From the NCBI GenBank assembly GCA_964549125.1, contig CAZJUD010000075.1, positions 1 to 31,838 on the forward strand: DNA of 31,838 nucleotides, written 5' to 3'. The notes under the pieces are model-generated. The model was not told the origin of the DNA. It worked only from the letters and a program-made list of their open reading frames with translations, and did not search any database. Numbering within the stretch: the stretch's first letter is position 1; each line of letters starts with the position of its first letter. This document shows positions 1 to 31,838 of this stretch, one piece after another. This stretch comes from an uncultured Caldimicrobium sp. (lineage in GTDB: Bacteria > Desulfobacterota > Thermodesulfobacteria > Thermodesulfobacteriales > Thermodesulfobacteriaceae). A program made the position numbers and the translations under genes.

Positions 1-624
1 AAAGGCTAAAAGGATGAAGAAATTTCGCAAGCTGTGAAGGGTTGGGTAAAGGGGGATGTGGGGCTTTAATTTCCTTGAAGACACTATTAGGGTTTCAGAG
101 AAGACCTTTGGGCTTGCTATTTTCTTTAATCTTAAGACTAAATCTACGTCTTCAAGGAAGGGATAGTCCTTAAAGCCACCAACCTCTTCATAGATGGCAC
201 GTTTTATGATTAAACCTTGGTCTCCAAAGGGTAGGGAAAATATCTTTGATCGAAAGTTAATCCAAGCTGAGAGCATGTTAAGCTCAAGGTTTGTAGGCTC
301 ATACCTTATAGGAAAAAAGCCCCAGGCAAATCCTTCTTTGATTGCTCCTCTTATGTCTACAGGCTTCGTAAATTGACAATCAGCGTGAAGAAAGAGGAGA
401 TAATCGCCTCGAGCTATTTCTGCCCCAAGGGAAAGCTGTTTCCCCCTACCTGGAGCAGATGATACAACCTTTGCTCCGAGGGAGTAGGCAACCTCAGCCG
501 TTCTATCCGTACTTCCGCCATCTACAACTATAACCTCATCAACCTCAATGTGAGAAAGACTTTCTAAGCAGGATTTTATAAATTTTTCTTCGTTTAAGGT
601 CGGTATGACGACTGACAAAAGCAC
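1..624 (-). CDS. Family 2 glycosyltransferase, TIGR04283-like (rSAM/selenodomain-associated transferase 2; arsenosugar biosynthesis type); 3' end lies outside the window
   Basis: Manual translation from GTG at 624 (in-frame TAG at 658-660 upstream; TTG at 642 is an alternative) is open to the window edge: LLSVVIPTLNEE...EVIVVDGGSTDRT...GRGKQL...YLLFLHADC...LPFGDQGLII..AIYEEVGGF..YPFLEDVDL..RLKK. It has the GT-A HAD motif plus the FGDQG and EDV motifs. Not in the ORF track because no stop falls inside the window. Confidence 0.85.
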   Translation of the reverse strand, partial: MLLSVVIPTLNEEKFIKSCLESLSHIEVDEVIVVDGGSTDRTAEVAYSLGAKVVSSAPGRGKQLSLGAEIARGDYLLFLHADCQFTKPVDIRGAIKEGFAWGFFPIRYEPTNLELNMLSAWINFRSKIFSLPFGDQGLIIKRAIYEEVGGFKDYPFLEDVDLVLRLKKIASPKVFSETLIVSSRKLKPHIPLYPTLHSLRNFFILLAF

Positions 625-751
625 AGGATCATTTAATAACAAAATTTTAGAAATTTTCTATTCTTTGGTAGGTAGTTTACGAAAAGTTTCACTGTTTATT
701 AGCATTGAAGCTCCTTGACGGTTTTTGGCTTGTGTTTCATCTTTTAAAAAC

Positions 752-2083
752 ATGAAAAGGGTTGCGCTTCTTTTTTACTATACTAAGGAAAATCGGTATA
801 GTCTTAACGTAATCCTTGGTGCACTTGAGAGGCATGTAATCTGTGATTCTTTGCAAGGCTTTGAAATTCTTTTTGCCAATGAAAGGAATGTTCTACAGCT
901 TGCAAAGGATGCTACTCAACGCTTTGACCTTGTGATTTTTTTGTTCTCCTTTTTTACTACCCAGATTTTCCAAATTTTTCCCTTAATTGAAAAATTAAAA
1001 TTTTCTTTGCCCAAAGAAAGGGTTCTCTTTTTAGCAGGGGGACCCCATCCAACTGGAGACCCCTTAGGAACTTTGATGGCAGGTTTTGATTTGGTATTTC
1101 TTTTTGAGGCAGAAGAAAGCTTGCCAAACTTTCTTAGAGCCTACTTAAGTTCTCAAGATTTTAAGAAGGTAAAAGGGATTGCCTATCTTGAAGAGGGTAG
1201 GGTTGTGTCTACAGGTAGACCTGACCCGATTGACTTAAACAAGTTTCCACCCTTTGCCGAGGTAGCTGGCAAGATAAATCCCATTGAAATAACAAGGGGT
1301 TGTCCCTTTGCCTGCTCCTACTGTCAGACATCAGCCCTTTTTGGGATAAAACCAAGGCATCGTTCTCAAGAAGTCATCCTTCATTATGTAGAAAAACTCC
1401 TTTCCCGAGGCATAAGGGATATAAGGTTTATCACTCCAAACGCCTTTTCTTATTTATCAACTGATGGGAAAAACGTGAATTTACCTGCTCTTAAGTCTTT
1501 CCTTAAGGAGCTTAGCAGTCTCGTAAAAAGTAAGGGTGGACGGGTATTTTTTGGCACCTTTCCCTCTGAGGTTAGACCAGAACACACGACAGAGGAGACG
1601 GTAGCTCTTATCAAGGAATACTGTGCAAACAATTCCCTCGTCATCGGTGCCCAGAGCGGTAGCGAAAAGATATTAAAGCTATGCAGAAGGGGACATACGG
1701 TTTCAGATGTGGAGCAGGCGGTTAAAGCGTGCCTTAAGTTTGGAATAACGCCTAAGGTTGACTTTATCTTTGGGCTACCCTATGAGGAAGAAGAGGATGT
1801 TAAGGCAACGGTAGACTTAATGAAAAGGCTTGCTAAGATGGGAGCGGTTATTCATGCCCATACCTTTATGCCCCTTCCTCAGACTGCATTCCAAAATAAG
1901 CAAGCTGGTAGAATCACGCGAGAGGTCTTTAACGCCATAAGAGAACTTCTGCCGAAAGGAAAGCTTTTTGGAGCCTGGGAAAGACAGATGGAATTTGCTA
2001 AGAAAATAGAGGATTATTTAAAAAGCCTTTCGCAAAAAAGAAAAGAGGGATTAAATTTAAGCTATGGCAAATCCCTGGTTTGA
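752..2083 (+). CDS. B12-binding domain / radical SAM protein (TIGR04013, MJ_1487-like family)
   Basis: CPFACSYC (CxxxCxxC), GGPHPT cobalamin-domain motif, EITRGC, GAQSGS. ATG at 752 preferred over the track's TTG at 725. Confidence 0.8.
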   Translation: MKRVALLFYYTKENRYSLNVILGALERHVICDSLQGFEILFANERNVLQLAKDATQRFDLVIFLFSFFTTQIFQIFPLIEKLKFSLPKERVLFLAGGPHPTGDPLGTLMAGFDLVFLFEAEESLPNFLRAYLSSQDFKKVKGIAYLEEGRVVSTGRPDPIDLNKFPPFAEVAGKINPIEITRGCPFACSYCQTSALFGIKPRHRSQEVILHYVEKLLSRGIRDIRFITPNAFSYLSTDGKNVNLPALKSFLKELSSLVKSKGGRVFFGTFPSEVRPEHTTEETVALIKEYCANNSLVIGAQSGSEKILKLCRRGHTVSDVEQAVKACLKFGITPKVDFIFGLPYEEEEDVKATVDLMKRLAKMGAVIHAHTFMPLPQTAFQNKQAGRITREVFNAIRELLPKGKLFGAWERQMEFAKKIEDYLKSLSQKRKEGLNLSYGKSLV

Positions 2084-2651
2084 TAGTTGGGCAAGGCTTG
2101 CTAAGGAGAAGGGCTATCCTGCACGCTCAGTCTTTAAGCTTAAGGAGATAAACGAGCGGTTCAAAGTTCTTAAGAGAGGGGATAAAGTTCTCGACCTTGG
2201 AACAAGTCCTGGTTCTTGGGCAAAGTATGCCTGCGAAGTTGTTGGGGAGGCAGGGCTTGTCGTGGGGATAGACCTTTCTCCCCCTAAGTTTTCAAGTAAG
2301 CTCTACCGGTTTATTAAGAAGGATGTCTTTGAGGTTAAAAAGGAAGACCTTGTCTCTCAAGATGTTCCATGCTTTGATGTCGTCCTTTCTGACCTGGCAC
2401 CAAAGACAACGGGGATAAAAGAAAGGGATCATCTGGAGTCCATTAGGCTTGCTGAACAGGCTCTACGAATTTGCGAATTGGTTCTCAGAAAAGGTGGAAA
2501 CGCCGTCGTTAAAGTCTTTGAAGGACCTGAGTTCCCGAAGCTTCGCAAGGAGTTTGAAAATAGGTTCAAAGATGTTAAACTCTTTAGACCAAAGGCTGTA
2601 AGGAAAGAAAGTAGAGAGATCTATGTAGTTGCCTTAAACTTTAAAGGTTAA
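2064..2651 (+). CDS. rlmE: 23S rRNA 2'-O-ribose methyltransferase RlmE (FtsJ/RrmJ)
   Basis: YPARSVFKLKEI, VLDLGTSPGSW SAM motif, VLSDLAP, VKVFEG, KPKAVRKESREIY-like C-terminus (RPKAVRKESREIY). Confidence 0.95.
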   Translation: MANPWFDSWARLAKEKGYPARSVFKLKEINERFKVLKRGDKVLDLGTSPGSWAKYACEVVGEAGLVVGIDLSPPKFSSKLYRFIKKDVFEVKKEDLVSQDVPCFDVVLSDLAPKTTGIKERDHLESIRLAEQALRICELVLRKGGNAVVKVFEGPEFPKLRKEFENRFKDVKLFRPKAVRKESREIYVVALNFKG

Positions 2652-2666
2652 GGCTTTAAAGGTTAA
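2639..2666 (+). repeat. 13-bp direct repeat CTTTAAAGGTTAA x2 (15-bp period)
   Basis: Copies at 2639-2651 (includes the rlmE stop) and 2654-2666 (its last A is the A of the sbcD ATG). Confidence 0.8.
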
Positions 2667-3820
2667 TGCGAATACTTCTTACCTCAGACTGGCATATTGG
2701 GAAAACCCTTTTTTCTAAAAACCTTCTTGAGGAGCAAGCTAAGTTCTTTGAGGACACCTTTTTTGCTTATCTAAAAGAGGTAAAGCCTAACCTTCTTATC
2801 AACGCTGGAGACATTTTTGACCGCCCTATTCCAGACCTTGATTCCTTAAGGCTCTTTGAAGGGGTCATAAAGAGGCTTTATGAGGAAAAAGTTCAGTCCC
2901 TTTTTATTCTTGGGAATCATGACTCAAGAAGGGCAAGCATTCATTGCGAGTTGTTGAAGGAGGTTGGTATAACTATTGCTCGGGATTTAACCTCTTTCTT
3001 CAACCCTTTAAGGTTTGATAATTCTGGCACAAAGGTTTATCTCTATGTACTTCCCTACTTATCTTTAAGGGAGTATGAGGAGGAGGTTAAGGAGCAGGAC
3101 TTTGAGAACACCGCGGATTTTCTTACGAACCTACTAAAAAAATGGACAAGCCACATTAAGAAACCGGCTATTCTTGTTTCTCATCTTGCCGTATCAGGCA
3201 CAGTTTGGACTGATGAGGAGCTCCCTCTTAAAGGTCTAAGTAGGGAGTATTTACTTCCCCTTGAATGTTTTTCAGCCTTTGATTTAGTCTTCCTTGGACA
3301 TCTTCATAGCCCTCAGGTTCATCAGGGAAAATTTATCTACCCTGGCTCCCCCCTTCCTTACTCCTTTGACCTTTCAACAAAAGAAAGAGGGTTCACCCTA
3401 ATTGAGATAAAGGACGGAAGACTTTCCCATCTTGAACAAATTCCACTTCCTTCTCCTTATGAACTAAAGGTTTATGTAGATTACTTTGAAAACTTACGGC
3501 GTCTTCCTCAAGATAGGGCTTATGTTAAAGTGGTGCTTAAGGATAAACAGCCGATATACGAGGTTGAAAGGGAATTAAGAAAGGTCTTCCCTAATCTTAT
3601 GACCTTACTTTACGAGGAGGATGAAAGGAAAGAAAATTCTGCAAACTTCTATGCTTTCATGGAGGAGGGTAGGTCAACCTCTTTTGAGTTAGAGCCTTTG
3701 ACAGTTTTTAAAAACTTCTATAAACATATACTTGGTAAGGAGATTGAAGAGGAGGTTTGGCAGGTCTTTAACAAATACTATCAAAAATTTATAGGGGAGG
3801 TTGAGAAGTATGGCCATTAA
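2666..3820 (+). CDS. sbcD: Exonuclease SbcCD subunit D (Mre11-like metallophosphoesterase)
   Basis: TSDWHIG, AGDIFD, GNHD, SH, LGHLH, YPGSP motifs and an SbcD-type C-terminal domain. Confidence 0.9.
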   Translation: MRILLTSDWHIGKTLFSKNLLEEQAKFFEDTFFAYLKEVKPNLLINAGDIFDRPIPDLDSLRLFEGVIKRLYEEKVQSLFILGNHDSRRASIHCELLKEVGITIARDLTSFFNPLRFDNSGTKVYLYVLPYLSLREYEEEVKEQDFENTADFLTNLLKKWTSHIKKPAILVSHLAVSGTVWTDEELPLKGLSREYLLPLECFSAFDLVFLGHLHSPQVHQGKFIYPGSPLPYSFDLSTKERGFTLIEIKDGRLSHLEQIPLPSPYELKVYVDYFENLRRLPQDRAYVKVVLKDKQPIYEVERELRKVFPNLMTLLYEEDERKENSANFYAFMEEGRSTSFELEPLTVFKNFYKHILGKEIEEEVWQVFNKYYQKFIGEVEKYGH

Positions 3821-4622
3821 GGTAGTGGTTGCAGGATGCGCTGGAAGGATGGGGCAGACCATTTGCAGACTGGTTCTTGCTGATAAGGAGCTTGAACTTG
3901 CTGGCTGCTTTGAAGCGAAGACAAACCCCTATGTTGGAAAAGATTTAGGAGAGGTATTAGGTATGCCGGCTCTTGGCATTAAGGTTGAAGATTCCTTAGA
4001 GAAGGTCATTGACAAGGGAGATGTAATAGTAGACTTTACTTTTCATACCGCAAGCTTAGAGCATGCCCGAGTTAACGCTAAGTATAAGAAGGCAATGGTC
4101 CTTGGGACAACTGGTTTTAGCAAAGAGGAGCTTTCGGAGATCCATGAGCTTGCACGGCAAAACTTTCCGCTCGTTCAGGACTACAACATGAGCACAGGAG
4201 TCAATCTTCTTGTGAAGCTCTGCGAGATTACGGCAAGGGTTTTATCACAAGGCTACGACATTGAGATCATAGAGGCTCATCATCGGATGAAGAAGGATGC
4301 GCCAAGCGGAACGGCTCTTAAGCTTGCTCAGGCAATCGCTAAGGTTCTTGGTAGGACGGATAAGGACTTTAGGTTCTGCAGAGAGGGCATCATTGGCGAG
4401 AGGTCAGATAGGGAGATCGGTATACAGACGATAAGGGGTGGAGACATCGTCGGAGAACATACAGTCCTATTTGCTGGCATCGGTGAACGGATAGAGCTTA
4501 CCCATAGGGCAAGCTCAAGAGAGACCTTTGCCAGAGGCGCAATAAGAGCTATAAAATGGGTCTACGGAAAGGAGCCCGGTGTCTACAGTATGCAGGATGT
4601 CCTTGGTTTGAAGGACCTATAA
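3810..4622 (+). CDS. dapB: 4-hydroxy-tetrahydrodipicolinate reductase
   Basis: GCAGRMG, DFT, GTTG, EAHHRMKKDAPSGTAL, RGGDIVGEH. ATG at 3810 follows GGAGG at 3796-3800. Confidence 0.97.
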   Translation: MAIKVVVAGCAGRMGQTICRLVLADKELELAGCFEAKTNPYVGKDLGEVLGMPALGIKVEDSLEKVIDKGDVIVDFTFHTASLEHARVNAKYKKAMVLGTTGFSKEELSEIHELARQNFPLVQDYNMSTGVNLLVKLCEITARVLSQGYDIEIIEAHHRMKKDAPSGTALKLAQAIAKVLGRTDKDFRFCREGIIGERSDREIGIQTIRGGDIVGEHTVLFAGIGERIELTHRASSRETFARGAIRAIKWVYGKEPGVYSMQDVLGLKDL

Positions 4623-4626
4623 GGAA

Positions 4627-4908
4627 ATGCCTTTTAGCTTGAAGCTTCTTTTACCAATTTTGCTTTGGTTTCTGTTTAGCATTAGGTACTATCCAAGCGA
4701 CCTTGAAAAGACGGTGGTTGAAACGGCTAAGATCTTTATCGGTTCAGGGCTTTGGAGTCTTGGGACGGTGCTTGTAGTTAATGGGCTTTTGCATCGTTTT
4801 AGCAGAAGAAGCCTTGACCCTCACTCTATGCTACGCTGGGTTCTCTGGCTTGCCGTCATCACCGCCATTTCTGCAAGCTTTGAACATTACTTCGGGCTAC
4901 GCAGATGA
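4627..4908 (+). CDS. Hypothetical small membrane protein (about 3 hydrophobic segments)
   Basis: Fills the gap between dapB and murI, with an ATGA overlap on murI and hydrophobic stretches. No family recognised. Confidence 0.7.
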   Translation: MPFSLKLLLPILLWFLFSIRYYPSDLEKTVVETAKIFIGSGLWSLGTVLVVNGLLHRFSRRSLDPHSMLRWVLWLAVITAISASFEHYFGLRR

Positions 4909-5726
4909 TAGGCGTTTTTGATTCTGGGCTTGGGGGATTGACGGTTGTAAAGGAACTTTTAAAGCACCTTCCGCAGTATAAGATCGTTTACTTTGGGGAT
5001 ACCGCAAGGACACCCTACGGCACAAAGAGCGCAGAAACCGTCATCCGCTATGCCATTGAGGATACAAAGTTCTTGCTTAGCCTTTCGGCTAAGATAATAG
5101 TCGTTGCCTGCCACACCGTTTCAAGCACCGCTATGCCAACCCTTAGGGAACTTTTTCCGAATGTCCCTTTTTTTGAGGTAGTAACCCCATCCTTTAGAAA
5201 GGCTTTAAGCCTAACCAAAAACAAGAAAATTGGTCTCATCGGCACAAGGACAACCGTTGAGAGCAGGATCTACGAGAAGCTTTTTTCAGAAGCTGACCCA
5301 GAGATAAAGCTTTACTCAAACCCTGCCCCTCTTCTTGTGCCTTTAATCGAGGAAGGATGGATAAAGAAGCCTGAGACAAGAAGCATCGTGAAGAAGTATC
5401 TAATTCCCCTTAAAATGAGAGGGATCGACGCACTTATTCTTGGCTGCACCCATTATCCTTTGCTAAAAAAGGTTATTCAAGAGAAGGCAGGAAAAAGGAT
5501 TAAGCTTGTTGACCCTTCCGAGGAAGTAGCTCTGCTTGTTAAGTCCTACCTTGAAGAAAATCCAAGCTTAAAGGAGATGTTAGCCCCAAACGGAGAACCT
5601 GAGGTATACGTTTCTGATTTAACGCCAAACTTTGAGCGGATGGCAAAGCTTTTTCTTCAAAGGAATGTTAAGCTACGTAAGGTTGACCTTGAGTCCTATC
5701 TTTCTAAGTGTGTAGATAAATCATAA
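4905..5726 (+). CDS. murI: Glutamate racemase
   Basis: IGVFDSGLGGLTV, GDTARTPYG, ACHT (usually ACNT), LGCTHYP; both catalytic Cys present. Confidence 0.96.
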   Translation: MIGVFDSGLGGLTVVKELLKHLPQYKIVYFGDTARTPYGTKSAETVIRYAIEDTKFLLSLSAKIIVVACHTVSSTAMPTLRELFPNVPFFEVVTPSFRKALSLTKNKKIGLIGTRTTVESRIYEKLFSEADPEIKLYSNPAPLLVPLIEEGWIKKPETRSIVKKYLIPLKMRGIDALILGCTHYPLLKKVIQEKAGKRIKLVDPSEEVALLVKSYLEENPSLKEMLAPNGEPEVYVSDLTPNFERMAKLFLQRNVKLRKVDLESYLSKCVDKS

Positions 5727-5738
5727 GGGAGATAAAAG

Positions 5739-6926
5739 ATGGGGTATATTGTAGAGATGGGAGAGCTATATCTTGCTCCAAACTATAAGCGTATACCTTT
5801 AGCCTTTGTTCGAGGACAGGGGACAAGACTTATTACTGAGGATGGAGTTGAGTATCTTGACTTTACTTCAGGGATTGCCGTCTGCAACCTTGGGCATACT
5901 CATCCTCGTCTCGTTTCAGTAGTTAAAAAACAGGCAGAGCTACTTTGGCATACATCAAACCTTTTCTACACGGAGCCCCAAGCAAGGCTTGCCATGAAGC
6001 TTTCTGAGCTAACCTTTGCCGACCAAGTCTTTTTTGCAAATAGCGGTGCCGAATCCGTTGAAGCAGCCTTAAAGCTTGCAAGAAAGTATGCCCAGGATAA
6101 CTTCGGCAAGGAAAAGCATGTCTTCATTGCCCTTGAAAACTCCTTCCATGGAAGGACGATGGGGGCTTTATCCGTTACTGGTCAGCCAAAGTATTGGCAG
6201 GGCTTTGAGCCCCTTGTTCCAGGAGTAGTTTTTATCCCCCCAAACGATGTGGAGGCTTTGAAATCAGCCTTTTCCGATAAGGTTTGCGCTATAATTCTTG
6301 AACCAATTCAAGGGGAGGGTGGAATTTATCCTTTGGATAGAGATTTTATTCTTTTTGCTAAGGAGCTATGCGAAAAGCATAAGGCTCTTCTCATATTTGA
6401 CGAAGTTCAGACGGGAATTGGAAGAACTGGAAAGCTTTTTGCCTACGAACACTTCGGTGTAGAGCCAGACCTTCTTTGTTCCTCAAAGGCTCTGGCAAAC
6501 GGACTTCCTCTGTCAGCCCTTCTTGGAAAAAAAGAGGTTATGGCTCATCTGACTCCTGGGTCTCATGCCTCAACCTTTGGAGGAAACCCCATTGCCTGTG
6601 CCGTAGCCCTTGAAGTCCTAAACATCGTCTCAGAGGCAGGTTTCTTAGAAGAGGTCGCCCTAAAAGGTAAGGTTTTAAAAGAAAAGCTTGAAGGGCTTGT
6701 CAAGGAGCATCCTAATTTGATTAAAGAGGTCCGTGGGATTGGTTTGCTTTTAGCTATAGAATTTTATGAACCTGCTGAAAGGGTCTTCAAAGGGTTGTTG
6801 GAAGAGAGAGTGCTTGTCACCATGCCAAAGCCCAATGTCGTAAGGCTTACCCCACCTTTGACCCTAAACTACCGAGAAATAGATTATTTTATTGAAGCTC
6901 TAAGCCAGGTCCTTAAAAGAGGTTAA
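5739..6926 (+). CDS. argD: Acetylornithine aminotransferase (class III PLP)
   Basis: FANSGAESVEAA, FHGRTMGALS, EPIQGEGG, FDEVQTGIGRTG, SKALANG (PLP Lys), HASTFGGNP. Confidence 0.93.
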   Translation: MGYIVEMGELYLAPNYKRIPLAFVRGQGTRLITEDGVEYLDFTSGIAVCNLGHTHPRLVSVVKKQAELLWHTSNLFYTEPQARLAMKLSELTFADQVFFANSGAESVEAALKLARKYAQDNFGKEKHVFIALENSFHGRTMGALSVTGQPKYWQGFEPLVPGVVFIPPNDVEALKSAFSDKVCAIILEPIQGEGGIYPLDRDFILFAKELCEKHKALLIFDEVQTGIGRTGKLFAYEHFGVEPDLLCSSKALANGLPLSALLGKKEVMAHLTPGSHASTFGGNPIACAVALEVLNIVSEAGFLEEVALKGKVLKEKLEGLVKEHPNLIKEVRGIGLLLAIEFYEPAERVFKGLLEERVLVTMPKPNVVRLTPPLTLNYREIDYFIEALSQVLKRG

Positions 6927-7689
6927 GAAGTTCTGAAATGTTTAAATCTAAAGAGGTTTTTAGACTTTCAAGGGTATCGTAGTTTGTTAAATCAAACTGA
7001 ATAGGGGTAATGGTTATGTAGCCCTCTTTTAGGGCGATGACATCGGTGTCAGGGCTTGTCTCAGTATGTTCTTCTGCCCCTTGCCAATAGTAGACCTTGC
7101 CGTGTAGGTCAAGCCTTTTGTCAAAGAATTCCTTTAACGGTGCCGTTGATTGTCTGACGAACTTTATTCCTTTTATGTTATTTGGATTTATGTGGGGGAT
7201 GTTGATGTTTAAGCAGAAGGGTTTTTTAATGGGCAAGGAGGGGAGGATTTTGATAAAATTTGCGATAAAGTTTGCGGCAAAGCAATAGTCTATGTTTTCG
7301 TAGGCGTCGATTGAGACTGCAATCCCTGGGTAGCCGAGGATTTTAGCTTCCGTTGCAGCGGATACTGTGCCAGAATAAAGGACATTTATACCAACATTAG
7401 CTCCTCGGTTTATCCCGGATATGACTAAATCTACCGGACCAATAAGCTCGTAAATAGCAAGCTTTACGCAATCAGCAGGGGTTCCAGATACCGCATAACC
7501 CCAGAAGAATTTTCCCCTTCTTATTTCCTTCACCCGCAGAGGATAATGAATGGTTATGGCATGACCAACGGCGCTTCTTTCTGCCTCTGGGGCAACGATG
7601 TAAACCTCATGTTCACAGCTTAGGGCAGCACTCAACGCACAAAGCCCGTCAGCGTAAATTCCGTCATCGTTCGTTAAAAGGATCTTCAT
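6913..7689 (-). CDS. surE: 5'/3'-nucleotidase SurE
   Basis: ILLTNDDG, SAVGHAIT, GTPADCV, SGINRGANVG, YSGTVSAA. Its 3' end overlaps argD convergently by 14 bp. Confidence 0.97.
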   Translation of the reverse strand: MKILLTNDDGIYADGLCALSAALSCEHEVYIVAPEAERSAVGHAITIHYPLRVKEIRRGKFFWGYAVSGTPADCVKLAIYELIGPVDLVISGINRGANVGINVLYSGTVSAATEAKILGYPGIAVSIDAYENIDYCFAANFIANFIKILPSLPIKKPFCLNINIPHINPNNIKGIKFVRQSTAPLKEFFDKRLDLHGKVYYWQGAEEHTETSPDTDVIALKEGYITITPIQFDLTNYDTLESLKTSLDLNISELLNLF

Positions 7690-7702
7690 CGTAAGCTTGG
7701 GA

Positions 7703-7879
7703 CTAAAATTCTTTAAACTTTTCTTTTATGTAGGTGAGACATTGCTTTCGGAATTGACAATAGTCGCCCTTGTGGCGACAACCTTCTCCTTCGTCCACCC
7801 ATTCTTTATACTTTTCACAAAAAAGCTTATTCTCGGTAGGATTAGAATTTTCAAAAGCCTTGTCTTTGTTCTCTTCCAT
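7703..7879 (-). CDS. Small four-cysteine hypothetical protein (58 aa)
   Basis: Manual translation: MEENKDKAFENSNPTENKLFCEKYKEWVDEGEGCRHKGDYCQFRKQCLTYIKEKFKEF*. ATG is 3 nt after the argJ stop with GGAG upstream; TAG is 13 nt before the surE start. Below the track's 60-aa cutoff. Confidence 0.75.
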   Translation of the reverse strand: MEENKDKAFENSNPTENKLFCEKYKEWVDEGEGCRHKGDYCQFRKQCLTYIKEKFKEF

Positions 7880-7882
7880 CCT

Positions 7883-9034
7883 TTAACTCCTGTATGAGGC
7901 ATTAATTTTCACGTAATCCTCCGTTAGGTCGCAGGTTAAGACTTCGTAGCTAACTTTACCAAGTTTTAGATTAACCACAAGAGAAACCTCGCTTTTTTGC
8001 ATTTCCTCCCGAAGGACTTCTTCGTTTGTTTCAACTGAAAGCTCCCTAACCCAGGGTTTGCCGTTTAAGAAGATTTGGACTAACTTAGGGTCAAAGTCTA
8101 TCCCGGTTTTGCCAAGGGCTGAAAGGATTCGCCCCCAGTTTGGGTCTGCGCCGTAAAAGGCAGTTTTAACAAGGGGAGAGTTGGCAATAGACATGGCAAA
8201 AGCCCGTGCCTCCTCTTTGTTTCTTGCCCCTTTTATTTCCACCCGAATTACCTTCGTTGCCCCTTCTCCATCCTTAACAATAAGATAGGCAAGCTCTTTA
8301 GCAAGGGAAATTAGGTTTTCTGCAAAGTCGTTTCCGTCTTTGACCTCTTTAATTCCGCTTGCCAAAAAGTAGACGGTGTCGTTGGTGCTGGTATCGCCGT
8401 CAACGGTGATGCGGTTAAAGCTCAGATCAACTGCTTTTGAGAGAAGTTTTTTCATCTCTTCTTTTTTTAAGTATCCGTCTGTTAAGATGAAGGCAAGCAT
8501 AGTTGCCATGTTCGGGGCGATCATACCTGCTCCTTTGGCTATTCCAAGGAGCTTTATACCATCCTTTGTTGTCCTTTGAGCAATCTTTGGGAAGGTGTCA
8601 GTCGTCATGATAGCTTTAGCAAAGTCTTCAGCCCTATCAGGGGAAAGCCCAGCTACAAGCTCAGAAAGCTTAGGAATGATCTTTTCAAGGGGAAGCTGTT
8701 CTCCGATTACACCTGTGCTTGCCGGAAGTATCTCAAAGGGCTTAAGTTTTAGCAGGCTTGCAAGCTCTTTCAAAACCGCTTCAGCCCGCCTTATTCCCTC
8801 CTCTCCCGTTGCTGCGTTTGCTAACCCGCTGTTTGCAACTATGGCTCGATGAAAGGGTTCTTTAAGGTTTGTCTTTCCGATAAGCACCGGAGCAGCCTTT
8901 AGGGTATTTTTAGTAAATACTCCCCAGGCTGTTCCTTTTCTTTTACATAAGATTAATCCAAGGTCAAGCTTCCCCTCCTTTCTTATCCCACAGGAAACGG
9001 CAGAGAACAAAAAACCCTCTGGCGCACTAACCAT
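7883..9034 (-). CDS. argJ: Ornithine acetyltransferase / N-acetylglutamate synthase ArgJ
   Basis: [37 protein letters not shown] (autoproteolytic Thr), [29 protein letters not shown]. Confidence 0.97.
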
Positions 9035-9049
9035 ACGTTAACCTCCAGT

Positions 9050-9805
9050 TTAGTTGTTCTTTAACAAAATAAGTGCTGCTGAGATGAGTAAGAAGATGTT
9101 TACAAGATAATAAAAGGCTTTGGTTGAAAGTTTTAAATAAAGTCTCTGTCCAAGGTATAAACCGATAAGAACAATAGGTAGATTGAGAAGGAAGGAAGAA
9201 AACGTTTCTTTAGTAATATTTCCTTGAAAGGCATGATTGATGATAGCAAAAAGGGCAGTCATCATAAAGATAACCTGAAGGTTTACTTTAAAAAGGTCCT
9301 TTTTCAGTTTAAGAAGAGAAAAGTAGATTACAATGGGTGGACCTGGTGTGTAGAGTATCCCTCCAAGGAAGCCTACGATAAAGGCAACAGCCAAGGATTT
9401 TCCGCTTTTAAAAACCCTTGGGTCAATTTGCGAAAGATAGGTTGTTTCTTTTCCTAAGAAGTGCTCTAAGACTTCCCAGATAAAGTAAGAAAGTATAGCT
9501 ATGAAAAGAAGGATCCTTAAAGTTAGCTCTGAGACGGTTTTAAAACCATAAACACCTATGATAACTCCAACCAGTATAGCCACAAAGAACCGAATAGGAA
9601 TGTTTGATACTTTCTTTTCTTTCATCAGCAAAAATGTGGCAAGATTTACCGCAAAGGATAAAAGAGAAAGAAGGGGGACAGAGAACTTTACGCTTTTTAC
9701 CAAAGCTAAGAGGGGAAGAGCAGTTGTCGCAAAGGCAAAGCCAACGAGTCCATGGATTAAAGCAGATAAAAAAAGGACAATCCCTACTAAAATGTCATCT
9801 TTCAT
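9050..9805 (-). CDS. Sulfite exporter TauE/SafE family membrane protein
   Basis: 251 aa, about 8 hydrophobic segments, two-fold internal repeat (HGLVGFAF / GFLGGILYTPGPP). Confidence 0.8.
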   Translation of the reverse strand: MKDDILVGIVLFLSALIHGLVGFAFATTALPLLALVKSVKFSVPLLSLLSFAVNLATFLLMKEKKVSNIPIRFFVAILVGVIIGVYGFKTVSELTLRILLFIAILSYFIWEVLEHFLGKETTYLSQIDPRVFKSGKSLAVAFIVGFLGGILYTPGPPIVIYFSLLKLKKDLFKVNLQVIFMMTALFAIINHAFQGNITKETFSSFLLNLPIVLIGLYLGQRLYLKLSTKAFYYLVNIFLLISAALILLKNN

Positions 9806-9819
9806 AGTTTAAGTAGTTT

Positions 9820-10815
9820 TTAGGATAAACTGCCAAATATAGACTTATGCGCCTTGTAGGCTGAAAGGATTTCACCCATAGTGAAGAAGGCGTGAAAAGG
9901 AACCCCTTCTGCCTCGATAGCAGACCTACCGCCTTCCTCTCTATCAACTAAAGCCAAAATTTTAACTACCTGGACCTCAGCTTCTCTTAAAGCTGAGAGG
10001 GCTTTTAGCACCGACCCCCCAGTTGTTACCACATCCTCAACGAGAACAACCCTCATTCCCGGCTTAACGGCTCCTTCAATCTGTTTTTGCGTTCCGTATT
10101 TTTTGGGCTCCTTTCTAACAAGCAACCCCTCAAGCTTAACCCCTTCTTTTATGGCTGAGGCAAGGACAGCGCAAACGATAGGATCTGCTCCAATGCTCAT
10201 GCCTGCAACTCCATCTACAAAGGTAAAACGCACCTCCTCCCAAAAGAGGTCTCCAATAAGCTGAAAGGATGGAGAATAGAGGGTAACTTTCCTACAATCA
10301 AGGTAGTAGGGACTTTCTTTCCCGCTGCTTAAGATAAAAGGTTTGTCAGGACTGTAAAGAAAGGCTCTACTTAAAAGATACTTCATAAGTTCGCTTTTTA
10401 AAGATTGAACAGCAAGGTATTTTACCGTTTGGAACATAGGATAAGCCTCTCCAAGAAATTCGTAGATCTCCCTTTTGGCTACTTCTGGGTCAGGAGAATT
10501 GTAGTAAATGATGTTCTTTAGATGAGTAAAGCTCTTAGGGTCAATCTCCACAAACTTAACCGCAAAACCCTTCCCCTCCTCTACCCTTACAACTTCACCT
10601 TTGATGAAGACTACGATGTTGCTATCCCTTTCAAGAAAAAAGGCAATCTCAACGGTTTCCCGTAAATAGGGGAAATTAGTAGGTGTTTGGATATAAGCTC
10701 CACCTAAGGATAGGTCTTTTAGCTCACCAAAGTGATTGCCTTTAAGGCATTTAAAGGCAAGCTGTTTTTGAAAAGGAATTCGCAGAAACCGTCTTTTTTC
10801 TATCATTGTTTCCAA
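9820..10815 (-). CDS. pyrE: PilZ domain-orotate phosphoribosyltransferase fusion
   Basis: N-terminal RRFLR (RxxxR) and DLSLGG (DxSxxG). C-terminal LSSGKESPYYLDCR, RKEPKKYG, VVLVEDVVTTGGS (PRPP motif), VDREEGG. Likely start is ATG 10806; the track uses TTG 10815. Confidence 0.9.
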   Translation of the reverse strand: METMIEKRRFLRIPFQKQLAFKCLKGNHFGELKDLSLGGAYIQTPTNFPYLRETVEIAFFLERDSNIVVFIKGEVVRVEEGKGFAVKFVEIDPKSFTHLKNIIYYNSPDPEVAKREIYEFLGEAYPMFQTVKYLAVQSLKSELMKYLLSRAFLYSPDKPFILSSGKESPYYLDCRKVTLYSPSFQLIGDLFWEEVRFTFVDGVAGMSIGADPIVCAVLASAIKEGVKLEGLLVRKEPKKYGTQKQIEGAVKPGMRVVLVEDVVTTGGSVLKALSALREAEVQVVKILALVDREEGGRSAIEAEGVPFHAFFTMGEILSAYKAHKSIFGSLS

Positions 10816-10818
10816 ATT

Positions 10819-11682
10819 CTACTCTAAGGCTTTAAGATTGTAAAGATATCTCTGCATAAAGACTAAGGTTCCCTTAACCCTTTCTAAAAGGTTTGATGCG
10901 CTCTTTAGCTCAGTCTTTGCCTGCTCTAAATCTCTTTCTAAGCTTGAGAGGCTTTTCTCTAAGACCGGCAGAGCCTCTTCAAATCTTTCTCGGCTAAGAC
11001 TAAAGAAAAATCTATCCCAAAGAGTAAGAACCATCATCAGAGTTTGGGGAAGGGCTTGATAAGGGACAGGGATTATCCCTTCTCTTTCAAGGTCAAAAAA
11101 GATGCGAAGCTTAAGATAGCTATACAAACCATCAGGGACGACCATAAGGGCAAAGCCTACAGACCGCTCATCCTTGAGATAGCTTATTATCTCCTTTGCT
11201 CGATCCTTGGCTCGCCGGACGATTTCCCGTTCATCCTCAGGAGTTAGTTCAGACTTTGCTAAAATCTCTGGTGATGAGAGCTTAGAATCTATGGGGACAA
11301 ACTTTTCTCCCTTTAACCGCAGGGCAAACTCAACAACACCTGAAGATAGCTTAACATTACGAACAATGGTCCCTGGCGGAAAGAGTGAAAGAAGCTCCTC
11401 AACTGCCCGTTCTCCAACCTGACCTGAACGCCTGCCAAAAAGCACTCCTGAGATCTTCTTTACCTCCTCTGCAATGCCTTTCCCAAGCTCCTCCGCCGTG
11501 TAGAGCTTTACTAAGTCTTTTTTTATCTCCTGAAGGTCCTTTAGTCTTTCTTCAAGCTTTATACTCACCTGATTAAAGGATTTGTCTATTCTTCCTTCCA
11601 ATAGGCTTTTAATTTTTAGATAAAGATAGAGTAAGATTATAAAATTAATGATCAGAAGACTAACAATTAGGATATCCTTCAT
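10819..11682 (-). CDS. rmuC: DNA recombination protein RmuC family
   Basis: N-terminal TM and coiled coil, G..GE..VEELL, VPIDSK nuclease motif, FALMVVP, C-terminal coiled coil. Short for the family. Confidence 0.75.
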   Translation of the reverse strand: MKDILIVSLLIINFIILLYLYLKIKSLLEGRIDKSFNQVSIKLEERLKDLQEIKKDLVKLYTAEELGKGIAEEVKKISGVLFGRRSGQVGERAVEELLSLFPPGTIVRNVKLSSGVVEFALRLKGEKFVPIDSKLSSPEILAKSELTPEDEREIVRRAKDRAKEIISYLKDERSVGFALMVVPDGLYSYLKLRIFFDLEREGIIPVPYQALPQTLMMVLTLWDRFFFSLSRERFEEALPVLEKSLSSLERDLEQAKTELKSASNLLERVKGTLVFMQRYLYNLKALE

Positions 11683-12077
11683 TTATTAAATGACAAAATT
11701 TTTAGGGCCATATCAACCACAGATAAACCAATTATTGGACAGCCTAACTTGTTTTCTGGGATACCTTCAAGCTCAGCTATGATGTCTTCCTTTGAGATTT
11801 CCTCAAGGATACGTCTTAGGTCTTTTCCCTTGAGCTTCTCAGTTAAGACACTCAAAAATGCTACAGCAGGAACGCACCCTTGCAGTTTAAACTTTACATC
11901 CTCTACGATAAAATGTCTTAGTTTAAAGTAGACCTTAAGTAAGCAAGGAGAAGGGGGAGAGTCCACGCTACATTGGGGATTGGAAATTTCCACAATGGGA
12001 TAGGCATCGGGTATTTCGCCTACATTTTTGGCTGATAAGAATTCTTTAATCAGTCTTTTGCTATAGTAACTATTCAA
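11679..12077 (-). CDS. Divergent IscU/NifU-N scaffold paralog
   Basis: Aligns by eye to the adjacent IscU (KNVGEIPDA, NPQC, VEDVKFKLQGC, ISKEDIIAELEGIPENKLGC). TTG start. Confidence 0.8.
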   Translation of the reverse strand: MNSYYSKRLIKEFLSAKNVGEIPDAYPIVEISNPQCSVDSPPSPCLLKVYFKLRHFIVEDVKFKLQGCVPAVAFLSVLTEKLKGKDLRRILEEISKEDIIAELEGIPENKLGCPIIGLSVVDMALKILSFNK

Positions 12078-12086
12078 TTTTAAGCT

Positions 12087-12464
12087 CTATTTCTTTTGTT
12101 CTTTCTTGCTTTGATAATCTTCAATAGCCTTTTTCAAGGCGTCAAGCCCAAGCACAGAACAATGGACTTTCTGAGGAGGAAGACCACCAAGCTCTTCTAC
12201 AATATCCTCCTTTTTAATCTTTAAAGCTTCTTCTATGGTTTTGCCTTTTACCATCTCTGTAAGAATGCTTGAGACGGCTATCGCTGCTGCACAGCCAAAG
12301 GTCTTAAATTTTATATCTTCTATCCTATCATCTTTAACCTTGATGTAAAGATACATCATGTCTCCACAAACAGGATTTCCTTCCACACCCACCCCATCGG
12401 CATCGGGGATTTCTCCTACATTCCTTGGGTTCATGAAATGTTCAACTACCTTTGCACTGTACAT
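12087..12464 (-). CDS. iscU: Fe-S cluster assembly scaffold IscU/NifU-N
   Basis: YSAKVVEHFMNPRNVG, GNPVCGD, FKTFGCAAAIA, LPPQKVHCS; all canonical ligands present. Confidence 0.95.
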   Translation of the reverse strand: MYSAKVVEHFMNPRNVGEIPDADGVGVEGNPVCGDMMYLYIKVKDDRIEDIKFKTFGCAAAIAVSSILTEMVKGKTIEEALKIKKEDIVEELGGLPPQKVHCSVLGLDALKKAIEDYQSKKEQKK

Positions 12465-12495
12465 AGGTTCCCCCCTTTTAGTTGGTAAAGGGATC

Positions 12496-13704
12496 TTAGT
12501 GGTGAGGGCAAGTGGCTTTTTCCCATTTTTCCATATCCTTCCATCCTTCTTTAAAAGGAGAAAGCTCTCTTAACCTTTCTACAACCTCAGGCATGGTGTT
12601 TAATACATAATCTATGTCCTCTTCTTGAGTGTCTTTACTGAGCACAAAGAGGATTGACCCCTGTATAAGATGGGCAGGATAACCCATGGAAGACAAAACT
12701 GGCGAGGCTTTAAGTGCTTTAGAACTGCAAGTTGAGCCACTTGAAGTGTAGATTCCCTTAAAGGCTAACATGAGAAGCATGGCTTCCCCTTCAACGAACT
12801 CCACGATGAAGCTTGCATGACCAGGTAGTCGTTTTTCTGGATGCCCTGTTAGATGTAGATTGGGTATCCTTTCCAAAAGTCCCTTTATCAATCTATCTCT
12901 TAGTGCCTGCATCTTTGGCACCATCGTTGGTAGGTTTTGACGAAGCAGCCTTGCTGCTATACCCATTCCTACAATGGCAGGCACGTTTTCCGTTCCTCCT
13001 CTACGACCTCCCTCTTGAATTCCACCATAGATAATGGGTTGAACCCTGACCCCCTTTCTTATGTATAGTGCTCCAGCTCCTTTTGGACCATAGAACAGAT
13101 GAGCAGAAAGAGATAGGGCATCCACTCCTAAGTCGTCCACATCAACCTTCATCTGAGGGATTGCTGCCACTGCATCAGTATGCACCAAAGCACCAACCCT
13201 TTTGGCTAACCTTACCACTTCTTTAACGGGTTGTATTGTCCCAACCTCTGGATTAGCTAACTGAACAGAAACTAACACCGTATCCTCTCGCAAAGCTCGC
13301 TCTAAGAAGTTTAGGTCTATCACTCCATACCTGTCCACAGGAAGAAAGGTAACCTCAAAACCTTCTCTCTCAAGATGCCTTGCTGGATTAGTTATGGAAT
13401 GATGCTCTACTGTAGAAACGATGACATGGTTTCCTTTCTTTTTGTTAGCCTTGGCTAAGCCCACTATAGCCATATTGTTTGATTCGGTGCCTCCGGAAGT
13501 GAAGATTATTTCTTGGGGTTTAGCCTTGATGAGTTCTGCTACCACCACTCTTGCCTCTTCAACAGCCTCCCTTGCCCTTTGACCAAGGTCGTAAGGACTA
13601 AGGGCATTGCCAAAAATTTCCCTAAAATAGGGTAGCATACCTTCTAAAACTTCTTCTGCAGGCTTGGTAGTGGCAAAGTTGTCTAAATATACAGTTCTGT
13701 TCAT
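12496..13704 (-). CDS. iscS: IscS/NifS-family protein lacking the PLP Schiff-base lysine
   Basis: YLDNFATT, FTSGGTES, VEHHS, HTDAVAA, SAHLFYGPKG (Leu at the Lys position), GGTENV, SSGSTCSS (Cys326 retained). Confidence 0.9.
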   Translation of the reverse strand: MNRTVYLDNFATTKPAEEVLEGMLPYFREIFGNALSPYDLGQRAREAVEEARVVVAELIKAKPQEIIFTSGGTESNNMAIVGLAKANKKKGNHVIVSTVEHHSITNPARHLEREGFEVTFLPVDRYGVIDLNFLERALREDTVLVSVQLANPEVGTIQPVKEVVRLAKRVGALVHTDAVAAIPQMKVDVDDLGVDALSLSAHLFYGPKGAGALYIRKGVRVQPIIYGGIQEGGRRGGTENVPAIVGMGIAARLLRQNLPTMVPKMQALRDRLIKGLLERIPNLHLTGHPEKRLPGHASFIVEFVEGEAMLLMLAFKGIYTSSGSTCSSKALKASPVLSSMGYPAHLIQGSILFVLSKDTQEEDIDYVLNTMPEVVERLRELSPFKEGWKDMEKWEKATCPHH

Positions 13705-13952
13705 TTCTTCCTCCTTATATAAAACCTGTAGGTCTCTCCATCCTCATAGACGCCAAGAAATTCATGTCCAAAGACTTCACACCATCTTGGCACGTCCTCC
13801 AAGGCTCTATCGTAATCTGTGATCAGTTCAAGCACTTGCCCAACTTCAATTTTTTTTATGCTTTCGTTCAACTCTAAAAGATGAACAGGACACATAAGGT
13901 AAACCACATCAACGCTAAGGTCAGCATTTAGCGGTCTATCCAAAATGTTCAT
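13701..13952 (-). CDS. tusA: Sulfurtransferase TusA/SirA family
   Basis: 83 aa; MCPVH (CPxP-like), GQVLELITD, DVPRWC..FGHEFL, YRFYIRR. ATGA overlap with iscS. Confidence 0.85.
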   Translation of the reverse strand: MNILDRPLNADLSVDVVYLMCPVHLLELNESIKKIEVGQVLELITDYDRALEDVPRWCEVFGHEFLGVYEDGETYRFYIRRKK

Positions 13953-14063
13953 TTTTTATTTCACTACCTAAGGTTATCATCTAAAGTTATCTTATAAATA
14001 ATTCATGAAAGAAAAAAAGTCAATAGTATGAAAGAATAAATGTTTACTTAGTAAGTTAATTTT

Positions 14064-14525
14064 TTATAAAGAAAAGACTGCTTTGACTTTAAATTTTTTC
14101 TTTGCTGGGAAGGCATAGAATTTCAAACCGTAGGCGTTGCTTAGGTTTTCGAGGTAGGGGCGTAGGTCCTTAGGGCTTGGAAGGACGAGGGTGAACCAAA
14201 AATTTAGAGAATGCTCTCTTAGGTAGGCGTGAGTTACCTCTGGGAGGTCTGCTATTTCTTGGGCTAAGTAGAGTTTAGATTCAGGGATTGAGGTTGCGCA
14301 AAGACAGGTAAAGTGTTTGAGCTTATGGGAGTCAGGACTTGCCCCAAGGTGTCTAATTATGCCTTCCTCTTTTAGTTTTTTTAAAAAGGATAAGACCTCA
14401 TCTTCGGTTAGCCCAACTTTTTCAGCAAGAACCTTGAAGGGTTCAGGATGTAGGGGAAAATCCTCTTGAATAAGGTTTAAAAGTTCTCTGTAGGGCTCCT
14501 TAAGGTCTGATATTGATAAGCTCAT
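14064..14525 (-). CDS. ahbA: Siroheme decarboxylase subunit AhbA (Lrp/AsnC-like fold)
   Basis: IQEDFPLHPEPF, GIIRHLGA, PEVTHAYLREH, NFWFT; typical of the AhbA/NirD-L family. Confidence 0.8.
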   Translation of the reverse strand: MSLSISDLKEPYRELLNLIQEDFPLHPEPFKVLAEKVGLTEDEVLSFLKKLKEEGIIRHLGASPDSHKLKHFTCLCATSIPESKLYLAQEIADLPEVTHAYLREHSLNFWFTLVLPSPKDLRPYLENLSNAYGLKFYAFPAKKKFKVKAVFSL

Positions 14526-14614
14526 AGAAACATAATTTAAGCTCTTCTTTGCAATTTAGCAACCTGTGTTAAGTTTATTGAAAGATAAACAAGGTCTATT
14601 TTGGAGGGTAAAAG

Positions 14615-15073
14615 ATGTCAACGGGAGCAATCTCATTAGAGATAAAGGAGATTGAAAGGCTTTTACCCCATAGATTTCCTTTTCTTTTGGTTGACAAGGT
14701 GCTTGAGATAGACGTTGAGAGGGAGTACATTAAGGCTGTGAAAAACGTGACGGTTAATGAGCCCTTTTTTCAGGGGCATTTTCCTGGGTATCCAATCATG
14801 CCTGGAGTTTTAATCCTTGAAGCGATGGCTCAAACAGGGGCAATCTTCCTTAAGTATGCCTATCCAGAGTTTAAGGATAAGCTCTTTGTGCTTGCTGGTT
14901 TTGACAAGGTAAGGTTCAAGGCTCCGGTTTATCCTGGAGACCAGCTCGTCATCTTTGCCGAGAAGTTTCATCGTAAGGGAAAGCTTATTTGGACTACCGT
15001 TACCGCAACGGTAAATGATAAGGTAGTTGCTCAAGCTGAAATAACGGCAGCAATGGTAGACTGGCAAGAATAG
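14615..15073 (+). CDS. fabZ: 3-hydroxyacyl-ACP dehydratase
   Basis: LPHRFPFLLVD, NEPFFQGHFP, MPGVLILEAMAQ, PVYPGD. Confidence 0.97.
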   Translation: MSTGAISLEIKEIERLLPHRFPFLLVDKVLEIDVEREYIKAVKNVTVNEPFFQGHFPGYPIMPGVLILEAMAQTGAIFLKYAYPEFKDKLFVLAGFDKVRFKAPVYPGDQLVIFAEKFHRKGKLIWTTVTATVNDKVVAQAEITAAMVDWQE

Positions 15074-15082
15074 GGTAGTGGC

Positions 15083-15886
15083 ATGGCAAGAATTCATCCG
15101 ACAGCCTTCGTTGATAAACAGGCAGAGCTTGACGAGGATGTGGTCGTTTCAGCCTTTGCTTACATTGGACCAAGGGTTTTTATCGGAAAAGGGACGATAA
15201 TAAAACCCCACACCTACATCGAAGAGAACGCAAAAATCGGGAGAAACAATGTCATCGGTCCCTATGCTGTGATAGGGACTCCACCCCAGCATCTCGAATA
15301 TAAGGGAGAAGAAACCTGGGTAGAGATAGGGGATGGAAACATCATTCGAGAGTTCGCAACCATTCACCGAGGGACAGCAAAGGACCAAGGTCTTACAAGG
15401 ATTGGAAATAACTGTATGCTTATGAGCTATGTGCACGTTGCGCATGATTGCATTCTTGATGACAACGTTATCATGGCAAACGGGGCTACACTTGGCGGGC
15501 ATGTCCAGGTAGGAAAAAGGGTGGTGATGGGTGGTTTTTCTGCCGTCCATCAGTTTTGTCGCATCGGAGCTTATGCTTTTATTGGAGCAATGAGTGGGGT
15601 TGATAAGGATGTCCCACCTTTTGTCAAAGTTTTTGGGATACCTGCCAAAATTCAAGGGCTAAATCTTGTTGGCTTAAGAAGGGCTGGTTTTACTAAAGAA
15701 GATATAAGGAGGCTTTCGCAAGCTCTTGGCATCTTCCTTGATGGACCTGCTACTCTAAAAGAGGTTATCGTTGAGCTAAAGGATGTTTTCGGTGACGACC
15801 CGTTGATAGCTGAGCTAATTACCTTTTTGGAAAACCCTTCAAGACAAGGTATAATGAGAAGAAAGCCCTTTGAGGGCGAGGAGTAA
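15083..15886 (+). CDS. lpxA: UDP-N-acetylglucosamine O-acyltransferase
   Basis: IHPTA, hexapeptide repeats, IREFATIHRGT, HVAHDC (catalytic His), VHQFCRIG, DVPPF, GLNLVGLRRAGF. Confidence 0.97.
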   Translation: MARIHPTAFVDKQAELDEDVVVSAFAYIGPRVFIGKGTIIKPHTYIEENAKIGRNNVIGPYAVIGTPPQHLEYKGEETWVEIGDGNIIREFATIHRGTAKDQGLTRIGNNCMLMSYVHVAHDCILDDNVIMANGATLGGHVQVGKRVVMGGFSAVHQFCRIGAYAFIGAMSGVDKDVPPFVKVFGIPAKIQGLNLVGLRRAGFTKEDIRRLSQALGIFLDGPATLKEVIVELKDVFGDDPLIAELITFLENPSRQGIMRRKPFEGEE

Positions 15887-15901
15887 AAATACGCTTCATT
15901 T

Positions 15902-16735
15902 ATGGACGATAAATCATCATCGCGAATAGGGCTTATAGCCGGGGAGGGAGAATTCCCCTTAATCCTTGCAAAAAGTTTAAAGAGTAAAGGCTATTCCGTC
16001 TACGCCGTTTGCTTTTCTAAGGAGCAGGAGAAGAATCTCAAAGAGCTTTGCGAAAAGGTGACGCGAATCTACATAGGTCAGCTGGGGAGGCTTATAGAGA
16101 CCTTTAAAAAGGATGGAGTTAGAGACCTTGTGTTCTTGGGTAAGGTTGATAAGAGCCATGCCTTGCGGTTTAGCCTTCCTGATTTTAGAGCCTTAAGACT
16201 TTGGCGTTCTCTAAGAAGTCGTGAGGATAACTCCTTGCTTACTGCCTTAGTTGAGGAGCTTGAGGGTTCAGGGTTTGTGGTAAGAGGTCCAGCGGAATTC
16301 CTCTCAGACTACTTGACACCAGAAGGAGTTTTAACAAGGCGTGAGCCTACTCCTGAAGAATGGGAAGATATCCGGTATGGGTTAAAGATTGCAAAAGCTA
16401 TCGGCGACCTTGATATTGGGCAGTGCGTAGTGGTAAAGAACCGAATGACCGTTGCGGTTGAAGCCATGGAAGGAACAGACGAAACCATCCTAAGAGGGGG
16501 AAGACTTGTTTCTGGAGCCATCGTGGTTAAGATTGCCAAACCGAGACAGGACCCACGGCTTGACCTCCCTGTCGTTGGCTATAAGACTATTGAGACAATG
16601 GTCAAAGCCAAAGCCAAGGTTTTAGCCCTCCTTGCCGGAAAAACCTTTTTTCTGCAAAGAGAAAAAGCCCTTGAGCTTGCTAACAAACACGGTATAGCTG
16701 TATGTGGAGTAATGGACGGAGGAACGGAAGCGTGA
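15902..16735 (+). CDS. lpxI: UDP-2,3-diacylglucosamine diphosphatase LpxI
   Basis: GLIAGEGEFP, IGQLG, DIGQCVVV, AVEAMEGTD, KPRQDPRLDLPVVG; lies between lpxA and lpxB. Confidence 0.93.
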   Translation: MDDKSSSRIGLIAGEGEFPLILAKSLKSKGYSVYAVCFSKEQEKNLKELCEKVTRIYIGQLGRLIETFKKDGVRDLVFLGKVDKSHALRFSLPDFRALRLWRSLRSREDNSLLTALVEELEGSGFVVRGPAEFLSDYLTPEGVLTRREPTPEEWEDIRYGLKIAKAIGDLDIGQCVVVKNRMTVAVEAMEGTDETILRGGRLVSGAIVVKIAKPRQDPRLDLPVVGYKTIETMVKAKAKVLALLAGKTFFLQREKALELANKHGIAVCGVMDGGTEA

Positions 16736-17757
16736 TAAGACATCTAAGGTTGGGGGTGATTGGACTTGGGCATCTTGGAAGGTATCACGCAGAAAAGGTC
16801 GCTCAAATTTCTCTCACAGGTCTCGGGGGCAAGTCTATTCTGACATCCCACGAAGAGGCTCCTAAGGTTGAGCTTAAAGGTATCTGCGACATAAACGAAG
16901 AGCGTTTAGAGGAGGTGGCAAATCTTCTTTTAGAAGGCTATGGACTAAAGCCCTTTAAAACTAAGAACTTTGAAGAGGTCTTACCACTTGTTGACGCCGT
17001 AATAGTTGCTACTCCAACATCCATCCACTATGAGGTGGTTAAAAAAGCTTTGCTTGAAGGTAAGGCTGTTCTGGTGGAAAAGCCTTTGACCGCAGACCTT
17101 AGCGAGGCTAAAGAACTTGTCAAGCTTGCGGAGGATAAAGGGTTACTTCTTCAGGTTGGTTATGTAGAGCGTTTTCAAAGGGTGATAGAGGAGCTATGCC
17201 AGAGGGTTAGGGACCCTATTTTCATTGAAGCTCATAGGATCGGAAGCTTTGCCGAAAGGAACCTTGACATTGATGTGGTTCTTGACCTAATGGTTCATGA
17301 CCTTGATTTACTTTTTCTCTTTAAAAATCCTGAAGACCTTGAGTTTATCCATGCCGTTGGAGCTCCAGTTTTTACCGAAAAGCCAGACATTGTAAACGCA
17401 AGGCTTGTTTTCAAGGATGGAACAACCTGCAACCTTACTGCAAGTAGAATTTCCCTTTCCAGGCAGAGGAAATTCCGAGTGTTTGCCAAGGGAGCCTATT
17501 TCCGAGTAGATACCCTTGAAAAATCTTTGGTTCAGGTGCTTATAGACCCAAAAAAACGCGATTACCGTATCGAAAGGCTTCACTTTCCCGATGATGACCC
17601 TCTCTTGAAAGAGGTAGTAGCCTTTGTTGAGGCTGTGTTAGGTTTAAAAGAGCCCAGGGCAGAGGCTAAGGATACTTTGGCATCTTTAGAGGTGGCTCTA
17701 AGAATTAAGTCTGAGGTGGAGGCTAACCTTAGAAGGTATAAAAATTTTAAAAAATGA
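16732..17757 (+). CDS. gnnA: Gfo/Idh/MocA oxidoreductase, GnnA-like (UDP-GlcNAc 3-dehydrogenase)
   Basis: GVIGLGHLG, ATPT..H, VEKP, VGYVERF, DVVLDLMVHDLD, TASRIS. GTGA overlap with lpxI and GGAGG upstream. The GnnA call rests on its position inside the lpx cluster. Confidence 0.7.
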   Translation: MIRHLRLGVIGLGHLGRYHAEKVAQISLTGLGGKSILTSHEEAPKVELKGICDINEERLEEVANLLLEGYGLKPFKTKNFEEVLPLVDAVIVATPTSIHYEVVKKALLEGKAVLVEKPLTADLSEAKELVKLAEDKGLLLQVGYVERFQRVIEELCQRVRDPIFIEAHRIGSFAERNLDIDVVLDLMVHDLDLLFLFKNPEDLEFIHAVGAPVFTEKPDIVNARLVFKDGTTCNLTASRISLSRQRKFRVFAKGAYFRVDTLEKSLVQVLIDPKKRDYRIERLHFPDDDPLLKEVVAFVEAVLGLKEPRAEAKDTLASLEVALRIKSEVEANLRRYKNFKK

Positions 17758-17767
17758 ACAATACCCC

Positions 17768-18916
17768 ATGAAAATCTTAGTCATAACCGGTGAACTCTCA
17801 GGAGACCTTTACGCCTATCTCTTAGTCAAAAAGCTAAAAGAACTGCTTCCCTCTTTGCATTTCATAGGGATTGGTGGTCCAAGATTGAGAAGCCTTGATG
17901 TAGACATTCTCTTTTCAGCAGAACCTTTGTCTTTGGTTGGTATACCTGACTTTTCAAGGCTAAGAAAGTATTTGTTTGTCTTAAATCGGATTAAAGAACT
18001 TCTCAGGAAAAGGCAGGTTGACTTGGTTTTGCTCGTTGATTTTCCTGGTTTTAACTTGAGGATCGCCAAGTTTGCCAAAGGGCTTGGTTATCCGGTTGTC
18101 TATTTTGTTGCCCCTCAGGTTTGGGCTTGGTATAGAAGGAGGATCAACCTTCTTAGAAGGTATGTGGACCTTCTCTATGTGGTCCTACCCTTTGAAGAGG
18201 AATTCTTTAAGAGCCATGGGGTTCGGGCAAAGTATTTCGGGCATCCTCTACTTGATGTAGTAAAATCTCATCTTTCAGCAGAGCTTTTCTATGAGGTCTA
18301 CGGTTTTAAAGAGGATGTGCCTATAGTTAGCTTCTTTCCAGGAAGTAGGGAGTCTGAGGTTGCAAGGCACATTCCGGCCTTTCTTGATGTGTATCGTAGG
18401 TTAAAGGAAAGGGGTGTTGAAGTTCAAGGGATAATGGTAAAAGCCTTGGGCTTGAAGGAGAGCCCTCTTTGGGAAGAGGCAAGGCGCGTCTTTAAAGTGC
18501 TTGAGAGCATGCAGTATGATGTTCTTAAACATTCTGATTTGGCGGTTTTAGCATCTGGCACCATTACCCTTGAAGCTGGTTTGATCGGGACTCCATCGGT
18601 TGTAGTCTACAGCCTTCCTCAATTAGTTTATCATTTGGCTAAACGGTTGGTTAAAGTTCCCTTTATCAGTCTCCCAAATCTTATCCTGCAAAAGCCTGTC
18701 TATCCCGAGATTATCGTGGAGAGGGAAGGAGTAAAGGGATTGGCAAAGGCAGTTGAGGAGGTTCTTTTTGATGAAGAGAAGCGAAAGGAGATGAAGGAGG
18801 CTCTAACGAGGCTTCCGAGTGAGGTTGGTCCCCCGGGAGCAATCTTTCGAATTGCTGAAGATTTTATTACCTTTATCGAGCTTATTAAGCATCAACGCCG
18901 TAGCTTGACAAGCTAA
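17768..18916 (+). CDS. lpxB: Lipid-A-disaccharide synthase
   Basis: TGELSGD, VDFPGFNL, YFVAPQVWAW, LPFE, GHPL, PGSRESE, ASGTITLE, SLPNLI. Confidence 0.96.
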   Translation: MKILVITGELSGDLYAYLLVKKLKELLPSLHFIGIGGPRLRSLDVDILFSAEPLSLVGIPDFSRLRKYLFVLNRIKELLRKRQVDLVLLVDFPGFNLRIAKFAKGLGYPVVYFVAPQVWAWYRRRINLLRRYVDLLYVVLPFEEEFFKSHGVRAKYFGHPLLDVVKSHLSAELFYEVYGFKEDVPIVSFFPGSRESEVARHIPAFLDVYRRLKERGVEVQGIMVKALGLKESPLWEEARRVFKVLESMQYDVLKHSDLAVLASGTITLEAGLIGTPSVVVYSLPQLVYHLAKRLVKVPFISLPNLILQKPVYPEIIVEREGVKGLAKAVEEVLFDEEKRKEMKEALTRLPSEVGPPGAIFRIAEDFITFIELIKHQRRSLTS

Positions 18917-18932
18917 AAGAAATGGGGATACT
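18901..18932 (+). promoter_or_regulatory. Candidate sigma70 promoter of purH with a palindrome over the -35 box
   Basis: TTGACA at 18905-18910 and GATACT at 18927-18932 (16-nt spacer). Perfect 7-1-7 inverted repeat TAGCTTG-A-CAAGCTA at 18901-18915. GGAGG precedes ATG 18965. Confidence 0.45.
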
Positions 18933-18964
18933 TAAGGATAAACCCTCTACCAAGGAGGTATACC

Positions 18965-20257
18965 ATGGCTGAAGACCTAAAGAAGATGTATCGGACCATC
19001 GTTACCGACCATTTTCCGAACGAGCTTCGTATAACCTTTGGTGATCAGACCTTGATCTACAAGAAGCGAACTTGGGACCTTGAGGTAGCACCAGGGGAGA
19101 TCGAAAGAAGAGGTTTGCGCTACGGAGAAAACCCAGACCAGGAGGCAGCCCTCTATGAATTGGTGGCTGGAAACCTTATTCTTGGAGAATGTGAATTCAT
19201 TAAGCCTGGGTTAGGTTTGGTCTCAAGCCTTAAGGAATCTGATTTTATTCAGTTTGGGAAACATCCAAGCAAAACCAATCTTACCGATGTGGACAACTCT
19301 TTAAACATCATGCGTTATCTCATGGAGAAGCCTTGCTGTATAATTGTTAAGCACAACAACCCCTGTGGTGTAGCCTACGGATCAACCCTTGAAGAGGCTT
19401 TTCTGAGGGCTTTTAGTGCAGACAGGGTTGCTGCCTTTGGCGGAGCTATAACTCTTAACCGACCTGTAGACAAAGCCACAGCAGAAGCCATTGTGGAGCA
19501 CTACTTTGAAGTCCTTGCCGCCCCTGATTTTGAAGAAGGAGCTATAGACATCTTGACAAAGAGAAAGGATTTAAGGATCATCCGCATAAAAAGAATGGAC
19601 CGCCTGGTGGAGTATGCCAACTATCCTGTTGTAGAGTTCAAAAGTTTGATGGATGGCGGGCTTATCATTCAAGTTTCTCAGAAAAATCGCATAAGAAGCA
19701 AGGAAGACCTAAAGCCAGCAGTAGCGGTCAAGGACGGTGTAGAATACCGTTGCGTAAGAGAGCCTGACGAGAGAGAGATTAGAGATATGATCTTTGGCTG
19801 GGCGGTTGAGCTTGGAGTAACTTCAAACTCCGTTCTTTTTGTTAAGGATGAAAGGACGGTTGCTATTGGAACAGGTGAGCAGGATAGGGTTGGTTGCACC
19901 GAGATTGCCATCTTCAAAGCCTACAGAAACTATTCTGACTGGCTATGCTATCAAAAGTACCGTATTTCCTACAAACAGCTTGAGCTTGAGGTCGAGAGGG
20001 GCCTTAGACCAAAAGAGGAGAAGGAGGAAATAGACGAGGAAACGAGGAAGAACAAGGCTGGGCTTATCGGCGCTGTGATGGTGTCTGATGGCTTTTTGCC
20101 CTTTAGGGATGCTGCGGATGTTGCCATAAGGCAGGGTATCACAGCCATCCTCCAGCCTGGTGGCTCAGTTAGAGACTGGGAGGTTATCCAGGCTTGCAAT
20201 GAAGCCTATCCTCCCGTAGCCATGATGTTTACTGGACAGAGGGCTTTTAAACACTAA
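18965..20257 (+). CDS. purH: PurH-like AICAR transformylase lacking the N-terminal IMP cyclohydrolase (MGS-like) domain
   Basis: RYGENPDQ by about residue 55 (about residue 200 in full PurH), KHNNPCG, AFGG, SNSV, GTGEQDRV, SDGFLPF, QPGGSVRD, RAFKH. Confidence 0.85.
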   Translation: MAEDLKKMYRTIVTDHFPNELRITFGDQTLIYKKRTWDLEVAPGEIERRGLRYGENPDQEAALYELVAGNLILGECEFIKPGLGLVSSLKESDFIQFGKHPSKTNLTDVDNSLNIMRYLMEKPCCIIVKHNNPCGVAYGSTLEEAFLRAFSADRVAAFGGAITLNRPVDKATAEAIVEHYFEVLAAPDFEEGAIDILTKRKDLRIIRIKRMDRLVEYANYPVVEFKSLMDGGLIIQVSQKNRIRSKEDLKPAVAVKDGVEYRCVREPDEREIRDMIFGWAVELGVTSNSVLFVKDERTVAIGTGEQDRVGCTEIAIFKAYRNYSDWLCYQKYRISYKQLELEVERGLRPKEEKEEIDEETRKNKAGLIGAVMVSDGFLPFRDAADVAIRQGITAILQPGGSVRDWEVIQACNEAYPPVAMMFTGQRAFKH

Positions 20258-20280
20258 AATTAACCATTATAATTTTATTT

Positions 20281-20318
20281 AGCCCCTCGGCTCTCTTAAC
20301 CTCGGGGGGCTTCATTTT
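20281..20318 (+). terminator. Candidate intrinsic terminator between purH and greA
   Basis: Stem AGCCCCTCGG / TCGGGGGGCT (10 bp including two G-U), 11-nt loop, followed by TCATTTT. Confidence 0.5.
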
Positions 20319-20342
20319 AGAAATTCTTTAGAGGGAGTGGCT

Positions 20343-20810
20343 ATGAAGATACCTATTACGCCTGAGGGGTTTGAGAAGCTTAAAAGGGAGCTTGAGAGGT
20401 TGATCAAAGTTGAAAGAAAAGAAGTGGTGAAAGCTATAGAAGAGGCAAGGGCTCACGGAGACATCTCAGAGAACGCAGAGTATGAATCCGCAAAGGAAAG
20501 ACAGGCTTTTATTGAAGGGAAGATCCAGGAGCTTTCAAGCCTTCTTTCTCAGGTTGAAGTGCAACCACCCCTGAAGGAGGTTCCAGAGAAGGTTCAGTTT
20601 GGCGTAGTTGTTAAACTTTTAAACCTTGACACAGAAGAGGTCGTTACTTACAGGATCGTTGGTCCTTATGAGGCAGACCCGTCAGAGGGAACGATCTCCG
20701 TCAACTCTCCTTTAGCCCGGGCTTTAATCGGAAAGGAAATCGGTGATGTAGTCAAAGTTAAAACTCCATCTGGCGAAAAGCGCTACGAAATTTTGGACAT
20801 TGACATTTGA
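20343..20810 (+). CDS. greA: Transcription elongation factor GreA
   Basis: PITPEGFEKL, ARAHGDISENAEY, YRIVGPYEADP, ISVNSPLARALIGK. ATG 20343 or GTG 20337. Confidence 0.97.
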   Translation: MKIPITPEGFEKLKRELERLIKVERKEVVKAIEEARAHGDISENAEYESAKERQAFIEGKIQELSSLLSQVEVQPPLKEVPEKVQFGVVVKLLNLDTEEVVTYRIVGPYEADPSEGTISVNSPLARALIGKEIGDVVKVKTPSGEKRYEILDIDI

Positions 20811-20890
20811 CCTGAAAAGGCCTTTGCACAAACCCTGCTAAGCCCTTTAGAAGGAGCTTAAAGAAAAACAAAAGGTCAGTAAAAGATTGA

Positions 20891-22534
20891 ATGCCCCTTG
20901 GAAAACCCTTCTATCCCTTTCCAATCCTTCTTATCCTCTTGATTTTTCTCTTAGTCTCTTCTCAAACCTTTTCCTTTACTTTGAAGTCTTTTAAGCAAAA
21001 CGGCAAAAAAAAAGAGGTTCCTTTGCTTACTACTGGAAAGCCTGAGGGCTGTCTTTTCTGCCACGACGAGAAGGTTGAGGAGAAGGTGCATGCCCGGGAG
21101 ATGCTTGGTTGTTCAAGCTGTCATCTTGGAAACCCTTTAACAGTAGATTACCGTGCGGCTCACAAAGGCGTGGTTAAGAATCCTTCAGACTTAAGGATTG
21201 TCCACAAGACCTGCGGTCAGGCAAACTGCCACCCACAAGACCTAAACAAGGTGAAAAATAGCCTTATGGCTACAAACCATGGCATCCTTGTTAGGCTTCT
21301 AAAGGTCTTTGGAGAAGAGGCAATCCTTAAGGAACATCCAAACATCAGCGTAGAAGACTTATACAGCCTTAGGACCTCATCCCTTGCCCTGGATTACTTC
21401 AAGAAGCTCTGCGGCTCCTGCCACCTTTTTCTGGAAAAGGGAAGGCTTCCCGATTTTTTGGCAGAAAAGGGAGGTGGATGCTCAGCCTGCCATCTTGTTG
21501 GTAATAAAGAAGATTTAAAAAACCGCAAGCTTCATCCTCGTCTTACAGCAAAGATCCCTCTTGAGAAGTGTGTTCTCTGCCACAACCGTAGTGGAAGGAT
21601 CGGCTTTACCTATCAGGGGCTCTATGAGGATGAGCAGAGCGGGGAGGGTGAGGTGGTATACATCGACGGAAGAAAGCTACGAAAGATCAAGCCTGATGTT
21701 CATTATAAGGCAGGGCTTCACTGCATTGATTGCCATACAAGGGATGAGGTCATGGGGAACGGAACCTTCTATCGTAAGATTGAGGATGCCCTGCAGGTTG
21801 ATTGCGAAACCTGTCACTTAAGAAAAGGCTTAACTAAGGCTGGAACAAGGCTTGCAAACATCGTAGAAAGGGATGGGAAGGTTTTTCAGAAGGGAAAGGT
21901 TGATGAAAGGTGGCATTTAGTTAAGGCTCCTTCAAAGGACTGTCAGGATAGGTATCACAGGAGGCTATCCTGCTCAGCCTGCCATGCTAAGTATGTTCCT
22001 CAATGCTACGGCTGTCATGTAAGGTATGATCCGAGGGAGAGACACCTTGACAAGATCCTTGCAAGAGAAACAAAGGGGCTTTGGGAGGAGCATGAGTCCT
22101 ATCGCCGGATTGATGAGCCAACTCTTGCAGTAAAAAAAGACAAGATTGTTGTGGTTACTCCAGGTTGACAGGATTTTGTGTCTATCCTCTCGGAGGAGGG
22201 GAAGTTAGCTCGCTACTTTGAAAGCATTACCTTTGCTCAGATTGAGCCCCATTCAACGCAAAGAAAGGGCCGATCTTGTAAAGATTGCCATCAAAACCCT
22301 AAGGCAATCGGACTTGGCTACCGAGAGGGATTGGATAGGCTATCCCGGGTTGGGGACCGTGAGGGAAGGGCTTTGGTTAAGTTTAACCGTGAAGGACTAA
22401 GACCCTTCACCAAGGAGGAGTTAGAGAGAGTCCTAAAGGTTGGGCTTTGTTTGTCCTGCCATGAAGAAAGGGATAGAATTTTTAAGAGCTGGAGGAGCGA
22501 TTTAAAATGTCCAAGGTTAAAGACCTTACCTTGA
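20891..22534 (+). CDS. Multiheme c-type cytochrome (11 CxxCH plus 1 CX4CH), probable selenoprotein with in-frame TGA at 22166-22168
   Basis: Track ORFs 20891-22168 and 22178-22534 are in one frame, joined by GGT-TGA-CAG-GAT-TTT-GTG (TPG-U-QDFV). N-terminal signal/anchor, 9 CxxCH plus CGQANCH before the TGA and 2 CxxCH after it. SECIS-like hairpin downstream. Confidence 0.8.
22182..22208 (+). promoter_or_regulatory. Putative bacterial SECIS element
   Basis: TCCTCTC-GGAG-GAGGGGA (22185-22202): 7-bp stem with one G-U, G-initiated tetraloop starting 23 nt after the TGA. Extendable by CTA/TAG pairing (22182-22184 with 22206-22208). Confidence 0.65.
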
Positions 22535-23544
22535 TGACAGGGCTTGAAAAGATCTATGGGTGCGGAGCCTTAAACTGGGATATCTTCTTTGAGGTGCCCT
22601 CCCTTGAAGTTTTGCAAAACATCCCCTCAGTTGATTTTGAAGTAAAGCCTGGGGGCGAAGTTGCAGTCAGCCGAGAAAAATTTTTGAAGATCCTTTCTGA
22701 GCTTGAAAAAAATGGGAAAAGGGTCTTTTCTTGCGGAGGGGGATCCTCGGCAAACACCATCTTTGCCCTATCCCAGCTTGGTTTTCACGCTGGCTTTATT
22801 GGGGTTTGTGGCTTTGATGACTTTGGCGAGCTTGTTTTGAGGGAGCTTTCCCGAGCTAAAGTTGATTTAAGCCTTGTTGAAAGGTATGGAGAGACAAGCT
22901 TAGCTTTGATCATCCTTGATCATTCACGAGATCGTTTTATTATCGTTAGTCCTGGCTCAGCTGAAGCCTTATTCCAAAAAGAAACCTTCCTTTCCCGTGC
23001 AAAAGAAAGGCTTCTTAAGGAAAGAGCCCTTCTTCATCTATCGTCCCTTGCAAGCCTTGAAGGGCAGAATTTTCAAAAAAGGCTTCTTCTTGAGCTTTCC
23101 CCGAAGGAAAGGATAGACCTTTTTGTTTCCTTTGACCCAGGGCAGGTCTACGCTAAGAAAGGTAGGCATTTTCTTTTAGAGTTTCTTCCCTATGTAGATA
23201 TTTTATTTGCCACTGAGGATGAGCTTTTAGAGGCAAGGCTCGATACTAAGGAAATTTTTAGTCATTCAGTCCTTGTCCTTTTTCTAAAGAAGGGGAAAAG
23301 GGGTGCTAAGGCATTAGGCAAAGATTTTGAGTTTTCGCAAGATGCTATTCCGACGGAAAAGATAGTTGATAACACTGGGGCTGGTGATTACTTCAACGCC
23401 GGAGTTTTAGCTGGCTTAATGCTTGGGAAAACCCTTGATAAAGCCTTACATCTTGGTGCTCTTCTTGCAAGCCTAAGTCTTTCTGATTATGGAAGAAGGG
23501 GCATCCTATTTATAAATAGGCAAAATTTATTAAAATGTGAATAG
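22534..23544 (+). CDS. PfkB/ribokinase family sugar or nucleoside kinase
   Basis: GCGALNWD, GGSSANT, GFIG..G.DDFG, FDPG, DNTGAGDYFNAG. ATG 22534 overlaps the cytochrome stop (TGATG); the track start is 22507. Confidence 0.88.
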   Translation: MTGLEKIYGCGALNWDIFFEVPSLEVLQNIPSVDFEVKPGGEVAVSREKFLKILSELEKNGKRVFSCGGGSSANTIFALSQLGFHAGFIGVCGFDDFGELVLRELSRAKVDLSLVERYGETSLALIILDHSRDRFIIVSPGSAEALFQKETFLSRAKERLLKERALLHLSSLASLEGQNFQKRLLLELSPKERIDLFVSFDPGQVYAKKGRHFLLEFLPYVDILFATEDELLEARLDTKEIFSHSVLVLFLKKGKRGAKALGKDFEFSQDAIPTEKIVDNTGAGDYFNAGVLAGLMLGKTLDKALHLGALLASLSLSDYGRRGILFINRQNLLKCE

Positions 23545-23546
23545 TC

Positions 23547-24854
23547 ATGAAGGGGATAAAGTTTGGCGATTTTTATTTTGAAGAGCGAGAGGTTTTTCAG
23601 GTAGTTGTGGAACCATCTGGCGTGGAAGACATCTCTTGGACAAAGGAAGAAGGGATAAGCTTAAGGCTCATCTCAGATGACCTGAGCATAAACTTTCAAT
23701 ACACAGCTGGAAGAGAAAACATTAAAAGCTTTCTCTTAGAGGGTGCCAAACATTTTCCAAGGGATAGTGTATCTGAATTTTTAGCCTTAACATCCTCACC
23801 TTCTTCAAACTTAGGACTTGTCGTCTCAGACCTTGTGAAATCTCTCATTAACATAGCTAAGGCTTCTTTGGTTTCTCAGCATATAAAGCACTACAGACTT
23901 CAGTTTTCTACTGTTATAAAGAAAGTTGGTATCCTAACAACGGAGGAGAATTTAGTCTTTGAAGAGAGGTTTTACACTCGGGGTATAGCCTTTTGTGTTG
24001 CTGAGAAGAATGGGAGGCTTGAGCGGGGCTATGAAGTGCTTGCTTATGCCCTTCCTTTTCAAGAGATAAAGCTTGAAGACTTTGAGGGACTTTGTGAGAG
24101 AGCTGGAAGAAGGGCTGAGCTCATGCTTAGTTCAAGGAGAGTTAAGGCTGGGGTAATGCCTGTAGTGCTTTGCTCCTCTGCTGGTGGGACTATGATCCAC
24201 GAGGCGGTAGGTCATGGTCTTGAGGCTGACCATGCCGAGGAAGGTCTATCCGTCTACTCAGGAAGGATGGGTGAAAGGGTAGCAAGCCCGTTGATTACCG
24301 TAATTGACGACCCCACTCTTTCCCCTCTCTATGGTTCCTATCAGTATGATGATGAAGGAACGAAGGCAAAGCCCGTCATCCTCATCGAAAAGGGTGTACT
24401 CAAGGATTTTCTCTATGATAAGTATCAGGCTTTGAAGTGGGGAAAAACTCCAAACGGAAGGGGGAGGAGAGAATCCTTTAGGCACATACCTATACCTCGC
24501 ATGTCAAACACCTTCATTGCCAAGGGAGAAACTCCGGCTGAAGAGATTATAAAAAGCTTAGACAAAGGTTTGCTCGTCAAGAAGATGGGTGGCGGAGAAG
24601 TCAACCCTTTAACAGGAGACTTTGTGTTTGAAGTAAGGGAAGGTTACTATGTAGAAGGAGGAGAGGTGCTTTTTCCGGTTAAGGGGGCAACCCTTGTTGG
24701 CAATGGACCGAAGGTCCTTGAGATGATCGACCTTGTTGGTGAGGACCTCCATTTTGACCCTGGGACCTGTGGAAAAGATGGGCAAGGTGTCCCTGTTTCA
24801 GATGGACAGCCAACCTTAAGGGTCCCTGAGCTTACCGTAGGTGGGGAGAGCTAA
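23547..24854 (+). CDS. tldD: TldD-family metalloprotease
   Basis: MIHEAVGHGLEAD (HExxGH), DDEG, GRGRRES, PRMSNT, GGGEVNP, CGKDGQGVPVSDGQPT. Confidence 0.9.
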   Translation: MKGIKFGDFYFEEREVFQVVVEPSGVEDISWTKEEGISLRLISDDLSINFQYTAGRENIKSFLLEGAKHFPRDSVSEFLALTSSPSSNLGLVVSDLVKSLINIAKASLVSQHIKHYRLQFSTVIKKVGILTTEENLVFEERFYTRGIAFCVAEKNGRLERGYEVLAYALPFQEIKLEDFEGLCERAGRRAELMLSSRRVKAGVMPVVLCSSAGGTMIHEAVGHGLEADHAEEGLSVYSGRMGERVASPLITVIDDPTLSPLYGSYQYDDEGTKAKPVILIEKGVLKDFLYDKYQALKWGKTPNGRGRRESFRHIPIPRMSNTFIAKGETPAEEIIKSLDKGLLVKKMGGGEVNPLTGDFVFEVREGYYVEGGEVLFPVKGATLVGNGPKVLEMIDLVGEDLHFDPGTCGKDGQGVPVSDGQPTLRVPELTVGGES

Positions 24855-24859
24855 GCAAG

Positions 24860-26236
24860 ATGTGTGGGATTATAGGTGTCTACGGAGTTCCCTCAGCCTC
24901 AAAGATCACCTTCTTTGGGCTTTATTCCCTTCAGCATAGAGGACAAGAGAGCGCAGGTATTGCTGTTTTTGACGGAAAGCAAGTTAGACATTATCGGGGC
25001 ATGGGCCTTGTTTCTGAGGTCTTTGATGAAAAGATACTCCAAGAGCTTCCCGGTGATATAGCTGTAGGGCATGTTCGCTACTCTACTGCAGGTTCTTCAA
25101 CCATCATCAACGCTCAACCCTTCTGCGTAAACTACGCTAAGAAGACAATAGCCCTTGCTCATAACGGCAACTTAGTAAACGCTGAAAGCCTTCGCTGTGA
25201 GCTTGAGGAAGAGGGACACATCTTCCAGACCACGATGGATAGCGAAGTTATCGTCCATCTTATCGTAAAGCATCTAAAAGAAGGGCTCGTGGAAGCTATT
25301 TCCAAGGCTATGCAAAGGATCAAGGGTGCCTACTCAGTGGTCATGCTTGTTGACGGGACCTTGGTAGCCTTTAGAGACCCCCACGGCTTTCGACCCCTTT
25401 CCTTAGGGATGCTAAACGGAGGCTACGTTATCGCCTCTGAAACCTGCGCCTTTGACCTTCTTTCTGCCGAGTATTTACGAGACATTGCTCCGGGTGAAAT
25501 CTTGGTGATCGATGAAAACGGTCCACAGAGCTACTTCCCCTTTGAAAGTCCTCAGCGCCTTGCCCACTGTATCTTTGAGTTTATATACTTTGCTCGCCCT
25601 GATAGCACAATCTTTGGGAAGAACGTCTACCTTGTGAGAAAAAGGCTTGGAGAGAAGCTCTACGAAGAGTGTCCGCTAAGTGCTGATTTTGTCATGCCCT
25701 TTCCGGATTCTGGGAACTATGCCGCAATCGGGTATGCCGCAAAGGCTCATCTTCCATTTGAGTTTGGTGTTATAAGGAACCACTACATCGGGCGAACCTT
25801 TATTCAGCCTTCTGAAAAGCTTCGGGACCTTTCAGTCCGGATGAAGTTAAATCCTGTAAAAGAATTGATCCGTGGCAAAGAGGTGATCGTGATCGATGAT
25901 TCCCTCGTCCGAGGGACGACAAGCAAAAACCGTATAAGGAGCATAAAACTTGCCGGAGCAAGGGCTATTCACTTTCTAATTACTTGCCCGCCTTTGCGTT
26001 ATCCTTGCTTTTTTGGCATCGATTTTCCAAGCAAGCAGGAGCTCATCGCTGCAAAACACTCAATTGAAGAGATTAGAAAATTCCTTGACATAGAAACCCT
26101 TTATTACCTCAGCCTTGAAGGGATGCTTTCAGCGGTAGAAGACCTTTCAGACAAAGTTTGCACCGCCTGCTTTACGGGAGACTATCCTGTTCCTCTTCAG
26201 CAACCCTTTCGCAAAGACTTTGCCGAGGTCAAATGA
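24860..26236 (+). CDS. purF: Amidophosphoribosyltransferase (Fe-S type)
   Basis: MCGI N-terminal nucleophile, QHRGQESAG, GHVRYSTAG, HNGNL, IDDSLVRGTTS, Fe-S Cys in HCIFE, PCFFG and CTAC. Confidence 0.97.
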   Translation: MCGIIGVYGVPSASKITFFGLYSLQHRGQESAGIAVFDGKQVRHYRGMGLVSEVFDEKILQELPGDIAVGHVRYSTAGSSTIINAQPFCVNYAKKTIALAHNGNLVNAESLRCELEEEGHIFQTTMDSEVIVHLIVKHLKEGLVEAISKAMQRIKGAYSVVMLVDGTLVAFRDPHGFRPLSLGMLNGGYVIASETCAFDLLSAEYLRDIAPGEILVIDENGPQSYFPFESPQRLAHCIFEFIYFARPDSTIFGKNVYLVRKRLGEKLYEECPLSADFVMPFPDSGNYAAIGYAAKAHLPFEFGVIRNHYIGRTFIQPSEKLRDLSVRMKLNPVKELIRGKEVIVIDDSLVRGTTSKNRIRSIKLAGARAIHFLITCPPLRYPCFFGIDFPSKQELIAAKHSIEEIRKFLDIETLYYLSLEGMLSAVEDLSDKVCTACFTGDYPVPLQQPFRKDFAEVK

Positions 26237-27726
26237 TGAGGGCTTACGAAGACCTTCAAGAATTCATCGCAACCTTGGAAAAAAAGGGGGAACTTCTACG
26301 CCTAAAAGAAGAAGTCTCCGTTGAGCTTGAGATCACAGAGATAACAGACAGAGTAGTGAAAAGAAAAGGTCCTGCTCTTTACTTTGAAAGGGTCAAAGAA
26401 AGCAACATTCCAGTGGTAACAAATCTTTTTGGTAGTGAAGAGAGGGTTTGCTTAGCCCTTGGGGTAAGCTCCTTTGATGAGCTTTCGCAGAGGGTTTTAG
26501 ATTTTCTTGAGGTTCGCCCTGGTGAAGGGTTGATGCACAAGCTTAGGCTTATCCCTAAGCTTCTTCAGGCTAAGAATGTTTTCCCAAAGATGGTTGACAA
26601 AGCTCCCTGTCAGGAGGTCATCCTTCAAGGAAAGGAGGTTGACCTCTTTAAGCTCCCTATCTTGAAATGCTGGCCTGAGGATGGGGGAAGGTACATTACC
26701 CTTCCCTGCGTGATTACTAAGGACCCTGAGACCGGGGTTCGTAACGTTGGCATGTATCGCCTGCAGGTCTTTGAAAGGAATAAGACGGGCATGCATTGGC
26801 AGATGCACAAGGTTTCTGCAAAGCATTATCAAAAGGCAGAAAGACAGGGAAAGAGGCTTCCTGTTGCCGTTGCCATCGGACCTGACCCTGCAGTCATCTA
26901 CGCCGCAACCGCTCCCCTTCCAGAGGATATTGACGAGTTTATGCTTGCTGGCTTTTTAAGAGGGGAGCCTGTTCGTCTTGTCAGATGTTTGACCATTCCT
27001 CTTGAGGTTCCAGCAAACTCTCAGATCGTTCTTGAGGGCTACGTTGAGCCCTTTGAAAGACGCATTGAAGGTCCCTTTGGCGACCACACCGGATTTTACA
27101 CTGAGCCTGAACCTTTCCCAGTGTTTACCGTCCAAGCAATTACCATGAGGAAGGATGCCATCTACCCAGCAACCATAGTTGGCAAGCCACCTCAAGAAGA
27201 CGCTTACCTTGGTAAAGCCACGGAAAGGCTTTTTTTGCCCTTGATCAAGATGGTTTTGCCAGAGGTTGTAGATATAAATCTACCGGTTGAAGGAGTTTTC
27301 CATAACTTTGCCTTTGTCTCTATCGATAAGAGGTATCCTGGGCATGCTTACAAGGTTGCCCATGCCATCTGGGGTCTCGGTCAGTTGATGTTTACTAAGT
27401 TTGTTTGCGTCTTTGATAAGCATGTAAACGTGCATGACCTTCGTGAAGTTATCTTTTATCTTGGGGCAAACGTTGACCCGGCTCGGGATATTCAAATCGT
27501 CAAAGGTCCGGTAGACCATCTTGACCATGCTGTATCAACCATAGGTTTTGGGGGAAAGGTTTGCATTGATGCTACAACAAAGCTAAAGGAGGAGGGCTAC
27601 GAGCGGACCTGGCCAAGAGAAATAAGCATGAGCCCTGAGGTTAAAGCAAAGATTGATAAGCTCTGGCAAAAACTTAAGCTTGATGTCCTTCTCGAAGAAT
27701 ACAAAAGGAGGAGGAGAAATTCATGA
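26233..27726 (+). CDS. UbiD-family decarboxylase, menaquinone (futalosine pathway) type
   Basis: LEITEITDRV, WPEDGGRYIT, RNVGMYRLQ, EGPFGDHTGFY, GKPPQED, GPVDHLDH, IDATTK. Start ATG 26233 or 26236 overlaps the purF stop; the track start at 26158 is an extension into purF. Confidence 0.88.
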   Translation: MMRAYEDLQEFIATLEKKGELLRLKEEVSVELEITEITDRVVKRKGPALYFERVKESNIPVVTNLFGSEERVCLALGVSSFDELSQRVLDFLEVRPGEGLMHKLRLIPKLLQAKNVFPKMVDKAPCQEVILQGKEVDLFKLPILKCWPEDGGRYITLPCVITKDPETGVRNVGMYRLQVFERNKTGMHWQMHKVSAKHYQKAERQGKRLPVAVAIGPDPAVIYAATAPLPEDIDEFMLAGFLRGEPVRLVRCLTIPLEVPANSQIVLEGYVEPFERRIEGPFGDHTGFYTEPEPFPVFTVQAITMRKDAIYPATIVGKPPQEDAYLGKATERLFLPLIKMVLPEVVDINLPVEGVFHNFAFVSIDKRYPGHAYKVAHAIWGLGQLMFTKFVCVFDKHVNVHDLREVIFYLGANVDPARDIQIVKGPVDHLDHAVSTIGFGGKVCIDATTKLKEEGYERTWPREISMSPEVKAKIDKLWQKLKLDVLLEEYKRRRRNS

Positions 27727-28232
27727 AGGTTGCTGTGATGAGCGATTCCCATGACCGCATAGACCACCTAAGCTGGGCAATCGCTGAATCAGAAAAAAGA
27801 GGAGTTGAAAGGATATTTCACTGTGGGGACCTGATTTCTCCCTTCATGGTCTTAACACTTGCTAAGTTTCAGGGAAGGATTGATTTGATCTTAGGGAATA
27901 ACCGTGGAGATGTGGGCCTTCTTTGCGAGCTCCTAAGGAAGCATTCAAACATCACCCTCCACGGAGACTTTGCCTACTTGAATGTTGACGGCTACCGAAT
28001 TGCCATGGTTCACTATCCAAAGCTTGCCATCCCTATTGCTAAGTCTCAGGAGTTTGATTATGTATTTTGCGGACATACCCATAAGTTTGAGGTGAAGGAG
28101 TTTGGTAGATGTCTTCTTATCAATCCTGGTGAGCTAATGGGTAAGGAGGGACCACCAAGCTTTGTCGTTCTTGACCTTGATAGTAGAGCCTGGGAAAAAA
28201 TTGAGCTAACCTTCTCCTTGCAAACGAGTTAG
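27723..28232 (+). CDS. YfcE/MJ0936-family metallophosphoesterase
   Basis: SDSHD, HCGD, GNN, GHTH, NPG motifs. Confidence 0.9.
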   Translation: MKVAVMSDSHDRIDHLSWAIAESEKRGVERIFHCGDLISPFMVLTLAKFQGRIDLILGNNRGDVGLLCELLRKHSNITLHGDFAYLNVDGYRIAMVHYPKLAIPIAKSQEFDYVFCGHTHKFEVKEFGRCLLINPGELMGKEGPPSFVVLDLDSRAWEKIELTFSLQTS

Positions 28233-28248
28233 AAAAAAGCAAGGAGAT

Positions 28249-28370
28249 CTTGACTATTTCACAGATAGGTTTTGCCCATGCTATAGCCTTTTCTGCCTTC
28301 TCAACTGAATATTTTTCTAACGGGACCTTATCTTTTCCACAAGCTTTGATAAGGGTTTTTACGGCCTTTG
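28249..28370 (-). pseudogene. Possible remnant of a HEPN-domain gene C-terminus
   Basis: The frame following hisF reads GKDKVPLEKYSVEKAEKAIAWAKPICEIVK, resembling the last helix of HEPN proteins (P.e.Yt.edAe.Ai..A..i.e.vk). Resemblance by eye only. Confidence 0.3.
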
Positions 28371-29150
28371 CTACCACTTAAGCCTAACTTTTACACCTTT
28401 GTTAGCAAGGTATTCTTTGATTTCTCTTATGGTATACATTCCATAGTGGACCATTGAGGCTATCAAGGCTGCATCGGCTTTCCCTTTGGTTAACACTTCG
28501 TAAAGGTGTTCGGGGTGCCCTGCTCCGCCAGAGGCTACAACGGGGATCTTTACTGCGCTCGCTATCATCTCCGTTATAGTAAGCTCGTAGCCCTCTTTAG
28601 TTCCATCAGCATCAATGGAGTTTAGGACGATCTCTCCTGCTCCAAGGTTTTCGGCTTCCTTAGCCCACCACAGGGCATCTATTCCCATGGGCTGTCTTCC
28701 GCCTCGGATCCAAACTTCATAGCCCGAGGGGATCTTTGCAGACCTTTCAACGCGCTTCACATCCATGCCAAGGACGATGCACTGGGAACCAAAGGCTTTT
28801 GCCCCCTCGTAGATAAGCTTCGGGTTTAGCACAGCAGCCGTGTTTACCGAGACTTTCTCTGCTCCTGCAAGCAAAACCTCCCTCATCTGCTCCACCGTGC
28901 TAATGCCTCCTCCTACAGAAAAGGGAATAAAGATGCGCTCAGCCGTCCTCCGCACAACATCTATCATGATCTTCCGGTGCTCTGCGCTTGCGGTAATATC
29001 ATAAAAGACTATCTCATCAGCCCCTTCTTGATAGTACTTTTCAGCCATCTCCACCGGGTCGCCAACCTCAACATTATCCTTAAACTTTACGCCCTTTGTA
29101 GTTTTTCCATCCTTGACATCAAGGCAAACAACTATCCTTTTACTAAGCAT
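28371..29150 (-). CDS. hisF: Imidazole glycerol phosphate synthase cyclase subunit
   Basis: [56 protein letters not shown]. Confidence 0.97.
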
Positions 29151-29162
29151 TCGAGAGCCTCC

Positions 29163-29486
29163 TTACCCCCTTGTTTCAGCAAAGAGCCATTCTTCATAGG
29201 GCTTAAAAAGAACTTCCACCTCAAGCTTTGCCACGCAGGGACAAGTGTAGGTGTGAAGTTCTTTTATGCGTTCTGTTGCCTTAGTAGCTAAACTTTCCCT
29301 CGTTTTTACTATCATCACTACCTCTTGGCTTTCTTCAATCTTTCCTTGCCACCAGTAGAGAGACTTCACGTCTTCGTAGATGTTTACGCAGGCACAAAGC
29401 CTCTCCTCAAGAAGGGCTTTAGCTATCGCCTTTGCCGTCTCAAGTTTGTCAGCAGTTACATATAGGAAGACTACTCTTTCACTCAT
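29163..29486 (-). CDS. cutA: Divalent-cation tolerance protein CutA
   Basis: LCACVNI, SLYWWQGKIE, ELHTYTCPC. Confidence 0.93.
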   Translation of the reverse strand: MSERVVFLYVTADKLETAKAIAKALLEERLCACVNIYEDVKSLYWWQGKIEESQEVVMIVKTRESLATKATERIKELHTYTCPCVAKLEVEVLFKPYEEWLFAETRG

Positions 29487-29489
29487 GCC

Positions 29490-31838
29490 CTACCTCCCTT
29501 CTATGACTTCAAAGAGTTTTTCAAGCGGAAAGGGCTTATACAACACCGCATCATACCTTACATGCCTTGCCTGCTCAGAAACCTCCTTAGAGGTGTAGCC
29601 TGTCATCAAAACTATCTTTACAGCCCCTGAGAGTAGCCCCTCTTGCCTCAGCCTTTCAATGAGGTACACACCCCCCTTACCCAGTGGGACTGTAAGGTCA
29701 AGGAGCAAGAACTCAAAGGGTCTACCTTCCTCATAGGCAGATTTATAGGCTTGGAAGGCAGAATCTCCCTCCTCGAAGGTTTCAACTTCATAGCCTCTTT
29801 CCCTTAGCACCTCAGCCAAAAGCTCCCGCACTTCTTCATCGTCCTCAAGGATAAGGATTCGTTTTGCCGCACCCGCTTCTTCAACCTTAGTTTCTTTAAG
29901 CTCGAGACTAATAGGGGTGATCCTTGGTTTTCTTGGGAGCCTGATGATAAAGGTTGTTCCTACGCCGACTTTGCTATCAACAGAGATTTGTCCTCCGTAG
30001 ATGTCTACGACCCTTTTTACGACTGTTAGACCAAGCCCGGTGCCGTGAGGCTTCGTGGAAAAGCCAGGCTCAAAGATCTTTCCTAATAGTTCAACGGGTA
30101 TCCCTGGCCCGCTGTCTTCAACCTTAAGGACTACATCCTCATCCTCGGCATAAGCTGAGACCCTAAGGACTCCCCTCCCTCCCATTGCCTCTTTGGCGTT
30201 TAGAACAAGGTTTTGAAGGATAGTCAAAAGATGAGCATGGTCCATGAAGAGCTTTAAGCCTTCCTCTATGGAAAGTTCAGCCTTGACCTCAGACCCCTGA
30301 AGATAGAAGGAAACCCATTCAGGAATAAACTTAGCAAGCTCTATCTGTTCAAACTTCCTTAGGTCTCTTCCTGAAAGGATAAAAAGCTCTAAAACCCTTT
30401 GGGAAACCTTATCAAAGGCTTCTTTTACCTTTTTCACATGCTTTGCTTTGTCTTGGTCTAAGGCATCCTTTAGCTTGAGCTCAAGGAGCTCAAGATGCCC
30501 TTTGATTACCATGAGGAGGTTGTTTAAGTCGTGGGCAAGCCCGCCCGCTATCTGAAGGACAGCAGATGTCTTCTCAGCTCTTCTTGCCTCCTCCTCAAGT
30601 ATCAACCGCTCAGTAATGTCAAAGATCAAGCCAAGTAAGCATCTTTTCCCAAAAAAGGATATCTCATCAAACAAGATTTCAATAGGGGCATACGAGCCAT
30701 CCTTCTTTTTTAGCTTTGTTTGAACATGCTTCTTAGCAAGGGCTGAAGGTTCTCCCTTTTTTATCCTGGATAAAGCCACCCTTGTCCTCTCTCTTAGCTC
30801 CGGCGTTGGCGTCAAAAGTTCATGTAAGTCTGCATGAATAAGCTCACTTTTCTCGTATCCTGTAAGCTTTGCTAAGCTTGAATTTACAAAGACTGCCTTT
30901 CCTTCTTCGTCAAGGACCGCCAACCCAACGGGTAAAAGCTCAACCAAGGTCTCAAAGAACTTTTGAGCCTCCTCCTTGAGCTTAAGATATTGGGTGATGT
31001 CTTCCAACATGGTGTAGATCAAGTTGTCTTTATCCTGTTTGAAAAGCCTTGAGGAAAGGAGGGCGTAGAATTCCCTTCCTTTGAAAGTTTTAAGCCTTGC
31101 TTCGTACGCCCTGACTTCACCTTTGCTCGTGAGTAGCTCTAAGAAGGCTTGCTTAGCCTCAGGGTTAATCCAAAAATCCCTTTCATTTAGTCCTTTTAGG
31201 TCAAGGTTTTCTGGAAGTTCAAGGAGCTTCCTTGCCTCTCTGTTTACATTTATAAGTGTGCCATCAAGCTTTGTGATGACAATAGCTACTGGGTTTTCCT
31301 CAAAGAGCCTAACTATCTCGGTGACATCGTTGTAGAAGGTCAATTTTAAAGTTTTACCAGATTTGGTATGGAATATACGGAAATAACGTTGAAAATACTT
31401 GCCAAGCTTTGGAGAATAGAGAATACGATCACTTTCCCTTTTGCCCGTCAATAAAGGACAGTCTGAACAAGGCATACTCCTTCCGTAAAGGATGTAATGA
31501 CACTTTGGGCATTCTTCTTCTAAAAGAAGTTTTAAAGTTTTGCTAGCATAAACGATGTTGAAGTTATCATCGTTTATGAAGAATAACCCAGGATAAAGGT
31601 CTACCGTAATCTTTAAAAGCTCCGCTAACTCCTTTTCCTCTGTTCTATCTTCTATAAAGTGTAGATATCCCAATAGGTCTCCCATTTCGTCGTATAACGG
31701 AATGACTGAGACAAAGAGGTGCTTCCTTTGCTTTGGCTCAAAAAACTCTTTAAAATAAATCCCTTTGATAGGTGAGCCTGCCTTATCGTGCTCTGAGGCA
31801 GGCTTCTTGGGACAGCAAGGAGGAACTTCTTTGCAAGC
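29490..31838 (-). CDS. Multi-PAS hybrid sensor histidine kinase / receiver; 5' end lies outside the window
   Basis: H-box AHDLNNLL, N-box NLVLNA, DSGPGI, FSTK, GTGLGL; receiver ILEDD, LLDLTVP, TG, KPF. The frame is open from 31838 to the track's ATG at 31685 (ACKEVPPCCPK...KHLFVSVIPLYDEMGD), so that ATG is internal. Confidence 0.92.
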   Translation of the reverse strand, partial: ACKEVPPCCPKKPASEHDKAGSPIKGIYFKEFFEPKQRKHLFVSVIPLYDEMGDLLGYLHFIEDRTEEKELAELLKITVDLYPGLFFINDDNFNIVYASKTLKLLLEEECPKCHYILYGRSMPCSDCPLLTGKRESDRILYSPKLGKYFQRYFRIFHTKSGKTLKLTFYNDVTEIVRLFEENPVAIVITKLDGTLINVNREARKLLELPENLDLKGLNERDFWINPEAKQAFLELLTSKGEVRAYEARLKTFKGREFYALLSSRLFKQDKDNLIYTMLEDITQYLKLKEEAQKFFETLVELLPVGLAVLDEEGKAVFVNSSLAKLTGYEKSELIHADLHELLTPTPELRERTRVALSRIKKGEPSALAKKHVQTKLKKKDGSYAPIEILFDEISFFGKRCLLGLIFDITERLILEEEARRAEKTSAVLQIAGGLAHDLNNLLMVIKGHLELLELKLKDALDQDKAKHVKKVKEAFDKVSQRVLELFILSGRDLRKFEQIELAKFIPEWVSFYLQGSEVKAELSIEEGLKLFMDHAHLLTILQNLVLNAKEAMGGRGVLRVSAYAEDEDVVLKVEDSGPGIPVELLGKIFEPGFSTKPHGTGLGLTVVKRVVDIYGGQISVDSKVGVGTTFIIRLPRKPRITPISLELKETKVEEAGAAKRILILEDDEEVRELLAEVLRERGYEVETFEEGDSAFQAYKSAYEEGRPFEFLLLDLTVPLGKGGVYLIERLRQEGLLSGAVKIVLMTGYTSKEVSEQARHVRYDAVLYKPFPLEKLFEVIEGR

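Follow-up and report, generated by a model that had tools for sequence, protein, structure and literature searches.

A tusA-iscS*-iscU operon with a lysine-less IscS in Caldimicrobium: a candidate module for iron–sulfur assembly with sulfur from TusA

Genes at the locus

Four co-directional minus-strand open reading frames lie together in the window, the whole 31,838-nt stretch of Caldimicrobium DNA analysed here. They encode a TusA-like protein, an IscS/NifS-like protein without the pyridoxal phosphate (PLP) lysine (IscS*), an IscU and a divergent IscU paralogue, IscU′ (Table 1). The stop of tusA and the start of iscS* overlap in an ATGA (13701–13704), and gaps of 31 nt and 9 nt separate iscS* from iscU and iscU from iscU′; these coordinates agree exactly with the tight linkage described in the original prediction, which was made from the sequence alone. 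Its statement that the window holds no iscR, iscA, hscAB or fdx stands as well: Pfam scans of all other open reading frames of at least 90 aa found none of iscR/Rrf2, iscA, hscA/B and fdx, so that the accessory set of the canonical ISC operon (iscRSUA-hscBA-fdx) is missing from the window.

Table 1. Position and family assignment of the four linked genes and the gene upstream of them
Feature	Position	Strand	Family or domain
AsnC-type/siroheme-decarboxylase-like (AhbA-like) gene	14064–14525	−	NirDL-like HTH + AsnC_trans_reg2 domains
TusA-like sulfur carrier, 83 aa	13701–13952	−	Pfam PF01206
IscS/NifS-like protein without PLP lysine (IscS*), 402 aa	12496–13704	−	Aminotran_5 PF00266
Canonical IscU scaffold, 125 aa	12087–12464	−	NifU_clost TIGR03419
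IscU′, divergent IscU paralogue, 132 aa, TTG start	11679–12077	−	NifU_N

The close packing does not end with these genes. Another ATGA overlap joins iscU′ to an RmuC-like gene, the co-directional genes after that one are spaced by 3 to 15 nt, and the run continues into unrelated genes (RmuC-like, PilZ-PRTase, TauE and ArgJ); tight spacing alone is therefore nothing special in this genome. No promoter or terminator signals bounding the four genes were found in the window. Such a layout would suit a reading without function, with IscS* as a pseudo-enzyme in decay and tusA as its chance neighbour in a compact genome. What goes beyond chance is that other genomes keep the order tusA-iscS*-iscU, over three phyla and two domains, with homologues that have been crystallised as IscS–IscU complexes. 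Across hundreds of genomes, moreover, IscS* sequences share 57–99% identity and have many positions that do not vary. These conservation data effectively refute the decaying pseudo-enzyme, and we consider a lack of function extremely improbable.

The AhbA-like gene, 111 nt upstream of tusA, scores 126 bits against the AhbA model (cutoff 140), and 6 Caldimicrobium loci have it in this place before tusA. It may be a neighbour or a regulator specific to this lineage; whether it belongs to the module is uncertain.

An IscS without its catalytic lysine and an atypical TusA

IscS* has the fold of the class V aminotransferases (PF00266, E = 3.7e-80, residues 5–365) and scores under every NCBIfam desulfurase cutoff: the best model, NifS, gives 482.8 bits against 530.75, with PRK14012 at 377.4 against 548 and IscS at 363.8 against 643.2. 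In an alignment with E. coli IscS, Leu203 takes the place of K206, giving SAH-L203 where E. coli IscS has the Schiff-base lysine motif S-x-H-K, and N155, Q183 and R354 are replaced by Pro, Ala and Leu. H104, D180, H205 and T243 (E. coli numbering) are retained. The loop cysteine, Cys326 (E. coli C328), within SSGSTCSS, does not vary in the clade, and a second cysteine in the C-terminal tail, Cys399, is present in 116 of 117 clade members.

Among the best 120 homologues of IscS*, Q, L, E, R or I replaces the Schiff-base lysine in 120/120, and across the 150 nearest cluster representatives the loss travels with Q183→A and R354→L/V. The lysine-containing relatives to which adjacent IscU genes led retain N-D-Q-H-R at these positions at 18/18 loci. 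With the PLP lysine lost together with the PLP- and substrate-holding residues, both here and in the best 120 homologues, IscS* is predicted not to be a desulfurase, which bears out the earlier expectation that it probably cannot mobilise sulfur from cysteine. It also shares the gene features of the Archaeoglobus fulgidus IscS2 type, namely a replaced lysine, a retained loop cysteine and iscU immediately downstream. In A. fulgidus IscS2 (Lys→Asp), desulfurase activity is absent and the cysteine serves as a ligand of the [2Fe-2S] cluster on IscU (PMC7585200, PMC8918507, PMC13066941); by analogy, IscS* very probably cannot desulfurate cysteine.

The partner scaffold is ordinary. IscU exceeds the NifU_clost cutoff (TIGR03419, 197.3 against 187.9 bits), and its CGD, GC and HC motifs hold the three cluster cysteines together with the equivalents of Asp39 and His105. 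Its best PDB match is the IscU of the A. fulgidus IscS–IscU complex (4eb5_C, 184 bits), and in nearly all loci iscU is the gene that directly follows iscS*. That the window genes are a lysine-less IscS–IscU Fe–S module we regard as highly probable.

The TusA-like protein matches PF01206 (E = 5e-19, 68.4 bits, cutoff 28.6 bits) and falls under the NCBIfam equivalog cutoffs for TusA (43.5 against 78), YedF (37.4 against 79) and YeeD (24.2 against 147.5), which marks it as a distinct subfamily. The subfamily signature reads M-C21-P-x-H24-L-L ... T-D46-Y-D48 ... D53-x-P-x-W-C58. Cys21-Pro22 is invariant and the second proline of CPxP is an equally invariant His24 (23 aligned members; 77-locus alignment); among orthologues upstream of lysine-less IscS, both cysteines, His24 and Asp53 do not vary. 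The acceptor cysteine is thus kept along with Asp53, the equivalent of the general base Asp51. In E. coli TusA, the conserved Asp45 and Asp51 lie near the cysteine and Asp45 is ‘absolutely conserved’ (Shi et al. 2010, PMC2854127). Asp45 aligns with Tyr47 of the TusA-like protein, inside the invariant T-D-Y-D, where a neighbouring aspartate may stand in for it. A low-confidence AF2 model (pLDDT 58) gives the secondary structure E-H-E-H-E-E, which is weak evidence for the β-α-β-α-β-β fold of the family. On its sequence, the protein is an atypical CPxH subtype and not a canonical CPxP TusA; with CPxH/TDYD instead of the CPxP/ADDP of E. coli, its chemistry could differ.

Linkage of tusA to lysine-less IscS

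A gene-neighbourhood survey, proposed with the original prediction, gave a positive answer to the question of whether tusA co-occurs specifically with lysine-less IscS. First, a TusA-like gene stands directly upstream of the lysine-less iscS at 77/77 informative genome loci of the clade, spanning Caldimicrobium, Nitrospirota/Thermodesulfovibrionia and Archaeoglobaceae. Second, among metagenome loci sampled with IscU as the anchor, a same-strand tusA is no more than 1.6 kb away at 29/33 lysine-less and 0/13 lysine-containing iscS-iscU loci (Fisher p = 2e-8, without correction for phylogeny); because the lysine-less sequences group in a few large clades, this 2 × 2 association is not made of independent events and is confounded by phylogeny. 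When 15 of the 18 lysine-containing loci were scanned with a sensitive HMM, no TusA turned up within ±6 kb. The exceptions are 4 of the 33 lysine-less metagenome loci, which are without tusA, and Aquifex and Hydrogenobacter, whose lysine-less IscS genes have no adjacent tusA or iscU.

The linkage persists through differing gene orders, with different TusA subtypes in three lysine-less clades: tusA-iscS*-iscU, tusA-dsrE-iscS*-iscU, and iscS*-iscU-tusA-dsrE or -dsrE-tusA. In clades other than that of the window the TusA is of the ordinary CPxP type, and a DsrE sulfurtransferase often accompanies it. The arrangement tusA(-dsrE)-iscS(SSND)-iscU is shared by A. fulgidus, Ferroglobus and Hadarchaeum, the A. 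fulgidus genome reading tusA-dsrE-iscS2-iscU, and the position of a DsrE-type sulfurtransferase gene between tusA and iscS* in the archaeal versions fits a sulfur relay. Outside Caldimicrobium, an Rrf2/IscR-like regulator with three cysteines precedes tusA in 57 loci; such a gene is also ahead of tusA at the locus of the IscS* named Thermosulfuriphilus ammonigenes. Since this regulator comes directly before iscS at lysine-containing loci and before tusA at lysine-less ones, TusA is the added element of an Fe–S operon. The four genes most likely represent the form that a widespread, conserved operon, [rrf2/iscR]-tusA-iscS*-iscU, takes in Caldimicrobium (Thermodesulfobacteriota). We found no description of the linkage between tusA and lysine-less IscS in the open literature; its confinement to lysine-less IscS, and never lysine-containing IscS in our samples, hints at where the sulfur may come from.

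The same neighbourhoods bear on the conventional direction of flow. Here IscS* would be a sulfide-fed hub, its Cys326 persulfidated non-enzymatically or from IscU-bound cluster or sulfide, and would hand sulfur through TusA to thio-cofactor synthesis or tRNA thiolation (s2U/s4U, Moco). IscS to TusA is the sole experimentally established direction (PMC2854127), and in the Persephonella cluster (iscS*-HTH-iscU-thiI/NFACT-R-tusA-x-nifU_C) tusA adjoins a ThiI/NFACT-R gene, which ties it to a tRNA-thiolation-type enzyme. However, neither the window clade nor the A. fulgidus-type clade has a linked thiolation enzyme, an IscR-like Fe–S regulator heads the operon, and the adjacent DsrE normally acts upstream of TusA in relays (PMC11094781). 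A TusA that was one of many acceptors would also give no reason for a link confined to lysine-less loci. We therefore judge this direction improbable.

Related systems and the source of sulfur

The lysine-less IscS–IscU pair is partly of a known kind, through structural work on A. fulgidus IscS2–IscU (PDB 4eb5, 4eb7, 4hvk and 4r5f, where IscS2 is an ‘inactive cysteine desulfurase paralogue’). Like IscS*, IscS2 has a type I IscS fold from which the PLP lysine is gone and in which the loop cysteine is kept. Its gene has a NifU_clost-type iscU directly after it and tusA before it, and we count it as a further likeness that A. fulgidus is an anaerobic sulfur-metabolising thermophile. The two systems differ in that IscS2 (374 bits, 4eb5) belongs to another lysine-less clade (‘SSND’, Lys→Asp) than that of the window (‘SAHL/Q/E’), its TusA has the canonical CPEP motif, tusA and iscS2 are separated by a DsrE gene, and both the C-terminal tail cysteine and IscU′ are absent. 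In the open literature on IscS2 we found no mention of its tusA and dsrE neighbours.

The closest solved relatives of IscS*, ahead of IscS2, are the Aquifex-type IscS–IscU structures of the 9wep–9wfy series (439–443 bits). In 9wfy, which has IscU as chain D, His-Leu (‘TAHL’) replaces His-Lys, making this protein lysine-less as well. TAHL occurs in 95/120 natural Aquificaceae homologues among the matches listed and is therefore the native state; the SAHK of 9wep, one of a series of variants (9wep, 9wer, 9wew, 9wf8, 9wfb and 9wfe), presumably, judging by natural sequences, reflects an engineered restoration of the lysine. We found no publication associated with the 9wep–9wfy entries. Unlike iscS*, the Aquifex/Hydrogenobacter gene follows a ParA/Mrp-like gene, with neither tusA nor iscU adjacent, and its product has no tail cysteine.

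The window also has the core pair of MIS, the minimal iron-sulfur system of anaerobes (MisS–MisU, Garcia et al. 2022), which consists of two genes, IscS-like and IscU-like, without IscA, HscAB or Fdx, and is reported to be able to use sulfide (PMC13066941). MIS is described without additional components, whereas the operon type of the window adds a conserved TusA-like gene, often an IscR-like gene and, in archaea, DsrE; the window itself has IscU′ in addition. MisS of M. acetivorans is a normal PLP enzyme, unlike IscS* (PMC7585200). These precedents remove one claim of the original prediction, that a cysteine-independent route would be undescribed: A. fulgidus IscS2–IscU is already characterised structurally, the PDB contains a lysine-less Aquifex-type IscS–IscU complex, and a published proposal has sulfide supplying A. 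fulgidus IscS–IscU with its sulfur (PMC8918507).

Our main reading, to which we give roughly even odds (about 0.5), is that the operon encodes a minimal ISC/MIS-type iron–sulfur assembly machine that takes its sulfur from TusA and not from cysteine. IscS*, as a non-desulfurase, would still dimerise with IscU, and, by extension from the role demonstrated in the A. fulgidus homologue, its flexible-loop Cys326 would act as fourth ligand to the nascent [2Fe-2S] and/or as the point where sulfur is handed over to it. The TusA-like protein would take over the lost sulfur-mobilising step, carrying sulfane sulfur from a non-cysteine source on Cys21 and passing it to Cys326 (or Cys399) of IscS*, or straight to IscU. 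Candidate sources are polysulfide, thiosulfate and sulfide-derived persulfide, and in the archaeal versions TusA may be loaded via the adjacent DsrE sulfurtransferase. Both DsrE and TusA have an established role as carriers of persulfide/thiosulfonate (PMC11094781), and their pairing in archaeal versions of the module recalls the DsrE/TusA relays of sulfur oxidisers. With these relays and that of E. coli (IscS–TusA, PDB 3lvj), the window shares the TusA fold, the invariant acceptor cysteine and the Asp51-equivalent base, and the loop cysteine of IscS is proposed to be the partner thiol here as in E. coli. There, sulfur starts from cysteine on IscS and flows to a TusA whose gene is unlinked to isc; in the window, tusA is inside the operon, IscS* is predicted to be unable to make persulfide, and we infer flow in reverse, from TusA to IscS*, as the original prediction conjectured, with environmental sulfane sulfur as a putative source.

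For the TusA-like protein as sulfur donor, taken by itself, the odds are slightly less than even. Counting against it, the residues of E. coli IscS that contact TusA show no distinct conservation in the TusA-linked clades. A competing reading has free sulfide as the sulfur source and the TusA-like protein as an effector or partner of IscS*–IscU: a frataxin/IscX-like modulator on the same IscS face, a gatekeeper competing with IscU, or a protein that binds or delivers metal (Fe) via the invariant Cys21, His24, Asp46, Asp48 and Cys58. Sulfide is abundant in these organisms and may suffice, as in the published hypothesis for A. fulgidus, and Aquifex and Hydrogenobacter get by without a linked TusA. 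The invariant histidine for the second proline of CPxP, TDYD for ADDP and Tyr47 at the position of Asp45 hint at altered chemistry. Yet the acceptor cysteine and the Asp51 equivalent are invariant, and the ordinary CPxP TusA of the other lysine-less clades, often with DsrE, is the signature of a sulfur relay and not of a metal chaperone. We know of no metal-binding TusA, which speaks against metal delivery. In favour of an effector, the E. coli TusA footprint clashes with those of CyaY and IscX, and TusA competes with IscU, the two being unable to bind IscS simultaneously (PMC2854127), which also counts against TusA as donor. Overall, we find this competing reading unlikely, if less so than conventional flow.

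Extending sulfur donation by TusA beyond Caldimicrobium is tentative. It would make TusA (with DsrE in archaea) the dedicated donor of a persulfide-fed, cysteine-independent Fe–S pathway, TusA-SSH → IscS* Cys → IscU, conserved across Archaeoglobi, Hadarchaeia, Nitrospirota and Thermodesulfobacteriota. If so, ‘inactive’ IscS proteins would be sulfur-relay and scaffold modules and not dead enzymes, the pathway might represent a pre-cysteine state of the ISC/MIS lineage, and the CPxH TusA and the tail cysteine of IscS* would form a specialised relay in the window clade.

Finally, IscU′ scores 58 bits against NifU_N and 73.5 bits against NifU_clost, under the 187.9-bit cutoff. In alignment it retains the three canonical cysteines (C36, C68 and C113), with a 7-residue insert, DSPPSPC, at the Asp39 equivalent and glycine at the His105 equivalent; the insert is invariant and provides a fourth cysteine, C45. 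Judging from these residues, IscU′ is an IscU-fold paralogue and not a canonical scaffold, and we suggest, with low confidence, that this lineage-specific four-cysteine protein is likely to keep the finished cluster, or to hand it on, in a more stable way. Of 11 Caldimicrobium loci, 6 have an IscU′ orthologue (E = 1e-36 to 1e-41) after iscU, and no other lineage does.

Composition of the module and loss of the PLP site in IscS*

The TusA-like gene, the gene for the IscS/NifS-like protein without a PLP lysine (IscS*), iscU and the gene for a divergent IscU paralogue (IscU′) follow one another on the minus strand, and their ORF coordinates reproduce exactly the spacing described in the original prediction: an ATGA overlap, then gaps of 31 nt and 9 nt. 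It had also reported no iscR, iscA, hscAB or fdx in the window; Pfam assignment of all other ORFs of at least 90 aa agrees, finding none of these genes but housekeeping genes such as argJ, dapB, lpxA/I/B, fabZ, greA and purH. Close spacing runs on past iscU′, with gaps of 3 to 15 nt between further co-directional genes beyond an RmuC-like gene, so tight packing is typical of this genome and spacing alone is no evidence for a four-gene unit. A consensus scan of 9000-14700 found no promoter or terminator bounding the four genes.

Features of the module and its surroundings in the window
Feature	Position	Strand	Length	Assignment
TauE/SafE-family membrane protein gene	9050-9805	-		Sulfite/sulfonate exporter type
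PilZ–phosphoribosyltransferase fusion gene	9820-10815	-		N-terminal PilZ domain, E 4e-14; PyrE-like phosphoribosyltransferase domain
RmuC-like gene	10819-11682	-	287 aa	Short; weak PF02646 match, E 5e-10
iscU′	11679-12077	-	132 aa	TTG start; weak NifU_N match, 58 bits
iscU	12087-12464	-	125 aa	NCBIfam NifU_clost, exceeds equivalog cutoff
iscS* (IscS/NifS-like gene)	12496-13704	-	402 aa	Pfam Aminotran_5, E 4e-80
IscS* C-terminus	12496-12540			Contains Cys399
TusA-like gene	13701-13952	-	83 aa	Pfam PF01206, E 5e-19
AhbA/AhbB-like gene	14064-14525	-		NirDL HTH and AsnC-type ligand domain
ORF	20891-22168	+	425 aa	No Pfam match at E <= 1e-5
Consecutive ORF	22178-22534	+	118 aa	No Pfam match at E <= 1e-5

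An alignment with E. coli IscS confirms that the PLP lysine is missing: Leu203 occupies the K206 position and three further PLP/substrate-site residues are changed (N155 to Pro, Q183 to Ala and R354 to Leu), with H104, D180, H205, T243 and the loop cysteine, Cys326, retained. IscS* scores under every curated NCBIfam desulfurase cutoff. The lysine is replaced by Q, L, E, R or I in all 120 of the best homologues, every one of which keeps the cysteine, so the loss is, from these sequences, neither a sequencing artefact nor a private mutation. Identity to these homologues is 71-99% in Caldimicrobium and 57-62% in Thermosulfuriphilus, Nitrospirota/Thermodesulfovibrionia and Archaeoglobaceae, which places the source of the window among Caldimicrobium-like Thermodesulfobacteriota; a sequence look-up found no record identical to IscS* itself. 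Among the nearest 150 cluster representatives, drawn from 50%-identity clusters of a 1.8-billion-protein library, the lysine is present in 129 and absent in 21, and its loss is nearly always paired with Q183 to A and R354 to L/V. IscS* proteins of the window clade, the Lys-less relatives of the window protein, further share a conserved C-terminal tail, SP[FY]xxGW...C. Its cysteine (Cys399 in the window protein) occurs in 116 of the 117 homologues of full length, whereas IscS proteins of Aquificae and A. fulgidus lack it. It co-occurs with a CPxH-type TusA and may serve as a second relay or ligand cysteine.

A Lys-less IscS paired with IscU is a known kind of system, seemingly under active study, and the module cannot stand as an undescribed cysteine-independent IscS–IscU pair. 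In A. fulgidus IscS2, Asp replaces the lysine, the protein has no desulfurase activity, and in the crystallised (IscS–IscU)2 complex its cysteine ligates a [2Fe-2S] cluster (PMC7585200, PMC8918507, PMC13066941). A. fulgidus IscU (4eb5_C, 184 bits) is the best PDB match of the window IscU, and the module is probably alike in working and broad kind to A. fulgidus IscS2–IscU, although from a different clade. IscS*, for its part, departs from a PLP cysteine desulfurase in the defining features; by homology, it would instead be a scaffold partner of IscU acting through the loop cysteine. The module does not match the canonical ISC operon; it shares its core with MIS but has conserved extra components.

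The best PDB matches of IscS* (439-443 bits) belong to one set of ‘cysteine desulfurase’ entries of 406 aa: 9wep, 9wer, 9wew, 9wf8, 9wfb, 9wfe and 9wfy. They are Aquifex-type IscS variants, and we found no publication for them. At the S-x-H-K lysine motif, 9wfy, deposited together with an IscU chain, reads ‘TAHL’, as do 95 of the 120 natural homologues listed (Aquifex, Hydrogenobacter and other Aquificaceae), which indicates at the sequence level that native Aquifex-type IscS is lysine-less too. By contrast, 9wep reads ‘SAHK’, differs at about 8 PLP-site positions and appears to be an engineered lysine/PLP-restoring variant. We therefore rejected 9wep and the related Aquificae proteins as the closest control with a lysine and treated Aquificae loci as Lys-less exceptions.

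Association of tusA with Lys-less IscS

Two samples of loci bear out the expectation that tusA co-occurs specifically with Lys-less IscS. First, a genome scan that took one genome per species and used an alignment of the window clade as query returned 80 loci, of which 77 carry a TusA-like ORF immediately 5′ of iscS* and in the same orientation; in the remaining 3 the sequence ends no more than 140 nt away from the iscS* start. The iscU gene is directly 3′ of iscS* in nearly all of these loci, and 57 have, immediately 5′ of tusA, a gene for an Rrf2/IscR-like regulator that bears a three-Cys motif. Precomputed Pfam assignments give the order Rrf2–TusA–Aminotran_5–NifU_N on a metagenome scaffold whose IscS* is named Thermosulfuriphilus ammonigenes by NCBI/UniRef.

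Second, a control metagenome scan was anchored on IscU instead of IscS (80 loci). The residue of the adjacent IscS at the Lys206 position was taken from the alignment, and a locus was considered informative if tusA was found or at least 900 nt were available on both sides. A same-strand tusA lies within 1.6 kb at 29 of 33 informative Lys-less loci, and is thus missing from 4, versus 0 of 13 informative Lys-containing loci (Fisher p = 2e-8, the 2x2 counts being related loci from a few large clades rather than independent events). A sensitive HMM search covering 15 of the 18 Lys-containing loci and the Lys-less exception loci detected no TusA within ±6 kb in any of them. Six of the Lys-containing loci have an Rrf2 gene immediately 5′ of iscS; apart from the added TusA gene, the operon layout is thus the same in both kinds of locus.

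The association extends over three groups of Lys-less IscS that differ in gene order. In the archaeal-type ‘SSND’ clade a CPxP-type tusA lies upstream, often with dsrE: the order is tusA(CPEP)–dsrE–iscS2–iscU in A. fulgidus, tusA–iscS–iscU in Ferroglobus placidus and tusA–dsrE–iscS–iscU in a Hadarchaeum genome, all three with ‘SSND’ at the lysine motif. The ‘AGNQ’-type clade has tusA and dsrE 3′ of iscU, in either order, and the window clade, ‘SAH[Q/L/E]’, has its CPxH TusA upstream and is sister to Aquificae in a neighbour-joining tree without support values. Because the linkage persists across different gene orders and TusA subtypes, it points to functional coupling and not just to inherited synteny. 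An adjacency of tusA and iscS* without functional meaning is extremely improbable, and the conservation data rule out both iscS* as a pseudogene and a chance adjacency of tusA.

A first neighbour-joining tree placed all Lys-less sequences on one side, and in a larger one, with Fitch parsimony, the Lys-less sequences form three main clades and the state at this site changes about 5 times. Independent losses of the lysine are not claimed from these trees, which carry no support values and group the Lys-less sequences into a few large clades. The exceptions include Aquifex and Hydrogenobacter, in which the Lys-less IscS gene follows a ParA/Mrp-like gene and has no tusA or iscU next to it.

We found no description of the tusA(–dsrE)–iscS*–iscU linkage in the openly accessible literature, nor of TusA/DsrE coupling at the much-studied A. 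fulgidus locus, and an earlier mention is possible; what appears to be new is a specific and conserved link between Lys-less IscS–IscU and TusA, alone or together with DsrE. The A. fulgidus locus also has, 3′ of iscS2–iscU, a ferredoxin gene and two short ORFs that lack annotation and, on the opposite strand, a second TusA gene (CPYP) coupled to a NIR_SIR sulfite/nitrite-reductase-like gene, so that its Fe-S module is flanked by two TusA genes (extracted-locus positions 5466-6192 and 6325-7849).

The TusA-like protein as a candidate sulfur donor

Across 77 loci the TusA-like protein has an invariant signature, M-C21-P-x-H24-L-L, T-D46-Y47-D48 and D53-x-P-x-W57-C58. It retains the acceptor cysteine and the equivalent of E. 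coli Asp51, the proposed general base (PMC2854127), and departs from canonical TusA in two respects: His replaces the second Pro of CPxP, and Tyr47 aligns with E. coli Asp45, an ‘absolutely conserved’ residue (PMC2854127), with TDYD in place of ADDP. As it scores under the TusA, YedF and YeeD equivalog cutoffs, it is classed by sequence as a distinct TusA subfamily. Its single-sequence structure model (pLDDT 58) was too poor for a fold search or site geometry. In the E. coli complex, TusA Cys19 lies ~4 Å from IscS Cys328, and TusA and IscU cannot bind IscS simultaneously (PMC2854127). The E. coli TusA-contact residues on IscS (W45, E49, D52, R55, R220 and R237) do not discriminate between clades; position 49 shows only a weak trend: an acidic residue predominates in the window and AGNQ clades, SSND proteins vary and Aquificae have Lys.

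How a [2Fe-2S] cluster forms on IscS–IscU without desulfurase activity is an acknowledged open question in reviews (PMC8918507), and free sulfide is the sole sulfur source suggested so far. Since tusA accompanies Lys-less IscS–IscU and is absent from the sampled Lys-containing loci, TusA, often with DsrE, becomes a specific candidate for this sulfur delivery that can be put to the test. On the evidence of gene linkage, we propose as the likeliest mechanism that the TusA-like protein provides the sulfur that IscS* no longer mobilises: Cys21 would bear a persulfide or thiosulfonate loaded from non-cysteine sulfur, in archaeal versions via DsrE, and would pass it to IscS* Cys326, to Cys399 or to IscU. 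A non-donor TusA, acting as an effector or metal-binding partner while free sulfide supplies the sulfur, would accord with the source suggested for A. fulgidus and is rather unlikely.

Flow in the conventional direction, in which sulfide-loaded IscS* feeds TusA for thiolation pathways, is quite improbable. A variant Lys-less IscS cluster in Persephonella, iscS*–HTH–iscU–thiI/NFACT-R–tusA(CPIP)–x–nifU_C (extracted-locus positions 5001-8858), has a TusA that looks tied to tRNA thiolation, which is a further limit on the association described above; for the module, the IscR-like regulator of its relatives places the operon in Fe-S homeostasis. Delivery by the TusA-like protein, if true, would run against the textbook direction from IscS to TusA, give the ‘minimal’ MIS system accessory factors and bear on Fe-S biogenesis prior to cysteine as sulfur currency; if TusA is a modulator instead, it would represent a new partner class for pseudo-desulfurases. 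The main interest is that an acknowledged open question becomes a direct experiment: the A. fulgidus system and an Aquifex-type IscS–IscU have already been crystallised, and the neighbouring TusA/DsrE could readily be added to such assays.

IscU′ and neighbouring genes

Of the 11 Caldimicrobium loci, 6 have an IscU′ orthologue 3′ of iscU; no other lineage among the loci examined has one. IscU′ retains the three canonical cysteines (C36, C68 and C113); an invariant insert, DSPPSPC, takes the place of the CGD-motif Asp and adds Cys45, and Gly, Glu or Asn replaces the His ahead of the third Cys. A site made up of cysteines, with the labilising Asp gone, suggests that IscU′ holds a cluster more stably. 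The protein might be a carrier, a second scaffold or, perhaps, a partner of IscU in a heterodimer.

Upstream of tusA, the single AhbA/AhbB-like gene scores below both siroheme decarboxylase cutoffs and is kept in 6 Caldimicrobium loci; because an Rrf2/IscR-like regulator occupies this position in other lineages, its product may be a substitute regulator and not a haem enzyme. On the other side, the start of the RmuC-like gene overlaps the iscU′ stop by ATGA, and no such gene was detected downstream of the module in any of 80 related loci. The TauE/SafE gene, three genes 3′ of the module on the same strand, does not recur as a conserved feature of related loci. Between these two genes, the fusion of a PilZ domain to a PyrE-like domain suggests c-di-GMP control of a nucleotide-synthesis enzyme.

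Follow-up and report, generated by a model that had tools for sequence, protein, structure and literature searches.

A lysine-less IscS homolog encoded between TusA-like and IscU proteins in an uncultured Caldimicrobium: a candidate non-catalytic partner of IscU

The window analyzed here, a 31.8-kb stretch of DNA from an uncultured Caldimicrobium sp., carries an apparent operon in the order tusA-like, iscS*, iscU and iscU-like. We use iscS* for a gene encoding an IscS/NifS-like protein without the lysine that forms the Schiff base with PLP. The genes and the codons discussed below are located as follows (Ec, E. coli protein numbering).

14064..14525, minus strand: NirD/L- or AhbA-like AsnC-type HTH gene (AhbA, 125.8 bits, below the cutoff of 140)
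13701..13952, minus strand: tusA-like sulfur-carrier gene, 83 aa (Pfam TusA, 4.8e-19)
13710..13715, minus strand: AGGAGG ribosome-binding site, 5 nt 5' of the iscS* ATG
12496..13704, minus strand: iscS*, Lys-less IscS/NifS-like protein of 402 aa (intact ORF, Aminotran_5 match)
13249..13251, minus strand: codon CCA, Pro152, at the site of Ec N155 (PLP O3' contact)
13165..13167, minus strand: codon GCA, Ala180, at the site of Ec Q183 (PLP O3' contact)
13096..13098, minus strand: codon CTG, Leu203, at the site of the PLP Schiff-base lysine (Ec K206)
12727..12729, minus strand: codon TGC, Cys326, in the mobile SSGSTC loop, equivalent to Ec C328
12649..12651, minus strand: codon CTC, Leu352, at the site of Ec R354 (substrate-carboxylate arginine)
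12087..12464, minus strand: iscU scaffold gene, 125 aa (NifU_N, 2.3e-51; TIGR03419, 197.3 bits, above the cutoff of 187.9)
11679..12077, minus strand: divergent second IscU-like gene, 132 aa (alignment to Ec IscU, profile matches)

The stop codon of the tusA-like gene overlaps the start codon of iscS* (ATGA), and iscU follows 31 nt downstream of iscS*. The TusA-like product scores below the NCBIfam TusA cutoff (43.5 vs. 78 bits); it has the active-site cysteine in the motif LMCPVH and a second cysteine in PRWC, both conserved in 27 of 27 aligned neighbors. Alignment to E. coli IscU shows the adjacent IscU to be canonical, with Cys33/Asp35, Cys58, His101/Cys102 and the N-terminal tyrosine. The second IscU-like product retains three cysteines, with CGD changed to CSVD, an SPPSPC insert and glycine at the histidine position, and its gene occurs only in L081-L084 and L004 among the loci compared. 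The AsnC-type HTH protein, encoded directly upstream of the operon, is a possible regulator. Annotation of the window revealed no chaperone genes or A-type carrier at the locus, only the iscS-like and iscU-like core of the MIS (minimal iron-sulfur) type, and a canonical desulfurase gene was found neither in the window nor in the ±10 kb flanks of L001 and L081-L084.

The iscS* product matches Pfam Aminotran_5 (PF00266) over residues 5-365 (E=3.7e-80), and its scores fall below the NCBIfam cutoffs for the best match, TIGR03402 NifS (482.8 vs. 530.75 bits), and for TIGR02006 (363.8 vs. 643.2) and NF010611 (377.4 vs. 548). An earlier note on this DNA had reported an intact ORF with a strong ribosome-binding site, the change of SAHK to SAHL at Leu203 by two substitutions from AAG, and the change of DAVQ to DAVA at Ala180; each of these holds, the residue changes on alignment to E. 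coli IscS. Its further list of altered motifs stands for NNE to NPE, in which Pro152 replaces the asparagine, but not for GNALS and RGGT, which we dropped as diagnostic changes because they do not separate Lys-less from canonical proteins: GNALS is a Caldimicrobium peculiarity (relatives carry GNPLS or GNPQS), and glycine occupies the RGGT position in 15 of 128 canonical sequences. Leucine at position 352, in place of the substrate-binding arginine, had been overlooked. The same alignment shows that His101, Asp177 and His202 (Ec H104, D180 and H205) are retained, as are Thr73 of the phosphate cup and Ser200, and the SSGSTC loop with Cys326 is preserved as the note had stated. Of the features that characterize a type-I cysteine desulfurase, the fold and the loop cysteine are present and the lysine, arginine, glutamine and asparagine are absent. 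Because the equivalents of Lys206, Gln183, Asn155 and Arg354 are all replaced, IscS* is almost certainly unable to work as a PLP-dependent cysteine desulfurase, in line with the non-desulfurase reading first proposed from the DNA alone.

The missing catalytic residues are also the only observation that would favor a sequencing artifact or gene decay. Codons 152, 180, 203, 326 and 352 are identical in four independent same-species assemblies (JGI 3300025067, ENA ERZ27245611, ENA ERZ650669 and Logan SRR5468531), whose iscS* sequences show 10-13 nt differences from that of the window. Relaxed selection, which the earlier note had proposed to look for as a sign of decay, is not what we found: dN/dS is approximately 0.05-0.13 overall, indicating strong purifying selection, with values of 0.06 for the Caldimicrobium pair L002/L003 and 0.07-0.09 among the Nitrospirota L005-7, and within-species pN/pS is 0.09-0.13. 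Orthologs from many Caldimicrobium MAGs (71-99% identical) lack the lysine without exception. Together with the intact ORF and strong ribosome-binding site, these results rule out an error or a pseudogene for all practical purposes.

The best 120 database matches of the protein, from Caldimicrobium, Thermosulfuriphilus, Nitrospirota and Archaeoglobaceae, likewise lack lysine at the Schiff-base column (120/120). In a neighbor-joining (NJ) tree of 259 sequences, which included 125 loss-type sequences without Lys/Arg and 128 canonical sequences with K/Q/R, a single clade held the window protein and 119 of the 125 loss-type sequences but none of the 128 canonical ones. The exact split had a bootstrap of 1/100, while the best-split F1 averaged 0.98. 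The four sequences of the A. fulgidus group fell outside this 120-member clade, and a common origin with A. fulgidus IscS2 was not recovered by the NJ tree, whose deep nodes are too weak to speak against one. The window protein carries the residues that discriminate the clade (Ser103, Ala180, Thr286 and Val or Leu at 352) as S103, A180, T286 and L352.

Column by column, lysine at Ec K206 and arginine at Ec R354 are each present in 128/128 canonical sequences, whereas the arginine site in the Lys-less clade is occupied by Val (94), Leu (17) or Ile (5). Glutamine at Ec Q183 (120/128 canonical) gives way to alanine in 103 of the 120 clade members, and at Ec N155, where 124/128 canonical sequences have asparagine, the clade shows a mixture of P, S, N and G. 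The three losses go together across homologs: 120 of 150 representatives have canonical K/Q/R, and Lys-less proteins nearly always combine alanine with Val or Leu. The column of Cys326, by contrast, is cysteine in 119 of 120 clade members, and the columns of the phosphate threonine (A47/T39/S30), Ser200 (S56/A52) and His202 (H67/D20/N18/Q10) are relaxed. The protein is thus not the rarity that the earlier note had implied: iscS* belongs to a very large clade of Lys-less proteins whose members come from numerous phyla of anaerobic bacteria and from some archaea, and an Aquifex-type member already has deposited structures. A literature search on bacterial Lys-less IscS and on those structures (the 9wfy series) returned only the cases of A. 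fulgidus and Methanosarcina acetivorans IscS1. The Lys-less state is no archaeal oddity: it is stable, under strong selection and spread broadly across the phylogeny, though the locus opens no new category.

An AF2 model of IscS* (pLDDT 87.4) superimposes on NFS1, A. fulgidus IscS and E. coli IscS with TM scores of 0.88-0.91, and on NifS at approximately 0.9 as well. In loop 327-331 the pLDDT is low, in keeping with the mobility of this loop. Within the Lys-less clade, column conservation in the IscU-contact helices is 0.86 for alpha8 and 0.69 for alpha12, compared to 0.68 overall. Residues E49/D52/R55, which dock TusA on E. coli IscS, are retained as E46/E49/R52, while the TusA contact W45 is Gln.

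Genomic context across the family also points to IscU. Of 49 Lys-less loci, 43 have an iscU gene within 2.5 kb and 19 have TusA next to them, which none of 7 canonical loci has. Taken alone, this TusA enrichment does not reach significance (Fisher p=0.08, with phylogenetically non-independent loci), and the comparison is underpowered because nearly all of the loci are Lys-less. Adjacency of TusA extends to every close relative with sufficient flank (L001-3, L005-9, L085 and L087). In relatives the order is rrf2 (IscR-like)-tusA-iscS*-iscU, the Rrf2 protein bearing the motif C-x6-C-x5-C-x2-H, which fits an operon for Fe-S biogenesis. This gene stands where the HTH gene lies in the window; it is found there in L006-L009, L085 and L087, with NirDL instead in Caldimicrobium L002 and L003.

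We consider it probable, at roughly 0.6, that IscS* is a non-catalytic pseudo-desulfurase of the IscS/MisS type, that it binds IscU with Cys326 serving as cluster ligand and/or persulfide relay, and that the sulfur does not come from cysteine. A role as a sulfur-relay or scaffold partner, already suggested in the earlier note, is consistent with the retained cysteine loop and IscU-contact helices and with the predicted co-transcription with a canonical IscU. IscS* retains the type-I desulfurase fold and dimer scaffold, together with the mobile loop of Cys326 and the helices for IscU docking. With the product of the downstream iscU gene it would most likely assemble into an (IscS*-IscU)2 complex like that of A. 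fulgidus IscS2, where Cys326 may coordinate the nascent [2Fe-2S] cluster as its fourth ligand and/or relay a persulfide. Sulfide or sulfane sulfur, rather than free cysteine, would be the source, and the TusA-like carrier could plausibly hand sulfur to IscS*, the reverse of the direction from IscS to TusA in E. coli. In E. coli, TusA and IscU compete on IscS (PMC11302665), and for that reason TusA may be a competitor or acceptor and not a donor.

Extending this reading, tusA-iscS*-iscU, headed by an IscR-like gene in relatives, might be a self-contained, cysteine-independent Fe-S module widespread in anaerobes, in which dissimilatory sulfane sulfur on TusA passes by the Cys loop of a dead desulfurase to IscU. 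We put this forward tentatively, as a rather doubtful proposal. If it is true, sulfur flows opposite to the textbook relay from IscS to TusA, and much of the so-called MIS system would use no cysteine.

The linkage to TusA could instead mean that IscS* serves chiefly TusA-dependent thiolation, as a sulfur-relay hub for tRNA s2U, for molybdopterin or for dissimilatory sulfur trafficking, and is not an Fe-S assembly factor, Cys326 taking up sulfane sulfur non-enzymatically and giving it to TusA. The translational overlap of tusA and iscS*, the conservation of this linkage in the nearest relatives, the invariant active-site cysteine of TusA and the retained docking residues would all suit such a hub. 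We nevertheless judge it unlikely, since IscU is the steadier neighbor (43/49 vs. 19/49), the regulator at the operon head in relatives is IscR-like and the IscU-contact helices are highly conserved. Less likely still is a regulatory pseudoenzyme that tunes sulfur flux by heterodimerizing with, or competing against, a canonical desulfurase encoded elsewhere. Some genomes do have both types: M. acetivorans has the Lys-less IscS1 beside an active IscS2 (PMC7585200), and a Dehalococcoidales MAG (L025) has a canonical iscS-iscU pair in tandem with a Lys-less iscS*-iscU pair. Against this reading, each Lys-less gene is usually accompanied by its own IscU, which suggests a self-contained pair, and the window holds no canonical desulfurase. 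Heterodimers are not known for type-I desulfurases.

The retention of Thr73, Ser200, His202, Asp177 and His101 bears on a further alternative, that IscS* has remained a cysteine desulfurase, or is some other PLP/PMP enzyme, and needs no internal aldimine because its cofactor is bound non-covalently. With these residues IscS* may have kept a non-covalent affinity for PLP or PMP, and A. fulgidus IscS binds PMP or PLP without the lysine (PMC8918507). However, the lysine is the catalytic base as well, and the substrate arginine, the glutamine and the asparagine are also gone. Both wild-type A. fulgidus IscS and its D199K variant are inactive (PMC8918507), and the relaxed threonine, Ser200 and His202 columns across the clade argue against a conserved cofactor chemistry. 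IscS* may have some residual or different chemistry, to judge from its residues, but we regard an enzyme of this kind as improbable, even more so than a regulatory pseudoenzyme.

Both the SMS system and A. fulgidus IscS2 pose the question of how Fe-S clusters can be assembled when cysteine desulfurase is missing (PMC8918507, PMC12192291). The compact tusA-iscS*-iscU operon of a thermophile that disproportionates sulfur would be well suited to asking where the sulfur comes from, and the co-translated TusA-like carrier is an additional component, indicated by this locus, that can be tested.

The parallel with A. fulgidus that the earlier note had drawn holds for the lost residues. A. fulgidus IscS2 (AF_0564; PDB 4EB5, 4EB7, 4HVK and 4R5F) shares with the window protein the type-I desulfurase fold (TM 0.88-0.90), the absence of the Schiff-base lysine and the retained Cys loop. 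It shows the same triple loss (K to D, Q to A and R to L) and is also encoded with IscU; the corresponding motifs are SSND/DATA/GTLLL in A. fulgidus and SAHL/DAVA/GSILF in the window. It differs in having Asp instead of Leu at the lysine site, Asn for the preceding His and no C-terminal extension. The two proteins are 46.5% identical, and canonical enzymes are no more distant (48-51%). A. fulgidus IscS2 was found experimentally to be inactive; the proposal made for it is that it supplies IscU with a Cys ligand and that the sulfur may come from sulfide (PMC8918507, PMC7585200).

The best sequence match in the PDB is bacterial, the Aquifex-type Lys-less IscS of entry 9wfy (approximately 440 bits, 54.5% identity), which has Leu at the lysine position and Val at the arginine position and falls near the base of the same NJ clade as the window protein. 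It is probably the wild type, given its 97% identity to a gene in the Aquifex MAG L010, and the variants 9wfe, 9wew, 9wer, 9wep, 9wf8 and 9wfb form a back-mutation series of crystal structures, for which our literature search found no publication. In the Aquifex protein the phosphate threonine is lost (GGIE), Arg replaces Asn155 and Pro replaces Gln183, whereas the window protein retains GGTE, with Pro at the first of these two sites and Ala at the second. Unlike the window operon, the Aquifex MAG gene has no adjoining iscU or tusA.

Among assembly systems, the locus resembles MIS (MisS-MisU; Garcia et al. 2022), an iscS-like/iscU-like pair of anaerobes (PMC13066941, PMC12192291, PMC12442378), in being a two-gene core without hscBA, iscA and fdx, in contrast to the E. 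coli isc locus. It differs from MIS in the absent catalytic residues and in the extra tusA-like and second IscU-like genes. MIS is described with a functional cysteine desulfurase (PMC12192291), and present reviews treat it as desulfurase-based; with a Lys-less clade as broad as the one seen here, that account probably has to be qualified. The E. coli IscS-IscU-TusA system (PDB 3LVL and 3LVJ; TM 0.89-0.90 to the model) involves the same types of partner, and the window protein conserves the IscU-contact helices of E. coli IscS along with some of its acidic patch for TusA. E. coli IscS, at 41% identity, is catalytically active and passes sulfur to TusA, and its tusA is unlinked to the isc operon, whereas the tusA-like gene of the window overlaps iscS*.

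We aligned the product of iscS*, a gene for an IscS/NifS-like protein without the catalytic lysine, to IscS of E. coli MG1655. The alignment bore out the core of what the earlier note had read from the DNA: the Schiff-base lysine (K206 in E. coli numbering) is replaced by Leu203, whose codon is two substitutions from AAG, Q183 and N155 correspond to Ala180 and Pro152, and C328 is kept as Cys326. H104, D180 and H205 are likewise kept, as H101, D177 and H202. A further loss had been overlooked, that of the cysteine-carboxylate-binding arginine (R354), which is Leu352. Two other changes once thought telling do not discriminate between Lys-less and canonical proteins, the latter being those of the K/Q/R type, typically with equivalents of K206, Q183 and R354: GNALS is specific to the genus, and the Gly of RGGT is found at the RxGT position of canonical enzymes too. 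The gene and its neighbors are as follows.

Features of the iscS* locus, in forward-strand numbering
14064-14525, minus strand: NirD/L- or AhbA-like AsnC-type HTH gene (AhbA 125.8 bits, below the 140 cutoff)
13701-13952, minus strand: tusA-like gene, 111 nt from the AsnC-type gene upstream, 4-nt overlap with iscS*
12496-13704, minus strand: iscS*, intact ORF, 402 aa
13096-13098, minus strand: CTG codon of Leu203, at the Schiff-base Lys position
12087-12464, minus strand: iscU, 31-nt gap after iscS*, 9-nt gap before the second iscU-like gene
11679-12077, minus strand: divergent second iscU-like gene, 132 aa, 4-nt overlap with rmuC

The strong ribosome-binding site reported for iscS* was also found, as AGGAGG 5 nt before a start codon that shares ATGA with the preceding stop. 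The protein has a class-V aminotransferase fold (Pfam PF00266, 3.7e-80), and its AlphaFold2 model (mean pLDDT 87.4) superimposes on human NFS1, A. fulgidus IscS and E. coli IscS with a TM of ~0.9, low confidence being restricted to loop 227-236, the Cys loop at 327-331 and the C-terminus. The replaced residues show a protein predicted to be unable to form the internal aldimine or to hold the substrate carboxylate. It may still bind a pyridoxal-type cofactor non-covalently: it retains T73, S200, H202 and D177, but three of these are relaxed across its clade. Without the Lys, Arg and Gln that define a cysteine desulfurase, and with NCBIfam NifS and IscS scores below cutoff, it lacks the hallmarks of these enzymes and should not carry the annotation of an active desulfurase. 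Despite these losses it is strongly conserved, together with the Cys loop and the IscU-docking surface.

The earlier note had named lysine on resequencing and relaxed selection as grounds against its reading. A 99%-identical protein is encoded, in identical gene order, in four independent same-species samples (JGI 3300025067, ENA ERZ27245611, ENA ERZ650669 and Logan SRR5468531). Between each of these assemblies and the window there are 10-13 nt differences in iscS*, yet codons 180, 203, 326 and 352 are unchanged, which rules out a sequencing error. Decay is ruled out by 7-10 synonymous versus 3 non-synonymous differences within the species (pN/pS 0.09-0.13), and by dN/dS of 0.06 and 0.07-0.09 in unsaturated orthologue pairs from Caldimicrobium (L002/L003) and Nitrospirota (L005-L007), respectively. 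In comparisons with less closely related Caldimicrobium orthologues, dS is saturated and pN is only 0.13-0.16. Given identical codons and low dN/dS, neither ground holds.

By sequence, iscS* is one of very many Lys-less genes. All of the best 120 matches (57-99% identity) in a collection of 5.8 billion proteins lack the lysine, having Q, L, E, R or I instead; the Gln is replaced by Ala or Ser, and the SGS[AT]C loop is kept. The names they bear are Caldimicrobium, Thermosulfuriphilus, Nitrospirae/Thermodesulfovibrionia and Archaeoglobaceae. The majority of the best 80 loci in one-genome-per-species contigs are also Lys-less, from four Caldimicrobium MAGs, Nitrospirota, a Deferribacteres MAG, an Aquifex MAG, many Aminicenantes, Dehalococcoidia, 'Eubacteriales' MAGs, Elusimicrobia, WOR-3, Desulfarculaceae, Acidobacteriota and Geothermincolales. 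Among the best 150 clusters of a 50%-identity representative library, 120 are canonical and about 20 Lys-less. In a Dehalococcoidales MAG (L025, 4362-7609), a canonical iscS-iscU pair stands in tandem with a Lys-less iscS*-iscU pair, so that both types occur together and presumably are not redundant.

In a neighbor-joining tree, 119 of 125 Lys/Arg-less sequences formed one clade with none of the 128 canonical ones, including the window protein, the protein of PDB entry 9wfy and one from an Archaeoglobaceae MAG. Outside it lay the four sequences of the A. fulgidus group and a pair from Elusimicrobia, and deep nodes were weak: the exact split recurred in 1 of 100 bootstraps, and the best loss-versus-canonical split had a mean F1 of 0.98. 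A Thermodesulfovibrionia subgroup (L029, L040, L047; protein P0122) that keeps Lys but has Gln changed to Ala, Arg to Val/Leu and the loop to SASTC was placed among canonical sequences; it may represent an intermediate or differently specialised state.

Column statistics, from a dereplicated set of 259 sequences, show that the losses of K, Q and R are coupled. Canonical sequences have K in 128/128, Q in 120/128, N in 124/128 and R in 128/128, versus Q/L/E/S at the Lys position, Ala at Gln (103/120) and V/L/I at Arg (116/120) in the Lys-less clade. That clade is also relaxed at the PLP-phosphate Thr (A47/T39/S30), Ser200 (S56/A52) and His202 (H67/D20/N18/Q10), and fixed at Cys326, Asp177 and His101 (each 119/120). 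Read from these alignments, the pattern is the signature of a family abandoning PLP chemistry while keeping the Cys loop. The helices that correspond to the IscU-contacting ones of the E. coli complex (PMC2854127), alpha8 and alpha12, have conservation values of 0.86 and 0.69 in this clade, no lower than the 0.68 of the protein overall.

The IscU encoded next to iscS* keeps every canonical ligand along with the N-terminal Tyr and scores above the NCBIfam NifU_clost cutoff. An iscU gene is found no more than 2.5 kb away in 43 of the 49 Lys-less loci with adequate flanks. The second IscU-like protein keeps the three Cys, reads CSVD in place of CGD and then bears a 7-aa SPPSPC insert that adds a further Cys, has Gly for the His before the third Cys, and scores 73 bits against an NCBIfam cutoff of 188; its gene occurs in the same-species L081-L084 and in Caldimicrobium L004, and none was detected in L001-L003. 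Unlike the E. coli isc locus, this one has no hscBA, iscA or fdx, and no other desulfurase was found within the 31.8-kb window. An Rrf2 gene with an IscR-like C-x6-C-x5-C-x2-H motif heads the operon in Thermosulfuriphilus ammonigenes (L087), an Archaeoglobaceae MAG (L085) and Nitrospirota MAGs (L006-L009). In Caldimicrobium the NirD/L-like gene fills this slot, and its AsnC-type product (14064-14525) may be an operon regulator rather than a siroheme decarboxylase subunit. On the same strand 3' of rmuC lie a PilZ-phosphoribosyltransferase fusion (9820-10815, minus) and a TauE/SafE-family membrane protein (9050-9805, minus) of the sulfite-exporter family, in an order kept in same-species assemblies. 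Elsewhere on the plus strand, two adjacent ORFs (20891-22534; 425 and 118 aa) have only weak, below-cutoff Pfam matches of the multihaem cytochrome c3/c7-like kind. The radical-SAM protein encoded at 725-2083 on that strand begins with a B12-binding-like domain at its N-terminus, and its gene neighbors code for an FtsJ-type methyltransferase and for a nuclease resembling SbcD.

By analogy with A. fulgidus (PMC8918507, PMC7585200), the window protein would dock IscU, Cys326 would act as cluster ligand and/or persulfide shuttle, and the sulfur would come from sulfide or sulfane sulfur, not cysteine. A specific route, from TusA persulfide to Cys326 to IscU, is suggested because the TusA-like carrier is co-translated and widely linked. 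A tusA gene lies within 2.5 kb in 19/49 Lys-less versus 0/7 canonical loci (Fisher p=0.08, with non-independent loci and few controls), in the order tusA-iscS*-iscU in the nearest relatives and iscS*-iscU-tusA in Aminicenantes and others. Both Cys of the TusA-like protein are kept in 27/27 aligned neighbors. Among the positions at which E. coli IscS touches TusA, E49, D52 and R55 are retained (E46, E49 and R52 here), with W45 replaced by Gln. TusA may just as well accept sulfur or compete, its roles in E. coli (PMC11302665), instead of donating it.

Finally, we compared the window protein with characterised relatives. The top PDB sequence matches (~440 bits) were 406-aa 'cysteine desulfurase' entries (9wep, 9wer, 9wew, 9wfe, 9wfy and others; the series also includes 9wf8 and 9wfb), above A. 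fulgidus IscS2 (4EB5, 4HVK, 4R5F; 375 bits). Within the series nothing but active-site positions varies: GGIE, NRE, DAAP, AHL and GSVVF in 9wfy become, step by step, GGTE, NNE, DAVQ, AHK and GSVRF in the others. Since the gene of Aquifex MAG L010 is 97% identical to 9wfy and has exactly its residues, 9wfy is probably a natural Aquifex-type Lys-less IscS, and the remainder are probably back-mutants toward the canonical set. The L010 gene (1118-2347) has no iscU or tusA within 10 kb downstream, unlike most clade members. The series was absent from a Foldseek PDB copy covering releases up to 8 April 2026, and a literature search found no publication on it. Recent reviews describe the minimal iron-sulfur system (MIS) as desulfurase-based and name A. 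fulgidus and M. acetivorans IscS1 as the sole exceptions (PMC13066941, PMC12192291, PMC7585200). In the literature covered, the breadth of the bacterial Lys-less clade and its tusA linkage seem under-reported, a provisional view that does not cover Garcia et al. 2022. Pairwise identity of the window protein is 54.5% with 9wfy, 46.5% with A. fulgidus IscS2, which shares the triple loss (SSND, DATA, GTLLL), and 48-51% with canonical enzymes. Among known proteins, A. fulgidus IscS2 comes closest in function and the Aquifex-type 9wfy protein in sequence and tree position; among known systems, the MisS-MisU pair of MIS comes closest.

Follow-up and report, generated by a model that had tools for sequence, protein, structure and literature searches.

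In the 31,838-nucleotide stretch of DNA analysed here (the window), from an uncultured Caldimicrobium sp., two neighbouring open reading frames are very probably parts of a single gene, in which UGA codon 426 is read as selenocysteine (Sec) within a twelve-heme cytochrome c resembling ExtM. It has been shown that the TGA is conserved across diverged species, that homologues carry an invariant Cys at this position, and that the codons downstream are under selection and lack a start codon of their own. The window protein is very probably a selenoprotein, although this is inferred from comparative sequence data and its selenium content is likewise an inference. The initial annotation, which was made without database searches, had already read the TGA as Sec, and the conserved TGA, the aligned Cys, the downstream selection and the absence of a downstream start all support this.

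The features of the gene are collected in Table 1. Translation gives one frame throughout 20891..22534 and a joined product of 547 amino acids, with a stop at codon 426 in the context VTPG-stop-QDFV. The upstream reading frame (20891..22168, 425 amino acids) terminates at this TGA, which is followed by CAG GAT TTT and then, in the same frame, by GTG 22178, the start of a listed 118-amino acid reading frame that is in frame with the 425-amino acid one. Residues 419-438 of the joined translation read IVVVTPG-x-QDFVSILSEEGK (IVVVTPG-U-QDFVSILSEEGK if x is Sec). The full-length protein has an expected mass of ~62 kDa in its apo form and ~70 kDa in its holo form. The description given in the initial annotation, of two reading frames in one frame with TGA-CAG-GAT-TTT between them, a 547-residue product, VTPG-stop-QDFV at residue 426 and a late TGA between the tenth and eleventh heme motifs, held at the coordinates given here. 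So did its claim that the terminal TGA overlaps the pfkB ATG (TGATG), although the longest pfkB-like reading frame may also begin at ATG 22507, and the overlap is therefore possibly 28 nt rather than 1 nt.

Table 1. Positions of the recoded gene and its features in the window
Feature	Position	Strand	Remarks
Complete recoded gene	20891..22534	+	547 codons plus stop; ExtM-like 12-heme cytochrome c, Sec (very probable) at codon 426
N-terminal hydrophobic signal or membrane anchor, residues 1-37	20891..21001	+	stretch FPILLILLIFLLV; one helix predicted at 10-37
Span with twelve heme c attachment motifs	21050..22462	+	motif scan
Beta-sheet domain of long hairpins, residues 369-450	21995..22240	+	between heme motifs 10 and 11; AlphaFold2 secondary structure
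In-frame TGA, very probably read as selenocysteine 426 (VTPG-U-QDF)	22166..22168	+	
C-terminal 121 residues	22169..22531	+	accessible only via TGA read-through; conserved His454, heme motifs 11 and 12
SECIS-like hairpin UCCUCUC-GGAG-GAGGGGA	22185..22202	+	folding; 7-bp stem, loop GGAG, begins 19 nt past U of UGA
True stop TGA	22532..22534	+	overlaps ATG 22534-22536 of pfkB-like kinase gene (TGATG)

The strongest support for recoding comes from relatives of the gene. Codon 426 is TGA in eight further distinct Thermodesulfobacteriaceae sequences (loci L001, L002 and L004-L010; 59-87% amino acid identity) and TGC in one other member of the family (L003), with an open frame of 121-145 codons after the site in each of L001-L010. 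Three Cys-type loci (L011-L013) have TGT or TGC. Two distant metagenomic homologues (L014 and L015) independently have TGA at the same site, together with conserved downstream motifs. Among proteins from Caldimicrobium, Thermodesulfobacterium and related metagenomes, 23 clusters formed at 90% identity terminate exactly at ...TPG. All 96 full-length homologues aligned have Cys in the column of residue 426 (VTPG-C-QD), and those Cys homologues aligned over their full length cover 91-99% of the joined protein. In a neighbour-joining tree, the Thermodesulfobacteriaceae sequences form a mostly Sec-type clade with three Cys-type sequences nested inside it and an outgroup which is entirely Cys-type. 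The initial annotation would have taken Trp, Arg, Gln or an unconserved residue here, or homologues that end at this point, as refuting a Sec codon; nothing of the kind occurs at position 426 in the 96 sequences and the frame continues, which supports its reading.

These data bear on two explanations which dispense with recoding altogether. In this one assembly a Cys codon might have been turned into TGA by a nonsense mutation, or the TGA might have arisen through faulty sequencing or assembly, and both TGC and TGT are indeed only one substitution away from TGA. Eight other independent sequences from Thermodesulfobacteriaceae share this TGA, however, as do two distant metagenome contigs, and the sequence downstream shows no decay; a pseudogene or an error is all but excluded. 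Alternatively, there could be two genes or a deliberate truncation, with a functional ten-heme protein of 425 residues and a 118-residue piece which either has its own translation start at GTG 22178 or is never translated. Gene callers do treat the locus in this way: public records contain forms of 403-437 amino acids, labelled hypothetical proteins, without the last two hemes, although the 425-residue product of the window is not itself on record. Some truncated product is also likely, as termination at UGA always competes with Sec insertion.

Against two genes, the downstream part is selected in the frame of the upstream one and is fused to it in every Cys-type and Met-type homologue, its 121 residues aligning with the C-termini of these proteins. 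Its codons have pN/pS values of 0 to 0.54 versus relatives and are thus under purifying selection; compared with L001 and L002, ~10% of nucleotides in this part differ and every change is synonymous. The GTG start at 22178 is not conserved, being replaced by GTA, GTT or ATC in relatives, and the two-heme piece therefore cannot be an independent gene. This piece contains two heme motifs but has no hydrophobic leader or export signal. No terminator was found between the 425-amino acid part and the downstream part. Taken with the shown conservation, two genes or a deliberate truncation appear very unlikely, and a single recoded gene remains the preferred reading.

TGA serves as the stop codon of eight of the 31 listed genes of the window, including the final stop of the present gene. 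Since it is an ordinary stop for other window genes, there has been no reassignment of the genetic code, and a reassigned TGA was rejected on the basis of this stop-codon usage. A scan for frames continuing past TGA revealed no second selenoprotein candidate in the window; this gene is the single case of a long coding frame crossing TGA, three other candidates being antisense to annotated genes.

For Sec insertion, the hairpin at 22185-22202 would act as the SECIS element, with a SelABCD system encoded elsewhere in the genome. Criteria of the bSECISearch type require a SECIS to form a stem-loop a short way past the UGA, its apical loop containing G. In every Sec-type sequence, including the distant L014 and L015, there is a hairpin 16-20 nt past the UGA with G in the first two positions of its loop; a comparable one is found also in three of the four Cys-type sequences. 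The register of the hairpin moves by 1-5 nt between lineages, and stabilities were therefore compared in place of positional covariation. Resampling of synonymous codons gave z values of -1.2 for the window, -0.8 for L014 and -0.2 for L015 and did not separate Sec from Cys forms. Both this resampling and mononucleotide shuffles revealed a tendency to structure, the shuffles again without separating the two types. As neither test of stability distinguishes them, the hairpin is not counted as independent proof. A search of Rfam at a permissive E-value, covering 22100-22320, returned no SECIS family, only chance matches.

The machinery for Sec insertion has not been located. The initial annotation had suggested looking for sel genes in the genome: no selA, selB, selD or tRNA-Sec is present in the 31.8-kb window or in the loci of the 15 relatives, no sel gene is among the 30 window reading frames scanned, and the window has no tRNA genes, but the rest of the genome lay outside the scan, and this check neither passes nor fails. 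The literature searched yielded nothing usable on Sec use in Caldimicrobium or Thermodesulfobacterium. It could be proposed, then, that UGA is read through without Sec, near-cognate or specialised suppression supplying Cys, Trp or some other residue to give a selenium-free full-length protein. Recoding of UGA to Cys by an unusual tRNA-Cys with SelB has been described in some bacteria. The failure to find Sec machinery in the window and the relatives' loci, and the presence of the hairpin in Cys-type genes too, would be compatible with this. Against it, the aligned column contains only Cys, the classic counterpart of Sec; TGA is kept across 59-87% identity with an occasional TGC, a pattern which matches other selenoprotein families (PMC13510729); and TGA is an ordinary stop elsewhere in the window. 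Read-through without Sec thus seems unlikely, and insertion of Sec at codon 426 is retained as the preferred reading.

The joined protein has the features of an exported multiheme cytochrome. A motif scan identified 11 CxxCH motifs, at residues 54, 74, 174, 197, 227, 278, 305, 361, 372, 463 and 520, and one conserved CX4CH motif (CGQANCH, residues 108-114); ten of the heme motifs precede the TGA and two follow it. The Cys and His residues of the motifs are all invariant in an alignment of 114 sequences. The N-terminal hydrophobic segment has no lipobox Cys and could be either a cleaved signal or a retained anchor, an inference from sequence alone. The signal or anchor, the 11 CxxCH and one CX4CH motifs, and a downstream piece with two CxxCH motifs and no export signal had all been described in the initial annotation, and all held.

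An AlphaFold2 model of the joined protein based on the 114-sequence alignment has a pLDDT of 86 and a pTM of 0.82, whereas a 21-sequence alignment gave a useless model (pLDDT 50). Within the predicted beta-sheet domain, which has block pLDDT values of 87-98, residue 426 lies between strands 418-424 and 428-433, so that Sec would occupy a short P-G-U-Q turn between heme motifs. A Foldseek search of the PDB found no solved relative (best E-value 1.1), albeit with a library which may predate the MccSep structure. A sequence search of the PDB similarly found no relative, only a weak NrfA-like stretch at residues 259-342.

A wider comparison suggests what residue 426 may do. Among the best 150 representatives of the superfamily, 92 have Met after the aligned PG, 35 have Cys and two chains end there, and pairwise BLASTP aligns PG-C with PG-M without gaps. 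In the superfamily's largest branch Met is strictly conserved at the site, and Cys occupies it elsewhere, as would be expected of an axial ligand. The candidates for conserved distal ligands are seven His and two to three Met, versus 12 hemes, and distal ligands are therefore in short supply. The Met/Cys alternation thus suggests a heme axial-ligand or distal-pocket position, although this is inference only. In the mechanism proposed, residue 426 would lie on the distal side of one heme, where it would either complete ligation by His and Sec or hold its selenol above an open heme. That the residue is at a heme distal site is likely, but inferred, the distance to a heme being unmeasured. Whether selenium is bound directly to iron is a more doubtful matter, which at best hangs in the balance and perhaps leans towards a negative answer; no ligation data exist and the proposal is an inference. 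The suggestion in the initial annotation that Sec is a heme ligand or a catalytic residue accordingly has indirect support from the Met/Cys/Sec alternation but has not been shown.

No Cys specific to the Cys/Sec type, which could be a resolving partner of the Sec, was found. The C-terminal Cys540 was considered in this role and rejected, as it is equally common in Met-type proteins. The close family has an invariant Cys outside the heme motifs, Cys351, in a C-x4-H356 arrangement; across the superfamily this position alternates between Cys and His, and it is Cys in 43 of the 92 Met-type proteins.

It remains possible that the protein is a selenoprotein in which Sec426, rather than binding iron, acts in catalysis as a free selenol on a flexible loop, beside a heme with another distal ligand such as Cys351. 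MccSep provides a precedent for a free selenol (PMC13510729), Sec in the window protein would likewise sit in a short turn (P-G-U-Q) within a beta domain, and the invariant Cys351 shows the Cys/His alternation that would befit a ligand position. Against this, the Met that is strictly conserved in 92 of the 150 representatives is unexpected for the site of a catalytic nucleophile, there is no sequence similarity to MccSep/ExtKL, and Cys351 is not specific to the Cys/Sec type. Placement of residue 426 at a heme distal site is therefore still preferred, with or without an iron-selenium bond.

The surroundings of the gene in the window speak against the interpretation, all being housekeeping genes: its neighbours are greA and the pfkB-like kinase gene (a kinase by NCBIfam), along with tldD and purF, and there is no Rieske or cytochrome b gene near it in the window. 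In several relatives, by contrast, the gene lies directly behind Rieske and cytochrome b genes and overlaps them, and in four (L004, L005, L009/L010 and L012) these genes are directly upstream. L010, a Sec-type gene with such an overlap, is from Thermodesulfobacterium thermophilum (GCA_000421605.1). The protein would face the periplasm as a cytochrome c which carries a hydrophobic N-terminal signal or anchor and binds twelve hemes covalently. Its special heme may, by analogy to such His/Cys hemes as those in TsdA, SoxAX and MccSep, be a low-potential reactive site for inorganic sulfur species, for example polysulfide or thiosulfate. Through the other eleven hemes it would be connected both to a Rieske/cytochrome b module and to the menaquinone pool, with electrons flowing in one direction or the other. 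Sulfur or selenium compounds had been named as possible substrates in the initial annotation. Sulfur is suggested merely by analogy, by the gene context in other genomes and by the biology of the lineage, and a sulfur-compound substrate could as easily prove wrong as right.

A bolder reading combines these elements into one joint claim. Sec426 would serve one of the twelve hemes as its distal axial ligand, making this the first natural His/selenolate c-type heme, in a superfamily which has Met, Cys or Sec at that place; and the protein, as the cytochrome subunit of a Rieske/cytochrome b complex or as a partner to one, would couple the menaquinone pool with the chemistry of inorganic sulfur in thermophiles that reduce sulfate or disproportionate sulfur. 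Taken as a whole, this falls a little short of being the favoured outcome.

The initial annotation could not tell whether the family had been catalogued. It is listed neither in NCBIfam release 20 nor in the table of a 2026 review of the selenoproteome (PMC13188914), and, judged by these two sources, it is very probably an uncatalogued selenoprotein family. As far as is known, the window protein is also likely to have the most hemes of any cytochrome-type selenoprotein in that table. Selenoproteins hidden by a stop codon are systematically mis-annotated, and the public entries for the present protein miss its last two hemes. The finding ties selenium use to the poorly understood complexes of Rieske/cytochrome b and multiheme cytochromes in Desulfobacterota. 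A natural series of Met, Cys and Sec at one site provides a ready-made test of how the chalcogen tunes a heme. The function being inferred, the protein may be regarded as a candidate for the missing periplasmic sulfur-transforming step in the disproportionation of thiosulfate and sulfur by Caldimicrobium-like bacteria.

Among known proteins, those of the ExtM (GSU2935) family, which are 12-heme cytochromes, are distantly homologous to the window protein over its full length. ExtM (NF040943) is its best match in NCBIfam, with 268 bits and an E-value of 1e-79, and relatives score 187-338 bits and align to positions 8-595 of the 599 in the model. These scores are far under the equivalog cutoff of 800 bits for NF040943, which none of the ten representatives scanned against the model reached, and the proteins therefore belong to a different subfamily. 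In Geobacter, GSU2935 (ExtM/CbcM) has 12 CXXCH motifs and is encoded in a bc cluster alongside a Rieske protein and a b-type cytochrome, a cluster flagged in 2010 as important yet uncharacterised (PMC2825233). The window protein thus shares with ExtM of Geobacter sulfurreducens its twelve heme motifs and, in view of the model of ~600 amino acids, its approximate length, and relatives of its gene share the position directly behind Rieske and cytochrome b genes. The window gene itself, however, is outside any ext/cbc cluster, and ExtM, whose function is uncharacterised, has not been described as a selenoprotein.

In TsdA, SoxAX and DsrJ, Cys replaces a His or Met distal ligand, giving a low-potential heme which reacts with sulfur compounds; His/Cys-ligated catalytic hemes are also treated in the discussion of PMC13510729. 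Cys-type members of the present family fit this Cys-for-His/Met pattern, albeit without ligation having been demonstrated. TsdA, SoxAX and DsrJ have no sequence or fold relationship to the window protein, and none of the three families is known to have a Sec-using member. The 2026 review table lists two families which, like the present one, are c-type heme proteins with Sec, an octaheme cytochrome of the tetrathionate reductase family (TIGR04315) and the GSU2204 CXXCH family (NF041027) (PMC13188914); neither model matched the window protein at E<=1. A native selenocysteine-ligated cytochrome P450 has been described in which UGA-encoded Sec replaces the axial Cys and the reading frame is truncated in public records (preprint PMC11703216). 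Unlike the window protein, to which it is unrelated in sequence and function, it has a b-type heme, the fold of a P450 and no protein ligand besides Sec.

ExtKL had been the comparison drawn in the initial annotation. This protein, now MccSep (GSU2937/GSU2936), is a multiheme selenoenzyme, a polysulfide reductase of unknown electron donor, in which polysulfide is attacked by Sec325, part of a D-G-U-P loop next to a heme ligated by His and Cys (PMC13510729). It is not a relative of the window protein, which resembles instead ExtM, its neighbour in the Geobacter genome: there was no NCBIfam match to ExtKL (NF040886) at E<=1, no detectable sequence similarity and no PDB hit. MccSep has five hemes, an Ig-like domain, a mass of ~49 kDa and the motif DGUP, whereas the window protein has twelve hemes, as the initial annotation's claim of more hemes than ExtKL required, and the motif PGUQ. 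In MccSep a separate Cys is the heme ligand and Sec a free nucleophile, while in the window protein the Sec position itself is suggested to be a ligand position. Despite this, a number of likenesses can be drawn between the two. Both are periplasmic multiheme cytochromes c, annotated as two reading frames split at an in-frame UGA. Both have Sec, very probably so in the window protein, in a short Gly-containing loop, within a beta-rich domain C-terminal to most of the hemes. Finally, in both, Cys-type forms are nested among the Sec-type ones, and both occur in sulfur-metabolising Desulfobacterota.

The cytochrome gene of the window opens with a reading frame of 425 codons which terminates at a TGA; beyond it the codons CAG GAT TTT GTG follow, and the same frame stays open until a second TGA. 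Read through the first TGA, at codon 426, the frame specifies a joined protein of 547 residues with ten heme sites upstream of the TGA and two downstream. A hydrophobic helix forms its N-terminus, and the piece downstream of the TGA carries no leader. The last stop shares bases with the ATG of a pfkB-like gene (TGATG), for which another start is also possible. The initial annotation had described these coordinates, the shared frame, the motifs and the overlap, all of which were found as described. TGA ends 8 of the 31 listed window genes, the final stop of the cytochrome gene included, and is thus a normal stop in this organism. No second credible coding frame crossing a TGA was found elsewhere in the window.

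Positions of features in the window (nt), in the joined protein (residues) and in fetched homologue loci
Feature	Position	Details
ORF upstream of the TGA	nt 20891-22168	terminates at TGA 22166-22168
Final TGA	nt 22532-22534	
Alternative ATG of pfkB-like gene	nt 22507	
CxxCH motifs	residues 54, 74, 174, 197, 227, 278, 305, 361, 372, 463, 520	
CGQANCH heme motif	residues 108-114	
N-terminal helix	residues 10-37	AlphaFold2 model
Short helices, mostly, surrounding heme motifs		AlphaFold2 model
Beta-sheet domain of long hairpins	residues 369-450	AlphaFold2 model
Residue 426	between strands 418-424 and 428-433	AlphaFold2 model
Conserved non-motif His	residues 67, 91, 215, 271, 356, 385, 454	close family
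Conserved Met	residues 126, 288, 448	close family; 448 in most members
Cys351	nt 21941-21943	within C-x4-H356
ExtN and ExtO model matches	residues 357-498 (nt 21959-22384)	
SECIS-like hairpin	nt 22185-22202	7 bp, loop GGAG; starts 19 nt past the U of UGA
251-aa ORF	nt 9050-9805 (-)	
287-aa ORF	nt 10819-11682 (-)	
Cysteine desulfurase and scaffold genes	nt 11679-13704 (-)	NifS-type, then two tandem NifU/IscU-like
Siroheme decarboxylase subunit	nt 14064-14525 (-)	AhbA/AhbB-like
purH-like gene	nt 18965-20257 (+)	
Menaquinone biosynthesis decarboxylase	nt 26158-27726 (+)	SCO4490-type, futalosine route
L012, genes adjoining the operon	3100-7004	strand opposite to operon
L014, distant homologue	304-3356	TGA after Pro-Gly
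L015, distant homologue	726-2147	TGA after Pro-Gly

The TGA is no accident but a conserved codon. The 1773 homologues retrieved in a protein search fall into two length classes: a short class of about 420 residues from Caldimicrobium, Thermodesulfobacterium and related metagenomes, all of which end in TPG (23 clusters), and a long class of 560-600 residues, mostly from Desulfobulbia, whose members span 91-99% of the joined query. Alignment of the full-length proteins shows VTPG-C-QD at the site, with Cys in 96 of 96. In the nucleotide sequences of the fetched loci L001, L002 and L004-L010, which come from Caldimicrobium and Thermodesulfobacteriaceae MAGs and from T. thermophilum and whose products are 59-87% identical in amino-acid sequence, this codon is TGA; in L003, from a Caldimicrobium thiodismutans MAG, it is TGC. 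Behind each TGA lie 121-145 open codons in which the conserved motifs recur. When the first 45 codons past the TGA are compared, about 10% of nucleotides differ between the window and L001 or L002, all differences being synonymous; against more distant relatives downstream pN/pS is 0.13-0.54, and the upstream part is similar. The downstream GTG start chosen by gene callers is replaced by GTA, GTT or ATC in relatives, so that the two-heme tail can be made only by read-through.

In a neighbour-joining tree three Cys-type sequences are separately nested within a mostly Sec-type Thermodesulfobacteriaceae clade, the outgroup being all Cys; the same nesting has been reported for MccSep (PMC13510729). 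Two distant homologues from JGI metagenomes (L014, L015), found as truncated representatives, have TGA exactly after PG with conserved frames continuing downstream, placing Sec at this site in at least three lineages. The proposal that the two ORFs form one selenoprotein is therefore supported by the conserved TGA, the Cys of full-length homologues and the in-frame continuation. From this comparative evidence, and without selenium data, we infer that the cytochrome is very likely a selenoprotein in which UGA is read as Sec.

The case rests on this comparative signature and not on the hairpin. For the SECIS sought by the initial annotation there is a candidate hairpin following the UGA, and all Sec-type sequences have a similar hairpin whose loop has a G near its start. 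Their register shifts from lineage to lineage, however, three of four Cys-type genes also have one, synonymous-codon resampling does not separate the types (Sec forms, z -0.2 to -3.0; Cys forms, z -1.3 to -2.3), and the region has no Rfam match. The hairpin may thus be a SECIS but is no proof of one, nor is it distinctive of Sec-type genes. The same annotation had called for sel genes; neither these nor tRNA-Sec were found in the window or any fetched locus, the source genome lying outside the search.

Kinship with ExtKL (MccSep), the Geobacter selenoprotein with which the protein had been compared, was rejected, as NCBIfam gave no such match. The best NCBIfam match is instead ExtM (NF040943; 268 bits, E 1e-79), far under the equivalog cutoff of 800 bits, and ten diverse relatives cover this model nearly end to end at 187-338 bits. 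ExtM is GSU2935, a 12-heme cytochrome in a conserved Geobacter bc cluster with the Rieske protein GSU2933 and cytochrome b GSU2932 (PMC2825233), which extKL adjoins (PMC11976967). Homology to ExtM should take the place of the ExtKL analogy. The superfamily is large, an exhaustive profile search giving 1822 representatives at 50% clustering (E<=1e-3). No related solved structure was found by PDB sequence search, the sole match being a weak NrfA-like stretch, or by Foldseek (best E-value 1.1). An AlphaFold2 model from 114 sequences is confident (pLDDT 86, pTM 0.82). One region is matched by both the ExtN model (NF040967, c-type cytochrome) and the ExtO model (NF040968, labelled an Fe-S and b-type cytochrome subunit), and their scores and model coordinates hardly differ; possibly one label is wrong, or a single protein underlies both models.

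Gene context agrees with ExtM kinship. Rieske and cytochrome b genes lie directly upstream in the Sec-type loci L004, L005 and L009/L010 and in the Cys-type locus L012, and where genes were called (L009/L010, L012) the cytochrome b gene ends inside the cytochrome c gene. The cytochrome c gene stands alone, ahead of the pfkB-like kinase and tldD, in the window, L001, L002 and L008; in Desulfobulbaceae it comes after nadE. Adjoining the L012 operon are a YedE-like sulfur transporter (PF04143), TusA and three small ORFs, with further multiheme cytochromes nearby; this set resembles the YTD cluster, a proposed marker of sulfur disproportionation. Genes for a TPR protein and a 320-aa rhodanese come before the cytochrome gene in L014, the rhodanese just upstream of it, an arrangement reminiscent of the Geobacter ext cluster with its rhodanese ExtH.

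The aligned Pro-Gly is followed by Met in 92 of the 150 best superfamily representatives, by Cys in 35 and by the chain end in 2. The motifs are VPG-M-[IV][LM]T and PG-C-Q, and pairwise BLASTP aligns TPGCQD ungapped with VPGMHF and VPGMIM. One large clade has strictly Met at this site, other clades have strictly Cys, and three lineages have Sec. From this alternation we infer a soft metal ligand, most simply, in a c-type cytochrome, a sixth heme ligand. The ligand count agrees: the close family conserves seven non-motif His and two or three Met for twelve hemes. No Cys specific to the Cys and Sec types and able to form a resolving pair was found; the C-terminal Cys540 was rejected as partner, being equally common in Met-type proteins. 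Within the Sec reading, the main rival is an MccSep-like arrangement in which Sec is a free nucleophile and the ligand is another residue, perhaps Cys351. This residue never varies in the close family; across the superfamily its position holds either Cys or His and is possibly a second variable ligand position. We favour, as an inference from sequence, a heme with His/Sec ligation or, failing that, a Sec that faces a heme; ligation has not been demonstrated. Of the suggested roles, heme ligand or catalytic residue, neither is shown, the alternation and ligand count being only indirect support.

His/Cys hemes in TsdA and SoxAX are low-potential, sulfur-reactive sites. By analogy with these and with MccSep (PMC13510729), the heme faced by Sec426 would be a low-potential site reacting with sulfur compounds, and the remaining hemes would link it to the Rieske/cytochrome b module and menaquinone. 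A futalosine-type menaquinone decarboxylase is encoded in the window; with the AhbA/AhbB-like gene of alternative heme biosynthesis it is consistent with an anaerobic, menaquinone-using, cytochrome-rich organism. The sulfur substrate proposed earlier has only hints, from the transporter and TusA of L012, the rhodanese of L014 and a lineage of sulfate reducers and sulfur disproportionators, and electron flow could run in either direction. Elsewhere in the window, the second NifU/IscU-like copy matches the NifU model weakly (73 bits), two ORFs without an NCBIfam match at E<=1e-5 lie in a biosynthetic gene run whose other members are well annotated, and the match of the purH-like gene is confined to the C-terminal AICAR formyltransferase part of bifunctional PurH (model ~202-511), an IMP cyclohydrolase domain being apparently absent.

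Multiheme cytochrome selenoproteins are an already known kind: a 2026 review lists ExtKL/MccSep, an OTR-family octaheme cytochrome and the GSU2204 family (PMC13188914). The ExtM-like 12-heme family is absent from its selenoprotein table, NCBIfam release 20 has no selenoprotein model for it, and public records name its short-class members as truncated hypothetical proteins; it appears uncatalogued, although supplementary lists of large-scale predictions are not excluded. MccSep carries its Sec in a DGUP loop and has five hemes, whereas the window protein has twelve heme motifs. A preprint reports a P450 whose heme is naturally ligated by Sec (PMC11703216); to our knowledge no c-type heme of this kind is known. 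If the ligand inference is true, there is a substantial chance that this protein represents something more unusual than another multiheme cytochrome selenoprotein.
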